This document shows positions 1-55,920 of a stretch of 55,920 bases of DNA, piece by piece; the stretch's first letter is position 1; each line of letters starts with the position of its first letter. The DNA is from a virus (taxonomy: Duplodnaviria > Caudoviricetes). Made by a program: the position numbers and the translations under genes. The DNA lies in IMG/VR virus record IMGVR_UViG_3300003324_000282, positions 1-55,920 of that record, one strand, 5' to 3'. Below the pieces are notes generated by a model. It searched no databases and was not told the origin of the DNA. It saw only the letters and a list, made by a program, of their open reading frames with translations.

Positions 1-40
1 CCCGAAAATATCTCCGGGGGGAAAAATTCGGGAAAAGTTT
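1..40. other. Probable left genome terminus (cos-proximal); inverted repeat CCCGAA(1-6)/TTCGGG(27-32) around AAAATATCTCCGGGGGGAAAAATT
   Basis: Non-coding end of the window, directly upstream of the small-terminase-like/HNH packaging genes; dyad visible in sequence. Confidence 0.6.
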
Positions 41-64
41 TCATGATCATCTTCTGCGTAAGCC

Positions 65-144
65 TATGGGGTTCTGCATAAAGTCTGTTAACCCCCCCGG
101 CAGACTTTGATGCTCGAACTTAAACGACAATAACTGTGCCCATA
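65..144 (+). ncRNA. Three-way-junction RNA motif, copy 1 (leader of first operon)
   Basis: TATGGG(65-70)/CCCATA(139-144); long P2 including AAAGTCTGTT/GGCAGACTTT; TTAAA junction; CG-A-CA..TG-TG P3; same architecture at 43280-43342. Confidence 0.55.
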
Positions 145-168
145 CTATAGTGAAAGGAGTTGAAACCT

Positions 169-519
169 ATGGTATCTCGTCGAGTAGATGGGGAAAAGTC
201 TAAGAAAACTCGTCGCCCAATGGCAACAACTCCTGAGGCTCAAGAGAACCGTCTCATTGGTAAAGCTGTTGATCTGGCTGAAAGACAACTGGAAGATGGA
301 ACTGCTTCTGCGCAGGTCATCACACACTTTCTTAAGCTTGGCTCGTCGCGAGAGAAACTTGAACAAGAACTCGTCGAGCAAAACATTGAACTTCAGAAAG
401 CCAAGCGAGAAAGTATGGCTTCTGCTGCTCGAGTTGAAGAACTTTACTCTGCAGCAATTAGTGCCATGCGCGCATACGCAGGACAAGAACCTCTTGAGCA
501 AGATGATGATTACGAATAG
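169..519 (+). CDS. Putative terminase small subunit
   Basis: First gene of the genome; RBS GAAAGGAG at 152-159 fits ATG 169; helical protein (EDGTASAQVITHFLK..coiled coil); position near HNH and terminase. Confidence 0.6.
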   Translation: MVSRRVDGEKSKKTRRPMATTPEAQENRLIGKAVDLAERQLEDGTASAQVITHFLKLGSSREKLEQELVEQNIELQKAKRESMASAARVEELYSAAISAMRAYAGQEPLEQDDDYE

Positions 520-528
520 GAGAAGGTA

Positions 529-1395
529 GTGATCGAACAAGATTACATAGTTCGCATAAAGAAGTACCAACCGACTGATCCACGACTTGGCCGTCATGTA
601 CGTCATGATAGCAGATCGTTGAGCTTTCCGGTAGAGGCAGAGCCACTTAATTCTCTTAAGAGTATTCGTCACATCTCTCACTTCCCAACTTTGAACCAAA
701 AGAATGTCGGAGCTTGTACTGCTTTCGCTGGAGTCAAGTGTCTCAGTTATGATACCTTTTGGTCAAGTCCTGCCATTCAGAAAGTTCTTTCTTTAAGTGA
801 GACGATGGATGATCAGTATGCTATGACGGCATATAGTGACGTAACTAAGATCGATCCATATCCAGGTACGTATCCGCCGACTGATACTGGCTCAGATGGT
901 TTGTCAGTAGCAAAACTATTCTTGAGCCGAAAGCTTATTTCAGGTTATCAGCATGCGACTTCACTTGAAGCAGCACTTACTGCTTTGGCTAAACAGCCGG
1001 TGATTGTAGGAACTACTTGGAAGTATGACATGTTCCGTCCTGACCCGCTTGATGGCAAGATGAAGATCAGCGGATCTGATCAAGGTGGACATGAGTATGT
1101 TCTCGATGAATTGGATGTAGAACGGCGGCGAGTTTGGCTTCAGAACAGCTGGGCTGATGTTTGGGGAATTCATGGTCGTGCTTACATGACCTGGGATGAA
1201 CTGGGTGAGTTATTGGATGATGATGGCGACTGTACAGTCTTCATTTCATCTTCGCAACCAGCGCCAACTCCGATTCCGCCTACACCGCCGTCTCCTCAGC
1301 CAGCACCAGTTGTTGACTTGAAGGCTGTATTCCAGAGTGATGTAGTCTTTGAGATCAACAAGGTGTTACAAAGTTTTCAAAATAAGCTCGGCTGA
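529..1395 (+). CDS. Papain-like (C1 family) cysteine peptidase
   Basis: Q-x-x-x-G-A-C (QKNVGAC), GGHEY histidine, QNSW..WG asparagine motif; Pro-rich C-terminal linker. Confidence 0.8.
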   Translation: MIEQDYIVRIKKYQPTDPRLGRHVRHDSRSLSFPVEAEPLNSLKSIRHISHFPTLNQKNVGACTAFAGVKCLSYDTFWSSPAIQKVLSLSETMDDQYAMTAYSDVTKIDPYPGTYPPTDTGSDGLSVAKLFLSRKLISGYQHATSLEAALTALAKQPVIVGTTWKYDMFRPDPLDGKMKISGSDQGGHEYVLDELDVERRRVWLQNSWADVWGIHGRAYMTWDELGELLDDDGDCTVFISSSQPAPTPIPPTPPSPQPAPVVDLKAVFQSDVVFEINKVLQSFQNKLG

Positions 1396-1778
1396 TGAGT
1401 AATCCAGTAGCTCTTATTCGTCGAATACGTGATAAGAGAGAGTCATACAAAGCAATCGTACTGTGGTGTCCTGGCTGTGAAATTACCGATGAGGATGGGC
1501 ATGTTCATGCTGGTCTTCATATGCTTCCTATCAATGGTAATGCCAAGAAGCGACCAACCTGGAAGTGGAATGGTGATTTGGTCCAGGTTACTCTTACCCC
1601 GAGCATACTCACAAAGTCTAATCGTGGTGTTATTCCCTTTAGATGTCATTCCTTTCTTCGACAAGGTCGATGGGAATTTCTAAACGATTGCACACACCCA
1701 TTGAAAGGCCGTACTGTTCCAATGGTGCCTTTACCAGATTGGGTGATTCATGAAGACGAGAAACTACCGCGAACTTAG
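1395..1778 (+). CDS. DUF6527-like Cys/His protein
   Basis: CPGC..H..WNG..TLTPSI..CHSFL..G.WEFL.DCTH pattern; TGATG coupling with upstream gene. Confidence 0.6.
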   Translation: MSNPVALIRRIRDKRESYKAIVLWCPGCEITDEDGHVHAGLHMLPINGNAKKRPTWKWNGDLVQVTLTPSILTKSNRGVIPFRCHSFLRQGRWEFLNDCTHPLKGRTVPMVPLPDWVIHEDEKLPRT

Positions 1779-2160
1779 ACGCTTGGAAACTTTTGAAGAT
1801 CGATTCGACTATCTTTCATTAAAAGGAGTGGTCGGAGAGACAACCTTTGGTTTCGATCGTTATTTGAATCAACAGTTTTATCGATCTCGAGAATGGCGAT
1901 TACTCAGAGATGAGATTATTCTTCGAGATGAAGGATGTGATCTAGGCATAATGGGTTATGAGATTCACAGCAAAATTCTTATTCACCATATGAATCCGGT
2001 GATGAAAGAAAATATCTTACATAGAGATCCTGATCTCCTTAATCCTGACTATTTGATCACGACTACAATTCAAACACATAATGCCATTCACTACGGTGAC
2101 AAGAATTTACTTCCAAAAGTATTTGTCGAGCGTAGAAGAGGCGACACTAAACTATGGTAA
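1750..2160 (+). CDS. HNH endonuclease (packaging-associated type)
   Basis: FY.S.EW..LRD.I..RD.GC..IHHMNP..THNAIH; located near the genome end. Confidence 0.8.
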   Translation: MKTRNYRELRRLETFEDRFDYLSLKGVVGETTFGFDRYLNQQFYRSREWRLLRDEIILRDEGCDLGIMGYEIHSKILIHHMNPVMKENILHRDPDLLNPDYLITTTIQTHNAIHYGDKNLLPKVFVERRRGDTKLW

Positions 2161-2169
2161 GGGGTTGGG

Positions 2170-2871
2170 ATGGCTAAAACTATTAACTATGACAAGCATG
2201 TAAAGAACCTGATTGACGAACTTAGCAATACTGGGCATGTTTATCACACGAAGTACAAGAAGACTTCGATTACATTTCACCATAATGGCGGTAATCTTTC
2301 CTTTGAGGACGTCCTTAGAACCTGGACATTCAAGAAGGCTTCCGCACACTTCGACTCTGATGAGTTTGGAAACATTGCTCAGTATGTCAATGCCGAAGAG
2401 TATGCTTGGGCTGTCGGCAATACCGAAGGTAACAAGTCGTCTATCAGCATTGAGATGGCCAACAAGACTGGCGCCCCACATTGGGAGGTTGGTGAAGCCA
2501 CCTGGGAGAGTGCTGCTCGTCTTGCCGGCTGGTTATTTGCTCATGTGATCGAGGAAGAGCCAACTCATAGGAATGTTTTGTTGCATGATCATTGGTCAGC
2601 AACAGAATGTCCCGGCCCTTATGTTCACTCAATCTATAAGCAGCTTCTTGCTGAGGTACAGCGTTGGTATCGGCATTTCCATAAGCTGATTCAGGAAAAG
2701 CATAGTAAAGAAGAACCGCATCATGATGAACTCCAGAAGCATTATACTAAATCTGAAGAGATCATCAGAACCATTCAGGATCTCATGGATGTTAAGGTTG
2801 ATGGCAAGTGGGGACCCAAGACCGATGAAGCTGTTCTTGCATTCAGGAAGAAACACCTGAACAAGTTCTAG
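2170..2871 (+). CDS. Endolysin, N-acetylmuramoyl-L-alanine amidase (Amidase_2) with C-terminal PG-binding-like motif
   Basis: TFHH, SAHF, WAVGN, SIE, H..WSATECPG motifs; C-terminal VDGKWGPKT. Confidence 0.85.
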   Translation: MAKTINYDKHVKNLIDELSNTGHVYHTKYKKTSITFHHNGGNLSFEDVLRTWTFKKASAHFDSDEFGNIAQYVNAEEYAWAVGNTEGNKSSISIEMANKTGAPHWEVGEATWESAARLAGWLFAHVIEEEPTHRNVLLHDHWSATECPGPYVHSIYKQLLAEVQRWYRHFHKLIQEKHSKEEPHHDELQKHYTKSEEIIRTIQDLMDVKVDGKWGPKTDEAVLAFRKKHLNKF

Positions 2872-2880
2872 GAGGTGACC

Positions 2881-3294
2881 ATGGCGGGTAGCATTCTCAA
2901 TGATACAAAGAAAATTCTTGGATTTGAACAAGATGACACCGGTTTCGATCTCGATATTCTGACACATATCAACTCGGCATTTGACACGTTGGAACAATTG
3001 GGGATCGGACCAGCTGGTGGTTTCTCGATTGAGGATGCTACTCCGACATGGGATGACTTCATTGCTTCTGATCCCCGGTACAACTCAATCAAGACCTATG
3101 TATATCTGAAAGTTCGTTTGCTCTTTGATCCTCCAACAACGTCGTTCCATCTTCAAGCGATGCAAGATCAGATTAGACAATATGAATGGCGACTCAATGT
3201 AAAGCGAGAAGATACTGCTTGGGTTAGCCCGTTCCCAGCAATTCCTTCTGAAGATGATGAAGATCCTATTATTCTTGAAGGTGGTACCGTTTAA
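2881..3294 (+). CDS. Head-to-tail adaptor-like (head completion) protein
   Basis: SIL..TKK.LG..FD.DIL.HINSAF..L.QLG..YVYLKVRLLFDPP pattern; RBS GGAGG; C-terminal IILEGGTV. Confidence 0.6.
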   Translation: MAGSILNDTKKILGFEQDDTGFDLDILTHINSAFDTLEQLGIGPAGGFSIEDATPTWDDFIASDPRYNSIKTYVYLKVRLLFDPPTTSFHLQAMQDQIRQYEWRLNVKREDTAWVSPFPAIPSEDDEDPIILEGGTV

Positions 3295-3306
3295 CAAGGA
3301 GGTTTC

Positions 3307-4131
3307 GTGTATATTTTTAAATTAAGACGCGGGTCCTCTACTGAATGGGCGCTTAAAAACCCAGTCCTGCAAGCTGGAGAACCAGCAGTTGAATGGGATA
3401 CTAATAGATTTAAAATTGGTGATGGATCTAGATCCTATCTGGATCTTCCATATTTTGTAGATGAAACTGAATTAGAATCTATGATTAATACTAGTATTTC
3501 TAATCTTGAAATTACCTCTGTTCCTGGACCAGCCGGTGATTCTGCATATCAAACTTGGCTTAATGCCGGTAACGTCGGTACTGAAGAAGATTTTCTTTTG
3601 TCATTAGTTGGTCCGGCAGGAATTTCTATTGGAAGTATCTCTGATTCACATGCAGACATTCAGGTCATAAATACTAATTTAGAAACAGTAATTGCTTCTC
3701 AGCTCTTACCAGTAGACTCAATATCTGGCGATTGGTATTGGTTACGGGTAGTTGGAGATTTGGCTAATAATTTTGGCTCAGCAATTAATATGTTGTGGAA
3801 AGTTATTCTCGGAGATACTCCAGCTATTGTTTCTAATAACTTAGCTATCCCAACAGGTGTTAATCGTCGTCAATGGCAAGCTGACATTTTTGCCCTTGTA
3901 GCTACTCCTCAAGATGTTAGATTATCAGTAAATTTTAGCGGTTTAACTACAAACAATCCTGGCTGGATTATTGGTAGTGGTACTGTGGTTGGTGTAGGTA
4001 GTGGCAGTGCAGCCGAAGATCTAACTCTTGGAAAATATCTTCAATTATCTGTAATTCTAAATACAGCATCTCCGTTGGTTGATTGTCGAGTTAAAACTGC
4101 AGTTTTGTTGAGAGCAAAACGAGAAGTCTAA
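3307..4131 (+). CDS. Fibre protein with Mtd_N/hyaluronidase-N-like domain
   Basis: N-terminal LRRGSSTEW..NPVL.AGE...E.DT.RFKIGDG; GDSAYQ.W...GN.GTE repeat unit; beta-rich C-terminus. Confidence 0.7.
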   Translation: MYIFKLRRGSSTEWALKNPVLQAGEPAVEWDTNRFKIGDGSRSYLDLPYFVDETELESMINTSISNLEITSVPGPAGDSAYQTWLNAGNVGTEEDFLLSLVGPAGISIGSISDSHADIQVINTNLETVIASQLLPVDSISGDWYWLRVVGDLANNFGSAINMLWKVILGDTPAIVSNNLAIPTGVNRRQWQADIFALVATPQDVRLSVNFSGLTTNNPGWIIGSGTVVGVGSGSAAEDLTLGKYLQLSVILNTASPLVDCRVKTAVLLRAKREV

Positions 4132-4149
4132 ACCTAAGGAGTGGTCTAG

Positions 4150-4590
4150 TTGTTTACAAGTGAAGATCTCAAAGACGTAGTTGCTGATACAGATGATTGG
4201 GAGAATACTGCAAGAGCAAATCGAACTTTGCTTCGTGAGTTCAGAACTCTTCTTGGTCAACCGGAATTTTCCGATGTCGAAACTCTTGGCGAACTTAAGC
4301 AACGATTGGCAAATAGTGCTGCTGATAGTTATGGCGTGGTTCGAAGTAATCGTGATAAGCTAATTGCTTTGATTGATAGCGCTCGAGAAGATGGCTCGAA
4401 TTACGAACAATTCAACGACTCACTTTTCCACCTGTTTCGACTGACTGATATGCAGGTCATGTTCGTTCGTGGTATGCGAGAGTTCTTTGGCTCGCCTGTT
4501 GTCACTGAGCTCTCGAACATGATGGACAACGAACGAATTGCTGCTATGAACGAAATTCTTACGAGTGAAGATGACGAAGCAGGTACCTAA
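4150..4590 (+). CDS. Hypothetical helical protein
   Basis: TTG start after TAAGGAG; fills the gap between neighbours. Confidence 0.65.
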   Translation: MFTSEDLKDVVADTDDWENTARANRTLLREFRTLLGQPEFSDVETLGELKQRLANSAADSYGVVRSNRDKLIALIDSAREDGSNYEQFNDSLFHLFRLTDMQVMFVRGMREFFGSPVVTELSNMMDNERIAAMNEILTSEDDEAGT

Positions 4591-5486
4591 TGAAAAGTAC
4601 TTGGACTGAACGAGCCAAGGCAATTTCTTTTGATCCATCTGGTTTGGTAGTTGTCAAAGGCATCAACGTTCAAACAGCTTTGGAAGAACTTGATAACTAT
4701 GTATCCAGCCTTGCGGGGGGTGGAGGTGATCCAGGATCTCCGGGTGCTGACGGTGAATCAGCATATCAGATCTGGCTTGACCTTGGTAACACTGGGACTG
4801 AAGCAGATTTTATTGCTTCTTTAACAGGTCCTGAAGGTGAATCGGCATATCAGGTCTGGTTAGATCTAGGCAACACGGGGACTGAAGCAGATTTTATTGC
4901 TTCACTTCGGGGACCAGCGGGTACTGATGGAACAAATGGTGTTGATGGTACCGATGGGGCGTCAGCTTATCAGATTTGGTTGGGTCTTGGTAACACAGGA
5001 ACTGAAGCAGATTTTATTGCTTCTTTAACAGGTCCTGCTGGTGTTGACGGAGCAGATGGAGGCATTGAGATTGCTGCGGCAATTATTAACGCCAACTATG
5101 TGCCTACAAATGCACAAGCAGATGTTCCTGGTGCGCAATTAGTAGTTCCTGCCAATAGCGGTCCATTTGAACTTGAAGTTCTTGGTGGTGTATACGGCGG
5201 TATTACTACAGGAACCCAACCAGCTAATACTGTTATTCAAATTCAATTACAGTTTGTTGATGAGGCAAATACCATTGTTGCATTCTCAGCAGCAGCCACA
5301 ATTGCAACCGGTACATCTTATTCTACAGTAGTTACTATTCCAATCGCACAATCTTTTGGAAATTTTACCACCGATAAGACTTATCGTCTGCAAGCTCGTA
5401 TGACAGCTCTGGCAAATGGTGCCAGTAGTGTACTTAACTTTGGCGGTATCTTCCCTGCACGTACAATGCGGGCAGTTCGGCGATGA
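4590..5486 (+). CDS. Collagen-like/repeat fibre protein
   Basis: Three GESAYQ(I/V)WL.LGNTGTEADFIASL.GP modules separated by G-x-x triplets; beta-rich C-terminal domain. Confidence 0.7.
   Translation: MKSTWTERAKAISFDPSGLVVVKGINVQTALEELDNYVSSLAGGGGDPGSPGADGESAYQIWLDLGNTGTEADFIASLTGPEGESAYQVWLDLGNTGTEADFIASLRGPAGTDGTNGVDGTDGASAYQIWLGLGNTGTEADFIASLTGPAGVDGADGGIEIAAAIINANYVPTNAQADVPGAQLVVPANSGPFELEVLGGVYGGITTGTQPANTVIQIQLQFVDEANTIVAFSAAATIATGTSYSTVVTIPIAQSFGNFTTDKTYRLQARMTALANGASSVLNFGGIFPARTMRAVRR
4752..5040 (+). repeat. Three copies of an ~84-bp coding repeat
   Basis: Core ACTGAAGCAGATTTTATTGCTTC is identical in three copies (~4797, ~4881, ~5001). Confidence 0.85.
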
Positions 5487-6253
5487 GTGTTCGTACCCTG
5501 TACCAACAAGGATTTTCTGCTGCTAATCCAAGTTTTGCCAGTATCTTGATGTATGAAAAAACGCATGTGTTTGATCAGTCACGTCCCTTGATTATTGGTC
5601 TTCACGGTCATGGCGGTAATGCTTTGCAATTTATGCCTGGTGGGACAATCCCTAATTTTCCAGCTGCTTTAGTTGAAGCTGGATATATTTTTCTGTCGAT
5701 TGACACAGGACCAACCAGTTGGGCAACAGATGCTGCGATGAATGTTATCACTGATGCTGCTAACTGGGCTGCTAGTAAAGTAAAAACTGGAAAACTTGGT
5801 CTTATGGGATATTCCATGAATGGTGCAGGAGCACTTAACTGGCTTAAACGAAATCCAACCAAGGTTGCATGTGCATGGCTTTGGAATCCACTTCTTGACT
5901 TGGACTGGGCACATTCTACCGCAGGATATACACCTCCTGAAGGTGGAACCGTAGCTAACGTCTCTGGTTGGACAACAGAATTAGATGCTGCTTATGGTGG
6001 AAACTTTGCTGTAAATGCTGTAGGACATAAGATAATGAGTGATTTGAGCTCGTATCGTTTAGGTATTCCAATTAAGGTTTCCGCAGCATCGGATGATGCA
6101 ACGATCCCGATCAGTCATGCTCGATATTTTGTTGCTCAGGTTAATGATCCACTAGTTACTCAACGACTACCTGAACCGATAGGCGGTCACGTTCTAGGTA
6201 CAAGAGGTGTTCCTACGCAAGAAGTAGTTGACTTCTTCAAAGCATATCTGTAA
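5483..6253 (+). CDS. Alpha/beta-hydrolase (esterase-like)
   Basis: LHGHGG oxyanion loop, GYSMNG nucleophile elbow, SDD acid, GGH histidine. Confidence 0.75.
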   Translation: MSVRTLYQQGFSAANPSFASILMYEKTHVFDQSRPLIIGLHGHGGNALQFMPGGTIPNFPAALVEAGYIFLSIDTGPTSWATDAAMNVITDAANWAASKVKTGKLGLMGYSMNGAGALNWLKRNPTKVACAWLWNPLLDLDWAHSTAGYTPPEGGTVANVSGWTTELDAAYGGNFAVNAVGHKIMSDLSSYRLGIPIKVSAASDDATIPISHARYFVAQVNDPLVTQRLPEPIGGHVLGTRGVPTQEVVDFFKAYL

Positions 6254-6263
6254 GGAGGTGAAC

Positions 6264-6665
6264 ATGTCCGACCTTCAACATTTTGGAATTAAAGGTATGC
6301 ATTGGGGTGTTCGCCGCCAACGTGCAGCCGATGGAAAAGTTAGGGGTCCTTCTAAATCTACACGAGAAGGTGTCTCTTCCGATGCAGCAAGAGCTCATGA
6401 AGCTAGAGCAAAAGTAAAATCTCATGGATTAGATTCTTTGTCTAATCAAGATCTTCAACATTTAGTTAGTCGTATGAATCTCGAACAACAATATTCTAGA
6501 TTAACTAGTGATAAAACAAATGTTGCTAAAGTAAAGAAGGGCCGTAACGCTATTAAAGAAGTTATTGGCGTTGCCATTATGGCCAAGCAGGTTCATGAGA
6601 TTGTCAACAGTCCTATGGTTAAGGACATTAAAGTTGCCGTGGGTAAAACTAAAAAGGGCGGATAA
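6264..6665 (+). CDS. Small basic protein with N-terminal HFGIKGMHWGVRR motif
   Basis: RBS TAAGGAGG before ATG 6264; motif shared with 8913, 9286 and the RNAP N-terminus. Confidence 0.8.
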   Translation: MSDLQHFGIKGMHWGVRRQRAADGKVRGPSKSTREGVSSDAARAHEARAKVKSHGLDSLSNQDLQHLVSRMNLEQQYSRLTSDKTNVAKVKKGRNAIKEVIGVAIMAKQVHEIVNSPMVKDIKVAVGKTKKGG

Positions 6666-6679
6666 ATCGAGGAGGTGAC

Positions 6680-7153
6680 ATGGATCCAGCCGATGCGTCT
6701 GCAAGTGATGGTGTTATGCTTGCTTTCCTTCCTACCAATAGCGATTGGTCAAGAGTAGATATTCCGCATATGACTTTGGTTTATGCTGGGACAGTAGATA
6801 CCTTCTCGCCGACTGATCTAAATAATCTTGCCAAAGATGCAGCGTCTTTAGCTTTATTAGCAAGTCCATTCTACTTAACAGTAAGAGGTGTAGTCAAGCT
6901 AGGACCAGATGATGATCCAGTTCAGGCGCTGTCTTTTCAAGCTACACCAGATCTTTGGGCTATGCGTAAGTTTGTGGAAAAGTGGAACAAGAGTGAGTTT
7001 CCATTCAATCCACATGCAACCATTGGACCATACAATGCCATGTCGACGTATGTAGAATCTGTACCTCGTTCAGTATACTTCGATCGCCTTTACCTTGGTT
7101 ATGGAGATGAAGGACTTACATTTAATCTTCGTCGAGGTAATGGATCATATTAA
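6680..7153 (+). CDS. 2H phosphoesterase (Acb1/LigT-like)
   Basis: Two HxT motifs, PHMTL and PHATI, about 80 aa apart; RBS GAGGAGG. Confidence 0.8.
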   Translation: MDPADASASDGVMLAFLPTNSDWSRVDIPHMTLVYAGTVDTFSPTDLNNLAKDAASLALLASPFYLTVRGVVKLGPDDDPVQALSFQATPDLWAMRKFVEKWNKSEFPFNPHATIGPYNAMSTYVESVPRSVYFDRLYLGYGDEGLTFNLRRGNGSY

Positions 7154-7170
7154 ATAGAAAGGAGGTTGGC

Positions 7171-8916
7171 ATGGCGCTGTCAAACAGAGCTACTCCGTAT
7201 TATTACGGTCAGTTCCGTGATGCGGTTATTCGTGGAGAGATTCCAGTAAATCGTGAAGTCTCTATGGAGATGAACCGTATTGATGCGCTCATTGCCAATC
7301 CAAACATCTATTACGATGATATGGCTGTAGAAGGATTTATTCTTTATTGTGAGAATGAGCTTACTCTTACTGATGGTTCAGATCTTCATTTACTTCCTAG
7401 TTTTAAAGTATGGGCTGAACAGATCTTTTGTTGGTATTATTTCGTAACTCGAAGTGTATATGAACCATCAAAAGACAATCATGGTGGACGTTATGTAACG
7501 AAGACAATTAAGATGCGTTTAACAACCAAGCAATACCTTATTGTGGCTCGAGGTGCTGCTAAGTCAATGTATGCTGAATGCATTCAGTCGTATTTCTTGA
7601 ATGTAGATACAGCAACAACACATCAGATTACAACCGCGCCTACCATGAAACAAGCCGAAGAAGTAATGCAGCCATTTCGAACTGCTATTACCAGAGCTCG
7701 TGGCCCGTTGTTCAAGTTCCTTACTGAAGGATCGATGCAAAACACTACTGGATCTAAAGCCAATAGAGTTAAACTTGCATCGACAAAGAAAGGTATTGAA
7801 AACTTTCTTACTGGTTCTTTGCTTGAGATTCGCCCAATGACAGTGAATAAACTTCAGGGTCTTCGTCCAAAGGTTTCTACTATTGACGAATGGTTGTCTG
7901 GCGACATTAGAGAAGATGTTGTTGGTGCAATTGAGCAGGGTGCATCTAAACTTGACGACTATTTGATTGTTGCTATCAGCTCAGAAGGTACTGTTCGAAA
8001 TGGTTCTGGCGATACCATCAAAATGGAACTAGCTGACATTCTTAAAGGTGAGTATGTAGCACCACACATTTCTATCTGGCATTACAAATTAGATGAGCTG
8101 GAAGAAGTCGGCGATCCGGCAATGTGGCCAAAGGCTAATCCGAATCTTGGCGCCACTGTTACGTATGAAACGTATCATCTGGACGTGGAACGGGCGGAAA
8201 AAGCCCCCGCTTCGCGGAATGACATTCTTGCCAAACGATTCGGAATTCCGATGGAAGGTTATACTTACTTCTTTACTTATGAAGAAACTCTTACTCATCG
8301 TCGGCAAGATCCTCGAGGAATGCCTTGTTCACTTGGCGCTGACCTTTCCCAAGGTGACGACTTCTGCGCTTTTACTTTCTTGTTTCCATTGCGTAATGAG
8401 AGATTTGCAATCAAAACTAGAAGTTACATTACTTCTTTGACTTTGATGAAACTTCCTGGTGCTATGCGTCAGAAGTATGACGAGTTTATCAAAGAAGGTA
8501 GTCTTCATGTTTTGGACGGAACTGTTCTTGATATGATGGAGGTGTATGACGATCTCGATGCATTCATCATTGCAGAAGAATACGATGTTCGAACACTTGG
8601 GTATGACCCATACAACGCCAAAGAGTTTGTTACTCGATGGGAAGCAGAGAATGGTCCTTTTGGCATCGAGAAAGTCATTCAGGGTGCTAAGACCGAAACG
8701 GTCCCGCTTGGTGAGCTGAAGAATTTAAGTGAGGAAAGACTTCTCCTTTTTGATCAGGAGCTCATGTCGTTTGCTATGGGTAACGCCATTACTATTGAGG
8801 ACACCAACGGTAACAGAAAACTTCTTAAGAGACGACAAGAAGAGAAGATCGACAACGTTGCTGCCTTGATGGATGCATACGTTGCCTACAAAGCAAACAA
8901 GGAGGCATTTGAATGA
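7171..8916 (+). CDS. terL: Terminase large subunit
   Basis: ARGAAKS Walker A, IDEW Walker B, KANPNLG, GADLS..DD nuclease, KIDNVAALMDA C-terminus. Confidence 0.95.
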   Translation: MALSNRATPYYYGQFRDAVIRGEIPVNREVSMEMNRIDALIANPNIYYDDMAVEGFILYCENELTLTDGSDLHLLPSFKVWAEQIFCWYYFVTRSVYEPSKDNHGGRYVTKTIKMRLTTKQYLIVARGAAKSMYAECIQSYFLNVDTATTHQITTAPTMKQAEEVMQPFRTAITRARGPLFKFLTEGSMQNTTGSKANRVKLASTKKGIENFLTGSLLEIRPMTVNKLQGLRPKVSTIDEWLSGDIREDVVGAIEQGASKLDDYLIVAISSEGTVRNGSGDTIKMELADILKGEYVAPHISIWHYKLDELEEVGDPAMWPKANPNLGATVTYETYHLDVERAEKAPASRNDILAKRFGIPMEGYTYFFTYEETLTHRRQDPRGMPCSLGADLSQGDDFCAFTFLFPLRNERFAIKTRSYITSLTLMKLPGAMRQKYDEFIKEGSLHVLDGTVLDMMEVYDDLDAFIIAEEYDVRTLGYDPYNAKEFVTRWEAENGPFGIEKVIQGAKTETVPLGELKNLSEERLLLFDQELMSFAMGNAITIEDTNGNRKLLKRRQEEKIDNVAALMDAYVAYKANKEAFE

Positions 8917-9275
8917 TTGATGAAAAGCCTTCTTTTGAGCATCATGGTGTTAAAGGTATGCATTGGGGTGTTCGAACTCGTACTCAGTCTTCATATGGTG
9001 AAGCTAAAGCCAGAGAAAAGGAACGTGTAGCATCACTTAAACCTAGTCGTGTAATTTCAAGAAAGATTTCTGAAGTTACCGGCGATCCACGGTCAGCTGT
9101 TACTTTTGCTTCTGTTGCTGCTGTAGGAGTTGCATTTACTCAATCACCTCAAGCTAAAGCAGCAATGAAAATTTCTATGTCGAATGTTGGTAAAGCTGCT
9201 GGCAATAGAAACGTACAGCGAATTACGTTCAAAGCATTGAAGGGCGCTGGTAAACTTTACATGAAGACTAGGTGA
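8913..9275 (+). CDS. Small basic protein with N-terminal HHGVKGMHWGVR motif
   Basis: ATGA overlap with terminase; shared motif. Confidence 0.8.
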   Translation: MIDEKPSFEHHGVKGMHWGVRTRTQSSYGEAKAREKERVASLKPSRVISRKISEVTGDPRSAVTFASVAAVGVAFTQSPQAKAAMKISMSNVGKAAGNRNVQRITFKALKGAGKLYMKTR

Positions 9276-9285
9276 GGAGGTGACA

Positions 9286-9690
9286 ATGTTATATGAAGAG
9301 AAACCAACTTTAAACAATGCTATGATTCACTACGGTGTTCTCGGCATGAAGTGGGGTGTAACTCGTCAACAAGCTAGAGGTGGCGATATTCGTGCAGCAC
9401 GAGCAAGACTTGTTTTAGAAAGACAAAAAGTAAAACAAGCTAAACGAAAAGTAAGTGAAGCTAGTACTGCTAAAGATAAAGCTGCTGCAGCTCAGAAACA
9501 TGTTGATTTAAAAATGGGTTTATTAAACAATTCGGACAGAGTTATTGCTTCACGTCTGACTACTGGGGAGAAAGTAGCAACTGCACTTTTGTTTAGTCCT
9601 GTCGGTGCCGCCGCACTGATCGGTACTACATCTGCTACATCTCGACGAATTGAATATAAACAAGACAAAGGCAAGTATACTAAGACGTAG
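9286..9690 (+). CDS. Small basic protein with N-terminal HYGVLGMKWGV motif
   Basis: RBS GAGGAGG; shared motif; coiled coil and hydrophobic C-terminal segment. Confidence 0.8.
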   Translation: MLYEEKPTLNNAMIHYGVLGMKWGVTRQQARGGDIRAARARLVLERQKVKQAKRKVSEASTAKDKAAAAQKHVDLKMGLLNNSDRVIASRLTTGEKVATALLFSPVGAAALIGTTSATSRRIEYKQDKGKYTKT

Positions 9691-9720
9691 TTTATTACAT
9701 TTTTAGAGAGGAGGTGACAT

Positions 9721-10989
9721 GTGTCAACAATCGGGTCTAGATTGAAGCACGCTTGGAACGCTTTTACCAATCAAGAGAGTTCACTTCAGTCATATGGCGA
9801 TGCGGTTTCATATGGTCGTCCGGACAGAACTCGACTTAGGATTCCAAATGAACGTTCTATCATCTCCTCTATTTATACGCGTCTTAGTATTGACGTTGCT
9901 GGTGTCGATATTCGTCATGTGCGCGTCGATGATAGCGGTCGGTTTAGTGGTGACATTGATAGTGGACTTAATAATTGTCTTACTGTTGAGGCTAATTTGG
10001 ATCAAGCGGCTCGAGCTTTTAGACAAGATCTTGCGCTAACGTTATTTGATAATGGTGCCGCGGCTATTGTACCGGTCGATACATCGTTAAATCCGCTTGT
10101 GACTGGTGGATACGATATTTTGAGTCTTCGTGTTGGTGAAATTATTCAATATATGCCTCGACATGTAAAATTGAATGTTTACAATGAAGCCATTGGTCGA
10201 CGTGAGCAAATTGTGCTTGAGAAAAAGTTTGTCGCGATTGTTGAGAATCCGCTATATTCTGTAATGAATGAACCGAACTCAACTCTTCAGCGCCTTATTC
10301 GAAAGCTAAATCTTCTAGACACGATTGATGATCAGTCTGGTTCTGGAAAACTCGATCTCATTATTCAGCTTCCATATGTAATCAAATCTGAATCAAGACG
10401 ACAGCAAGCCGAACAACGTCGTCAGGATATTGAGTTCCAGTTGTCTGGAAGTAAGTACGGCGTTGCTTATACAGATGGTACAGAAAAGATCACCCAGCTT
10501 AATCGACCTGTTGAAAATAATCTATTAAAACAGGTAGAGTATCTGGTCGAGATGTTGTATGGTCAACTTGGCCTTACGCCAGAAATTATGAACGGCACGG
10601 CCGACGAGAAGGCCATGCTGAACTACAACAGTCGTACGATCGAACCAATTCTAGATGCCATTGTTGAAGCAATGCGCCGTACATTTCTTACAAAGACTGC
10701 TCGTTCACAAGGTCAGACTATTGCATATTTCCGCAATGCATTTAAGCTTATTCCACTTAGTGAGATCGCTGAGATTGCTGATGTCTTTGCTCGGAATGAA
10801 ATCGCTACTTCCAACGAAATCAGACAAATTCTTGGATGGAAGCCTCATGATGACCCAAAGGCAGATCAACTTCGGAATAGCAATATGCCACAACCAGGGG
10901 ATAGTCCTCCGACAGATCCATTGGCAAAATTGAAAGAAATTAATAATTTAAAGCGAAGTATTCCGTCCCCGTCGGGGTCGGTTGAATAA
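9721..10989 (+). CDS. Portal protein
   Basis: 422 aa between terminase and capsid; HK97-like portal features (QLGL.PEI.NGTA, TIEPIL.AI, SNEIR..LG). Confidence 0.9.
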   Translation: MSTIGSRLKHAWNAFTNQESSLQSYGDAVSYGRPDRTRLRIPNERSIISSIYTRLSIDVAGVDIRHVRVDDSGRFSGDIDSGLNNCLTVEANLDQAARAFRQDLALTLFDNGAAAIVPVDTSLNPLVTGGYDILSLRVGEIIQYMPRHVKLNVYNEAIGRREQIVLEKKFVAIVENPLYSVMNEPNSTLQRLIRKLNLLDTIDDQSGSGKLDLIIQLPYVIKSESRRQQAEQRRQDIEFQLSGSKYGVAYTDGTEKITQLNRPVENNLLKQVEYLVEMLYGQLGLTPEIMNGTADEKAMLNYNSRTIEPILDAIVEAMRRTFLTKTARSQGQTIAYFRNAFKLIPLSEIAEIADVFARNEIATSNEIRQILGWKPHDDPKADQLRNSNMPQPGDSPPTDPLAKLKEINNLKRSIPSPSGSVE

Positions 10990-11014
10990 AACAGATACGG
11001 AAGGAGACAGTCCA

Positions 11015-13075
11015 GTGGAACCGGATTTCAGCGGTTACGCAACTAAGGCTGGTCTCAAGTGCTCCGACGGCCGGACAATTATGCCTGAGGCATTCAAAGA
11101 GATGGACGGAAAAACCGTTCCGCTCGTCTGGCAACACGGGCACAAGGACCCTTCAAATGTTCTTGGCCATGCCGTTCTCGAAGCTCGTAGTGATGGTGTT
11201 TATGCTCACGCGTTCTTCAATGATACTGAGCCGGCAAAACAGGCTAAGGCGCTTGTTGAGCACAAGGACATTACGTCTTTGTCTATTTATGCTAACAGTC
11301 TTGTTGAAAAGGGCAAAAAGGTATTTCACGGTGTTATTCGTGAGCTTAGTTTGGTTCTTTCCGGTGCCAATCCTGGTGCAGTGATTGACAATATTCGTAT
11401 TGCTCACAGCGATGACCCAGATGACATCGAGACGTTGGATGATGAAGCGATCATTTATACTGGTCTCGATCTCGTGCATTCTGATGAGGGTGCTGAAGCT
11501 GAGAAGAATGCTGATGGCGGGAAGAATGAAGAGAACGCTGAAGGCGGGAACAATGAAGAGAACGCTGAAGGCGGGAAGAATGAAGAGAACGCTGAAGGTG
11601 AAGAAAACGAAGATAATGCTGACAATGAAGAAGTTCAGCATGCTGCAACTAATGACAAAACCGTTCAGGATGTCTTTGATTCCTTTACAGCAGAGCAAAA
11701 GAAAGTTGTTCATTACCTGATCGGAGCCGCTCTCGAAGAAGCTGGCTCCACTGCAGAGCACTCCGACATGGAAGGACAGGAAAACATGGGAACGCGCAAC
11801 GTTTTCGAGCGAGATGGGAATGGCGGCGGTAGCACCGAGACGCATGAGCTGTCGCACGATGCCATCGCAGGGATTGTGGCAGACGCAAAGCGTCGCGGAT
11901 CTCTGAAAGCAGCTGTTGAAGACTATGCAATTCAGCACGGTATCGAGAACATTGACGTTCTTTTCCCGGATGCCAAGAACCTTGATGACGTTCCTGAGTG
12001 GGAGAAGCGTCGTACTGAGTGGGTTGCTGGTGTTTTGAACACTACTCGGCACACCCCATTCTCTCGGATTAGGACTCGTTCTGCTGATCTTACTCACGAA
12101 GAGGCTCGTGCCAAAGGTTACATCAAGGGTAATCTTAAGAAGGAAGAATTCTTCGGTGTTACAAAGCGTACTACCACTCCGACTACGATCTACAAGAAGC
12201 AGCAGCTTGATCGCGATGACATGCTCGACATTACAGACTTTGATGTCGTTGTCTGGCTCAAGGGTGAAATGCGTCTTATGCTCGAAGAGGAAATTGCTCG
12301 GGCTATTCTGATTGGTGACGGTCGAGACGTTGCTCACGAAGACAAGATCAAGGATCCGATGGGTGCTGCTGAAGGTGCTGGTATTCGTTCAATTCTGTAC
12401 GACCACGAGCTTTATGTGACGCATGTGAATGTTGGGCTGCCGGCTACCAATGCAGATTACAACGATGTCGTGGAAGCTGTCATGCGCGCACGTCGTTTCT
12501 ACAAGGGTACTGGTATGCCGAACTTCTACACGACAACTCAGACTTCGGTCGAGATGTTGCTGTCGAAGGACCAGTTTGGACGTCGTCGTTGGAACAGTAA
12601 GGAAGAGTTGGCTAACGCGCTGGGTGTTGGTCAGGTTATCGACGTTGAGGTCATGGACCAAGAGCCGGATCTGCTTGGCATCATTGTCAACCTTGCAGAC
12701 TACTCGGTTGGTACTGACCGTGGTGGCGACATCACCATGTTCGATGACTTTGATATCGACTACAACCAGTACAAGTACTTGATCGAGACTCGTCTGTCTG
12801 GTGCTCTTACCAAGATCAAATCTGCTATGGTTGTTCACCGTCAGGCTGTTGGTGACGTTCAGGTTACGCCGACTGCTCCGGACTTTGACGGCACGACAAT
12901 CACTATTCCGACGGATGCCAATGTCGACTACTTCGCTGATGGCTCACCGGTTGCTGACGCAGCCACGGTTCCGGTTCCGGCTGGAACCACAGTGGAGATC
13001 ACGGCTACTCCGACAGCTGGACACTTCTTCGCTACTAACGAAGAGGACCAGTGGAGCTTCACTAACAACGCCTGA
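11015..13075 (+). CDS. Prohead protease-scaffold-major capsid fusion with C-terminal Ig-like domain
   Basis: FSGYA, VPLVWQH, LSIYA, ELSLVLSGANPGA of HK97-family protease; acidic linker; HK97-fold capsid region; RBS AAGGAG before GTG 11015. Confidence 0.9.
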   Translation: MEPDFSGYATKAGLKCSDGRTIMPEAFKEMDGKTVPLVWQHGHKDPSNVLGHAVLEARSDGVYAHAFFNDTEPAKQAKALVEHKDITSLSIYANSLVEKGKKVFHGVIRELSLVLSGANPGAVIDNIRIAHSDDPDDIETLDDEAIIYTGLDLVHSDEGAEAEKNADGGKNEENAEGGNNEENAEGGKNEENAEGEENEDNADNEEVQHAATNDKTVQDVFDSFTAEQKKVVHYLIGAALEEAGSTAEHSDMEGQENMGTRNVFERDGNGGGSTETHELSHDAIAGIVADAKRRGSLKAAVEDYAIQHGIENIDVLFPDAKNLDDVPEWEKRRTEWVAGVLNTTRHTPFSRIRTRSADLTHEEARAKGYIKGNLKKEEFFGVTKRTTTPTTIYKKQQLDRDDMLDITDFDVVVWLKGEMRLMLEEEIARAILIGDGRDVAHEDKIKDPMGAAEGAGIRSILYDHELYVTHVNVGLPATNADYNDVVEAVMRARRFYKGTGMPNFYTTTQTSVEMLLSKDQFGRRRWNSKEELANALGVGQVIDVEVMDQEPDLLGIIVNLADYSVGTDRGGDITMFDDFDIDYNQYKYLIETRLSGALTKIKSAMVVHRQAVGDVQVTPTAPDFDGTTITIPTDANVDYFADGSPVADAATVPVPAGTTVEITATPTAGHFFATNEEDQWSFTNNA
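11504..11599 (+). repeat. 27-bp tandem repeat (~3.5 copies) encoding NAEGGKNEE
   Basis: GGCGGGAA(G/C)AATGAAGAGAACGCTGAA repeated in the acidic linker. Confidence 0.9.
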
Positions 13076-13090
13076 TAAGCGGGGCTACAG

Positions 13091-13447
13091 ATGGCAAAGT
13101 TCTTCGACAAAATTGGATTTGGTTTCTCAACTGAAACAGCTCCCGGTGTATACAAAGACGTCATTACAGAACGATCTTATCGAGGTGACGTTGTCCGTAA
13201 TTCCCGAGGGCTTGACGAGGGAGAGAAAGTTAACAGTGATCTTACTGTAAGCAATTCTCTCAGCATTATCGCTGATCAGTATGCCAATACGAATTTCTTT
13301 GCCATGCGTTATGTGAGGTGGGCGGGGGCTTTGTGGACTGTTGCAAACGTTGAAGTGCAAAGCCCTCGTCTCATCTTAAGGTTGGGAGGTGTCTATAATG
13401 GCCCAAGAGCAACCGTCGCGGCGGATCCAGCTCCAGACGCTCCTTGA
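13091..13447 (+). CDS. Head closure/head-tail stopper-like protein
   Basis: Position after capsid; beta-rich (YV.W.G..W.V.NVEV..PRL.L.LGG). Confidence 0.65.
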   Translation: MAKFFDKIGFGFSTETAPGVYKDVITERSYRGDVVRNSRGLDEGEKVNSDLTVSNSLSIIADQYANTNFFAMRYVRWAGALWTVANVEVQSPRLILRLGGVYNGPRATVAADPAPDAP

Positions 13448-13712
13448 GTCATTGGCAGGAAAAGTATATTTTCAACCTCCACCTAGTTTGCAAATGGAGT
13501 ATCCTTGTATTGTCTATCAAAAAGATAATCTAGATACAAAATTTGCCAACAATGTTCCGTATGGTACTGCTCAGCGTTATCAGGTTACAGTTATTGATGA
13601 AGATCCAGACAGTGATATTCCAGCGAAGATAGCTACTTTGCCAAAATGTAGCTTTCGTCGTTTCTTTATTGCTGATGGTCTTAACCATGATGTCTACACT
13701 CTTTACTTTTAG
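13398..13712 (+). CDS. Tail terminator-like protein
   Basis: KVYFQPP....YPCIVY motif; RBS GGAGG before ATG 13398; immediately precedes major tail gene. Confidence 0.7.
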   Translation: MAQEQPSRRIQLQTLLESLAGKVYFQPPPSLQMEYPCIVYQKDNLDTKFANNVPYGTAQRYQVTVIDEDPDSDIPAKIATLPKCSFRRFFIADGLNHDVYTLYF

Positions 13713-13723
13713 AAAGGATAAAC

Positions 13724-14593
13724 ATGAGGCTCGCATGGGATCAGGTAGGTGAGCGCGAATACGAAACAGGTGTCGATAAAGGCGTTCTCTATCTTTCCGA
13801 CACCAATGGTGTGTATGATCAGGGCTATGCTTGGAATGGTCTGACTACTGTCACCGAATCACCTAGTGGTGCAGAGTCAAACAAGCAGTATGCTGATAAT
13901 ACCGTGTACTTGAATCTCATCAGTGCCGAGCAGTTCGGTGCAACGATCGAGGCTTTCACTTATCCGGACGAGTTCGGTGAGTGTGATGGTACGGCAGAAC
14001 CTTCTCCTGGTGTTCGTGTTGGGCAGCAGGGTCGTCGGTCCTTTGGTCTGTGTTACCGGACGCTCGTTGGTAACGATGTTGACGGTTCAGACGCCGGTTA
14101 CAAGCTTCATCTCGTGTATGGCGCTCAGGCAGCACCATCTGAGAAGGCTTATGCCACGGTTAACGATACACCGGAGGCTCTCACTTTCAGTTGGGAGATT
14201 AGTACTACTCCGGTTAATGCAACGGGATTGAAGCCTACTGCATCTATCACCATTGACTCCACCAAGGTAGCACCAGCAAGTCTTACAGCTCTTGAAGACA
14301 TGCTGTATGGTACTGCAGGCTCAGACCCTCGTCTTCCTCTTCCTGATGAGGTCATTGAGCTCTTCGGTGGTGATGTAACTATCGTTGAGACGGTTGCACC
14401 GACATATGATCCCGCTACGGACATTATCACCATTCCGGCAACGGCTGGTGTTGAATACCGTATTAACGGAGACATTGTTCCGGCCGGTCCATATGGTCCT
14501 ATTACTGAAGACACTGTTGTTACTGCTACTCCTGCTCCTGGAAACGCATTTAGCAACACTTCAGATACTGACTGGACGATTAATTACAGTTAA
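13724..14593 (+). CDS. Major tail (tube) protein with C-terminal Ig-like domain
   Basis: GVDKGVLY..AWNGL..YADN..IEAFTYPDEF..FGLCYRT..YKLHLVY..FSWE phi13-like tube pattern. Confidence 0.9.
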   Translation: MRLAWDQVGEREYETGVDKGVLYLSDTNGVYDQGYAWNGLTTVTESPSGAESNKQYADNTVYLNLISAEQFGATIEAFTYPDEFGECDGTAEPSPGVRVGQQGRRSFGLCYRTLVGNDVDGSDAGYKLHLVYGAQAAPSEKAYATVNDTPEALTFSWEISTTPVNATGLKPTASITIDSTKVAPASLTALEDMLYGTAGSDPRLPLPDEVIELFGGDVTIVETVAPTYDPATDIITIPATAGVEYRINGDIVPAGPYGPITEDTVVTATPAPGNAFSNTSDTDWTINYS

Positions 14594-14614
14594 TAATTGA
14601 AAGGGGGCCAGAGA

Positions 14615-15151
14615 GTGCTCACAATTATTGTTCCATTAGAAGAAAGCTTTGACGAATCCAAAGATGAGTTTGTGACTATTGGGTTCGAGTTAGAGCTTGA
14701 GCACTCTCTGGCTTCCCTGTCAAAATGGGAGTCAATTTTTGAGAAACCATTTCTTGGTCCAGCCGAGAAGACCACTGAAGAAACGTTGGGGTATATAAAA
14801 TGCATGACTGTAACCCCCAAAGTTCCTCCAGAGGTTTATGAAAAACTCTCAAGTGAAAACTTCCAAGCTATTGAGTATTACATCAATAAAAAGATGACTG
14901 CAACTTGGTTCTCTGAACGTAAACAACCACCTAATCGAGAAATTATTACTGCTGAATTAATTTATTACTGGATGATTACTCTCAATATTCCATTTGAATG
15001 TCAACATTGGCATTTGAATAGTCTTCTCACTTTAGTACAAGTTTGTAATCATAAGAATTCTCCACAGAAGAAGATGAGCAGACGTGAAGTTGCTGAGAGA
15101 AATCGTGCACTGAATGCAGAAAGAAAAGCACGACTAAACACTAGTGGTTGA
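14615..15151 (+). CDS. Tail assembly chaperone-like protein
   Basis: Follows major tail gene; [34 protein letters not shown]; start uncertain (14597 or 14615). Confidence 0.6.
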
Positions 15152-15164
15152 GAGGAGGAATCAT

Positions 15165-15917
15165 ATGACGCAACTTAACTGGGCCACCATTGGAGAGCGT
15201 TTCTTTGAAGCTGGCATTGATCGCGGGGTTCTGTATGTAGAGAACGAAGATGGTGTCGCATGGAACGGGTTGATTTCTGTTTCCGAATCTCCCATTGGTG
15301 GAGAAGTATCTGAATATTATGTTGATGGTATTAAGTATTTGCAAGTAGCTGCTGGCGAACAATTTGAAGCTACGATTGAGGCATATACTTATCCAGATGA
15401 GTTTAATGCATGTGAAGGTATAGTATCTGTTTCCAATGGTTTGCATATGACGCATCAACATAAAAAGTCCTTTGGGCTTTGTTATCGAACTAAAATAGGT
15501 AACGACATTAATGGACTTGATCATGCGTACAAGTTGCATTTGATTTATAATGCGTTGGCTGCTCCGTCTTCTCATGATCATAATACTGTTGGTGAATCAA
15601 TAAGTCCAGATAATTTTAGTTGGAATATTACAACAAAACCCCCAACTTTCACTGGTTATAAGACTACAGCTCACCTTATAATCGATAGTCGAGATGCCCC
15701 CCGTGGCTTATTGAATCAAATCGAAGATATTCTGTATGGAACAGATGATTTAGCTCCTCGGCAACCTAGTCCATCAGAATTAATTTACTTATTTGATTCT
15801 TATAACACTTCGATATTCGATGCTGGCGATCCAGATACTCCATATTATACCACATTTGATGGTGGAACGCCTCCGAATGTCCTTCAGCCCTCGATAATTG
15901 ATGGAGGTACGCCCTAA
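15165..15917 (+). CDS. Second tail tube paralogue (minor tail protein)
   Basis: Colinear similarity to 13724-14593 (GVLY, AWNGL, IEAYTYPDEF, SFGLCYRT, YKLHL.Y); C-terminal DAG/DGG repeats; RBS GAGGAGG. Confidence 0.85.
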   Translation: MTQLNWATIGERFFEAGIDRGVLYVENEDGVAWNGLISVSESPIGGEVSEYYVDGIKYLQVAAGEQFEATIEAYTYPDEFNACEGIVSVSNGLHMTHQHKKSFGLCYRTKIGNDINGLDHAYKLHLIYNALAAPSSHDHNTVGESISPDNFSWNITTKPPTFTGYKTTAHLIIDSRDAPRGLLNQIEDILYGTDDLAPRQPSPSELIYLFDSYNTSIFDAGDPDTPYYTTFDGGTPPNVLQPSIIDGGTP

Positions 15918-17611
15918 TGGCAGACGTAGGCGCACGAATGCTACAAAGGCGCGGTTCTGCTGCTGAGTGGGCCGCAACTAATCCAATTCTTGGTGATGGC
16001 GAAATTGGATATGATCGCGATACAGGACAGATTCGTCTTGGTAATGGTACTGAAGTATGGAACGATCTACCTCGTATTATTAATTCTGATGGTGGTACCT
16101 TTGATGGTGAAGTGGATTTTAATGCAAATATTGGTCTTAAACTAGGTCATGGAGTACGATTTTATTCTCCGGATAACGAAGCCTGGGCAACACTTAATTG
16201 GGATGTTTTAACCCAAAACGGTATTGCTTCAAATTATCCACTTAGAGTTACTGGTAATATCACTGTAGATCGTGCCAATTCTGGTGGAAATACTGTATCG
16301 GTTTCCAAAATTGGCATTGGTTCTTGGGGTGTACTTCAAGACCGAAATGTATCGGGTGATACTACTGGATCCGAATCTTATCGTTCTATGTGGTTGTATA
16401 ATTCATATATAAGTGATATGCCAACAAATACATATCAACAATTTAATCCATGGGGCGAAAAGTTTAAAATTGAGTTAGGAAATGGTAAAGTTTCTATTGG
16501 TTGGCGAGCAGCTGCTGCCGGTGAAAATGATGTTTGGAATGATGGCGGTTGGAGTGAGCCATTTAAAGTTAGTAAAGATGGATCAGTCGAATTACGTGGC
16601 GTTGGTTCCGGTATTGTTCTTCATGGTCGTGATAACGATACCCAGTCGTGGGTTTGGTGGGTCAACGCAAATGTAACTCGTCTATTTTCTAATACTGGTA
16701 ATGTAGATGCATTTATGTTAGATGCCACTGGTCGAGGAATATTTAGAGCTGCAGTAGTAGCTGGTGATCCTGCTACTTCCGGCCAAGTGGTTCTTCATGG
16801 TGGCGATGGCGCTCACTCTGGTTACGTAGAATTTTGGCAACCTAATGGCAACCGTGCTGGTTATATTGGTTATGCACCAAATGGTGCATCCAGTGATCAA
16901 GGACAATTTCTTTATCAAGCTGGACTACATAATTTTGCTGGTCCCGTTAATATGTCTTCTGAACTGGGTATTTATAATGTTCCAATAGTTATTTATTCCA
17001 GTTCCAGTGTTCTTAAAGGCCGCATTACGGTAACCGATATTGCACAATATTTTCAGGTTGCTGATGAACTTCGTATTACGGCACCATTTACCGATACATG
17101 GATGCCACTAAAAGCTGGAGCGGTATACGATAACAATGCTCGAGTATATTCACCTAACAATCCGGCTCCTGGCGATACTCTTACTGCATTCTTAATTGAT
17201 GCTAAGGGTGATCTGATTGTTGGCACAGCTGATAATGCCGCTGCTCGTCTAGCTCGTGGAACAACAGGTCAGGTTCTTGCTGTTCAAGCAGATGGATCAC
17301 TTGGCTGGCAAGCTGGTGGAGGAGGAGCTGTGATTAACCAAACAATTCGAGGGACTGTAACACTAGGAACCACACAATTGGTAATGTCGCCAAGTCTATA
17401 TGGTTCTGCTGTTACTATTCCATCTGTAAATATGGCTAAATCACAATTACGGAATAATGGTTTTAGAACTGCGCAATCATTTACTACTACAACAGGTCCA
17501 TCCAGAAGCTTTGTTACAATGGAAATACATGATCCAATAACGCTTTGGGTTGGAACTTCAGATTCAGGTAGTGCTACATCAGCTGTATATGAAATTACGG
17601 AGTGGACATGA
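15917..17611 (+). CDS. Tail fibre with Mtd_N-like N-terminus
   Basis: QRRG.AAEW...NPIL..GEIGY..DT....LGNG; Gly/beta-rich body; IDAKGDLIVGTADN..RL..GT.GQVL fibre motif. Confidence 0.75.
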   Translation: MADVGARMLQRRGSAAEWAATNPILGDGEIGYDRDTGQIRLGNGTEVWNDLPRIINSDGGTFDGEVDFNANIGLKLGHGVRFYSPDNEAWATLNWDVLTQNGIASNYPLRVTGNITVDRANSGGNTVSVSKIGIGSWGVLQDRNVSGDTTGSESYRSMWLYNSYISDMPTNTYQQFNPWGEKFKIELGNGKVSIGWRAAAAGENDVWNDGGWSEPFKVSKDGSVELRGVGSGIVLHGRDNDTQSWVWWVNANVTRLFSNTGNVDAFMLDATGRGIFRAAVVAGDPATSGQVVLHGGDGAHSGYVEFWQPNGNRAGYIGYAPNGASSDQGQFLYQAGLHNFAGPVNMSSELGIYNVPIVIYSSSSVLKGRITVTDIAQYFQVADELRITAPFTDTWMPLKAGAVYDNNARVYSPNNPAPGDTLTAFLIDAKGDLIVGTADNAAARLARGTTGQVLAVQADGSLGWQAGGGGAVINQTIRGTVTLGTTQLVMSPSLYGSAVTIPSVNMAKSQLRNNGFRTAQSFTTTTGPSRSFVTMEIHDPITLWVGTSDSGSATSAVYEITEWT

Positions 17612-17979
17612 TCACAACTTTTGTTGAATATGATGAGTCTGGTGAAATTTTTCACGTTTGTCAGATTGATACGACAGAGGGTCCTGGAATTATCCCACCA
17701 CCTTTTGATGCATCAGACAAAGAAAAGAAGGCACATTCTGTTCGCGTTCAAATGGCAATTCAAGCTCGAGTAGATCAAACCAAAGCTGAATTGAATACAC
17801 ATCGACAAGCAGGTAAACGTTTATTAGTCGTTCCAGATAATGCAGAAGTACCAAGCCGTGGTATATTTAGAGTAGATCATGCACAAGGAAAAATTATTAA
17901 GAGAACTTCTAACGAATTGGCTAATTGGCGAGCCGCTGAAGAAGCAAAAATTAATTCTCAAAATCCTAATAAACCATAA
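17608..17979 (+). CDS. Hypothetical (possible fibre assembly protein)
   Basis: ATGA overlap with the fibre gene. Confidence 0.6.
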   Translation: MITTFVEYDESGEIFHVCQIDTTEGPGIIPPPFDASDKEKKAHSVRVQMAIQARVDQTKAELNTHRQAGKRLLVVPDNAEVPSRGIFRVDHAQGKIIKRTSNELANWRAAEEAKINSQNPNKP

Positions 17980-17988
17980 GGGGTCATC

Positions 17989-18213
17989 ATGGGTAAAATG
18001 GTAGTGACTGCAACTAATGCAATTCCAAAAAGTTCAACGGCAAATGTGGCCCTAGTTGAAGTCGTAAATGAAGATGATCAAAATTCTACTAATATGATCC
18101 CTACACCAAGAAATGTATCTACTATTAATTTGGTTATTCCTATTGAAAATATTGATCAGTATTTAGTTGGTACTGAATGGAACATGACACTTTCAAAGGT
18201 GACTTCTGTATGA
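17989..18213 (+). CDS. Hypothetical protein
   Basis: ORF with RBS AAGGGG, in operon. Confidence 0.6.
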   Translation: MGKMVVTATNAIPKSSTANVALVEVVNEDDQNSTNMIPTPRNVSTINLVIPIENIDQYLVGTEWNMTLSKVTSV

Positions 18214-18473
18214 ATAACATAGATGAAAAAGATGAATCTTCGACAGTAACTAAAATTAGTCAAACTGCTGTTCTTGAAGTACTAACTAATAAGCTTGAAA
18301 AGAAAATTCTAGATTATAATTTACTTGATCGACACAATACGATATTGGAAGCAATCATTATGGATCGTGATGCCGAAATTTCTGATCTTAAGAAAACTAT
18401 TGCTGAATTGAAGGGTGAATCTATTGGTGAGTTAGATTCAAATAATGAAGAAAAGATTCTAGTTGAATCATAA
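18210..18473 (+). CDS. Hypothetical coiled-coil protein
   Basis: ATGA overlap; heptad-like acidic sequence. Confidence 0.6.
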   Translation: MNNIDEKDESSTVTKISQTAVLEVLTNKLEKKILDYNLLDRHNTILEAIIMDRDAEISDLKKTIAELKGESIGELDSNNEEKILVES

Positions 18474-18488
18474 TGATTAGGAGCCAAG

Positions 18489-18872
18489 ATGGGAATGATT
18501 TCATTCAGATCTCGTGGCTCCACTCAACATATGGAGTCGTTTCTTCGACGAATGCAAACACTTGATATTCGCAGCATTGTTGAACCCTATGCACAGCAAG
18601 GTGTTGAAGCGCTGCGGGCTGCTACTCCAGTAGATTCGGGGTTGGCAGCTCAGTCATGGGGTTATGAAATTGAATCAAATCGAAGTGGTGTTACTATCGC
18701 ATGGACGAACAGCGATATCGAGAATGGTTTCCATGTTGCCGTCATGCTTCAGTACGGTTATGGGACAGGTACAGGCGGATATGTTCAAGGTCGTGATTAT
18801 ATTAATCCGGCCATCAAACCTATATTTGACCAGATAGCCGACGCAGTATGGAAGGTGGTGACCATGTCATGA
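18489..18872 (+). CDS. HK97 gp10-like neck/tail completion protein
   Basis: ATPVDSG...SW, LQYGYGT..GGYVQGRDYINPA pattern. Confidence 0.7.
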   Translation: MGMISFRSRGSTQHMESFLRRMQTLDIRSIVEPYAQQGVEALRAATPVDSGLAAQSWGYEIESNRSGVTIAWTNSDIENGFHVAVMLQYGYGTGTGGYVQGRDYINPAIKPIFDQIADAVWKVVTMS

Positions 18873-21800
18873 GCAGCATTGATGAGAGAGTTGTTGAAGC
18901 TAAGTTTGATAATTCTCAGTTTCAACGCAACATCAAATCTACTCAAGATAGCTTGGATAATTTCAAGAAAAGCTTGAACATGGATGGTGCCACCAGAGGC
19001 ATATCGGGATTAGCTTCTGCTGCGTCTACTGTAGCTAACCGTTTCAACGTCATGCGGGTTGCAGCATACACCGCAGTGGCTACAATTGCGCATCAACTTA
19101 CCATTGCTGGCGAAAATCTGGTTAGATCGTTTACTGTTGGACCACTTATCGATGGTCTACATGAGTATGAAACTCAGCTTAATTCAGTTCAGACGATTCT
19201 TGCTAATACTCAGTGGGAACATAAAAATCTTGATGATGTTAACAAGGCTCTCAATGAGCTGAATCATTACTCGGATAAAACGATTTACAACTTCACCGAG
19301 ATGGCTCGAAACATTGGTACATTCACCGCGGCTGGCGTTGGTCTGGATAAGTCAGTAGCATCTATTAAGGGCATTGCAAACCTTGCTGCTGTTTCTGGTT
19401 CTAATTCTCAGCAAGCGTCCACCGCAATGTACCAGCTTTCTCAAGCTATCTCATCTGGTACCGTTAAGTTGATGGACTGGAATTCAGTTGTCAATGCTGG
19501 CATGGGTGGTAAGGTTTTCCAAGATTCACTTAAAGAGACCGCTCGAGTACATGGTGTCAAAATTGATGAGATGATCAAGAAGGAGGGTAGTTTCCGTAAT
19601 ACTCTCCAGAACGGATGGCTTACATCAAAGATTCTAACTGAGACGCTTAGTAAGTTCACCGGCGATCTGTCTCGCAGTCAGCTCAAGCAGATGGGTTATA
19701 CTGAGAAGCAAATCGACGGCATCATTAAGATGGGTAAGACGGCAACCGATGCCGCTACCAAGGTCAAGACCTTTACCCAGCTTATGGGGACGCTTAGAGA
19801 AGCTGCTGGCTCCGGTTGGGCCAAGACCTGGCAACTTATTATTGGTAACTTCAATCAGGCAAAGCATGTCTGGACTGATGTTTCAAATGTTCTTGGTGGC
19901 ATGATTCAGTCTTCAGCCAAGGCACGAAATAACATGCTTAAAGATTGGGCTGCACTTGGCGGCCGTAAAGCCTTGATTGATGGCATCTCCAATGCTTTTC
20001 ATGCTTTGATGTCGGTGTTGGATCCAATTAGAGATGCATTTCGAGAGATCTTCCCTAGGACAACTGGTGCTCAGCTTGCTGAGATGACAAAGAGCTTCCG
20101 CGATCTGATGGAAAACTTCAAAATAGGAGCAGATACTGCGGACAAGCTTAAGCGTACCTTTGCTGGTGTATTTGCAGTATTTGACATTGGTTGGCAGGTT
20201 ATCAAAGCTGTTGCACATTTCATTGGAGAACTTATCGGTGCCTTCGCAAAAAGCTCCGGAGGACAAATCCTGGAATTCACCGGAAGTATTGGTGATATGC
20301 TTGTTGCATTGGACAATGCTATCAAGAAAGGTCAAGGTCTTACCAAATTCTTTGATGGTTTGGCAAACATGCTTAAACCAATCGTTGCAACATTGGGTAT
20401 TACTAGAATTGCATTAGTTGACATTTTTACTGGTGTGGCAACAGGTGTCAATCAAGCTGCCGGTATTATTCCACGTTTTCTTCATACTCTTGGTAACATG
20501 ATCGATAAGATTCGTGAGTTCTTTAACGGTATGTTCCAAGGTGTGGACTTCGACAATGTCTTGAATCTTTTAAATGCTGGACTATTCACTGGCGTTCTGC
20601 TATTGATACGTAAATTTATCAATCACCTGACTCGAGATAAAGGTCCAGGTCTGATTGAACGTGTTATCAATCGAATTACTCAGCCATTTGAAGATTTAAC
20701 CGCGACACTTCAGAAGATGCAGGCAGCATTACAGGTTGCCACACTTATTCAACTAGCTATTGCAGTTGGTGTTCTTACTGCATCAGTCTTTACACTGTCA
20801 AAGATCAATGCCAAGGATCTATCTAAGTCACTTGCTGCTATTGGCGGTATGTTCGCTGAACTTATGGGCGCTCTATTCTTGTTCAACAAGGTTGGTGGCG
20901 CTAAAGGTCTGTTCACAACCGCTAGTGGTCTTATTCTACTGGCAACCGCTATTAGAGTGCTGGTATCTTCAGTCAAGGCATTATCTGAACTCAGTTGGGG
21001 TCAACTGGCTAAGGGTATTACTGGAGTAACTGCTCTGATCGGTGGATTGATTCTAGCAACTAGGGGTATCGGTAGTAATGCTGCAGGCATGATTCGTGCT
21101 GGTGCCGGACTTATCCTTTTGTCCACAGCGATCAAGGTTCTTGTCAGTGCAGTATCTGACATGGCTGAACTTAGCTGGGGTCAGATGGCTAAGGGTCTGA
21201 CCGGTGTAGCAGCAATGTTGACTGCTCTTGCGTTATTTACCAAGTTTGGTGACACTAATGCCGGTGGGATTTTGCAGGGTGCTGGATTAATTCTCCTTGC
21301 TACTGGAATTAAAGTCTTAGCGAGCGCTGCAACTGACTTTGCCAAACTTAGCTGGGGTCAGATGGCTAAGGGTCTTACTAGTATCTCTGCAATTCTAGTT
21401 GCGTTCAGCTTATTCTCTAAAACTGTGGGTAATCCAGTTTCTTTGGTTGCATCAGGTGCAGCTTTGGTAATGATTTCTGGCTCTATGGTTGTGTTGGCCA
21501 AGGCTATGGATCTATTTTCCAGGTTGGGCTGGGGTCAGATGACTAAGGGTCTGGTCTCAATGGCTGGTGCACTTGCCATTATTACTGTTGCTCTGAATGC
21601 AATGCCTATTACTTCTGCACTTTCTGCTGCTGCATTAGTTGGTATTTCTGTTGCTTTAACTGTGCTTGCGGGTGCACTGAAGGTAATGGGTGATATGAGT
21701 TGGGAGTCTATTGCTAAGGGTTTGATTACTCTTGCTGGCGCTCTTGTTATTATCGCACAAGCGATGCTCGAGATGGAGTTCGCTCTCCCAGGTGCTGCTG

Positions 21801-24445
21801 CATTGTTAGTTGTGTCTGCAGCATTGGTACCTCTTACTGCCGTACTCAAGACGCTTGGCAGTATGGGGTGGGAGAATATTCTCAAGGGACTGGTTGCATT
21901 AGCTGGTGCACTTACTGTTATCGGTGTAGCAGCCCTATTGCTTACCCCAGTTATTCCATCATTGTTCAGTTTGGCTGGGGCTATTACTCTACTAGGTGTT
22001 GGCTTTGCTGCAATCGGAGCCGCGGTATATTTGTTTGCCAGTGGTTTGCAGATTCTAGCTTTATCCGGTGCAGCAGCTGGATCAGCTATCAAGTTGCTGG
22101 TTGAAGATATTGTCAGTCTTCTACCCTATATGGCAAGGGCCGTTGGTACCACATTGGTTCAGCTGTCGCAGGCCATTGTCAAAGCCATGCCGAACTTGAT
22201 TGTGGCAACAATTGCACTTATTGATGGCATGTTGGTTGTTATCAACCGTGAAGGTCCGAAAATCATCAAGACTTTCACCAAGATGATTCTTGAATTGGTA
22301 GATGAGCTGGTTAAGGCTATTCCAAAGATAGCTGCAGCAGCGCTCAAGTTAATGATCGGTATTGTTGAGGCTGTGGATAGGAAAGCACCCACAGTTGTCG
22401 ACAAGATTACACAGATGATTGTCGATATTCTCCATGCAATGGCTCGTAACATGCCAAAGATTGTTGCGGCGGGTACAGAACTTATTGTCTCCTTCCTTGA
22501 AGGTATTGCTGCTCATATGGGCAGAATTGTCAAGGCAGGCGCCGATATTATCATCGCATGGATTCAAGGTATTTCCAAACAAGGTGTTCGTATTGCTAAT
22601 GCTGCCATGGATGCAGTCATTGACTTCGCTAATGGTTTGGCAGATGCAATCGAGAACCATATTGGTGAGTTCCGTGATGCTGGCATGCATCTTGCCTTTG
22701 CAATTGTCGATGGTATGACTTTGGGTCTTGCTTCTAAGGCTAAGTCGGTAGTTGACAAAGCTAAGGGAATTGCTAGTGGTGCATTAAATGGAGCTAAAAA
22801 GATTCTTGGTGTTTTCTCACCATCCAGAGCATTCCATGAGGTTGGTAAGCAATCAGCAATTGGTTTTGCACTGGGTATTGATGATTATGCCAAACTTTCT
22901 GAAGCTGCTTCCAAGAAAATGGCAAATGATGCACTTCAGGGAGCATCTAAAGAGTTTAAGGACGCAGTTAAGTATGTTCTTTTCGATCTGCCGAAGGGTT
23001 TGGTGGGTGGTAAGGACGAGGTCAAACAAACGATTAGTGAAACTCATGATGCCCTTCATGCTGCTGTGCAACAATCACATGAAGACATGCAACAACTTAA
23101 GCAAGATCTACATGAGTTGAAGCAGGGTCGTGACGATGATAGTAAGTCTGTTCGTGATGCTAATCAAGCGGTTGATGATGCAACTAAGAAGTATCATGAC
23201 CTAATAAATGCTAAAAAACAAGACTCAGATGCTATCAAACAAGCTAAGCAAGATATTAGTGATGCCAAAGACAAGTTGAAAGATGCTACACAAGCTCAGA
23301 AGGACCACGAACAAGCTATTAAGGACGATACTGCTGCATTAGAGCATGCTACTGCGGTACATCAACTGGCTAAGGACGCATTTGACCAGTTTAATGCCAA
23401 GATGGATACGCATAAGGCCAAGTTGATTGAACTGAGCAAAGAATACGATGAATACACAGCTAAGATCAATGCGGCTGAACAAGCTCTTCAACAGCAAATT
23501 TCTACTGAACAGAACTACAACGACCAAATTGTTCAGCAGTATAGTTCTTTGCCTGACATCTCAGCTGATACTAGTGTTGAGGATTATACCAACACACTGT
23601 CGGATCAGGTAGACAACACACAAAAGTTTATCGATGATCTGAACACACTTAGAGATCAGTTCAGTCTAAGTGATGACATGTACAAAGAACTCTTGGCTAA
23701 GGGACCAGCGATTCTACCATTTGTAGAACAGTTGTTGTCGGGTGGGCAAGCGGCTGTTGATACGTTGAATAACTTGACAGCTCAGCTGGATACCGAAGCC
23801 AAGACTCTTGGTGACACAGCATCCAAGTCACTTTACCAAGCTGGTGTCGATGCTGCACAGGGTCTGCTTGATGGTCTCAAGAAAGATCAAAATAGGATCG
23901 AAAAGCAGATGGAACACATTGCTGAGGTTATTGCCAAGGCAATCCGTAAGGCTTTGAAGATCAAGTCTCCGTCACAAGTTATGTTGGAAATTGGTCAATA
24001 CGTGGGCCAGGGTCTTGTTGATGGTATGCATTCTATGGAGGGCGACATCGACAAGCAAGGTAACAAGTTGGTGCAGAAGATGAATGCTTATATTAAGCAA
24101 CTTACCGACATGTTAGCTCAAGCAGAAGCCATTACGCCGACAATCACACCGGTATTGGATCTATCTAAGGTTCAGAAGGATGCTGCAAAGATCAGTAGTA
24201 TTGTAGCAAGCCCAATTACAGTATCAACAGCATATTCTAGTGCGAGTCAAGCTGCTGCTGGAGTTAATGCTAATCGAGCCGGAGTGGCTAGTGTAGATGT
24301 GAAACCAGTTGGTACTGTGGTTAGGGATGTTACCTTTATTCAAAACAATACATCTCCGAAGGCTTTGTCATCAGCTGAAATTTATCGAAACACCAATAAT
24401 CAAATTTCACAAGCGAAGGGAGCTCTGGCTAAGAATGTTGCTTAG
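18869..24445 (+). CDS. Tape measure protein
   Basis: ~1858 aa, Ala/Gly/Leu-rich helical; N-terminal tape-measure domain; LSWGQMAKGL repeats; two SPS motifs; ATGA overlap. Confidence 0.95.
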   Translation: MSSIDERVVEAKFDNSQFQRNIKSTQDSLDNFKKSLNMDGATRGISGLASAASTVANRFNVMRVAAYTAVATIAHQLTIAGENLVRSFTVGPLIDGLHEYETQLNSVQTILANTQWEHKNLDDVNKALNELNHYSDKTIYNFTEMARNIGTFTAAGVGLDKSVASIKGIANLAAVSGSNSQQASTAMYQLSQAISSGTVKLMDWNSVVNAGMGGKVFQDSLKETARVHGVKIDEMIKKEGSFRNTLQNGWLTSKILTETLSKFTGDLSRSQLKQMGYTEKQIDGIIKMGKTATDAATKVKTFTQLMGTLREAAGSGWAKTWQLIIGNFNQAKHVWTDVSNVLGGMIQSSAKARNNMLKDWAALGGRKALIDGISNAFHALMSVLDPIRDAFREIFPRTTGAQLAEMTKSFRDLMENFKIGADTADKLKRTFAGVFAVFDIGWQVIKAVAHFIGELIGAFAKSSGGQILEFTGSIGDMLVALDNAIKKGQGLTKFFDGLANMLKPIVATLGITRIALVDIFTGVATGVNQAAGIIPRFLHTLGNMIDKIREFFNGMFQGVDFDNVLNLLNAGLFTGVLLLIRKFINHLTRDKGPGLIERVINRITQPFEDLTATLQKMQAALQVATLIQLAIAVGVLTASVFTLSKINAKDLSKSLAAIGGMFAELMGALFLFNKVGGAKGLFTTASGLILLATAIRVLVSSVKALSELSWGQLAKGITGVTALIGGLILATRGIGSNAAGMIRAGAGLILLSTAIKVLVSAVSDMAELSWGQMAKGLTGVAAMLTALALFTKFGDTNAGGILQGAGLILLATGIKVLASAATDFAKLSWGQMAKGLTSISAILVAFSLFSKTVGNPVSLVASGAALVMISGSMVVLAKAMDLFSRLGWGQMTKGLVSMAGALAIITVALNAMPITSALSAAALVGISVALTVLAGALKVMGDMSWESIAKGLITLAGALVIIAQAMLEMEFALPGAAALLVVSAALVPLTAVLKTLGSMGWENILKGLVALAGALTVIGVAALLLTPVIPSLFSLAGAITLLGVGFAAIGAAVYLFASGLQILALSGAAAGSAIKLLVEDIVSLLPYMARAVGTTLVQLSQAIVKAMPNLIVATIALIDGMLVVINREGPKIIKTFTKMILELVDELVKAIPKIAAAALKLMIGIVEAVDRKAPTVVDKITQMIVDILHAMARNMPKIVAAGTELIVSFLEGIAAHMGRIVKAGADIIIAWIQGISKQGVRIANAAMDAVIDFANGLADAIENHIGEFRDAGMHLAFAIVDGMTLGLASKAKSVVDKAKGIASGALNGAKKILGVFSPSRAFHEVGKQSAIGFALGIDDYAKLSEAASKKMANDALQGASKEFKDAVKYVLFDLPKGLVGGKDEVKQTISETHDALHAAVQQSHEDMQQLKQDLHELKQGRDDDSKSVRDANQAVDDATKKYHDLINAKKQDSDAIKQAKQDISDAKDKLKDATQAQKDHEQAIKDDTAALEHATAVHQLAKDAFDQFNAKMDTHKAKLIELSKEYDEYTAKINAAEQALQQQISTEQNYNDQIVQQYSSLPDISADTSVEDYTNTLSDQVDNTQKFIDDLNTLRDQFSLSDDMYKELLAKGPAILPFVEQLLSGGQAAVDTLNNLTAQLDTEAKTLGDTASKSLYQAGVDAAQGLLDGLKKDQNRIEKQMEHIAEVIAKAIRKALKIKSPSQVMLEIGQYVGQGLVDGMHSMEGDIDKQGNKLVQKMNAYIKQLTDMLAQAEAITPTITPVLDLSKVQKDAAKISSIVASPITVSTAYSSASQAAAGVNANRAGVASVDVKPVGTVVRDVTFIQNNTSPKALSSAEIYRNTNNQISQAKGALAKNVA

Positions 24446-25286
24446 GTCGATTGACGCCATAAATAGTCGGGGCTTCATGTTAGCATTGTCGCTTGAAGAT
24501 ATTTCAGCCGGTTACGTAGTAAAGAAGATTGAGGGTCTAGACCCAGTAAAAGCAACTTTGGTTTCGTCAAGCTTTGCAAATCAGGATGGTGAACAATATC
24601 ATTCTAGTCGTCGAGTTCCTCGAAACATCAAAATTAAGCTGGGTCTAGAACCCGATTATAGTGTTCAGGGTGTAAAAGAACTTCGTGATCAACTATATAA
24701 CTTTTTCATGCCTGAGAATCCTATTACATTAGGGTTCAATTTGTTTGATAAATTTGCAGTTAGTGTGTTTCTTGATGATTTGAAAGTTCAGATTCCCGGA
24801 CGAATTGAGTCCTTTGACTCTGACATGTTTACTCAAGATCCAGAAGTAGATATTTCGATTATGTGTTTTAATCCGGATTTTTTCGACCCCATTCCAGTTG
24901 TGTTTTCGGGTGTCACCGTTGCTGATCTTACTCAAACAATATTGACATATATTGGAACAATTGATACCGGGGTTACTTTTACTTTGACTTTTGATAGAGA
25001 TGTTAATCAGTTTACTATCTATCATCAGCCGCCTGATAATACAATGAAAACTGTTGATGTTGCATATCCATTTCTAGCTGGGGATACTTTTAAGATTACA
25101 AGTATTGTCGGTTCAAAAAGTGTCCGTTTAATCCGAGACGGGGTTGAAACTTCTATTCTTTATGCTCAATCACCCCAATCAGCTTGGCTTGAACTTCAAC
25201 CTGGTGATAACAATCTTAGAGTGTATGCGGAAGGAGCCCCGATACCATACACAATTGAATACACTAACAAGTATGGAGGACTCTAG
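24435..25286 (+). CDS. Distal tail (Dit-like) protein
   Basis: Directly after tape measure; IEGLDP, DG......R..RNI, WLELQPGDN C-terminal pattern. Confidence 0.8.
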   Translation: MLLRSIDAINSRGFMLALSLEDISAGYVVKKIEGLDPVKATLVSSSFANQDGEQYHSSRRVPRNIKIKLGLEPDYSVQGVKELRDQLYNFFMPENPITLGFNLFDKFAVSVFLDDLKVQIPGRIESFDSDMFTQDPEVDISIMCFNPDFFDPIPVVFSGVTVADLTQTILTYIGTIDTGVTFTLTFDRDVNQFTIYHQPPDNTMKTVDVAYPFLAGDTFKITSIVGSKSVRLIRDGVETSILYAQSPQSAWLELQPGDNNLRVYAEGAPIPYTIEYTNKYGGL

Positions 25287-26911
25287 TGGAGATATATGTC
25301 CTCGACAGTCTTTTCCGTCGGATGGAAGTTGTGGATTTGTATGAGTCAATGATCTGGACAGAGAGATTTGCTGAGATTGGGGATTTTGAGCTTGATCTCA
25401 AGTCTACTCTCGCAAATCGTAGCTTGTTTACTACAGGTACTCGTCTGGCGATCAACAATTCACATCGAGTCATGAGGGTTGAGACTGTCGAGGATACCTC
25501 CGATAGTGATGGTAAATTAATGCTTAAGATCAAAGGGCGATCAATTGAAACTGTCCTCGAAGATCGAGTGGCTAAAGAATCTATGTCAGATACTACTACG
25601 GAACCAAAGTGGATTCTAACGGGTACACCAGATGAAATTGCCAATGAGATGTTCGATCATATTTGTCGTAATGGTGCACTTAGTCTAGCTGATGTTATTC
25701 CATTCTTGATGCCTGGAACATTTCTAGCAGATGATACAGTGCCAAAGTCTAGTACTACTATTGTCTGGGAACAAGAACCAGATTTTTTGTACAACGCAAT
25801 TAAGAATCTAGTTGATCTTTATGATCTAGGTTTCCGGTTGGTACGAAATTTCGATACCTCTCAGCTATATTTTGACATCTATTCTGGAATTGATCGCACT
25901 TCTCGACAGACAATTTTAGCTCCGGTGATCTTTTCACCAATGCTTGACAATTTACAGAATACCACTGAGTTCACCACAGTTCAAGATAGTAAGAACGTTG
26001 CGTATGTGTTCTCTCCTGCTGGATTTGAAATCGTCTATGGAGAGAATGTTGATCCAGACACACAAGGTTTTGAACGGCATGTGTTGGTGGTCAATGCTAC
26101 GGATGTTACTATTGATAATCCTGATGTTAGTGGTGCACTTATTCAGCGTGGTACAGAAGAACTTTCAAAAGCCAGAGGTAAATCATATTTCGATGGTGAA
26201 CTCAACCAAAATGGTGAGTATATTTATGGAATCGACTACAATGTAGGCGATCTAGTTGAAATGCGAAATGTCGATGGTATTATCACTTACAAACGAGTAA
26301 CTGAACAAATATTTGTTTGTGATGCTGAAGGTGAGCGTTCTTACCCGACTCTAGTCGAAGACATGTTCGCAAATACCAATACTTGGTTGTCGTATGACAA
26401 TAAGCCTACTACTTGGGCTGATTTCGACTACATGAGTTATATTTATCCAAGCATAACAAACACCACGGATCTGCTTAAGCTTGCTGATGGTGTAACTTTG
26501 AATTTAATAAGTGGTACTAGATTCTGGTGGGAAGACAACACTACAGATATTCGTGCTCTTTTAAACCCGGATGGGATAACAAGAAGAGCTGCTATTTGGT
26601 ATGATCCTGGAGTTGTTCATTTTCAACTCAACTTTGTTAATGCTTGGTCTGGAATATTGCGAATGTATGCTGTTGACTGGGATAGTGCTAATCGACGTGA
26701 AACCTTTACCGTAACAGATAGTATTGGCACTAGCTCACAATCGATAACTAGTTCATTTCATGACGGTGTGTGGGTAGAGTTTCCGGTTGAAATTAACGCC
26801 GGCGGAATTTTGGATGTCTCAATATCTAATGATGCTGCCGGTAATGCTGTTATTTCAGGTATATTCCTGGACGATGGAAACGAATCTGTCACTTGGGCTG
26901 ATATGGAATAG
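25286..26911 (+). CDS. Baseplate hub/minor tail protein (ReqiPepy6 gp37-like) with inserted C-terminal domain
   Basis: YESMIWTERF...GDFEL, YGIDYNVGDLV motifs; position after Dit. Confidence 0.8.
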   Translation: MEIYVLDSLFRRMEVVDLYESMIWTERFAEIGDFELDLKSTLANRSLFTTGTRLAINNSHRVMRVETVEDTSDSDGKLMLKIKGRSIETVLEDRVAKESMSDTTTEPKWILTGTPDEIANEMFDHICRNGALSLADVIPFLMPGTFLADDTVPKSSTTIVWEQEPDFLYNAIKNLVDLYDLGFRLVRNFDTSQLYFDIYSGIDRTSRQTILAPVIFSPMLDNLQNTTEFTTVQDSKNVAYVFSPAGFEIVYGENVDPDTQGFERHVLVVNATDVTIDNPDVSGALIQRGTEELSKARGKSYFDGELNQNGEYIYGIDYNVGDLVEMRNVDGIITYKRVTEQIFVCDAEGERSYPTLVEDMFANTNTWLSYDNKPTTWADFDYMSYIYPSITNTTDLLKLADGVTLNLISGTRFWWEDNTTDIRALLNPDGITRRAAIWYDPGVVHFQLNFVNAWSGILRMYAVDWDSANRRETFTVTDSIGTSSQSITSSFHDGVWVEFPVEINAGGILDVSISNDAAGNAVISGIFLDDGNESVTWADME

Positions 26912-26925
26912 CGAAGGAGGTTGAT

Positions 26926-27165
26926 ATGGCAATTGGTGATGATGCTCTTGCTGCCGGATTTCCGTTAGTACCAGATACGGGGGAAGAAGGCCGAATTCGC
27001 TGGGGTGGGCGAGAGATGAACCGAACACGAGACTTAATTGCTCAAGTGTTTGCTCTTATTCCTGTCGGCAAATCGGCATATCGTGCAGCATCGGGAATTT
27101 CTTCAGGTACTGATGATCCAGCTGGTGGTAATGACGGAGACATTTACTTTAAGATTCTTGGTTAG
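26926..27165 (+). CDS. Small minor tail protein
   Basis: RBS AAGGAGG; C-terminal SGT.DP.GG.DGDIYFK motif typical of tail proteins. Confidence 0.65.
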   Translation: MAIGDDALAAGFPLVPDTGEEGRIRWGGREMNRTRDLIAQVFALIPVGKSAYRAASGISSGTDDPAGGNDGDIYFKILG

Positions 27166-27168
27166 CTT

Positions 27169-27627
27169 ATGAATGAATATGTTTTTAATATAGGCACTGC
27201 GGGTCAAGTAAAAATTCAAGAAGATCCAGTGGCTCATAGTGTTGTCAGCTGGATCAAAGGTCCAGGTATTGAAATACCAGTAGGATATTGGTCGTATGTT
27301 GTTTATGATTCTGATGGTAATGATGTTATTGTCAGTAATCTTAAATCTTTTCATCTTTTAGCCAATACAGATTGGCAACGTTTAGGATATGTATATGTTG
27401 GATTGAATGCTAGTTTCCTGCTTGGAATCGGTGGTACTGATACTGCTGAAATGGGTAGTGGAGAAACATTTACTATTCCTTTATTAGGGAATCCTGATAT
27501 TCATTTTGTTTCTATTAAAGTTGGGGATAAATATAAAAAGGCGGTTCCATATGTTAATGTTGATGGTGTTTGGAAAACCGCAAAAGCTTTGATTATGTCT
27601 AATAGCGAATGGAAGGAAGTTACTTAG
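27169..27627 (+). CDS. Minor tail protein
   Basis: Beta-rich; C-terminal IKVG..YK.A.PYVNVDGVWK motif. Confidence 0.6.
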   Translation: MNEYVFNIGTAGQVKIQEDPVAHSVVSWIKGPGIEIPVGYWSYVVYDSDGNDVIVSNLKSFHLLANTDWQRLGYVYVGLNASFLLGIGGTDTAEMGSGETFTIPLLGNPDIHFVSIKVGDKYKKAVPYVNVDGVWKTAKALIMSNSEWKEVT

Positions 27628-27639
27628 AAAGGAGGTCTC

Positions 27640-27831
27640 GTGCGGCTCATTGGCGGTAAATCGGGATTCAAAACATTTCGAGACCTTGCTTTCTTTGTTG
27701 CTGGGTTGACTATTTGTTTCTACCATATTTTCACCACGCCGGCAAAAGATCTGTCACTCAAGTTGTTGGTGTTTGGTGGAAGTATAGCTGGCGCTCCAGT
27801 CGCGTTTCGGCAAGATGAGAAGAAGGAGTAG
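27640..27831 (+). CDS. Small two-TM membrane protein
   Basis: RBS AAGGAGG; two hydrophobic segments. Confidence 0.7.
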   Translation: MRLIGGKSGFKTFRDLAFFVAGLTICFYHIFTTPAKDLSLKLLVFGGSIAGAPVAFRQDEKKE

Positions 27832-27833
27832 CT

Positions 27834-27935
27834 ATGAAGCATCATATTCTCAAGCGTAAATACTTGCTGTCGTATATTGCTGTAATCGTGACGGTAGAGC
27901 TAGGTATTCAGATTGGACAATCTCTTGCCTCCTAG
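27834..27935 (+). CDS. 33-aa single-TM protein (not in ORF track)
   Basis: AAGGAG at 27823-27828; MKHHILKRKYLLSYIAVIVTVELGIQIGQSLAS. Confidence 0.55.
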   Translation: MKHHILKRKYLLSYIAVIVTVELGIQIGQSLAS

Positions 27936-28515
27936 AAAGAAAGAGAATTCGGCTGTCCCAGCAGACGTCGTAGAAGTTGACCCAAGCTTGATACCTATTC
28001 CAGCTGCTATTGTCGAAGATAAGCGAAACACATTAGGCAAAAGACTAGGCGCGTTTGCCATTATTATCCTTCTGTTGTTCTTTGCTATTGGTGGTTATAT
28101 TTCATCAGCACAAAACAATAGCCTGTTACATAGAGCGGCAAAAGATCGAACGGCGCTTATCGATGGTGAACATAAGCTGGTCAAGTCGAATCAAAGACTA
28201 GTCAAGTCGAACAAAGCACAGTCTGATCTAATTCGTAAGCTTCAGCAAGCAATTCGAGAGCAAAACAAAATTCTTAGAGAGGCGGGGTTAGAGACTGTAC
28301 CAGTTCCTAGTAAAAGTCCGTCTACGAGCTCCTCAGGGCCGTCTAGCAACCCTTCTCATAACCCCCAACCTAAGCCAAAACCTAGTCATTCGCCACATCC
28401 TCACCCACATCCGACACATTCACCCCCTCCACCCGATGCAATTCAAAAGGTGCGAGACCGAGTCTGTAATCTAACAGGGATCTGCGTCAATATATCGCAG
28501 TTCTTTAGATTTTAA
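27913..28515 (+). CDS. Membrane-anchored coiled-coil, Pro/Ser/His-rich protein
   Basis: One TM, coiled coil, long Pro-rich linker, terminal Cys pair; adjacent to holin; start uncertain. Confidence 0.65.
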   Translation: MDNLLPPRKKENSAVPADVVEVDPSLIPIPAAIVEDKRNTLGKRLGAFAIIILLLFFAIGGYISSAQNNSLLHRAAKDRTALIDGEHKLVKSNQRLVKSNKAQSDLIRKLQQAIREQNKILREAGLETVPVPSKSPSTSSSGPSSNPSHNPQPKPKPSHSPHPHPHPTHSPPPPDAIQKVRDRVCNLTGICVNISQFFRF

Positions 28516-28524
28516 GGAGAAAAC

Positions 28525-28908
28525 ATGTTGCTGCTTACTGGTAAAAGCTATGACGCGGCTAAGTACGTCGCACAGGTAGTTCTTCCGGCCATCGCTACAT
28601 TATATTTTGCTATTGACCAAATTTGGGGTCTTGGACAAGCAGAGAAGGTTGTTGGAACTATTGTTGCCATTGACACTTTCCTGGGTGTGGTATTGCATCT
28701 TAGTTCGACTGCTTATAACAACAGCGATGCTAAGTACGACGGCACCGTCCAAGTAACAGATACTGGCGAGAAAAAGAGCTTCAACTTTATTGTCAATGGT
28801 AATCCATATGATCTTGACGAGAAAGACGAAGTTACTTTAAAGGTCGCAAAGGTATCGACGCCGCAGACTACCAAGAAAGCAGCAACTAAGAAGAAAACTA
28901 ACTCCTAA
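28525..28908 (+). CDS. Holin (Dp-1-like)
   Basis: YD..KY.A..VLPA.ATLY..I..IWG......V.GTI.AIDTFLG..L..SS; two TMs and basic tail. Confidence 0.85.
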   Translation: MLLLTGKSYDAAKYVAQVVLPAIATLYFAIDQIWGLGQAEKVVGTIVAIDTFLGVVLHLSSTAYNNSDAKYDGTVQVTDTGEKKSFNFIVNGNPYDLDEKDEVTLKVAKVSTPQTTKKAATKKKTNS

Positions 28909-28915
28909 TTTAGGG

Positions 28916-28947
28916 TCGCAGGTAATACATCTCATATAATGAGACCC
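28916..28947 (+). promoter_or_regulatory. Phage promoter motif P1
   Basis: TCGCA-ggtaa-TAC-atctca-TATAAT-GAGACCC. Confidence 0.8.
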
Positions 28948-28963
28948 TAAAGAAGGAGAACAC

Positions 28964-29245
28964 ATGTTCGAAGTGAGAAAGTCAGCAAACGATGCTGGAC
29001 TTAAGAAAGCCATCGAGACTGTGTACTCTGAAATGGCCGGATCAGAAAGTTATACCGAAGAATATTCTAAATCGGTTGACCAGTTAACTAAGCTATACGC
29101 GTTGAAGGAACCACCTAGACGAGTTAGCCCAGATACACTGGCAATCGTGATTGGTAATATTCTTGGTATCATTCTGATTGTCGGTCATGAAAGAGCACAT
29201 ATCGTGACTTCGAAAGCTCTGCAATTCGTGCTGAAATCACGATGA
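28964..29245 (+). CDS. Cassette-encoded membrane protein
   Basis: Own promoter, RBS AAGGAG, C-terminal TM. Confidence 0.8.
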   Translation: MFEVRKSANDAGLKKAIETVYSEMAGSESYTEEYSKSVDQLTKLYALKEPPRRVSPDTLAIVIGNILGIILIVGHERAHIVTSKALQFVLKSR

Positions 29246-29265
29246 ACATTCTGTCCTGAAAGGAG

Positions 29266-29325
29266 GCTCGAAAGCGTAGAAGCTGTGTAAGAACAAATTA
29301 CATGGCTTCTACGTTTTCGGGTTTT
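29266..29325 (+). terminator. Intrinsic terminator (25-bp stem with G-U pairs)
   Basis: GCTCGAAAGCGTAGAAGCTGTGTAA / TTACATGGCTTCTACGTTTTCGGGT followed by T-run. Confidence 0.8.
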
Positions 29326-29351
29326 CTACATAGATTTTATATTTTTGCCTA

Positions 29352-29382
29352 TCGCAAAAGATACTTGGGCTTTAATGAAACC
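29352..29382 (+). promoter_or_regulatory. Phage promoter motif P2
   Basis: TCGCA-aaaga-TAC-ttgggc-TTTAAT-GAAACC. Confidence 0.7.
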
Positions 29383-29486
29383 AAACTACACCCAAACCGC
29401 AAGACCCCCTCCATACCGCGGAACCGCACTTCCCGGCTGCCTTGTGTACCTAACCCTCCGCCCACCAGGATTAGGTTTTTGTTTTT
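29377..29486 (+). ncRNA. Candidate C-rich small RNA
   Basis: Between P2 and terminator ACCTAACCCT..AGGATTAGGT-TTTTGTTTTT; no RBS; two CCCTCC motifs. Confidence 0.5.
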
Positions 29487-29522
29487 GAAAAATTACCCCT
29501 GGAGGAAAATTTGGAAAAAGTC

Positions 29523-29555
29523 TCGCAAAATTTACGTGGCTTATAACGAGACCCC
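29523..29555 (+). promoter_or_regulatory. Phage promoter motif P3
   Basis: TCGCA-aaatt-TAC-gtggct-TATAAC-GAGACCCC. Confidence 0.8.
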
Positions 29556-29575
29556 TACTATCTAAGGAGACCCAA

Positions 29576-29764
29576 ATGTCAGACACACTGAAAGATGAAT
29601 TCGCCGACAACTTTGGCAAGTACCTTGCAAAGACCCTCGCAGCAAGTACTGTTACCACAACAGGCATTGTGCTGGGAATGGCCACTGCAGGTTACATTAT
29701 CACTGTTGTCAAGAAATTCAACAAGAAGCGCGAAGATATGAAAAATCCCCATCTTAGTGACTGA
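29576..29764 (+). CDS. Cassette-encoded small membrane protein
   Basis: Own promoter, RBS TAAGGAG, one TM. Confidence 0.8.
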   Translation: MSDTLKDEFADNFGKYLAKTLAASTVTTTGIVLGMATAGYIITVVKKFNKKREDMKNPHLSD

Positions 29765-29769
29765 TCTCA

Positions 29770-29801
29770 AAGCTCAGAGTCCCACACGGACTTTGAGTTT
29801 T
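29770..29801 (+). terminator. Intrinsic terminator
   Basis: GCTCAGAGTCC-cacac-GGACTTTGAGT-TTT. Confidence 0.8.
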
Positions 29802-29833
29802 CGCAGATTTTACATCTCTTATAATGAGACCCC
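29801..29833 (+). promoter_or_regulatory. Phage promoter motif P4
   Basis: TCGCA-gattt-TAC-atctct-TATAAT-GAGACCCC. Confidence 0.8.
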
Positions 29834-29858
29834 CTCACCATCTATCTAAAGGAGAAAG

Positions 29859-30068
29859 ATGAACGAGCTCAAGCAAGAGACGCCCTCAACTCCTCGTCGA
29901 GTGAAGAACTTTGTGCAGAAGCATAAGGTCGCTATCACCGTTGTTGTCACCAGTACTGTCTGGATCTACATCAACCGTAGCGCCCTGAAGCAGCATAACG
30001 ACTTCCTCAAGGAGAAGGGACTCTACGACGAGTTCTACACACCCACTGATGAAGAAATGGGCGAGTAA
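29859..30068 (+). CDS. Cassette-encoded small membrane protein
   Basis: Own promoter, RBS AAAGGAG, one TM. Confidence 0.8.
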   Translation: MNELKQETPSTPRRVKNFVQKHKVAITVVVTSTVWIYINRSALKQHNDFLKEKGLYDEFYTPTDEEMGE

Positions 30069-30076
30069 CTCTCACA

Positions 30077-30114
30077 AGACTAGGACCCCTAACACGGGTT
30101 CTAGTTTTTTCTTT
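30077..30114 (+). terminator. Intrinsic terminator
   Basis: GACTAGGACCC-ctaacac-GGGTTCTAGTT-TTTT. Confidence 0.8.
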
Positions 30115-30115
30115 C

Positions 30116-30148
30116 TCGCATTTTTTACACTCATTATAACGAGACCCC
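30116..30148 (+). promoter_or_regulatory. Phage promoter motif P5
   Basis: TCGCA-ttttt-TAC-actcat-TATAAC-GAGACCCC. Confidence 0.8.
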
Positions 30149-30165
30149 TACTATAAGGAGAAGAA

Positions 30166-30426
30166 ATGTCCACCAAGAACAAGATCATCCTGTCTACCGT
30201 AATCGTCACCGCAGCTGGTGCACTTGCTTACTGGTTCAGTATTCTTGGTTCCGAGATTGCACTGTTCGAGCGCTTTCCCGACATCGACCCAAAGATCGTC
30301 GTGAAGGCACATCGAAAGTTCATTCGAGAAACCCTAAAAGGAACCTATAAGGATCGCGTCATCGTTACTGACGAAGACCACGACAAGGTATTTCTTGAAA
30401 TTGTGGAAGCTCTAACCACAAAGTAA
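30166..30426 (+). CDS. Cassette-encoded protein with N-terminal TM
   Basis: Own promoter, RBS TAAGGAG. Confidence 0.8.
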   Translation: MSTKNKIILSTVIVTAAGALAYWFSILGSEIALFERFPDIDPKIVVKAHRKFIRETLKGTYKDRVIVTDEDHDKVFLEIVEALTTK

Positions 30427-30433
30427 ACTCTTA

Positions 30434-30476
30434 AAAGGCTAAGTACCCTTACAAGGTACTTGGTCTTTGTGTTTTT
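30434..30476 (+). terminator. Intrinsic terminator
   Basis: AAAGGCTAAGTACC-cttacaa-GGTACTTGGTCTTT-GTGTTTTT. Confidence 0.75.
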
Positions 30477-30560
30477 GGTATAGGATCATATCAAGAACTA
30501 TATTCTAGTCGCTCTCCGTTGATGTCAGAGTCACTAATTCCTATAGGAATTATACTTTTT

Positions 30561-30633
30561 GCCCTACTAGCCCAATGGCAGAGGCAGAAGACTTAAAATC
30601 TTCCAAGTGTGGGTTCGAGTCCCACGTAGGGCA
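30561..30633 (+). tRNA. tRNA-Leu (anticodon TAA), short variable loop, CCA not encoded
   Basis: Acceptor GCCCTAC/GTAGGGC, D loop with TGG, anticodon arm GAAGA-CTTAAAA-TCTTC, T arm GTGGG-TTCGAGT-CCCAC, discriminator A. Confidence 0.9.
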
Positions 30634-30636
30634 CAA

Positions 30637-30669
30637 TCGCAAAAATTGCACGGCTTATAATGAGACCCC
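30637..30669 (+). promoter_or_regulatory. Phage promoter motif P6
   Basis: TCGCA-aaaat-TGC-acggct-TATAAT-GAGACCCC. Confidence 0.8.
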
Positions 30670-30688
30670 TACTATGAAAGGAAATGTC

Positions 30689-30883
30689 ATGAAAGAAGAC
30701 GCCAAACGATTTTACAACAAACTCAAGGCGCAAGCTCAAGAGAACCCTATGGCCGCCATCGTCATTGCCACCCTCGTTATTACCGCAACGAGCAAGCTGA
30801 TCGATGCTAACACCAGAAGGTCGAACGCTCGCGCTTGGGAAAAGGAAGTCGACCGTCGTCGTATTCAGTCATCCCGCAAGTAA
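30689..30883 (+). CDS. Cassette-encoded small membrane protein
   Basis: Own promoter, RBS GAAAGGA, one hydrophobic helix. Confidence 0.8.
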   Translation: MKEDAKRFYNKLKAQAQENPMAAIVIATLVITATSKLIDANTRRSNARAWEKEVDRRRIQSSRK

Positions 30884-30888
30884 CTCTC

Positions 30889-30925
30889 AAGCCTAGAGCC
30901 CTGCAAGGGTTTTAGGTTTTTCTTT
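30889..30925 (+). terminator. Intrinsic terminator
   Basis: AAGCCTAGAGCCC-tgcaa-GGGTTTTAGGTTT-TTCTTT. Confidence 0.8.
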
Positions 30926-30934
30926 GGAGGAGAC

Positions 30935-31039
30935 ATGAAGGTATCAGATAAGCAGTGTCCAAACATTGAACCAGAACCGCATCTTCTTGGCGAGTTTCCA
31001 ATGAGCTGTTATCAATGTCATATTTATGCTGACTCCTAG
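30935..31039 (+). CDS. 34-aa Cys/His mini-protein (not in ORF track)
   Basis: RBS GGAGGAG; MKVSDKQCPNIEPEPHLLGEFPMSCYQCHIYADS. Confidence 0.6.
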   Translation: MKVSDKQCPNIEPEPHLLGEFPMSCYQCHIYADS

Positions 31040-31042
31040 GGG

Positions 31043-31073
31043 TCGCATAAATTACATGGATCTTAATGAGAAG
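31043..31073 (+). promoter_or_regulatory. Phage promoter motif P7
   Basis: TCGCA-taaat-TAC-atggat-CTTAAT-GAGAAG. Confidence 0.7.
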
Positions 31074-31136
31074 AGACTTCATGTCTGTCCGAACCCTTGA
31101 ACGGGATACGGTTAACTTCTCCTATCTTTTTATTTT
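31068..31136 (+). ncRNA. Candidate small three-way-junction RNA or structured leader
   Basis: GAGAAG/CTTCTC closing stem, AGAC/GTCT and CCG..CCC/GGG..CGG hairpins, then T-rich tail; no ORF. Confidence 0.5.
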
Positions 31137-31169
31137 CGCCCATTCGGGCCACTATCGAAAGGAACTGAA

Positions 31170-31400
31170 ATGAGTGCTGACAATGGTTACATTCTTCGCA
31201 AGAACAAAGCGGGTAAGTACGCTTTGCAGCACTACTTCGCGAGTGCAGACGAACTACCTAATGTTGAGAAAGCAACAAAGGTCTTCGATACGGTCGAGGA
31301 AGCCATCCTGCACTACAACGCGCTTGAAAATGAAGCATCCCCATATGCCTCTGAGTATGGTCTCAGTGTGCAACTTATCGAAAGGAAAGACAATGCCTAA
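31170..31400 (+). CDS. Hypothetical protein
   Basis: RBS GAAAGGA. Confidence 0.7.
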   Translation: MSADNGYILRKNKAGKYALQHYFASADELPNVEKATKVFDTVEEAILHYNALENEASPYASEYGLSVQLIERKDNA

Positions 31401-31506
31401 GAAGTATGGTCTCGCTCGCTTTTTGTTTGACTTTTTCATGATCACTATCACGGGAGGTTTGTGGTTGCTCTGGATCGTCCTTAAATTCCTTCGGAAGAAT
31501 TCCTGA
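31393..31506 (+). CDS. Small membrane protein
   Basis: RBS GAAAGGA; FDFFM...TGGLWLLWI motif. Confidence 0.7.
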   Translation: MPKKYGLARFLFDFFMITITGGLWLLWIVLKFLRKNS

Positions 31507-31516
31507 GAGGATCAAA

Positions 31517-31687
31517 ATGGCACTGTTCTTCATCATCCTGGTATTCATGATTCTTATATTTTTGATCGCTGCTATTAGAGATGGCGTATCACTATTCGGT
31601 GATTGGAGACACCGCCACCAGGACGAACTAAAAACAGTAAATGGTTGGGACAAATTTCGTAACTTTGGGGAGGAGAACCGTAAGTGA
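31517..31687 (+). CDS. Small membrane protein (not in ORF track)
   Basis: RBS GAGAGG; N-terminal TM; GTGA overlap with next gene. Confidence 0.6.
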   Translation: MALFFIILVFMILIFLIAAIRDGVSLFGDWRHRHQDELKTVNGWDKFRNFGEENRK

Positions 31688-32487
31688 CCTCAACTAAATT
31701 GCTGAAGATGGCTGAGAAACTAATCGTGGATAATGCACCTACGATTCTAACTGGTATTGGTGTGGTAGGCACTGCTACTACTGCATATTTGACTGGTAAA
31801 GCCACCTTCAAGGCAGCAAAATTGATTGAGAAAGAGTCATTCAAGACAAAGATTCAAACACCAGCTGTACCGGGTCGACTACCTGATGAAGATCCTCTCA
31901 GTAACGTAGAGAAAGTTAAAATTGTCTGGAAAGTTTATGTTCTTCCAGCTGCTGTGGGTGTAGGTACAATCGCAGCGATTTTCTATGCTAATCGAATCAA
32001 CACAAAGCGAGCAGCAGCATTGGCAGCAGCATATGCCATCTCACAGGACAAGTTCTCAGACTACAAAGACAAAGTAGCTGATAAGCTTGGTGTGAAGAAG
32101 GAACAAGCTATTAAGGACGAGCTTGCACAAGATCAAGTAAACAAGAATCCGCCAAGTGGCGATTTGGTCATTGTTGGCAATGGTACCGTTCTTTGTAGAG
32201 ACGAATTTACTGGACGATATTTCCGTAGTTCTGTCGAAGCCATCAAACGAGCCGAAAATGAGATTAACTTCGAGATCATCAATAGCGGTTATGCAACTGT
32301 TAGTGACTTTTACGAACGAATCGGTTTGAAACCAACTTCGGTATCTGAACAATTTGGTTGGAATGTTCCTACCCGAAAGTTGGAGCTTGCTTGGACGGCA
32401 ATTATTACTCCAGACGACGAACCCTGTATGGCTTTTGACTTCAACGCATATCCTCTAAACCCGTATGGGATTTGTGCAGCGGAATAA
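31684..32487 (+). CDS. DUF6353-like protein
   Basis: PTILTGIGVVG..TA.L..KAT..A; RAAALAAAY; GRYF.S; GW near C-terminus; paralogue of 34611. Confidence 0.65.
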   Translation: MTSTKLLKMAEKLIVDNAPTILTGIGVVGTATTAYLTGKATFKAAKLIEKESFKTKIQTPAVPGRLPDEDPLSNVEKVKIVWKVYVLPAAVGVGTIAAIFYANRINTKRAAALAAAYAISQDKFSDYKDKVADKLGVKKEQAIKDELAQDQVNKNPPSGDLVIVGNGTVLCRDEFTGRYFRSSVEAIKRAENEINFEIINSGYATVSDFYERIGLKPTSVSEQFGWNVPTRKLELAWTAIITPDDEPCMAFDFNAYPLNPYGICAAE

Positions 32488-32498
32488 TTGATACAAAT

Positions 32499-32531
32499 TC
32501 GCATAAAATACATGGGTCATAATGAGACCCC
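32499..32531 (+). promoter_or_regulatory. Phage promoter motif P8
   Basis: TCGCA-taaaa-TAC-atgggt-CATAAT-GAGACCCC. Confidence 0.8.
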
Positions 32532-32551
32532 CATCTACCGAAAGGAACATC

Positions 32552-32722
32552 ATGTCCGAGCAGGTTACCCCGGTCGTCGAACTCCCCGTCACCACCTCCG
32601 CCCTCAAGCGTTGGTCAAAGCGCGCGGTTGTCGCTGCAGTTGCAGTTGGCGCCGCCGTTCTGGTCATCGCAAAGGTGCGAGGTAATAGCGAAGAGTCGGA
32701 CACCGACACCTCCCAGGCCTGA
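32552..32722 (+). CDS. Cassette-encoded small membrane protein
   Basis: Own promoter, RBS GAAAGGA, one TM. Confidence 0.8.
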   Translation: MSEQVTPVVELPVTTSALKRWSKRAVVAAVAVGAAVLVIAKVRGNSEESDTDTSQA

Positions 32723-32744
32723 TTCCACCAGGAACAAGGTCAAC

Positions 32745-32792
32745 AAGAGCAAGAGCTTTGTAGCAATACAAGGTTCTTGTTCTTTGCCTTTT
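32745..32792 (+). terminator. Intrinsic terminator (GNRA loop)
   Basis: AAGAGCAAGAGCTTTGTA-gcaa-TACAAGGTTCTTGTTCTT. Confidence 0.75.
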
Positions 32793-32812
32793 CATATTTA
32801 GAAAGGACAACT

Positions 32813-33343
32813 GTGCTTAAGAAGACAATCAAGTACAAGGATCTTGATGGGAATGATGTAGAGGATGACTTCTACTTCAATCTCAACAAGGCCGAGATCG
32901 CTGAACTTGAGCTTAGTAGAAAAGGTGGCTTGACCGCATATTTCCAGGCATTGATTGATGCAGATGAAGCTGGTCAAGTCGTTGCTATTTTCAAGGAGAT
33001 CCTTGAACGATCAATTGGTAAACGTTCAGCAGATGGTAAGCAATTCATTAAGAACCAAGAAATTCGTGACTCTTTCTTTCAGTCGGATGCATATTCTTCG
33101 TTGTTCATGGAATTCTTGGAGAATCCAACAGAAGAGATGGGTGCTGCGTTCATGCGCGGTATCGTGCCGGCAGATCTCGTTGATACTTTGCCACCTTTGA
33201 AGCCAAAGGGAACTACAGATGTTCAGTTGCCAAATAATGAACCAAATTGGCTCAAAGAAGGTCGAGTTCCAACAGCAGAAGAATTTGCCGCTGCTACGAC
33301 CGAACAGAAGCAAAAAGCTTTTCAAATGAAAACATCCCAGTAA
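32813..33343 (+). CDS. Conserved hypothetical, tail-assembly-chaperone-like
   Basis: RBS GAAAGGA; KKTIKY.D.DG....DFYFNL.KAEI..G.RS.DG..F.K pattern. Confidence 0.5.
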   Translation: MLKKTIKYKDLDGNDVEDDFYFNLNKAEIAELELSRKGGLTAYFQALIDADEAGQVVAIFKEILERSIGKRSADGKQFIKNQEIRDSFFQSDAYSSLFMEFLENPTEEMGAAFMRGIVPADLVDTLPPLKPKGTTDVQLPNNEPNWLKEGRVPTAEEFAAATTEQKQKAFQMKTSQ

Positions 33344-33366
33344 TCTATATTTTGAAAGGTATATCA

Positions 33367-33798
33367 ATGGAACTGACAGATGCTGAAAAGAATATTCAGG
33401 AAGAAGCTCGAAAAAAGCTTGCCGAAATCAAGGATCATCCCGAAATTATTGCAAAGGGTGCAATTAGTACCGTTGTAGGATGGGGTGTCAGTGCAGTTGT
33501 TGGACTTGCTCTTCACACCATTGTACCTAAGGATACTTTGACAAAAAAACAAAAGGTACAAATGACGGTTGCTGCTTGGGCAATTGGTGGTGCGGTAGCA
33601 CAGCGCGCAAGTAAGTGGGCTTCTGAAGAGTCACTTACAAGTGGGCTTCTGTGCGGTACCGTGCGAGGTATTTCTAAGCAATTCAATAAGACAGAAGAAA
33701 AGACAGAAGAAAAGTCAGACGAAACAGAAAAGAAGTCTGATGGTGATGTTGAAGAAATGCTTGATGAACCGGTTATTCCTGAAACAGACCCAAGTTAA
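33367..33798 (+). CDS. Hypothetical membrane protein
   Basis: RBS GAAAGG; two hydrophobic segments, acidic tail. Confidence 0.7.
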   Translation: MELTDAEKNIQEEARKKLAEIKDHPEIIAKGAISTVVGWGVSAVVGLALHTIVPKDTLTKKQKVQMTVAAWAIGGAVAQRASKWASEESLTSGLLCGTVRGISKQFNKTEEKTEEKSDETEKKSDGDVEEMLDEPVIPETDPS

Positions 33799-33821
33799 AA
33801 CATATTCTGATTGGACAAATT

Positions 33822-34457
33822 ATGCCCGACGAATTTCCGGGAAACAGTAACAAAGACAAGGAGCGTCCTAAGCAGGTACGACGTGAGCCTGAGAAAAAGA
33901 TTCAAAAAGTTGCCCGTGGTCGGGTTCAGCGTCGAAAGAAACCATTTGGTCGTCGTTTGAAGGAAACTTTCTTTGGTGGCGATGGTCGAGGTGTATGGGA
34001 GTACATCACTGGCGACGTTCTTATTCCATCATTGAAAGACACAATTGCAGATGTCGTTACGCTCGGGATTGAGCGAATGATATTTGACGAGGTACGACCT
34101 AGTGGTCGGAGAGGTCGTAGAGATCCTCGTGGTCACGTTAGATATGATCGATACTCTTCAGGACCCGGGCGGCGGGAAGAATCTAGGAATATTAGTCGTA
34201 GAGGTCGATCTTCACATAACTTTGACGAGATTATTCTGGATTCTCGAGTAGAAGCTGAAGAAGTAATTGATAGCATGTTTGAGCTTATTCAGCAGTTTGA
34301 GGAAGTAACCGTTGCAGATCTGTACGAACTAGTAGGTATTTCAGGAAACTACACTGATCAGAAGTGGGGTTGGGACGATCTTACTGGCGCAGGTGCAACT
34401 CGGCTAAGCGGTGGTGGATATTTGCTTGACCTACCACGACCAATTCCTTTGGACTAA
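33822..34457 (+). CDS. Conserved hypothetical, Arg-rich with C-terminal winged-helix-like segment
   Basis: VTVADLYELVG....TD.KWGW motif, similar to the C-termini of the DUF6353-like genes. Confidence 0.7.
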   Translation: MPDEFPGNSNKDKERPKQVRREPEKKIQKVARGRVQRRKKPFGRRLKETFFGGDGRGVWEYITGDVLIPSLKDTIADVVTLGIERMIFDEVRPSGRRGRRDPRGHVRYDRYSSGPGRREESRNISRRGRSSHNFDEIILDSRVEAEEVIDSMFELIQQFEEVTVADLYELVGISGNYTDQKWGWDDLTGAGATRLSGGGYLLDLPRPIPLD

Positions 34458-34466
34458 GGGGAGGAG

Positions 34467-34601
34467 ATGGCTAGCAACCAAGAGCGAGAACTCTTAAAGA
34501 AGGCATATCCCAGTAAGAAATGGGCTGAAAAGGTAAACAAGATGTCGGACTCTCAGGTTGCAGCTGTATATTTGCGGCTGAAGAGCCAGGGAAAAGTTTA
34601 A
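34467..34601 (+). CDS. 44-aa hypothetical (not in ORF track)
   Basis: RBS GGGGAGGAG; W..KV.KMSD.QV.A.Y motif. Confidence 0.7.
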   Translation: MASNQERELLKKAYPSKKWAEKVNKMSDSQVAAVYLRLKSQGKV

Positions 34602-34610
34602 GGAGAAATT

Positions 34611-35531
34611 GTGGATCTTAATGTTGTGAAGAATGCAGTGACTTCTAAGATCGCTCGACAGATCTTAATTGGTCAGAAGCACTCACCGACGATTCTGTTC
34701 GCAGGTGGTGTAGTTGGTATTGCCGGCACAGTGGTACTTGCATGTCGTGCAACTCTCAAGATGGAAAATGTTCTCGACAATGCAGAAACAAAGCGTGCTC
34801 AGATCGATCAAGCACTTAAAATCTCAGATCCAAAACGATATTCTGAAAAAGATGCTAAGCATGATCGTGGCTTAGTAAAAATTCAGCTAGCCGGCGATAT
34901 GGTAAAGCTTTACGCGCCACCGGTTGCATTAGGTGTTGCATCTATTGCGGCACTTACTGGCTCTCACGTTATTCTTACTAAGAGGAACGTGGCACTCACG
35001 GCTGCATATAAAGTTCTTGACGAAGGATTTAACGAGTATCGCAAGCGAGTTCGTGAAGAATTTGGTGAAGAAAAGGAACGTGAACTTCGTCATGATATTC
35101 GTGAAGAGACTTATCGAATGGATGATACTAAAGAAGGTAAAGTTCGAGAAATCAAGGTAGGAACAGCTAAGGCGTCAATCTACGCTAGGTTCTTCGATGA
35201 ACTCAATGATAACTGGAAGAGTAATCACGAGCTTAATCTCATGTTCTTGAACATGAAGCAGAATTACGCAAACGATCGTCTTCATGCTAAAGGTCATCTT
35301 TTCTTGAACGAAGTTTATGATGAGCTTGGTATTGAAAGATCAAAGGCTGGACAAGTTGTGGGTTGGATTATCGGTCATGGCGATGATCATGTCGATTTCG
35401 GAATTTATGATGCATCTAACCCACAGAAGCGAGACTTTGTCAACGGTTTCGAACCGGCGATTCTTCTTGACTTTAACGTCGCTGGTCCGATCTACGATTT
35501 GATTGAGAAAAAGAGGGATAATGGCCGGTAA
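34611..35531 (+). CDS. DUF6353-like protein
   Basis: KHSPTIL...GVVG....VLAC.ATLK; LTAAY; SIYARFFDE; GHLFLNEVYD.LG; VGW; LDFNV.G. Confidence 0.7.
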   Translation: MDLNVVKNAVTSKIARQILIGQKHSPTILFAGGVVGIAGTVVLACRATLKMENVLDNAETKRAQIDQALKISDPKRYSEKDAKHDRGLVKIQLAGDMVKLYAPPVALGVASIAALTGSHVILTKRNVALTAAYKVLDEGFNEYRKRVREEFGEEKERELRHDIREETYRMDDTKEGKVREIKVGTAKASIYARFFDELNDNWKSNHELNLMFLNMKQNYANDRLHAKGHLFLNEVYDELGIERSKAGQVVGWIIGHGDDHVDFGIYDASNPQKRDFVNGFEPAILLDFNVAGPIYDLIEKKRDNGR

Positions 35532-36366
35532 AGAAGCGGTTGACGCAATTGAAAAGTCTTTGGATGTGATTGAAAAGAATCTTGATCGTATCGAAGATCC
35601 AGTTGCATATATTGCTGATCAGCGAGCATCTCTGATTCTTGGTGGTGTAGCAATTGGAATGGGTCTCGGACTAGCTGTTGGGACCATTGGTTATATTCTT
35701 GCCAAGAAGCGAATCCAGGCTAAGTACGAGGAGATTCTCGAACAAGAACGTCTCGAGATGAAAGACTATTATGCAAAGTTTTACAAAGAAGATGATTTCA
35801 AGACCCCGGGAGATGCAGTTAAGAGCCTAGGTCGAGAAGCAGATGTTGCACTTACTAATTATCAAGGCATGGGAGAAAAAGTTTCCCGTCTATCAGAAGT
35901 TGAGGAAGAATTGATAGTAGAAGAAGAAACAGAAGTGGAGGTGACTCCAACCACTAAGAATATCTTTACTGAGAATAAATCCGATGAAGTATGGGATCAA
36001 GATCAAGAAGACTCTAAGCGAGCTTCAAATCCTGATGATCCATATGTTATTACGCTTGATGAGTTTCAGGATAACGAGCATGACTACGAACAGATCACAC
36101 TGACATATTTTTCGGAAGATGATGTGTTGGTTGATCAAAACGAGAAGCCAATCGAGAGTATTGATGGCGTAGTCGGTGAAGGAAATCTTCTTCGATTTGG
36201 CCATGGATCCAAAGACAATCGGATCGTTTATATTCGAAACAACTCGCTTAGCTATGATTTTGAAGTAGTCAAGAAAGATGGTAGTTATGCCAGGGATATT
36301 TTGGGCTTCCAACATAGCGATGGTGGGAGTCGAAAAGTTAGAAAGTTTAGAGGTGTCGATGAGTGA
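35521..36366 (+). CDS. Conserved hypothetical, N-terminal TM and acidic domain
   Basis: One TM; PYVI..DEF..LTYF..DDVL.D..VYIRN C-terminal domain. Confidence 0.75.
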   Translation: MAGKEAVDAIEKSLDVIEKNLDRIEDPVAYIADQRASLILGGVAIGMGLGLAVGTIGYILAKKRIQAKYEEILEQERLEMKDYYAKFYKEDDFKTPGDAVKSLGREADVALTNYQGMGEKVSRLSEVEEELIVEEETEVEVTPTTKNIFTENKSDEVWDQDQEDSKRASNPDDPYVITLDEFQDNEHDYEQITLTYFSEDDVLVDQNEKPIESIDGVVGEGNLLRFGHGSKDNRIVYIRNNSLSYDFEVVKKDGSYARDILGFQHSDGGSRKVRKFRGVDE

Positions 36367-36887
36367 GCGCCATACTTGACGAGCTATATTTCGAATGGCT
36401 TTACAGCCAGGTAGCTCCGGTCAAGGCGAAGAACCCGAAAAGAACCTACTGGAAGATATTCAACATTCTCTTCAAAAAAGAGTTTGTTTGGATCGTTCCT
36501 AATGATGATAATCGAATCGAAGATGGTAAGGAGCTCAGACTTGAGTTCATTGCTGAATGCGAGATTGAGCACGTAGATAATGAATGGTTAGATCTAGGTT
36601 GTTCTATGCTGGAACTATTCATTGGGTTATCACGTCGTCTTGCCTTTGAAACGAATGCACCACCGTATGAATGGTTCTGGGAGATCATGGAAAATCTTGA
36701 TCTCGTTTACAACGATACGATCCATATTCCCCGTGATCGTGTCGAAGAAATACTTGACCGTGTTATCTGGCGTACGTATCGACCAAATGGCCAAGGGGGA
36801 TTGTTCCCTTTGAGAAGGCCAAAACAAGATCAACGAGAGGTTGAGCTTTGGTATCAGCTTAACGCATATCTTCTTGAACGAGACTAG
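36363..36887 (+). CDS. Conserved hypothetical protein
   Basis: YFEWL, DDNR..DG..LR, G.GGLFP, ELWYQL..Y; GTGA overlap; precedes replicase. Confidence 0.75.
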   Translation: MSAILDELYFEWLYSQVAPVKAKNPKRTYWKIFNILFKKEFVWIVPNDDNRIEDGKELRLEFIAECEIEHVDNEWLDLGCSMLELFIGLSRRLAFETNAPPYEWFWEIMENLDLVYNDTIHIPRDRVEEILDRVIWRTYRPNGQGGLFPLRRPKQDQREVELWYQLNAYLLERD

Positions 36888-36904
36888 ATGCGAAAGGAGG
36901 GTAG

Positions 36905-39900
36905 GTGGACTTTTATCAGATCGGCACTAAAGAAACCAAGGGCGGAGTCATTGAGATATTCCCAGACTTCACTGTTGGCCGATCTAAAGACCTCATGGTG
37001 CGTGGACGTTCTTTCTATGCAATCTGGGATGAAGAAAAAGGTCTATGGTCTACGGACGAATACGATGTACAACGTTTAGTGGACAAAGAGCTTTCTGAGT
37101 TTGCAGACAAGCTGAAGAAAGACGGACATATTTGCACTGTAAAATACCTTCGTTCGTTCAGTAGTAACACTTGGAGTCAGTTTCAGAATTTTTTGAGCAA
37201 AGTTGGAGATAATGCTCATACGCTCGACCAGAATCTGACTTTCAGTAATACCGAAGTTTCGAAGTCTGATTATATAAGTAAACGTCTACCATACCCTCTC
37301 GCCCCAGGTTCTACTCCTGCTTGGGACGAGCTGATAGGTACATTATACTCTGTTGAGGAAAGAGCAAAAATTGAATGGGCAATTGGATCAGTCGTTTCAG
37401 GAGATTCTAAGAAAATCCAAAAGTTTCTCGTCTTATACGGACCTGCTGGAACAGGCAAGTCAACAGTTCTCAATATTGTCCAAAAACTGTTCGAAGGCTA
37501 CACAACTACTTTTGAAGCTAAGGCCCTTGCTTCCTCAAATGGAACCTTCTCGACAGAAGCATTCAAAAACAATCCACTAGTTGCAATTCAACATGATGGT
37601 GATTTGTCAAAGATCGAGGATAACACAAAACTGAACTCGATTGTTTCTCATGAAGAGATGACAATGAATGAGAAGTATAAACCGAGTTATACTGCTCGCG
37701 TTAACTCCTTCTTGTTCATGGGAACGAATCAACCAGTAAAGATATCTGATGCCAAGTCGGGTATCATTCGTCGTTTAATTGATGTTCATCCTACTGGCAT
37801 CAAGATTCCGATCAATCACTATCATACGTTAATGAGCAAGATTGACTTTGAGTTAGGTGCTATTGCGCATCGTTGTCTTGAAGTCTATCAACAAATGGGA
37901 AAGAACTATTACAACGGATATCGTCCACTCGAGATGATGTTACAAACAGATGTATTCTTTAACTTCATCGAGGCTAACTACGATATTTTCAAATCACAAA
38001 ATGGTACTTCCTTGAAGCAGGCATACGCGCTATACAAAGATTTCTGTAATGATACGGGAATTGAACGACAACTTCCACAATACAAGGTACGAGAAGAACT
38101 TCGTAACTACTTTGAAGACTTCAAAGACCGAGCTGTAGTTGATGGTGAGACAATTCGAAGTTATTACTATGGTTTCACCGCACATCCATTTAAAACGCCT
38201 TCTAAGGATGCTAACACGTTCTCGTTGGTTATTGATGAAACTACATCTATATTTGAGAAGTTATATGAAGATTGTGCAGCGCAGTATGCCAAAGAAGATG
38301 GAACTCCTCAAAAGAGGTGGATTACAGTAAAGACCAAGCTTAGTGATATTGATACCAGTCAACTTCACTACGTAAAGGTTCCTGATGATCATATTGTGAT
38401 TGACTTCGATCTTAAGGACGAGAATGGTAACAAAAGCTTGGAACGAAATTTGGAAGCAGCCAGCAGCTGGCCCGCTACCTACGCCGAAATCAGCAAATCT
38501 GGATCCGGCGTGCATCTACATTACCGTTATGACGGAGACGTTAACACCCTCTCTAGAAGCTTTGCTGATGGAGTTGAAGTTAAAGTCTTCAATGGTGATA
38601 GTTCTTTGCGCCGTCGATTCACAAAATGCAACAGTGTATCGATTAGCACAATAAGTAGTGGGCTCCCTACGAAGGAGAAGAAGGTGCTTCAATCCCAAAC
38701 TATCAAGAGCGAGAAAGGTCTTCGGGAACTTATCGCTCGAAATCTACGCAAGGAGATTCATCCAGGAACGAAGCCCTCTGTCGACTTCATCAAACATATT
38801 CTGGATCAAGCATATACAGATGGTTTGACCTATGATGTCTCAGACCTTCGACCAAAGCTAATTACATTCGCAAACAACAGTACCAATAGGCCATTAGAAT
38901 GTCTTAAGATCGTACAGAGCATGAAGTTCAAATCTGAGAAAGAAACAGAATCTGTTGACACTAGAAGTAATACTACATCAACAGCGGCTATGGATACATA
39001 TTCTGCTCCAGAAGATGATGTGATTGCTCCGTTCGATACTGAAGTATTTCCAAACCTATTTATTGTGTGCTGGAAGTATCGAGGGTCTGACCAAGTAGTA
39101 AAGATGATTAACCCATCACCTACAGAAATTGAAAAACTTGTCGAGCTCAAGTTAATTGGGTATAACAATCGACGGTTTGATAATCATATTCTGTATGCAC
39201 GAATTATGGGTTATAACAATCAGCAATTGTTCGAACTCTCACAAAAATTAATCAATGGTAACACCAGTGCATATTTTGGCGAAGCATATAATCTTTCTTA
39301 TGCAGATGCCTATGATTTTATCACAGACAAAAAGAGTTTGAAGAAGTTTCAAATTGAACTAGGTTTACCTCATGTTGAACTGGATTTGCCATGGGATCAG
39401 CCAGTTCCTGATGAACTAATTGACAAAGTTGTTGAATATTGTGTCAACGATGTGCTCAGTCTTGAATCGGTAATTGAAGAGCGAGAAGCAGATTTAGTTG
39501 CTCGACAAATTCTAGCTGAGTTATCTGGTCTGTCTATCAACGACACCACACAACGACACACAGCAGCAATTATATTTGGTAAGGATAACAAAAAACCACA
39601 GAAAGATTTCGTTTATACCCATTTAAGCAAGGAGTTTCCAGGATATGAGTATGATCGTGGCGTTAGTACGTATCGTGACGAAGTTGTCGGTGAAGGCGGC
39701 TATGTTTATGCTGAGCCTGGTATGTACAACGACGTTGCTCTCCTGGATGTGGCGTCTATGCACCCGACGTCGATCGAAGAGCTAAATCTGTTCGGACCAT
39801 ATACTCCGAATTTTACCGCTCTTAAGAACGCTCGTTTGGCTATCAAATATGGTGACTATTCATCAGCTCGAGAAATGATGGATGGTAAGCTTGCGCCATA

Positions 39901-40675
39901 TTTGAAGAATGAGAAAAACTCAGCGGCATTGGCCTATGCTTTGAAGATTGCAATCAACACAGTGTACGGTCTTACCGCGGCCAAGTTTGACAACCCGTTC
40001 AGAGACAATCGCAACATTGATAATATTGTAGCAAAGCGTGGTGCTCTGTTCATGATCGATTTAAAACATGCAGTACAGGAACAAGGTTATACTGTCGCTC
40101 ATATCAAAACGGACTCTATCAAGATTCCGGAAGCTACACAAGAGATCATCGATTTCGTTGTCAATTTTGGTACTAAATATGGCTATGAGTTCGAACACGA
40201 GGCTACGTATGACAAATTTTGTCTCGTGAACGATGCAGTTTATATTGCACACAAGCCCGAGAGTAACATTTGGGTTGCAGTAGGAGCTCAGTTCCAGCAT
40301 CCGTATGTGTACAAAACATTGTTCAGTGGCGAAGAAATTGAATTTGACGACTTGTGTGAGACAAAACAAGTTATGCAGGGCGTTATGTATCTAGAATATC
40401 CGGACAATGTTCGAGAGCATGTCGGTAGGATTGGAAGATTTGTTCCAGTGCTTGAAGGTGGTGGCACGTTGTTGCGGGTTAAGGATGACAAAGCCTACGC
40501 AGTTACAGGCACCAAGAACTACGAGTGGGTTGAAGCCGAGATGGCTCGAAATAACCAAGATACAATCAAGATTAACATGTCATATTTCGAGAAGCTAGCT
40601 AATGATGCTCGAGATGCTATCGATTATTATGGATCATTCCATGATTTTGTGCTACTAGATGGGGTCAATAGATAA
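36905..40675 (+). CDS. Fused SF3/D5-like helicase + AEP primase + family-B-like DNA polymerase with proofreading exonuclease
   Basis: GPAGTGKS Walker A; VIDFD and SKSGSGVHLHY primase motifs; FDTE, GYN...FD, YC.ND exonuclease motifs; DVASMHP, K...N..YG, KTDS polymerase motifs. Confidence 0.9.
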   Translation: MDFYQIGTKETKGGVIEIFPDFTVGRSKDLMVRGRSFYAIWDEEKGLWSTDEYDVQRLVDKELSEFADKLKKDGHICTVKYLRSFSSNTWSQFQNFLSKVGDNAHTLDQNLTFSNTEVSKSDYISKRLPYPLAPGSTPAWDELIGTLYSVEERAKIEWAIGSVVSGDSKKIQKFLVLYGPAGTGKSTVLNIVQKLFEGYTTTFEAKALASSNGTFSTEAFKNNPLVAIQHDGDLSKIEDNTKLNSIVSHEEMTMNEKYKPSYTARVNSFLFMGTNQPVKISDAKSGIIRRLIDVHPTGIKIPINHYHTLMSKIDFELGAIAHRCLEVYQQMGKNYYNGYRPLEMMLQTDVFFNFIEANYDIFKSQNGTSLKQAYALYKDFCNDTGIERQLPQYKVREELRNYFEDFKDRAVVDGETIRSYYYGFTAHPFKTPSKDANTFSLVIDETTSIFEKLYEDCAAQYAKEDGTPQKRWITVKTKLSDIDTSQLHYVKVPDDHIVIDFDLKDENGNKSLERNLEAASSWPATYAEISKSGSGVHLHYRYDGDVNTLSRSFADGVEVKVFNGDSSLRRRFTKCNSVSISTISSGLPTKEKKVLQSQTIKSEKGLRELIARNLRKEIHPGTKPSVDFIKHILDQAYTDGLTYDVSDLRPKLITFANNSTNRPLECLKIVQSMKFKSEKETESVDTRSNTTSTAAMDTYSAPEDDVIAPFDTEVFPNLFIVCWKYRGSDQVVKMINPSPTEIEKLVELKLIGYNNRRFDNHILYARIMGYNNQQLFELSQKLINGNTSAYFGEAYNLSYADAYDFITDKKSLKKFQIELGLPHVELDLPWDQPVPDELIDKVVEYCVNDVLSLESVIEEREADLVARQILAELSGLSINDTTQRHTAAIIFGKDNKKPQKDFVYTHLSKEFPGYEYDRGVSTYRDEVVGEGGYVYAEPGMYNDVALLDVASMHPTSIEELNLFGPYTPNFTALKNARLAIKYGDYSSAREMMDGKLAPYLKNEKNSAALAYALKIAINTVYGLTAAKFDNPFRDNRNIDNIVAKRGALFMIDLKHAVQEQGYTVAHIKTDSIKIPEATQEIIDFVVNFGTKYGYEFEHEATYDKFCLVNDAVYIAHKPESNIWVAVGAQFQHPYVYKTLFSGEEIEFDDLCETKQVMQGVMYLEYPDNVREHVGRIGRFVPVLEGGGTLLRVKDDKAYAVTGTKNYEWVEAEMARNNQDTIKINMSYFEKLANDARDAIDYYGSFHDFVLLDGVNR

Positions 40676-40884
40676 TGCCACAAATTCGAACATATGAAGT
40701 ATCACAAACACGAAAAGTAAAAGTCACTGCAAATAATCCAGCAGATGCTGTAGCAATTGCAAATGCTGCATTTACTAATGGACAAAATAGTGACAGAGGT
40801 GCGAAAGATGCCCCGGCGGGTATTTGGGGTAATATCTCTTCGGAAATTAGAATTGCAGATATGACTTGTTATGAGGAGATCTAA
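40675..40884 (+). CDS. Hypothetical protein
   Basis: TAATG coupling to the replicase gene. Confidence 0.65.
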   Translation: MPQIRTYEVSQTRKVKVTANNPADAVAIANAAFTNGQNSDRGAKDAPAGIWGNISSEIRIADMTCYEEI

Positions 40885-41382
40885 ATGGTAAGAGAGCGTG
40901 ATCGAAAGAACTGGACATTTGAAGATCATCGAGTTATTTTCAAGAACTTTGCTGGTAAGCCTGGACCATTTAACGCAGAGGGAGATAGAAACTTCGCACT
41001 CTGTCTAGACGATCCCAAGGAAGCCAAAGAGCTTGAAAAAGAAGGTTGGAATGTCAAGTATCTAGACCCAAGAGAGGATGGTGATGCTGCTCAGGCATAT
41101 TTGCCCTGCTCAGTCAGCTTCAAAAACTATCCACCGAAGATTTACATGATTACTTCTCGTGGGCGTACTCTTCTTGGTGAACACGAAGTTGAATTACTTG
41201 ATTATGCTGACTATGAGACTGTTGATGTCATTGTTCGACCTTATGAATGGGTTATCAGTGGAAAGACTGGTATCAAGGCATACGTAAAGTCGATGTATGT
41301 AACGATCCAGGAAGATGATCTGGACATGAAGTATCGTGACGTGGCGGATGTTCCTACTCGTTCTGGAAAGACATATGAATAA
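40885..41382 (+). CDS. Putative single-stranded DNA-binding protein
   Basis: IFKNF.G....N.EG.RNF, GWNVK, RPY.W...GK.GIKAY pattern; follows the replicase. Confidence 0.6.
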   Translation: MVRERDRKNWTFEDHRVIFKNFAGKPGPFNAEGDRNFALCLDDPKEAKELEKEGWNVKYLDPREDGDAAQAYLPCSVSFKNYPPKIYMITSRGRTLLGEHEVELLDYADYETVDVIVRPYEWVISGKTGIKAYVKSMYVTIQEDDLDMKYRDVADVPTRSGKTYE

Positions 41383-41396
41383 AGATTTGGGGACTC

Positions 41397-42191
41397 ATGA
41401 CTGAGCATAGTATTTTAATCCGTAAAATTGATGATGTTCGCAAACCTAGATTAAAAACTGGTGCAATTTTTAAAGAAGATTCTCGAAATCTTGACTTTGT
41501 GCATTCAGATCGAATGGCTGCTCGAGCTCAACCGCCATTACCGATTACTGATGTGAACTGGCCACGACACATCAAAATCATGAATCAAAATGCCTCAGTA
41601 ACAGTTAATGGTCGACGTTATAACGGACTTGGCAGTTGTGTGCCTAACAGTGGTATTACTACTCTTTCTACTGGACCATTCAAGCCACCATATCCACGTC
41701 CTACTGAGCAAAAGACCATTGTTCCACTATATGAGACACTGAGTGCTGAGCTCGGTCCGGAGTATGCTTTTCCTCCGAACGACAAAGGTTGCAGCATCGG
41801 TGACTTTATGTCATTGGCGATAGAACGTGGCTGGATCTCTGAGTACAACTGGGTATATACCTTAGATGACATGCTGCAAGCACTGATGCATGGACCAGTT
41901 CAAGTAGCAATTGCATATCTTCATTCATATGAGCGAGATGCTAGTAGTGCTCGTTTCCCTGTGCATTTGAAGAGTGGTATTATTAGTTTTCATGCTTTGT
42001 GTGCCGATGAAGTTCGACTTAGCAAAAAGCAAGTTTGGTACACAAATAGTTGGGGTCATGTTGGTGCTAGAGATGCAAAAGGTAACTGGACTGGTAAATT
42101 CTATCAGACCTTTACTGATCTGGAACGGTTATTTAAGAGCAACAATATTCAGGTTGCAGTACCAATTCCTTCTCCTACTAGGAGGGTATAA
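41397..42191 (+). CDS. Second papain-like cysteine peptidase
   Basis: NQ..GLGSC, FHAL, TNSWG; colinear similarity to 529-1395. Confidence 0.75.
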   Translation: MTEHSILIRKIDDVRKPRLKTGAIFKEDSRNLDFVHSDRMAARAQPPLPITDVNWPRHIKIMNQNASVTVNGRRYNGLGSCVPNSGITTLSTGPFKPPYPRPTEQKTIVPLYETLSAELGPEYAFPPNDKGCSIGDFMSLAIERGWISEYNWVYTLDDMLQALMHGPVQVAIAYLHSYERDASSARFPVHLKSGIISFHALCADEVRLSKKQVWYTNSWGHVGARDAKGNWTGKFYQTFTDLERLFKSNNIQVAVPIPSPTRRV

Positions 42192-42283
42192 TGACAATGT
42201 TGCTGGTAGGTGCTGGAATTACTCTTTTTTCAATGGTCATCGGATACGCTCTCGGTGCGGCTAAGAACGAAGATAAAAACTAA
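42191..42283 (+). CDS. 30-aa single-TM protein (not in ORF track)
   Basis: RBS GGAGG, TAATG coupling. Confidence 0.55.
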   Translation: MTMLLVGAGITLFSMVIGYALGAAKNEDKN

Positions 42284-42319
42284 ACATTTCCTCCCGATGG
42301 TAAAGGACTAAACTTAATT

Positions 42320-42631
42320 ATGGAAACGCGAACGTTTATCCGTAAGTCGTTCGAGGTTGAGGCAGTTCAGGTTACTGCTGAAAATATGATGGAAGTATCC
42401 AAATGGTGTCAGGGGCGAGTTGTAAATGCCAATGGCGATGAGGAACGGCATATTAAGGTTCGAGTTCTCAGAGTCTTGGATGAGCGACAGACTAAAGCTT
42501 TTGTCGGAGACTGGGTACTCTATGCCGGTAATGGGTACAAGGTGTACAACAACAAAGCTTTTCAAAAGAGTTTTGAGCCTGTTGGTGAGGAACTTCGCGT
42601 CGTGGATGAGCCTGCCGAGGCAACTACTTGA
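42320..42631 (+). CDS. Conserved phage protein (RK.F.VEAVQ..GDW...F.K.FE), possible Acb4-like sponge
   Basis: Motif pattern; RBS AAAGGA. Confidence 0.5.
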   Translation: METRTFIRKSFEVEAVQVTAENMMEVSKWCQGRVVNANGDEERHIKVRVLRVLDERQTKAFVGDWVLYAGNGYKVYNNKAFQKSFEPVGEELRVVDEPAEATT

Positions 42632-42789
42632 TTATTCTAGCATTCCTTTGTTTGGCATTTCCTATCGGAATTTGGCTTGGGTTGGAAGGGTATGAACTGC
42701 CAGCCTTATTCTGTCTTATTTTTGGTTGGGCTCCTGCTGCAACTGTAATTGTCTCTGTCATAACAAAGGAACGCAGAAACATAAAATAG
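42628..42789 (+). CDS. Two-TM small membrane protein (not in ORF track)
   Basis: TTGA overlap; 53 aa, hydrophobic. Confidence 0.5.
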   Translation: MIILAFLCLAFPIGIWLGLEGYELPALFCLIFGWAPAATVIVSVITKERRNIK

Positions 42790-42790
42790 T

Positions 42791-43012
42791 TAACAAGCTT
42801 CCTGGAGAGGGGTCTCTGGGAAAATGGGTGCTATCCGTCCTGTGCTAATTCAATGGGATACGGGCTGTTAAGTACGGGAAGTCAGCCCATCCTTATAAGC
42901 GCCGACGAGCGCCTAGTCGTCCTGTGTCGAGCGCACTTTTACAACGGGCAGGATGGGAGAGTCGCGGGCCTGGCTACAACAGCGACACAATCGTGGCAAC
43001 AAGGCCACTACA
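42791..43012 (+). ncRNA. Candidate structured RNA (~220 nt)
   Basis: GC-rich intergenic stretch with several helices and alternative pairings. Confidence 0.45.
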
Positions 43013-43030
43013 TGAAAGGAAGTGACAGTT

Positions 43031-43270
43031 ATGCCTCCGGAGAACGAGGGCCAGGAGACACCGGTTGCTCAGTCGCAGACTGCTGAGGAGCCGCGGGGTT
43101 CGAACGAGCCCAACACCACTGAGACGGCTCAGACAGATGTTACAGCACCAGATCGTGCTGAGGAAAAGAAGGTTGACGTTCCTCAGAATGAGACATCTGT
43201 TACGGATGACAGGGCCGCGGAAGCTGGTCCGACCGATGCCGGCACAGTTTCGGGTGACACCACCCCGTAG
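43031..43270 (+). CDS. Acidic low-complexity protein
   Basis: RBS GAAAGGA; rich in E/D/T/P, almost no hydrophobic core. Confidence 0.65.
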   Translation: MPPENEGQETPVAQSQTAEEPRGSNEPNTTETAQTDVTAPDRAEEKKVDVPQNETSVTDDRAAEAGPTDAGTVSGDTTP

Positions 43271-43274
43271 TTAA

Positions 43275-43346
43275 AGGTTTGTGGGGACCACGCTTTGGTG
43301 GGTGCGTGGCTTAAACGACCGACTATATCTCCGGCGCCCACAACCT
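43275..43346 (+). ncRNA. Three-way-junction RNA motif, copy 2
   Basis: AGGTTTGTGGG/CCCACAACCT; CCACGC/GCGTGG; TTAAA; CG-A-CCG..CGG-CG. Confidence 0.55.
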
Positions 43347-43378
43347 CGCAAGATATACAGGGGTTATTATGAGACCCC
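43346..43378 (+). promoter_or_regulatory. Phage promoter motif P9
   Basis: TCGCA-agata-TAC-aggggt-TATTAT-GAGACCCC. Confidence 0.8.
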
Positions 43379-43395
43379 TATTGAAAGGATTGAGA

Positions 43396-43581
43396 ATGAC
43401 GCCTATCGAAATTCAAGATCTGCTAACGGAAGTATCGAAGAATGTCCAAGATATCGGAAGAAAAATTGGTTCGCCTAAAAACGATCCAGATGATCTTCAG
43501 AAACTTGCTGACGCACTACGATTCTCCGCGCAGACCGTTGAAGTCGTAAAGGTCGCATTACTCGAGTATTATGAACAGTGA
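43396..43581 (+). CDS. Cassette-encoded small helical protein
   Basis: Own promoter, RBS GAAAGGA and terminator. Confidence 0.75.
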   Translation: MTPIEIQDLLTEVSKNVQDIGRKIGSPKNDPDDLQKLADALRFSAQTVEVVKVALLEYYEQ

Positions 43582-43586
43582 TCTCG

Positions 43587-43620
43587 AAAGCCAGAGGCCC
43601 TTACAAGGCTTCTGGTTTTT
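43587..43620 (+). terminator. Intrinsic terminator
   Basis: AAAGCCAGAGGCC-cttacaa-GGCTTCTGGTTTT-T. Confidence 0.8.
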
Positions 43621-43648
43621 AATTTTTGGTATCTAGAAAGGATCTGAA

Positions 43649-43879
43649 ATGCAACCGGCATTTACCACAACTCCTCTAGCTGAGGACATGGTTATTGAAG
43701 ATGATCACGGAGATCACGCTCTTGATAACAAGTGGCTTAAAGGCAACTATTGTCTCGGCATCCTTATTCTTTGTGTTAGTTGTGAGTGGACCGGTCATTT
43801 CTGTGACGGATCAACCGATCATTTCTTCAACCACAAATGTAAGCTTCGGACCCAATCTATATCTGAGAAGGATCTCTAA
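43649..43879 (+). CDS. Cys/His-rich hypothetical protein
   Basis: RBS GAAAGGA; CVSC..HFC..H...H.C. Confidence 0.65.
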   Translation: MQPAFTTTPLAEDMVIEDDHGDHALDNKWLKGNYCLGILILCVSCEWTGHFCDGSTDHFFNHKCKLRTQSISEKDL

Positions 43880-44176
43880 ATGAAGAACTACGACAGTATG
43901 AATTTGTCTGAGCTGTATGACGCTTGGATTGAGAACTGGAAGGTATTTCGTACCGGTCTTCGTGAGCTATTTGGTAACGAACCAGTTCCGGATCCTCGAG
44001 AGATGGCGGATATGATGGCTGAAATGCCCATTCATGTTTGGATCCGACTGTTTGAAAGTGAGACTGCTTCTGAAGAGATCCGTAAAAAAATGGACATCAA
44101 CAAGCTTATGGCCGAGATCCAGCTAGAGAATGCCGCAATTCTTGCCACGGCGTTGACTAAAGGCGTTCAAACATGA
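43880..44176 (+). CDS. Hypothetical protein
   Basis: RBS GAAGGA; in operon. Confidence 0.7.
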   Translation: MKNYDSMNLSELYDAWIENWKVFRTGLRELFGNEPVPDPREMADMMAEMPIHVWIRLFESETASEEIRKKMDINKLMAEIQLENAAILATALTKGVQT

Positions 44177-44475
44177 AAGATTGGTTGAAGTATAGAGTGT
44201 GGAAACTATTTGCTCTTGATCCTCATATTTTCATCTGGAAATTCTTTGGTCGGCGATTTTTCAAAATAACCGAGAAAACCGTTCTTGATGATGAATATGA
44301 CTACATGGCTGAAGATGATCGAATCGACATGAAGAGTTGGGCCTCAGAACACGGTGATAAGTACTTTAAGTACTACTACAAGCTGTTTAAAAAACGACGA
44401 AACTGGTATATACGTCACGGTTTCTTCGAGTTGGCAGATGATATTCAGACCGCAATATGGGTGCGTGGTAAATGA
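44173..44475 (+). CDS. Hypothetical protein
   Basis: ATGA overlap. Confidence 0.65.
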   Translation: MKDWLKYRVWKLFALDPHIFIWKFFGRRFFKITEKTVLDDEYDYMAEDDRIDMKSWASEHGDKYFKYYYKLFKKRRNWYIRHGFFELADDIQTAIWVRGK

Positions 44476-44660
44476 ATACCATCATTTTCTCTATCACATT
44501 ACAAGAAGGAACCTCTCTTGAAGACAGTCAGCGAATTCGAGAAGAAACACTTGTTGTTCTTCGCAGACAAATGAAATGGCAAAGTCAAGATGGAGCTGTT
44601 ATTGGCAGCTCACTCGAGATTGATTCGGAGACCGATGACCTTAAGAGCACGGGGGCCTAG
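44472..44660 (+). CDS. Hypothetical protein
   Basis: ATGA overlap. Confidence 0.6.
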   Translation: MNTIIFSITLQEGTSLEDSQRIREETLVVLRRQMKWQSQDGAVIGSSLEIDSETDDLKSTGA

Positions 44661-44934
44661 CTACGAACGAGAAGAGAGTCTGCAAGATCCTCTAAATCCA
44701 CAACATGAGTTGATGGTAACTGCAGTAACTGGTACGAACGGAAAGAAATTTAAAGTTCGGTGCAAATGTATGGCTGAGTACAAAAATATTGATACGACTA
44801 GATATTACAACTTCGATTATATTAAAATAGTAGATAATTTCAAAGAAGCAAATCGTATTTATGAAAATCATCTTCGAGTTTCAGCCATCTTGGTAGCAGT
44901 TGCTAAGTTCTATCATCAACAGAGAGGGAAATGA
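44635..44934 (+). CDS. Hypothetical protein
   Basis: GGAG before ATG 44635; start uncertain. Confidence 0.6.
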   Translation: MTLRARGPSYEREESLQDPLNPQHELMVTAVTGTNGKKFKVRCKCMAEYKNIDTTRYYNFDYIKIVDNFKEANRIYENHLRVSAILVAVAKFYHQQRGK

Positions 44935-45074
44935 TGCCACATATTTCAAACTCAATTCCTCGTGGATGTCCAAATTGTAACAATGAGCAGCTTGGTTTGT
45001 ACAAACTGACTGTGACCTGTCTACGTTGTGGGTGGAGTAGAGTTCTTATTCCTAAACGTAAAGAAAAGAGATAA
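44931..45074 (+). CDS. Zinc-ribbon mini-protein (not in ORF track)
   Basis: ATGA overlap; CPNC..CLRCGW. Confidence 0.6.
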   Translation: MMPHISNSIPRGCPNCNNEQLGLYKLTVTCLRCGWSRVLIPKRKEKR

Positions 45075-45075
45075 T

Positions 45076-45300
45076 ATGTTTGATTGGTTATTTTGGCTTG
45101 TTCCATCCTTTCATGATGCTACTCTTGGTATAGCAGCTATTCTAGGTTGGAAAACTGGTGAATGGCTAGTTAGACGTAGAAGAATGCCATATCGATGGAA
45201 GTGTCCACAATGTGATTTCAAAATTCAGTCTAGCACTCGAGATGTGTACGAGATCAGCAAGTCCAGTCATAACCATATTTCAACCAAGGAGTACAAGTAA
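45076..45300 (+). CDS. TM plus C2H2-like zinc finger protein
   Basis: N-terminal hydrophobic segment; CPQC..H.H. Confidence 0.6.
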   Translation: MFDWLFWLVPSFHDATLGIAAILGWKTGEWLVRRRRMPYRWKCPQCDFKIQSSTRDVYEISKSSHNHISTKEYK

Positions 45301-45548
45301 TGTTTGTTGCTGTTCCGTATAAGAGTCAAGAAGAGATCGTTTATATCAACCTCGATAACGTAGCAATGGCACAGCCTAGGTTCGCCCGTACTGGTGGGCC
45401 TGGTGAGCGTAAAGGTAAGACCTATACCTCGTTTCTACTTATCAGTTATGTTGGTACTTCGGCGGTGCTGGAGACACTACTGGAGTGGAGCGAATTCATG
45501 GAGATTGCTGCACCACATGAGTCTAAGTGGGATCCAAAGGCACTCTAA
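45300..45548 (+). CDS. Hypothetical protein
   Basis: RBS AAGGAG; TAATG coupling. Confidence 0.65.
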   Translation: MFVAVPYKSQEEIVYINLDNVAMAQPRFARTGGPGERKGKTYTSFLLISYVGTSAVLETLLEWSEFMEIAAPHESKWDPKAL

Positions 45549-45721
45549 TGCTTATATTTCTGGTAATCATTGAGTTCCTCTTTGCAGTATTTGCTTTGAT
45601 TAGTTTTTTAACTTGGTCCTTCTCAAAAGATAGACCTTTTATCGGTGTGTTTGGCTATATTCTAATTTCCATTATCGGTGCTGTTGTCATCATGGAAACA
45701 GTTGACATACTGACAGGATGA
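45548..45721 (+). CDS. Two-TM membrane protein
   Basis: TAATG coupling; hydrophobic. Confidence 0.65.
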   Translation: MLIFLVIIEFLFAVFALISFLTWSFSKDRPFIGVFGYILISIIGAVVIMETVDILTG

Positions 45722-45924
45722 TCATGGAAGGTATCACTGCTAAGAACGTCATAATCGATGAAGTTACAGCAATGCGACAGAAAAAATGTGCGCAACGTCC
45801 ACAAGGACATACATTCACTCAAGATTATTTTGGAGTATGCAGTAACTGTTTGCTTAAAATTACCCCGGAGGAAGCAGCGAAGATTAACTCTAACCATAAG
45901 AGCCAATATGAGGAAGACCAATGA
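45718..45924 (+). CDS. Cys/His hypothetical protein
   Basis: ATGA overlap; C..H..CSNC. Confidence 0.6.
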   Translation: MIMEGITAKNVIIDEVTAMRQKKCAQRPQGHTFTQDYFGVCSNCLLKITPEEAAKINSNHKSQYEEDQ

Positions 45925-45946
45925 TATGTCGTCTTAAAGCAATGGG

Positions 45947-46210
45947 GTGGTAGAGATAATGAAAAACAAACTTAAGTGGTGGCGATATCTAGTTTACAAA
46001 TGGTGGCACAGCACATTACCACTTTGGGTAGCAAACAAGATGCCGAAAAAGATTGTCTATTGGTGTGCTATCCGAGTCGGTGTCAACGCAACCACAAAAG
46101 TCTACGAAAATCAAGTAGTTGCGGAACTTCTGGTCATGGATGCTCTGAAGCGATGGGAAATTTTATATGGGCAAAAACAGTCCAAGCGCAAAACTTCATC
46201 GAGCGCTTAA
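45947..46210 (+). CDS. Hypothetical Trp-rich protein
   Basis: W.A.KMPK.IVYWCAIRV pattern; start 45947 or 45959. Confidence 0.6.
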   Translation: MVEIMKNKLKWWRYLVYKWWHSTLPLWVANKMPKKIVYWCAIRVGVNATTKVYENQVVAELLVMDALKRWEILYGQKQSKRKTSSSA

Positions 46211-46340
46211 AACTTTGGCACATATTGCTCAGTACAAAAAATATGGACCGTTAATTGGACCAAAAGAAAAGCATCAACCAAATCCTAGGTGGGATACAAC
46301 ACGGAGGATTGATGGAGGAAAAAGAATACCCCACTCCTAA
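46167..46340 (+). CDS. Possible small basic protein (not in ORF track)
   Basis: 57-aa ORF filling the gap; weak RBS; overlaps both neighbours. Confidence 0.35.
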   Translation: MGKNSPSAKLHRALKTLAHIAQYKKYGPLIGPKEKHQPNPRWDTTRRIDGGKRIPHS

Positions 46341-46473
46341 ACAAATCGATGAACTGCGTAAGATCTGGAAAGATCCGGGGGTTATACCGGCGTATCATAT
46401 TGCTCAGAAAAATCTGCTCAAGAAACGCTGGCCATTGTTGTGGAACTGGTTGAACCGAAATTTTGGAGAGTGA
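46312..46473 (+). CDS. Hypothetical protein
   Basis: RBS GGAGG; W.DPG..P.YH....L...WP.L pattern. Confidence 0.6.
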   Translation: MEEKEYPTPKQIDELRKIWKDPGVIPAYHIAQKNLLKKRWPLLWNWLNRNFGE

Positions 46474-46476
46474 GTT

Positions 46477-46623
46477 ATGACTGTGGTACCAGGTGAAGCC
46501 TGTCCAGAGTGTAAGAACGTGAATGTTGTTCATGAGGAGGACTTCAGTTGGTGTCGCAACTGTGGTTGGACCTCAGACGGGGGCGAAGTTCCTACTCCGG
46601 GACTTAAGAACAAAGGACGTTAA
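46477..46623 (+). CDS. Zinc-ribbon mini-protein (not in ORF track)
   Basis: GGAG RBS; CPEC..CRNCGW. Confidence 0.65.
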   Translation: MTVVPGEACPECKNVNVVHEEDFSWCRNCGWTSDGGEVPTPGLKNKGR

Positions 46624-46796
46624 TGCCACGACAAGAGACGATGCGAGTTCCACCAACCACTAAAGAAAGTATGGACATTTTGGTTCAGGAGACTTGTAAA
46701 AAAACAAAGATGACAGATCAAATGGTACGAGAGCTGTTTAATACTGGCTGGAAGTATCATGAAGCAAATGGTCAAATCATGTGGATCAAAGCTTAG
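46623..46796 (+). CDS. Hypothetical protein (not in ORF track)
   Basis: AAAGGA RBS; TAATG coupling. Confidence 0.55.
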   Translation: MPRQETMRVPPTTKESMDILVQETCKKTKMTDQMVRELFNTGWKYHEANGQIMWIKA

Positions 46797-46804
46797 GGGA
46801 CTTA

Positions 46805-47536
46805 ATGACTGAAATCACTTTCAAGACAACGCCCGAGGTCACGCTTGTTGATTATCATGGTAGTGATGCGTCAATCGTGGCCGCAGCTCGAGTATCGGTC
46901 GCCGGCGGTGAAGAAGCTCAGTACCTGGAGCATTTGAATGTTGCTAAGACCAAGGAATACCGCGGTCTAATCAACTATCTGATGACTCATCGTCACGGTA
47001 CACCGTTCGAGCACAATAGCATAACTTTCCGAGTTGCTGCTCCGATCTTCGTATTTCGTGAGTGGCATCGTCACCGGGTTCCGTGGTCTTACAACGAAGA
47101 GTCAGGACGTTACAAGCAGCTTGACCCAGTCTTCCATATTCCAGGTCCAGCGCGTCCTCTCATCAATGTTGGGACAAGTGCTCGACCGCAGATGGTTCCT
47201 GGCTCTTTCGAGCAGTGGGAAAAGCTCAGGGCAGAGATGGAAGAGCACTACATTCTTGCTTATCGTTCCTATGAACGGTCTCTTGCTGCAGGCATTACTA
47301 AAGAAGTTGCTCGCGAAGTTCTTCCAGTAGGAATCTTCTCCACAATGTATGCCACTGCAAACCTCCGGGGAATTCTGCACTTCTTGAGTTTGCGTATTCA
47401 TGACCCAGAGGCCAAGTTTGTTTCATATCCGCAGTACGAGATTCAACAGGCTGCACAGCAAGTCGAGAATATTGTTAAGAAATTGTTTCCCATCGCATAT
47501 TCCTGTTACATCGATAACGGACGGGTTGCTCCATGA
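46805..47536 (+). CDS. thyX: Flavin-dependent thymidylate synthase
   Basis: AARVS, HGTPFEH, REWHRHR..SYNEESGRY signature, E.AR..LP. Confidence 0.95.
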   Translation: MTEITFKTTPEVTLVDYHGSDASIVAAARVSVAGGEEAQYLEHLNVAKTKEYRGLINYLMTHRHGTPFEHNSITFRVAAPIFVFREWHRHRVPWSYNEESGRYKQLDPVFHIPGPARPLINVGTSARPQMVPGSFEQWEKLRAEMEEHYILAYRSYERSLAAGITKEVAREVLPVGIFSTMYATANLRGILHFLSLRIHDPEAKFVSYPQYEIQQAAQQVENIVKKLFPIAYSCYIDNGRVAP

Positions 47537-47763
47537 ACGATGCGGTCAATCATCCATCTCACTATGGTGGCGAAGACAATCCATACGAGGCAATCAAAGT
47601 TATTGAAGCATGGGATCTTGATTTCTGTCTTGGTAACACAGTCAAGTACATTTCTCGAGCTGGTAAGAAAGATCGCACAAAAGAGCTAGAAGATCTGAAG
47701 AAAGCGCGATGGTATCTCGATCGAGAAATTCAACGATTGGAATCTAATGGATCAACAGTATAG
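47533..47763 (+). CDS. DUF3310 (T7 gp1.7/SaV-like) protein
   Basis: D.VNHPSHY..E.I..I..F.LGN..KY..RAG.K..EDL.KA.WYL. Confidence 0.9.
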   Translation: MNDAVNHPSHYGGEDNPYEAIKVIEAWDLDFCLGNTVKYISRAGKKDRTKELEDLKKARWYLDREIQRLESNGSTV

Positions 47764-47866
47764 TGAATGTACTAACTGTGGTAAGACCGATGCTGAATGC
47801 TGTGCTGAGTTCGCTACTTATGGTAAAAATTGCTGTATGAAATGTAATCATATTCCTCTTCCATAA
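47747..47866 (+). CDS. 39-aa Cys-rich mini-protein (not in ORF track)
   Basis: CTNC..CC..CC..C.H (7 Cys). Confidence 0.5.
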   Translation: MDQQYSECTNCGKTDAECCAEFATYGKNCCMKCNHIPLP

Positions 47867-47875
47867 GGACTAGAT

Positions 47876-48214
47876 ATGTGGGATAGAAAATGCCCAAAGT
47901 GTAAATCAGACAACTGGTCTGTAGTCGGCAGTAGTAACTGTATCTGCGACAACTGTAACTACCACTGGATTGTAACCGCAGCCAACCATTTGTTCCCTGA
48001 GCGTGTCAAGAATCCTCGAGAAGATGTGCTGATGACCAGTGGTGAAGTGGCTAAAATATTCCGCGTTGATCCTAAGACCGTGTCGCGATGGGCCAAACAA
48101 GGTCGGTTGCAATCAGTGAAAACACCAGGCGGACATCGCAGATTTTTGCGGACCGAAGTAACCAAATTGCTGAACACCTCGTTTCAGCCTAACAGCAAGG
48201 ATAGCAATGATTAA
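47876..48214 (+). CDS. bldC: Zinc-ribbon fused to BldC-like MerR-type winged HTH
   Basis: N-terminal CPKC..C.CDNC; C-terminal LMTSGEVAKIFRVDPKTVSRWAKQGRLQSVKTPGGHRRF closely matches Streptomyces BldC as I recall it. Confidence 0.85.
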   Translation: MWDRKCPKCKSDNWSVVGSSNCICDNCNYHWIVTAANHLFPERVKNPREDVLMTSGEVAKIFRVDPKTVSRWAKQGRLQSVKTPGGHRRFLRTEVTKLLNTSFQPNSKDSND

Positions 48215-48440
48215 ACTTGGTGAGATCGAGTTCGACAGCTATGATACTGGTCCGGGAAAACTGGAGCTTATTTCTGAGGGAGAGTTTCTCTGGATCAGAA
48301 TTCATAAGCTTGGTCCTGAACAAAAAGAAGAATCTACTCGTCCAATGGAGAAGCGAGACCCAGAACGATGGAAGACATTTCAGCTTAGCAACCGCACACT
48401 AAAGTTCTTCAGCCAGTGGAATGACAAGTATATCCGATGA
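48207..48440 (+). CDS. Hypothetical protein
   Basis: RBS AAGGA; overlap with upstream gene. Confidence 0.65.
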   Translation: MIKLGEIEFDSYDTGPGKLELISEGEFLWIRIHKLGPEQKEESTRPMEKRDPERWKTFQLSNRTLKFFSQWNDKYIR

Positions 48441-48685
48441 GAGACTACGAGCGGCTTCGAGAACGAGACTTAAGAGATATGGAGGACATGGCTTATAAAA
48501 ACCGTAATCCTCTCCACCACAGTACAGGCATCCCACTCTGTGAACATCCACGTGATTGTAAACTGTGTACAAATGCAGCTAGACTAGCGATTCAGCATTA
48601 TCGCCCAATTCTAGAACGACGTGTTGTCGAACATATCATGTCTGAGTATGACGTTCGCTGCGAATTTCCACATGGAGGAGATTAG
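48437..48685 (+). CDS. Cys/His hypothetical protein
   Basis: ATGA overlap; CEH..DC..C. Confidence 0.6.
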   Translation: MRDYERLRERDLRDMEDMAYKNRNPLHHSTGIPLCEHPRDCKLCTNAARLAIQHYRPILERRVVEHIMSEYDVRCEFPHGGD

Positions 48686-48931
48686 ATGGGACTAAAGGAA
48701 AACCAACAGCTAGCTGAACAATACCCAATTCTCGAGTACTTCAAGTACAACCATCTTCATCCGGCATTGAAAGAGGTGTCAGCACCATTTTGCACCTTGG
48801 CTTGGAAACTGGCACGTAAGCTACCCAGGAATGCAGAGACATCGGTGTCGTTACGAAAGTTACTGGAGTCTAAGGACGCTGCGGTAAGAGCTGCTATTGA
48901 TATCCAGCTGGAAACAGAAAGAATGGTTTGA
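48686..48931 (+). CDS. Acb2/Tad1-like helical-hairpin protein (candidate signal sponge)
   Basis: RBS GGAGGAG; F.Y.HL...L..VS.PF..LA..L...LP...E....LRKLLE.KDAAVRA. Confidence 0.55.
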   Translation: MGLKENQQLAEQYPILEYFKYNHLHPALKEVSAPFCTLAWKLARKLPRNAETSVSLRKLLESKDAAVRAAIDIQLETERMV

Positions 48932-48932
48932 T

Positions 48933-49148
48933 GTGAAACCTAGATGGTATCATCGATATTCGGTAGTAGCAATTTTAAAACTACCAAATGGTCAAGATAA
49001 GTTCTTCGAGTACCAGCCACGATATTTCGTTCTACGATCAAATGCTGTTTTGTTTCAAGCGATGTTGTACAGCGATTTTGGTCCGGAACAAGTACGAGTA
49101 CGACTTGAGAAACTTCGTGGTCGACATTATATGACAGAAATGGGATAA
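48933..49148 (+). CDS. Hypothetical protein
   Basis: Fills gap; start uncertain. Confidence 0.55.
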   Translation: MKPRWYHRYSVVAILKLPNGQDKFFEYQPRYFVLRSNAVLFQAMLYSDFGPEQVRVRLEKLRGRHYMTEMG

Positions 49149-49151
49149 CAA

Positions 49152-50345
49152 ATGTTAGAATTAGCCCCCCATCAGGAGAAAGTCGTGCCTCAACTACGCA
49201 ACGGCTCCATCCTCTGGGGCGGTGTAGGGACGGGTAAAAGTCGTGTTGCAGTTGCTTATTACTTAACTAAGGAGGCGCCTAGAGATGTCTACGTCATTAC
49301 CACCGCAAAGAAACGGGACTCACTCGACTGGGACAAAGAGTTTGTGGCAGCCAATGTCGGTACAAGATCAGATTCGACATTTCATGGAACGCTCACTGTT
49401 GACAGCTGGAATAATATCTCCAAGTACAACAACATTTACGGAGCATTCTTCATCTTTGATGAGCAACGACTTGTCGGCAGCGGCGCATGGGTTAAGTCAT
49501 TCCTCAAGATTGCGAAACGAAATCATTGGATATTGCTCAGTGCCACCCCTGGTGATACTTGGCTCGACTACGTTCCTGTGTTTATTGCTAATGGATTCTA
49601 TCAGAACCGTACTGAGTTCAAACGTGAGCACGTCATTTACAACCCGTATTCGAAATTTCCGAAGGTCGACCGATATGTCGGAACCGGACGTCTTCTAAAA
49701 CAGCGAGATCAGATCCTAGTAGAGATGCCCTACCTTCGACACACGGTAAGAAAGACACACTATATAGATGCTAAGTACGACGAAGATGCGCTTCGCAAGG
49801 TCACACTTGGTAGATGGAATGTCTTTGAGGAGCAGCCTCTGAGAAGCCCGGCTGAGCTTGTATCCGTGGCTAGGAGAGTAGTTAACAGCGATCCTTCTCG
49901 GCTATCTGCTATCCGTGTATTAATGAAGGACCATCCCCGTTTGATTATATTCTATAACTTTGATTACGAATTAGATATTTTGCGGGGGCTGGCGGCGGAC
50001 GTGCCGCTAGCTGAATGGAATGGGCATAAGCACGAACCGATCCCAAATGAACCAAAATGGGTATATTTAGTCCAGTATGTCGCTGGTGCAGAATCTTGGA
50101 ATTGTACGGACACAGACACGACAATTTTCTACAGTTTGACTTACTCTTATCGAAACTGGCACCAAGCTCACGGACGAATTGACCGGTTGAATACACCCTT
50201 TTCGATCTTGTATTATTACGTTATTCGCTCAAAATCCAAAATTGACATGGCAATCTTGGCAAGCTTAAAGGCAAAGAAAAGCTTTAATGAAAGGGACATT
50301 TACGCTCAACTTGGTATAGATACCGGACATTTTGACGAATTCTAA
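49152..50345 (+). CDS. Superfamily 2 DNA helicase
   Basis: [29 protein letters not shown] motifs. Confidence 0.9.
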
Positions 50346-50351
50346 GCTAAA

Positions 50352-50473
50352 TGATCTTGCCAAAAAAAACCTTAAAACCTTTCTCTACGCGGACCACTTA
50401 GGTATCTATATCTAGTAGATACCATGTATAGAATTCTATAGACTTTGTTTGACAAAAAATCTTGGCAAGATCA
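50352..50473. other. Nested inverted-repeat element, candidate replication origin
   Basis: 12-bp IR TGATCTTGCCAA/TTGGCAAGATCA enclosing GGTATCTA/TAGATACC and palindrome TATAGAATTCTATA; AT-rich intergenic gap after helicase. Confidence 0.5.
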
Positions 50474-50489
50474 ACTTCTAAGGAGAATC

Positions 50490-50870
50490 ATGGGAAACCG
50501 CCGAAAGTTAAAATTAGCGTCCTTAAACGGCATGTCGGCACTATCTGGTCCTCAACCGTTGGATCAACCTACCGAGCTTCCCGGACCGGGCGCCATCAAT
50601 GCATACGTATGTAACCGTTGCTACAACCTGACCATTGTTCAGAATGTTGATCGTGGTACAACACCGATGTATATGACTTGTTTGGCTAAGGAAGGCTGTG
50701 AAGGTACGGCCAGGAGCATGAGATACCCTCCAAATCCGCCTCAGAAGGTCATAGACGCAGTAAAATGGGAGTGGTATAGGCCTACCGGCCTGGAATTCGA
50801 AAATCTCTCTCCTGAGATGCGTCAGCGCGTTTTGAATGGTGAGCTGGTGTTGAGAGAGAAATTGAGGTGA
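50490..50870 (+). CDS. Zinc-binding hypothetical protein
   Basis: RBS TAAGGAG; CNRC..D.GTTP....C....C..S..Y..EWYRP. Confidence 0.7.
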   Translation: MGNRRKLKLASLNGMSALSGPQPLDQPTELPGPGAINAYVCNRCYNLTIVQNVDRGTTPMYMTCLAKEGCEGTARSMRYPPNPPQKVIDAVKWEWYRPTGLEFENLSPEMRQRVLNGELVLREKLR

Positions 50871-50873
50871 GCG

Positions 50874-51365
50874 ATGGATTGGAAACCTATCAAAGAGTTC
50901 CCTGGATATTCAATTAGTAATATGGGTAGAGTAAGAAACGATGATACCGATCGTATTATGGCTTTACAACGTAATCCACATGGTATAGTACATGTGGGGT
51001 TGTGGAAAGACGGTAAGCAATACAAGCGATCCGTGGCAGTTCTTGTTTGTGAAGCTTTCCTCCCTCCTCCTACCCCACCCACCTTCGATACACCAATCCA
51101 TCTAGACGGAGACAAGACTAACTGCCGTATTGATAACTTGATGTGGCGTCCGCGTTGGTTTGCTGTTCGTTATCATCGTCAATTTCACGATAATCGACCA
51201 ATGGGTTTCTCCGGACCTATCAGAGACAAGCGTACGGGAGAAGTGTTTCGTAACTCAATGGAAGCTGCTATGCGATTTGGGTTGTTGGATTGGGATATAT
51301 TCAAATCAACAATTGCTCGTACTTATGTCTGGCCAACCTATCAAGAGTTCAGAGAGGTGAGTTGA
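50874..51365 (+). CDS. NUMOD4-HNH endonuclease-like protein
   Basis: WKPI..FPGYSISN.GRVRN (NUMOD4); LV..AF, HLDGDKTN....NL.W (HNH). Confidence 0.85.
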   Translation: MDWKPIKEFPGYSISNMGRVRNDDTDRIMALQRNPHGIVHVGLWKDGKQYKRSVAVLVCEAFLPPPTPPTFDTPIHLDGDKTNCRIDNLMWRPRWFAVRYHRQFHDNRPMGFSGPIRDKRTGEVFRNSMEAAMRFGLLDWDIFKSTIARTYVWPTYQEFREVS

Positions 51366-51601
51366 TGTCTGCTAAGAGAGAACACATTGTTAAAAAGACT
51401 AAAACTCTTTCATGTGGACATCAACAAACCTTCTCTACTCCAGTTCCTGTTGCAGGAAATATGGTTTGGTGTCGAACATGTAGGATGGATGCAATAATTC
51501 CATCGAGAAAAACTAAAACTGTTGCTCAAGGCCGACCACGTCGTCTCAAGGCAAATCCTCGTTCTAACAATCAATATACGAAAGGTAGAGCTCTATCATG
51601 A
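51365..51601 (+). CDS. Zinc-binding basic hypothetical protein
   Basis: LSCGH..WCRTC; TGATG coupling. Confidence 0.6.
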   Translation: MSAKREHIVKKTKTLSCGHQQTFSTPVPVAGNMVWCRTCRMDAIIPSRKTKTVAQGRPRRLKANPRSNNQYTKGRALS

Positions 51602-51789
51602 TTGAAACCGTGTTTATTTTTGGTCACATCAGCGAGACTGCACAACTGGAGAATGCTCGAAGAAAGGCAAAAAATAACCCCCATGGTCTTTCAAACGTGT
51701 GTTATCACAAGTGGGGTACTAGTCATAACGATAAATGTTACACGTTTGACATCAACGATAAAGGCGACCCAGAAAAAGAGAACACATAG
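51598..51789 (+). CDS. Hypothetical protein
   Basis: ATGA overlap. Confidence 0.55.
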   Translation: MIETVFIFGHISETAQLENARRKAKNNPHGLSNVCYHKWGTSHNDKCYTFDINDKGDPEKENT

Positions 51790-51821
51790 GTTTTATTTTT
51801 TGTGCAATAATAGATACCCAA

Positions 51822-51850
51822 CCGCTGTGAATACGTAGATTATAATGAAG
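51822..51850 (+). promoter_or_regulatory. Variant phage promoter motif P10 upstream of the nuclease-RNAP operon
   Basis: CCGCT-gtgaa-TAC-gtagat-TATAAT-GAAG, same spacing as P1-P9. Confidence 0.65.
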
Positions 51851-51908
51851 GGAGTAGAATATCTACGCTTCTTGTCCTATGTTTTTTGGTAGAGAAGGGA
51901 GGTTTGGT

Positions 51909-52229
51909 ATGCTTGAGCGTAAATATCAGGCACAATTGATTAAGACATTACGCGAAATGTTTCCAGGATGTATCATTCTCAAAAATGATACCGAATACAT
52001 GCAAGGTGTACCAGATCTCACTATTCTCTGGCATGATCGATGGGCTATGCTTGAGGTAAAGGGAACGAAAGATTCTCCAGAACAAGCTAATCAAAGGTTC
52101 TATGTTGAGTCAATGAATGACATGTCTTTCGCTGCCTTTATCTATCCAGAGAATGAAAGGAAAGTGTTGGATGAACTTCAACAAGCATTTAGATCTCGTC
52201 GATCAACACGCCTTTCTCTCACCAAGTAA
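51909..52229 (+). CDS. VRR-NUC domain nuclease (Holliday resolvase-like)
   Basis: LE...Q, GVPDL, LEVK, NQ PD-(D/E)XK motifs; RBS GGGAGG. Confidence 0.85.
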   Translation: MLERKYQAQLIKTLREMFPGCIILKNDTEYMQGVPDLTILWHDRWAMLEVKGTKDSPEQANQRFYVESMNDMSFAAFIYPENERKVLDELQQAFRSRRSTRLSLTK

Positions 52230-52728
52230 GTATCACTGGATCAACTATAGTGAGGAAAAATTAGAGCGTGTCTTTGTTGCACATGAAGCTGCTCGTCGAG
52301 GCAGTGATTTACATAATCTTGCACATGAAGCAATTCGACTTGGTGTTAAGCTTGCAGGTAGAAATACACTAGGCTTGTATGTTAATGATGCTATTGGTTA
52401 TCGTATGACCTGTGAACAAGTTTTATATTTTTCACCAAATGCGTTTGGAACCGCGGATACTATTTCTTTCCGTCGTAACAAGCTTAGGATTCATGATTTG
52501 AAAACTGGGGTCTATCCATGTTCTGAACATCAGCTTGAGGTTTATGCTGCTCTGTTCTGTCTTGAATACGGATTCAAACCAGCTAACATTGAGATTGAAC
52601 TTCGTATTTACCAGTCTGACGAAGCTCGTATTTATGAGGCTGACCCAGACATTATTACACACATCATGGATAGAATTATAACGTTTGACAAGAAGATCAA
52701 CGAACTTAGATTGGAGGCGATGTCATGA
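52171..52728 (+). CDS. Cas4/RecB-like PD-(D/E)XK exonuclease
   Basis: HAFLSPS..W, G..LH, FGTAD, IHDLKTG, QL.VYA. Confidence 0.8.
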   Translation: MNFNKHLDLVDQHAFLSPSKYHWINYSEEKLERVFVAHEAARRGSDLHNLAHEAIRLGVKLAGRNTLGLYVNDAIGYRMTCEQVLYFSPNAFGTADTISFRRNKLRIHDLKTGVYPCSEHQLEVYAALFCLEYGFKPANIEIELRIYQSDEARIYEADPDIITHIMDRIITFDKKINELRLEAMS

Positions 52729-55415
52729 TTCTAGAAGGCGAAGACGCACTCCAGCACTATGGTATTCTCCGCAAGTCAGGTAGGTATCCTTGGGGTTCTG
52801 GTGAAGACCCGGTTCAAAGAAGTAACACGTTTTTGGGTATGGTTGCCGACCTACGTGAAAAAGGACTCACCCCAAAAGAGATTGCTGTTGGGTTAGGTTT
52901 AGAGAACACTACCAATCTTCGTAATGTTACAACTATTGCTCGGGCTGAGAAGAAAGCCGCCGATGTCAGTATAGCTATTCGGTTGAAAGAAAAAGGCATG
53001 TCCAATATTGCCATTGGTAAACAAATGGGCGTTGGTGAATCTCAGGTTCGTGCATTGTTGAAAGCACATGAAGACGATAACTTGCATATTCTCAAAGCCA
53101 CTACAGAAGTTATCAAAAAACGTTGTGATGAAGTTAAGTACCTTGACGTTGGTACAGGTCAACAATATCATGTACCTACTGGTGTCAGTGAAAACAAATT
53201 CAAAGCTGCAATTGCTGCGCTTGAAGATCAAGGCTACAAAGTTCATTATCTTAAAGTTCCTCAATTGGGAACCACACATGAAACAACACATAAAGTCCTA
53301 GCACCACCAGGTGTACCATATTCTGAAGTCAGTAAGAATCGTGATAACATTCGTGGTTTTACTGAATGGACCAATGATGGTGGTAGGTCTTGGTTGGGCA
53401 TTGATCCACCAATTTCTATTAGTTCAAAGCGTCTTGGTATTCGATACAAAGAAGAAGGCGGCGCAGAAGCAGATGGTGTCATCTATGTTCGACCCGGTGT
53501 AAGAGACATTTCACTAGGTCGATCCCGTTATGCTCAGGTGCGTATTCAAATTGATGATACGCATTACATCAAGGGCATGGCAATGTACAAGGATGATCTT
53601 CCATCTGGAACCGACCTTCTTTTCAATACGAATAAGTCGAACACTGGAAATAAATTAGATGCTTTGAAGCCACTGAAGAATGATCCTGACAACCCATTTG
53701 GATCTACTGTTCGTCAGCTTAAAGATGAAAATAAAAAAGTATACTCGGCAATGAATATTGTTTATGAAGAAGGTACCTGGGAGCGTTGGTCTAATAAGTT
53801 GTCTTCACAGTTCCTATCCAAGCAAACTCCGGATCTGGTTAAGAAGCGGCTTGACCTAACGTTTGAAAAGAAGAAGTCTGAGCTAGATGAAATCATGAAG
53901 TTGACAAACCCCGCAGTTAGAAAGCATCTTCTATTCAAGTTTGCTGAAGAGGCCGATTCTTCTGCGGTTCATCTCAAGGCGGCTGGGTTCAAACGTTCTG
54001 CTGCACATGTTATCTTACCTATTACTTCTATGAAAGAAACAGAAATCTATGCACCTAACTTCAAGAATGGTGAACGAGTAGTTCTTATTCGTCATCCGCA
54101 TGCAGGTGTATTTGAGATTCCAGAACTAACTGTTAATAACCGTCATCCAGAAGCTAGAAAACTTCTTGGTCCTACCAAGGATCGTCCTGAGCCGGTTCGA
54201 GATGCAGTAGGCATTCATCCCAAGGTTGCACAACATCTTTCTGGTGCAGACTTTGATGGTGATACGGTTCTGGTAATTCCAAACAATGATAGAAGAATTA
54301 AGAACTCTCCACCATTAGCTGGGTTAAAAGACTTTGATCCGCAGATATACAAGATTCCTGATGACAGTCCAATACCCAGAATTAAACCAAAGACAAAGCA
54401 ACTACAAATGGGTGATGTTTCAAATTTGATCACCGATATGACTATCAAAGGAGCACCCCCATCCGAGCTTGCTCGAGCAGTTCGGCATTCTATGGTAGTT
54501 ATCGATGCTGAGAAACATCATCTAAACTATAAGCAATCAGCCATTGATAATGGTATTTCTCAACTTAAGAAGCGGTATCAAACAGATGCTGCTGGTAACC
54601 CTTCTTCTCGAGCTGGTGCTTCAACTTTAATTTCTAGAGCTAAGAGTCGTAAAGAAGTACCAGAGAGAAAACAAGGGTTTAAGATTAATCCTGAAACTGG
54701 TGCCAAAGAGTATCGTTATACTGGTGCAACTAAGATAGATGCAAAAGGTAGGGTTGTCCCTCGTACAACCAGGTCTACTAAGATGGCTGAAACTAATGAT
54801 GCCCGTACTCTGTTGTCTAAGGGTGGTGGTACAAAGGTAGAGCACATCTATGCAGACTATGCTAATAGACTTAAGACTATGGCTAATGATACGAGGAAAG
54901 AGTACATCAATACAAAGCCTACGCCATATGATAGTTCAGCAAGAACTGCCTACTCAAAAGAGGTGGCCTCTCTTAACGCAAAGCTCCACCTGGCTTTAAG
55001 AAACAGCCCCCTTGAAAGACAAGCCCAGGTCCTAGGAAACCGGGTCTATAAACAAAAGCTCAATGACCAACCAGACATGGATGAGTCTGAGAAGAAGAAA
55101 GTAAAAGCTCAGGCTCTAATGGAAGCTAGAACTAGGGTTGGTGCACATAAAGAACAGATCAAGATTGATGAAAATGAGTGGGCTGCTATTCAAGCAGGTG
55201 CTTTCCATAACAACACTCTCACTAAGATTCTAGACAATGCAGATCTTGATACAGTGAGGAAGCTAGCTACACCTAAGGAAACAGTACTAATGACTAACTC
55301 CAAGACAGCTAGAGCACAGTCTATGCTTAAGGGTGGTGCCACACAGGCTGAGGTTGCTGAGGCTCTTGGTGTATCACTTAGTACTCTTAAGCGTAGTCTA
55401 GGTGGTGAAGGGTAA
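52725..55415 (+). CDS. Single-chain two-barrel DNA-dependent RNA polymerase (YonO-like) with terminal HTH domains
   Basis: DG.I..QVRI..KGM first-barrel motifs; LIRHPH and SGADFDGDTV (54249-54263 encode DFDGD); HTHs GMSNIAIGKQMGVGESQVR and GATQAEVAEALGVSLSTLKR. Confidence 0.8.
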   Translation: MILEGEDALQHYGILRKSGRYPWGSGEDPVQRSNTFLGMVADLREKGLTPKEIAVGLGLENTTNLRNVTTIARAEKKAADVSIAIRLKEKGMSNIAIGKQMGVGESQVRALLKAHEDDNLHILKATTEVIKKRCDEVKYLDVGTGQQYHVPTGVSENKFKAAIAALEDQGYKVHYLKVPQLGTTHETTHKVLAPPGVPYSEVSKNRDNIRGFTEWTNDGGRSWLGIDPPISISSKRLGIRYKEEGGAEADGVIYVRPGVRDISLGRSRYAQVRIQIDDTHYIKGMAMYKDDLPSGTDLLFNTNKSNTGNKLDALKPLKNDPDNPFGSTVRQLKDENKKVYSAMNIVYEEGTWERWSNKLSSQFLSKQTPDLVKKRLDLTFEKKKSELDEIMKLTNPAVRKHLLFKFAEEADSSAVHLKAAGFKRSAAHVILPITSMKETEIYAPNFKNGERVVLIRHPHAGVFEIPELTVNNRHPEARKLLGPTKDRPEPVRDAVGIHPKVAQHLSGADFDGDTVLVIPNNDRRIKNSPPLAGLKDFDPQIYKIPDDSPIPRIKPKTKQLQMGDVSNLITDMTIKGAPPSELARAVRHSMVVIDAEKHHLNYKQSAIDNGISQLKKRYQTDAAGNPSSRAGASTLISRAKSRKEVPERKQGFKINPETGAKEYRYTGATKIDAKGRVVPRTTRSTKMAETNDARTLLSKGGGTKVEHIYADYANRLKTMANDTRKEYINTKPTPYDSSARTAYSKEVASLNAKLHLALRNSPLERQAQVLGNRVYKQKLNDQPDMDESEKKKVKAQALMEARTRVGAHKEQIKIDENEWAAIQAGAFHNNTLTKILDNADLDTVRKLATPKETVLMTNSKTARAQSMLKGGATQAEVAEALGVSLSTLKRSLGGEG

Positions 55416-55684
55416 TGGATACAGTTGACTACATGCTTACTACTACTGACAATCCTTACAATCCTTTCACTGAATTTGATGAATGGAATGCATGGGACGA
55501 AGCACAGGGCTACTACACTACTGCTTACTTAGCAAGAATTACAAGAAGTTCTGATGAGATCTCAGAAGCTAATCAGGATGTAGCCATAGAGAATGCTATC
55601 GATGAGATTGTTAAAGAGAATATTCTTGGGATTTATCGTAAGGTAAGTGCAAAGGATTATACTACTACTGGTACGATAGAGTGA
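55415..55684 (+). CDS. Small acidic protein coupled to the RNAP gene
   Basis: TAATG overlap; MLTT.DNPYNPF..FDEW..D...GY.T..YLAR. Confidence 0.75.
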   Translation: MDTVDYMLTTTDNPYNPFTEFDEWNAWDEAQGYYTTAYLARITRSSDEISEANQDVAIENAIDEIVKENILGIYRKVSAKDYTTTGTIE

Positions 55685-55812
55685 TGGTTATGCTATCTCG
55701 TATTCTCACTAGTCTCTCTACACGTAAGTGTTACAGTTGTGATGATAAAAGTTTTCATACACATCATCTAACATGGGTAGGTAGGCATCGATACATTCTT
55801 AATAAATAAAAT

Positions 55813-55856
55813 AAATTTTAAAAAATAATTTTTATAAAATTTTAAAAAATAATTTT
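55813..55856. repeat. 20-bp direct repeat in an almost pure A/T tract
   Basis: AAATTTTAAAAAATAATTTT at 55813-55832 and 55837-55856. Confidence 0.8.
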
Positions 55857-55883
55857 CATTTTGAAAAAAATTTTTACGGTATC

Positions 55884-55920
55884 GGGGGAGGGGTCCGCGA
55901 TATTTACCCCCCCTTTGCAT
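55884..55920. other. Probable right genome terminus (cos-proximal G/C dyad)
   Basis: GGGGGAGGGGT..ACCCCCCC dyad followed by TTTGCAT at the window end, after an A/T tract. Confidence 0.55.

Follow-up and report, generated by a model that had tools for sequence, protein, structure and literature searches.

To date, single-chain RNA polymerases of the two-barrel (double-psi β-barrel, DPBB) superfamily have been described from phages and from eukaryotes. YonO of the Bacillus prophage SPβ, an enzyme of ~100 kDa, is DNA-dependent and non-virion; its gene lies just before the late genes, which it transcribes from one promoter immediately 3′ of its own region (PMC5467207). It is not known to carry HTH units. 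Thermus phage P23-45 gp64 and P74-26 gp62 (PDB 8f72, 8f5m) are also single-chain two-barrel phage transcriptases. As described in PMC10770324, gp64 is a DNA-dependent enzyme of ~600 residues without HTH modules that reads its own conserved promoter motif in GC-rich promoters. Virions do not contain it; it appears once a separate virion polymerase, gp96, which is likewise DNA-dependent, has acted. The virion RNA polymerases (φ14:2 gp66, N4 vRNAP and P23-45 gp96) are proteins of 2000–5000 residues that have been detected in particles and whose genes lie among the structural genes. QDE-1 and plant RDR2 (PDB 2j7n, 7w82) are eukaryotic, use RNA templates in silencing and lack HTH modules. Closest to the present locus is the phage 1706/actinophage HTH-RdRP family. 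Its members were predicted to be polymerases by Ruprich-Robert & Thuriaux 2010 (PMC2919709) and, with HTHs at both ends and a DxDGD loop, by Koert et al. 2021 (bioRxiv 10.1101/842583).

The stretch of DNA analysed here (the window; 55,920 nucleotides) is from a phage with a G+C content of 43%. Its polymerase shares with the HTH-RdRP family full-length homology, the HTH-core-HTH order, the DxDGD loop, a position at the right genome end and a small gene that follows, but no cultured relative exceeds 59% identity to it. The comparison with YonO is by description, as no search returned its sequence or structure. The enzyme shares the two-barrel core with gp66 and gp96 and a proposed role, i.e., delivery with the DNA to read early promoters, with the virion polymerases as a whole. 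In contrast to these, it is 896 residues long, and its gene is found among those for recombination.

Gene and genomic neighbourhood

The polymerase and the gene that follows it are located as follows.

52725..55415, + strand: CDS, single-chain two-barrel RNA polymerase (uninterrupted ORF; PHROG 4291, E = 0; AF2 model and fold matches)
55415..55684, + strand: conserved acidic 89-aa gene after the polymerase (PHROG 4303, E 3e-37)

The ORF encodes 896 aa (99.4 kDa, pI 9.6). Its ATG overlaps the stop codon of the Cas4-like exonuclease gene immediately 5′ (ATGA), indicating translational coupling, and VRR-NUC and Cas4-like nuclease genes precede it in what is a recombination operon. The gene is neither placed in the structural module nor fused to a structural protein; on the circular map it is the last large gene of the phage genome, before cos and the late arm. 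A sigma-70-like match at 52685–52712, just 5′ of the ATG, was rejected as chance because sigma-70 matches occur at the shuffle level (25 vs 25.8) and its start site falls inside the RBS. A small gene lies 3′ of the polymerase gene in all five relatives inspected, and the motif DNP.NP..W..GY..YLAR is present in the window's 89-aa protein and in the small downstream genes read from three relatives. This acidic protein is possibly a polymerase cofactor. In Lactococcus phage P078, an endolysin gene lies directly 5′ of the polymerase gene, a hint of late expression.

Catalytic core

All of the motifs listed in the earlier note were located in the ORF, and the core was delimited as follows.

Residues 248–254: EADGVIY
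Residues 270–275: AQVRIQ
Residues 282–286: IKGMA
Residues 455–461: IRHPHAG
Residues 507–513: GADFDGD
53403..54920, + strand: two-barrel catalytic core, residues 227–732 (VIA-align structural matches)
53466..53582, + strand: β-like barrel motifs D250-G251, Q271.R273 and K283-G284 (invariant or at least 90% conserved)
54087..54263, + strand: β′-like barrel motifs R456-H-P458 and metal loop D509-F-D511-G-D513 (stated residues invariant, 126/126)

In an alignment of 126 family members with 43–54% identity to the query, G251, Q271, R273, K283, G284, R456, P458, G507, A508, D509, D511, G512 and D513 are invariant, the metal-binding DxDGD loop thus being present in every sequence, and D250 is kept in at least 90%. 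Section 8 of PMC2919709 lists eight residues common to all two-barrel polymerases, namely QDE-1 D709, R738, K743, R962 and P964 and those of the metal loop. D250, R273, K283, R456 and P458 correspond to these universal residues by order and similar spacing, a comparison made without residue-level superposition.

The AlphaFold (AF2) model has a pLDDT of 90.9 and a pTM of 0.83. A Foldseek search with the model, a check proposed in the earlier note, retrieved QDE-1 (E 6.5e-10), gp62/gp64 (~1e-7) and gp96 (E 1e-3). With VIA-align, the best core match was QDE-1 (2j7n_A), with a Z-score of 18.7 and an RMSD of 4.3 Å over 379 residues (model residues 227–732), followed by RDR2 (Z 18.6), gp62/gp64 (Z 14.1/14.0, ~340 residues, model residues 226–724) and Rpb1-type subunits (Z ~10.6, model residues 416–630). 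Barrel order and metal loop are the same as in QDE-1 and RDR2, although sequence identity is only 12–14%; for gp64 it is 16%. The alignments place two DPBB domains in one chain, the β-like before the β′-like barrel. Together, the matches to QDE-1, RDR2 and gp62/gp64 over residues 227–732 show the modelled ORF product to be a single-chain RNA polymerase of the two-barrel superfamily, as the earlier note had proposed, and a member of the single-subunit clade of QDE-1/RDR, YonO, crAss-like gp66 and Thermus-phage gp64/gp96. Sequence searches against solved structures, with the protein alone or the family profile, returned only HTH-type matches and a weak gp96 match (E 0.5). The Pfam RdRP family (PF05183) stayed below its gathering cut-off (14.9 vs 23.8 bits) and matched only residues 500–599.

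HTH modules

The core is flanked by three predicted HTH units, also anticipated in the earlier note.

52815..53072, + strand: two tandem N-terminal HTH units, residues ~31–75 and 80–116 (Pfam, PHROG, model helices)
55296..55400, + strand: C-terminal HTH, residues 858–892 (Pfam HTH_24, model helices)

The first N-terminal unit is backed by PHROG 6831 at residues 39–56 and by model helices, and the second by Pfam HTH_23 at residues 84–116 (34.8 bits vs a cut-off of 24.6); the helices of this region span residues 31–45, 50–56, 62–89, 94–101 and 105–114. The C-terminal unit matches Pfam HTH_24 at residues 869–892 (23.4 bits vs 21.9), shows weak matches to sigma-70 region 4 and contains helices 858–869, 874–881 and 885–892.

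Family and earlier recognition

PHROG 4291 ('RNA-dependent RNA polymerase') aligns with residues 4–894 over profile positions 7–907 of 909 (1263.8 bits), which shows the protein to be a member of the large phage 1706/actinophage HTH-RdRP family. The polymerase is carried by 250 cultured-phage records at 39–59% identity, 249 of which cover at least 80% of the query; near-identical DNA was not found among cultured phages. Clustered at 50% identity, the family falls into 2212 clusters (E ≤ 1e-3), or 873 with E ≤ 1e-30. The earlier note expected automated pipelines to label the protein only as an HTH protein. This is the case for most records (25 of the 40 GenBank rows listed), but PHROG 4291 and 5 of the 40 rows already give it the polymerase name. 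Nor was the protein unrecognised, given the full-length PHROG match and the two published predictions, and this kind of polymerase is not in itself new. The family may also be included already in Supplementary Data 4 of PMC10770324, a survey of viral two-barrel polymerases, or in the family lists cited there. What goes beyond print is the link to a repeated promoter, the N-terminal motif and the long fused forms, none of which appears in the printed work on the HTH-RdRP family. Literature searches for the biochemistry of the family retrieved no measurement of RNA synthesis or promoter binding for any member; the words 'promoter' and 'RNA polymerase' do not occur in Klyczek 2017 (PMC5513430), and PMC13313380 added nothing on the polymerase.

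N-terminal motif and DUF7211

A conserved motif precedes the HTH units, and three small genes of the window encode an N-terminal DUF7211 (PF23847).

52755..52802, + strand: conserved N-terminal motif HYGILRKSGRYPWGSG, residues 11–26 (predicted disordered)
6264..6665, + strand: small protein, N-terminal DUF7211 (HFGIKGMHWG), upstream of LigT and TerL (37.5 bits vs a cut-off of 27)
8913..9275, + strand: small protein, N-terminal DUF7211, between TerL and the portal gene (33.8 bits)
9286..9690, + strand: small protein, N-terminal DUF7211, between TerL and the portal gene (34.9 bits)

The N-terminal tag of the earlier note proved to be conserved in all 126 family members; 122 fit the strict pattern, and the other 4 have Q or W for H. 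Its form is HYG..SGRYPWGSG, in which G13, S18, G19, R20 and G24 are invariant, and the pLDDT is <50 at residues 1–4 and 9–23 of the AF2 model. The motif is internal in LigT-polymerase fusions. It may be a packaging tag or an initiation element. A six-frame search of the window for a loose pattern, H.G..WG, gave only four occurrences, all of them close to the N-terminal end of an ORF on the + strand.

The first half of the motif appears to resemble DUF7211 of small terminase/portal-module proteins, the common part being acidic-L-x-HYG-[VI]. In hhalign, the tag matched DUF7211 proteins with 93.9% probability (P 1.6e-7) over 13 columns only. In a six-frame search, small DUF7211 genes beside TerL/portal were found in the window (three) and in 5/5 relatives, but in 0/14 control genomes. 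DUF7211 matched the polymerase N-termini of two of the five relatives below the cut-off of 27 (15.8 and 13.2 bits) and gave no match to the window polymerase at E ≤ 1; conversely, the tag HMM was not significant on the window's DUF7211 proteins (E 1.3–2.6). PHROG profiles place DUF7211 also inside longer proteins. A literature search on DUF7211 found nothing, and no function emerged from an Atlas look-up of one DUF7211 protein.

Long fused relatives

Three rare relatives of 1800 aa, each resting on a single contig, have a ~1050-aa extension and no tag. In P0147 and P0167, both N-terminal HTHs are missing as well, and the third (P0271), for which no DNA was found in viral or metagenome contigs, aligns from residue 66. 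P0147 begins with a portal domain (Pfam 2.9e-29), seen at the protein level only, which bears on fusion versus adjacency. The extension holds a domain of the mycobacteriophage 'capsid maturation protease and ADP-ribosyltransferase' gene, which lies just after the portal gene; an Atlas look-up gave 'phage head morphogenesis protein' (0.92, 156 shared features), a lead only, and Pfam at E ≤ 1 added nothing firm. In these long forms, the tag and HTHs thus seem to be replaced by head-protein-like modules, and they alone look like the virion polymerase type. A fourth long form (P0272), joining polymerase residues 5–554 to a tape-measure protein, was set aside as a likely assembly chimera; it may instead be a real tape-measure fusion like P23-45 gp96.

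Repeated promoter-like element

A 33-bp element, TCGCA-N5-TACA-N5-TATAAT-GAGACCCC, occurs in the window in seven strong and two weak copies.

28916..28948, + strand: copy 1 (TCGCA-N5-TACA-N5-TATAAT-GAGACCC; one mismatch; RBS and ATG after)
29523..29555, + strand: copy 2 (pattern scan)
29801..29833, + strand: copy 3 (pattern scan)
30116..30148, + strand: copy 4 (pattern scan)
30637..30669, + strand: copy 5 (pattern scan), directly after tRNA-Leu 30561–30634
32499..32531, + strand: copy 6 (pattern scan)
43346..43378, + strand: copy 7 (pattern scan), last before the polymerase gene (9.4 kb away)
29352..29387, + strand: weak copy (PWM scan, 13.7 bits)
31043..31078, + strand: weak copy (PWM scan, 17.7 bits)

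The promoter family of the earlier note is therefore real, although its number of ten is not. All seven strong copies are on the + strand, none arose in 100 shuffles, and an RBS and ATG follow each at 12–25 nt. Pattern and PWM scans found no copy in the first 28.9 kb. A perfect sigma-70 −10 hexamer, TATAAT, lies within the element; neither a TTGACA-like hexamer at 16–18 bp nor a TG extension was found at the 33-bp elements, and sigma-70-type matches are not enriched in the window (21 vs 32.8 expected; 25 vs 25.8). Actinobacterial polymerases can use −10-only promoters. The element is described in only one paper, PMC9671010, which takes it as a host sigma-70 promoter.

Copies are also present in Streptomyces phage HotFries (6), Gordonia phage Tanis (11) and Arthrobacter phage Gordon (2), and Lactococcus phage P078 has ~10 copies of a variant, TTTTACA-N5-TATAATGA(A/G)AG. 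All four phages encode the polymerase (39–59% identity). Both the TACA that precedes TATAAT by five bases and the GAGA that follows are kept across the Actinobacteria and Lactococcus phages, without a −35 box even in P078. The strict pattern gave nothing convincing in Curtobacterium phage Pippin15 and a single copy in oral phage D_HF4_2. Among the IMG/VR contigs with at least three copies, 4/5 encode a full-length homologue, and the fifth is only 61% complete.

Proposed mechanism and alternatives

We infer, with a probability of about 0.6, that the enzyme is a DNA-dependent transcriptase whose three HTHs take the place of a sigma factor in recognising the 33-bp promoter of the phage itself. 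The two upstream promoter blocks, one helical turn apart, would suit the tandem N-terminal HTHs, and melting and RNA start would take place at TATAAT/GAGACCCC. Such promoters would head short terminator-bounded cassettes and the right-arm replication genes (28.9–43.4 kb). The first polymerase molecules may come with the capsid, delivered via the disordered N-terminal motif, a route to which we give somewhat less than an even chance, or the host polymerase may start weakly at TATAAT. The product names in PHROG and GenBank, the eukaryotic RNAi polymerases as best structural matches and the sub-threshold Pfam RdRP match would fit an RNA-dependent RNA polymerase, as many records say. However, DNA is the template of all phage members of the clade characterised so far (PMC5467207, PMC10770324), QDE-1 also accepts DNA templates (PMC9508822), and three DNA-binding HTHs flank the core. 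This reading, or a DNA-binding regulator with an inactive polymerase core, is very improbable, since the catalytic residues stated above are invariant across 126 diverse members, indicating that the core is under selection.

The earlier note called the enzyme 'probably virion-packaged' and 'host-independent', wording that the indirect evidence, which points in both directions, does not support as it stands: the TATAAT is perfect, the gene lies in a recombination operon, the nearest phage structures are non-virion and the DUF7211 match spans 13 columns. Its full model, in which the tag directs packing of the polymerase, which then leaves the capsid along with the DNA and initiates at its own promoters independently of the host enzyme, can be held only tentatively. 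The promoters do head the first right-arm genes, with the polymerase gene 9.4 kb past the last copy; the tag is invariant yet disordered, and its DUF7211-like half recalls genes adjoining TerL and portal. The head-protein-like extension of the tagless relatives, with one portal domain, and the hint of late expression in P078 point the same way, and there are precedents in N4, φ14:2 gp66 and P23-45 gp96 (PMC10770324). Against this stand the gene's place outside the structural module, the failure of the tag HMM and of Pfam DUF7211 to link the window's own proteins, the lack of literature on DUF7211 and its occurrence within longer proteins, the internal tag of the LigT fusions and the single contigs, the fourth chimeric in appearance, behind the long forms. 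Moreover, these lose the HTHs as well, so the tag may instead belong to promoter recognition. Its aromatic residues (H/Y/Y/W) could form a finger, ordered only on DNA, that melts TATAAT or positions the first nucleotides. Conservation equal to that of the catalytic residues, disorder in the apo model, absence from P0147 and P0167, which have also lost the N-terminal HTH units, and tolerance of an internal position would agree with such an initiation element, but the acidic-L-x-HYG-[VI] half in small terminase/portal-module proteins would be left unexplained, and we consider this role rather unlikely. The main rival to packaging is a late polymerase that, like YonO, is non-virion. The TATAAT elements, with their consensus −10 box, would be read by host sigma-A holoenzyme, giving expression of the right arm and of the polymerase gene at the end of that arm, and the phage enzyme would then transcribe the left (structural, lysis) arm from a promoter, as yet unrecognised, close to the genome ends. 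YonO itself offers the precedent (PMC5467207); the gene is the last large one before cos and the late arm and is coupled to a recombination nuclease gene, the absence of the element from the first 28.9 kb means that late genes need another signal, and non-virion gp62/gp64 match the model better than virion gp96. Yet no conserved late-promoter candidate was read in the ends of the window, HotFries, Gordon, P078, Pippin15, D_HF4_2 and Tanis, which have nothing in common but cos-like G/C tracts and the RBS region, and the early element keeps its non-sigma blocks (TACA, GAGA), without a −35 box, in phages of both host groups. A late polymerase of this kind appears less likely than not. In its most far-reaching form, the packaging reading describes a capsid-delivered, sigma-independent 99-kDa polymerase, in which the DUF7211-like motif loads the head and the HTHs find a portable 33-bp promoter for early transcription without a host factor. 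Although doubtful, this would explain, by polymerase and promoter travelling together, one lineage across Actinobacteria and Firmicutes with a G+C content far from that of the hosts.

The polymerase is the signature gene of a phage lineage infecting Actinobacteria and Firmicutes. With its own DNA-reading HTHs and a promoter nearly constant across host phyla, it represents a testable minimal transcription system, the pairing being a proposed one. Without packaging, the enzyme simply adds to the YonO-type phage polymerases, a routine case. Packaging would make it the smallest virion RNA polymerase known, by a wide margin, and the first from ordinary siphoviruses of Gram-positive bacteria, and DUF7211 would gain a function.

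Sequence Motifs and Overall Fold of the Polymerase

The open reading frame at 52725–55415 (+) contains 896 open codons and encodes a protein of 99.4 kDa with a pI of 9.6. The start codon (ATG) shares bases with the stop codon of the preceding gene, whose product is similar to a family of Cas4-like exonucleases (PHROG 3953, E 8e-75). The earlier note had read this protein as a single-chain two-barrel RNA polymerase with built-in helix-turn-helix (HTH) segments, and each motif that it listed is found in the sequence:

Residues 11–26: HYGILRKSGRYPWGSG, the conserved N-terminal motif (hereafter the tag)
Residues 248–254: EADGVIY
Residues 270–275: AQVRIQ
Residues 282–286: IKGMA
Residues 455–461: IRHPHAG
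Residues 507–513: GADFDGD

The only Pfam families above threshold are of the HTH type, namely HTH_23 (residues 84–116) and HTH_24 (residues 869–892); the Pfam RdRP profile remained below its cut-off (14.9 vs 23.8 bits). Pfam, PHROG and the structural model place HTH units outside the catalytic core, at residues 31–116 and 858–892, in agreement with the two N-terminal and one C-terminal HTHs proposed before.

Conservation was assessed in an alignment of the window polymerase with 125 of 150 listed representatives (43–54% identity to the window protein), from which two 1800-aa forms, one fragment and others were left out. In these 126 sequences, G251, Q271, R273, K283 and G284 of the first barrel are invariant and D250 is conserved at 90% or more; in the second barrel, R456, P458, G507, A508, D509, D511, G512 and D513 are invariant. 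This set includes, in identical order, the eight residues that Ruprich-Robert and Thuriaux (PMC2919709, section 8) give as common to all two-barrel polymerases. An AlphaFold2 model built from the family alignment has a mean pLDDT of 90.9 and a pTM of 0.83. Its top Foldseek match in the PDB is QDE-1 (E 6.5e-10), followed by Thermus-phage P74-26 gp62 and "P32 gp64 RNA polymerase" (about 1e-7), plant RDR2 and, lower down, the E. coli beta-prime subunit (3e-4) and P23-45 gp96 (1e-3). VIA-align superimposed QDE-1 on model residues 227–732 with a Z of 18.7 and an rmsd of 4.3 Å over 379 residues; Z values were 18.6 for RDR2, 14.1 for gp62, 14.0 for gp64 and about 10.6 for Rpb1-type subunits (model residues 416–630). 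Matches in a library of predicted virus structures were proteins named RNA-dependent RNA polymerase and a P23-45 protein. Given the invariant residue set, the model and these fold matches, the predicted single-chain two-barrel fold is well supported.

Distribution and Annotation of the Family

The profile of PHROG 4291, named "RNA-dependent RNA polymerase", covers residues 4 to 894 (E = 0). By tblastn, the polymerase was found in 250 phage records at 39–59% identity, with a coverage of at least 80% in 249. These are mainly from phages of Arthrobacter (95), Gordonia (55), Streptomyces (54) and Lactococcus (13), the others being from Curtobacterium, Microbacterium, Rhodococcus, Faecalibacterium and uncultured sources; no near-identical DNA was found among cultured phages. 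Among metagenomic proteins, a word-indexed search gave at least 7999 matches. When the representatives clustered at 50% identity were searched exhaustively, 2212 clusters matched at E ≤ 1e-3, of which 873 also passed E ≤ 1e-30. Of the 40 matches listed, 38 stop less than 500 bp short of the record's right end; the corresponding distance in the window is 505 bp. Product names in the same 40 are HTH DNA-binding protein (25), hypothetical protein (7), RNA-dependent RNA polymerase (5), DNA binding protein (2) and "transcription factor D5" (1). The expectation that annotation would stop at an HTH protein thus holds for the 25, but not for the five named as polymerases.

The kind of enzyme has been predicted in print. 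A 2010 analysis (PMC2919709) placed a "phage 1706" family among five YonO-like families and argued that they are true polymerases. A 2021 preprint (bioRxiv 10.1101/842583) dealt with this very protein in cluster BI phages of Streptomyces and in related phages of Arthrobacter, Gordonia, Rhodococcus, Microbacterium, Lactococcus and Faecalibacterium. It noted HTH domains at both ends, a DxDGD loop and, by HHpred, a match of 95.68% to Pfam RdRP, and considered that the protein might be a polymerase and its gene a signature of these phages. The identification of a single-chain two-barrel polymerase with built-in HTHs is sound, and the window protein adds a member rather than a kind. Our literature search found no experimental work on PHROG 4291-type polymerases.

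In Streptomyces phage HotFries, gp56 is deposited with a start at 40664 and so lacks the conserved N-terminal motif, whose coding sequence starts at about 40580; similar truncations may affect many deposited records of the family. Downstream of the polymerase gene, the window and all five relatives examined have a small gene, with the same motif in three of the relatives; its product may be a cofactor:

55415–55684: acidic 89-aa protein, PHROG 4303, motif DNPYNPF..F..W..WD...GY.T.YLAR

A Repeated Promoter-Like Element

A repeat and pattern search revealed seven copies of a 33-bp element, TCGCA-N5-(T/A)ACA-N5-TATAAT-GAGACCCC, in the window, all on the + strand, compared with none in 100 shuffles; a weight matrix derived from them added two weaker copies. 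An RBS and an ATG lie 12–25 nt downstream of each strong copy, and a stem-loop with a T run closes most of the short units headed by the element:

28916, 29523, 29801, 30116, 30637, 32499, 43346 (+): strong element copies
29352, 31043: weaker element copies
29271–29317, 30076–30108, 30434–30468, 30889–30919, 32745–32784, 43586–43620: strong stem-loop and T-run terminators

A TTGACA-like hexamer 16–18 bp upstream and a TG extension are absent at the window copies, and generic sigma-70 matches do not exceed those in shuffled sequence (21 vs 32.8 and 25 vs 25.8). A tRNA-Leu gene (anticodon TAA, 30561–30634) sits inside the cluster, with the next element copy beginning 3 nt later. The terminator at 43586 stands only 240 nt past the last element copy, so that the 9-kb stretch leading to the polymerase gene must be transcribed by read-through or from a promoter that escaped notice.

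The element recurs in relatives. HotFries, whose polymerase is 59% identical, has six copies ending in ...TGAGACCCCTAC, the first just after the holin gene; further copies were found in Gordonia phage Tanis (eleven) and in Arthrobacter phage Gordon (two), and a reversed control pattern gave none. Lactococcus phage P078 (polymerase 39% identical) carries a variant, TTTTACA-TACCC-TATAATGA(A/G)AG, without a −35 box:

P078, 23000–45400: about ten copies of TTTTACATACCCTATAATGA(A/G)AG

Two 105-nt units of P078 (at 23617 and at 28302) share 95% identity, have no obvious ORF directly past the element and may be small RNAs. The strict pattern gave one doubtful match in Curtobacterium phage Pippin15 and one match in an oral phage. 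In IMG/VR, at least 111 stretches contain the element, many with 2–8 copies on a single strand, although lone matches may be due to chance. Four of five contigs with three or more copies encode a full-length polymerase homologue (49–61% identity); the fifth, 61% complete, has only a weak 66-residue match. For a cluster DJ phage of Gordonia, a genome announcement (PMC9671010) described a 50-bp motif with a TATAAT box, present five times, and interpreted it as a sigma-70 promoter; its account of the motif does not mention the polymerase. Collectively, these observations suggest that the three-HTH polymerase and a promoter that is near-constant across host phyla belong together, for which we estimate a probability of about 0.6. 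The upstream blocks of the element are about one helical turn apart, a spacing that would suit the tandem N-terminal HTHs.

The N-Terminal Tag and DUF7211

The tag, L-x-HYG-x-x-R-x-SGRYPWGSG, lies 5–42 residues from the start and matches the strict pattern in 122 of 126 sequences, the other four having Q or W for H. G13, S18, G19, R20 and G24 are invariant, and the model has a pLDDT below 50 at residues 1–4 and 9–23; in its conservation the tag therefore equals the active site, although it lies outside the fold. Three small proteins above the cut-off of Pfam DUF7211 (PF23847) start with HxG(V/I)KGMxWG, and their genes adjoin those of TerL and the portal:

6264–6665, 8913–9275, 9286–9690: DUF7211 proteins
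7171–8916: TerL
9721–10989: portal protein

DUF7211 genes are present in all five relatives searched, always in the left arm, with five in phage Gordon, and in none of 14 control genomes; no mention of DUF7211 was found in the literature. A tag HMM gave no significant match to the three window proteins (E 1.3–2.6), and Pfam DUF7211 did not match the window polymerase, with sub-threshold matches on polymerase N-termini in two of five relatives. Profile-profile comparison aligned 13 columns (acidic-L-x-HYG-[VIT]) with a probability of 93.9% (P 1.6e-7). At the sequence level, a partial relation between the tag and DUF7211 is suggested.

Long and Fused Relatives

Among proteins of 1569–4480 residues, four match the polymerase at E ≤ 1e-10. 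Three of them (P0147, P0167 and P0271, each from one contig) have about 1800 aa with a C-terminal polymerase core, and their polymerase parts are 57–80% identical to one another. Similarity to the window protein starts at about residue 120 in P0147 and P0167 and at residue 66 in P0271, and neither the tag nor the C-terminal HTH is present in any of them. Their N-terminal extensions of roughly 1050 aa have modules in common; in P0147 a portal domain comes first (Pfam 2.9e-29; PHROG 12, 2e-35). A conserved 319-residue part of the extension matches mycobacteriophage L5 gp2-type proteins and the middle of a "capsid maturation protease and ADP-ribosyltransferase" gene just past the portal gene (about 30% identity, E down to 8e-12). 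An Atlas look-up named the extension "phage head morphogenesis protein", which we take as a lead only.

The fourth, the metagenomic P0272, joins polymerase residues 5–554, about half a polymerase, to a tape-measure-like protein. The join recalls the tape-measure-fused virion polymerase of P23-45, but is probably an assembly chimera and was set aside. In two metagenomic clusters (P0132 and P0142), a LigT-type 2H phosphoesterase is fused ahead of the tag; a gene of this type lies in the window at 6680–7150, between a DUF7211 gene and TerL.

Possible Virion Packaging or Late Transcription

That the polymerase is carried in the virus particle, as the earlier note had proposed, is a tentative reading that we hold somewhat short of even odds. 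The element copies head the first right-arm genes, and the polymerase gene lies 9.4 kb past the last copy. The tag is conserved though disordered, and half of it is common to head-module proteins; the long forms resemble internal head proteins; and in P078 the endolysin gene is immediately upstream of the polymerase gene. Against this, the host enzyme could initiate at the TATAAT box, and the polymerase gene, which is coupled to genes for recombination, is not part of the structural module. In the long forms, HTHs are missing together with the tag, which may therefore serve initiation.

The closest phage structures are, moreover, non-virion enzymes: in P23-45 (PMC10770324), gp96 is the tape-measure-fused virion polymerase and gp64 is non-virion, with a separate promoter motif for each. 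YonO was reported (PMC5467207) to be a DNA-dependent polymerase of the SPbeta late genes, with a single start site and an undefined promoter. A late role of this kind is the main rival reading, which we consider somewhat less probable than packaging.

Genome Ends and Structural Genes

The window is a whole virus record of 55,920 bp that is classed as linear and 94% complete. At both ends it is similar to the cohesive termini of cultured relatives:

55790–55920 and 1–170: extremely A+T-rich tract, then G/C runs, GGGGGAGGGGTC...CCCCCCC..TGCAT junction CCCGAAAA..CCGGGGGG, matching the ends of cultured relatives

The contig looks like a near-exact cos-ended genome, its right end about 9–14 nt short. 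A 697-aa protein (10982–13075) matches the head maturation protease family PHROG 3270 over its full length (E 6e-232), with Pfam Peptidase_S78 confined to residues 15–102; because no separate major capsid gene was seen in the window, it may combine protease and capsid protein in one chain, as relatives do. Tandem repeats of 84–180 nt (families D1, D2 and D7) at 4743–5059 and 20921–21552 fall within tail-fibre-like genes and the tape-measure gene.

The new leads are three: a polymerase and promoter found together across host phyla, the relation of the tag to DUF7211, and that of the long forms to head proteins. They describe a compact system open to direct tests.
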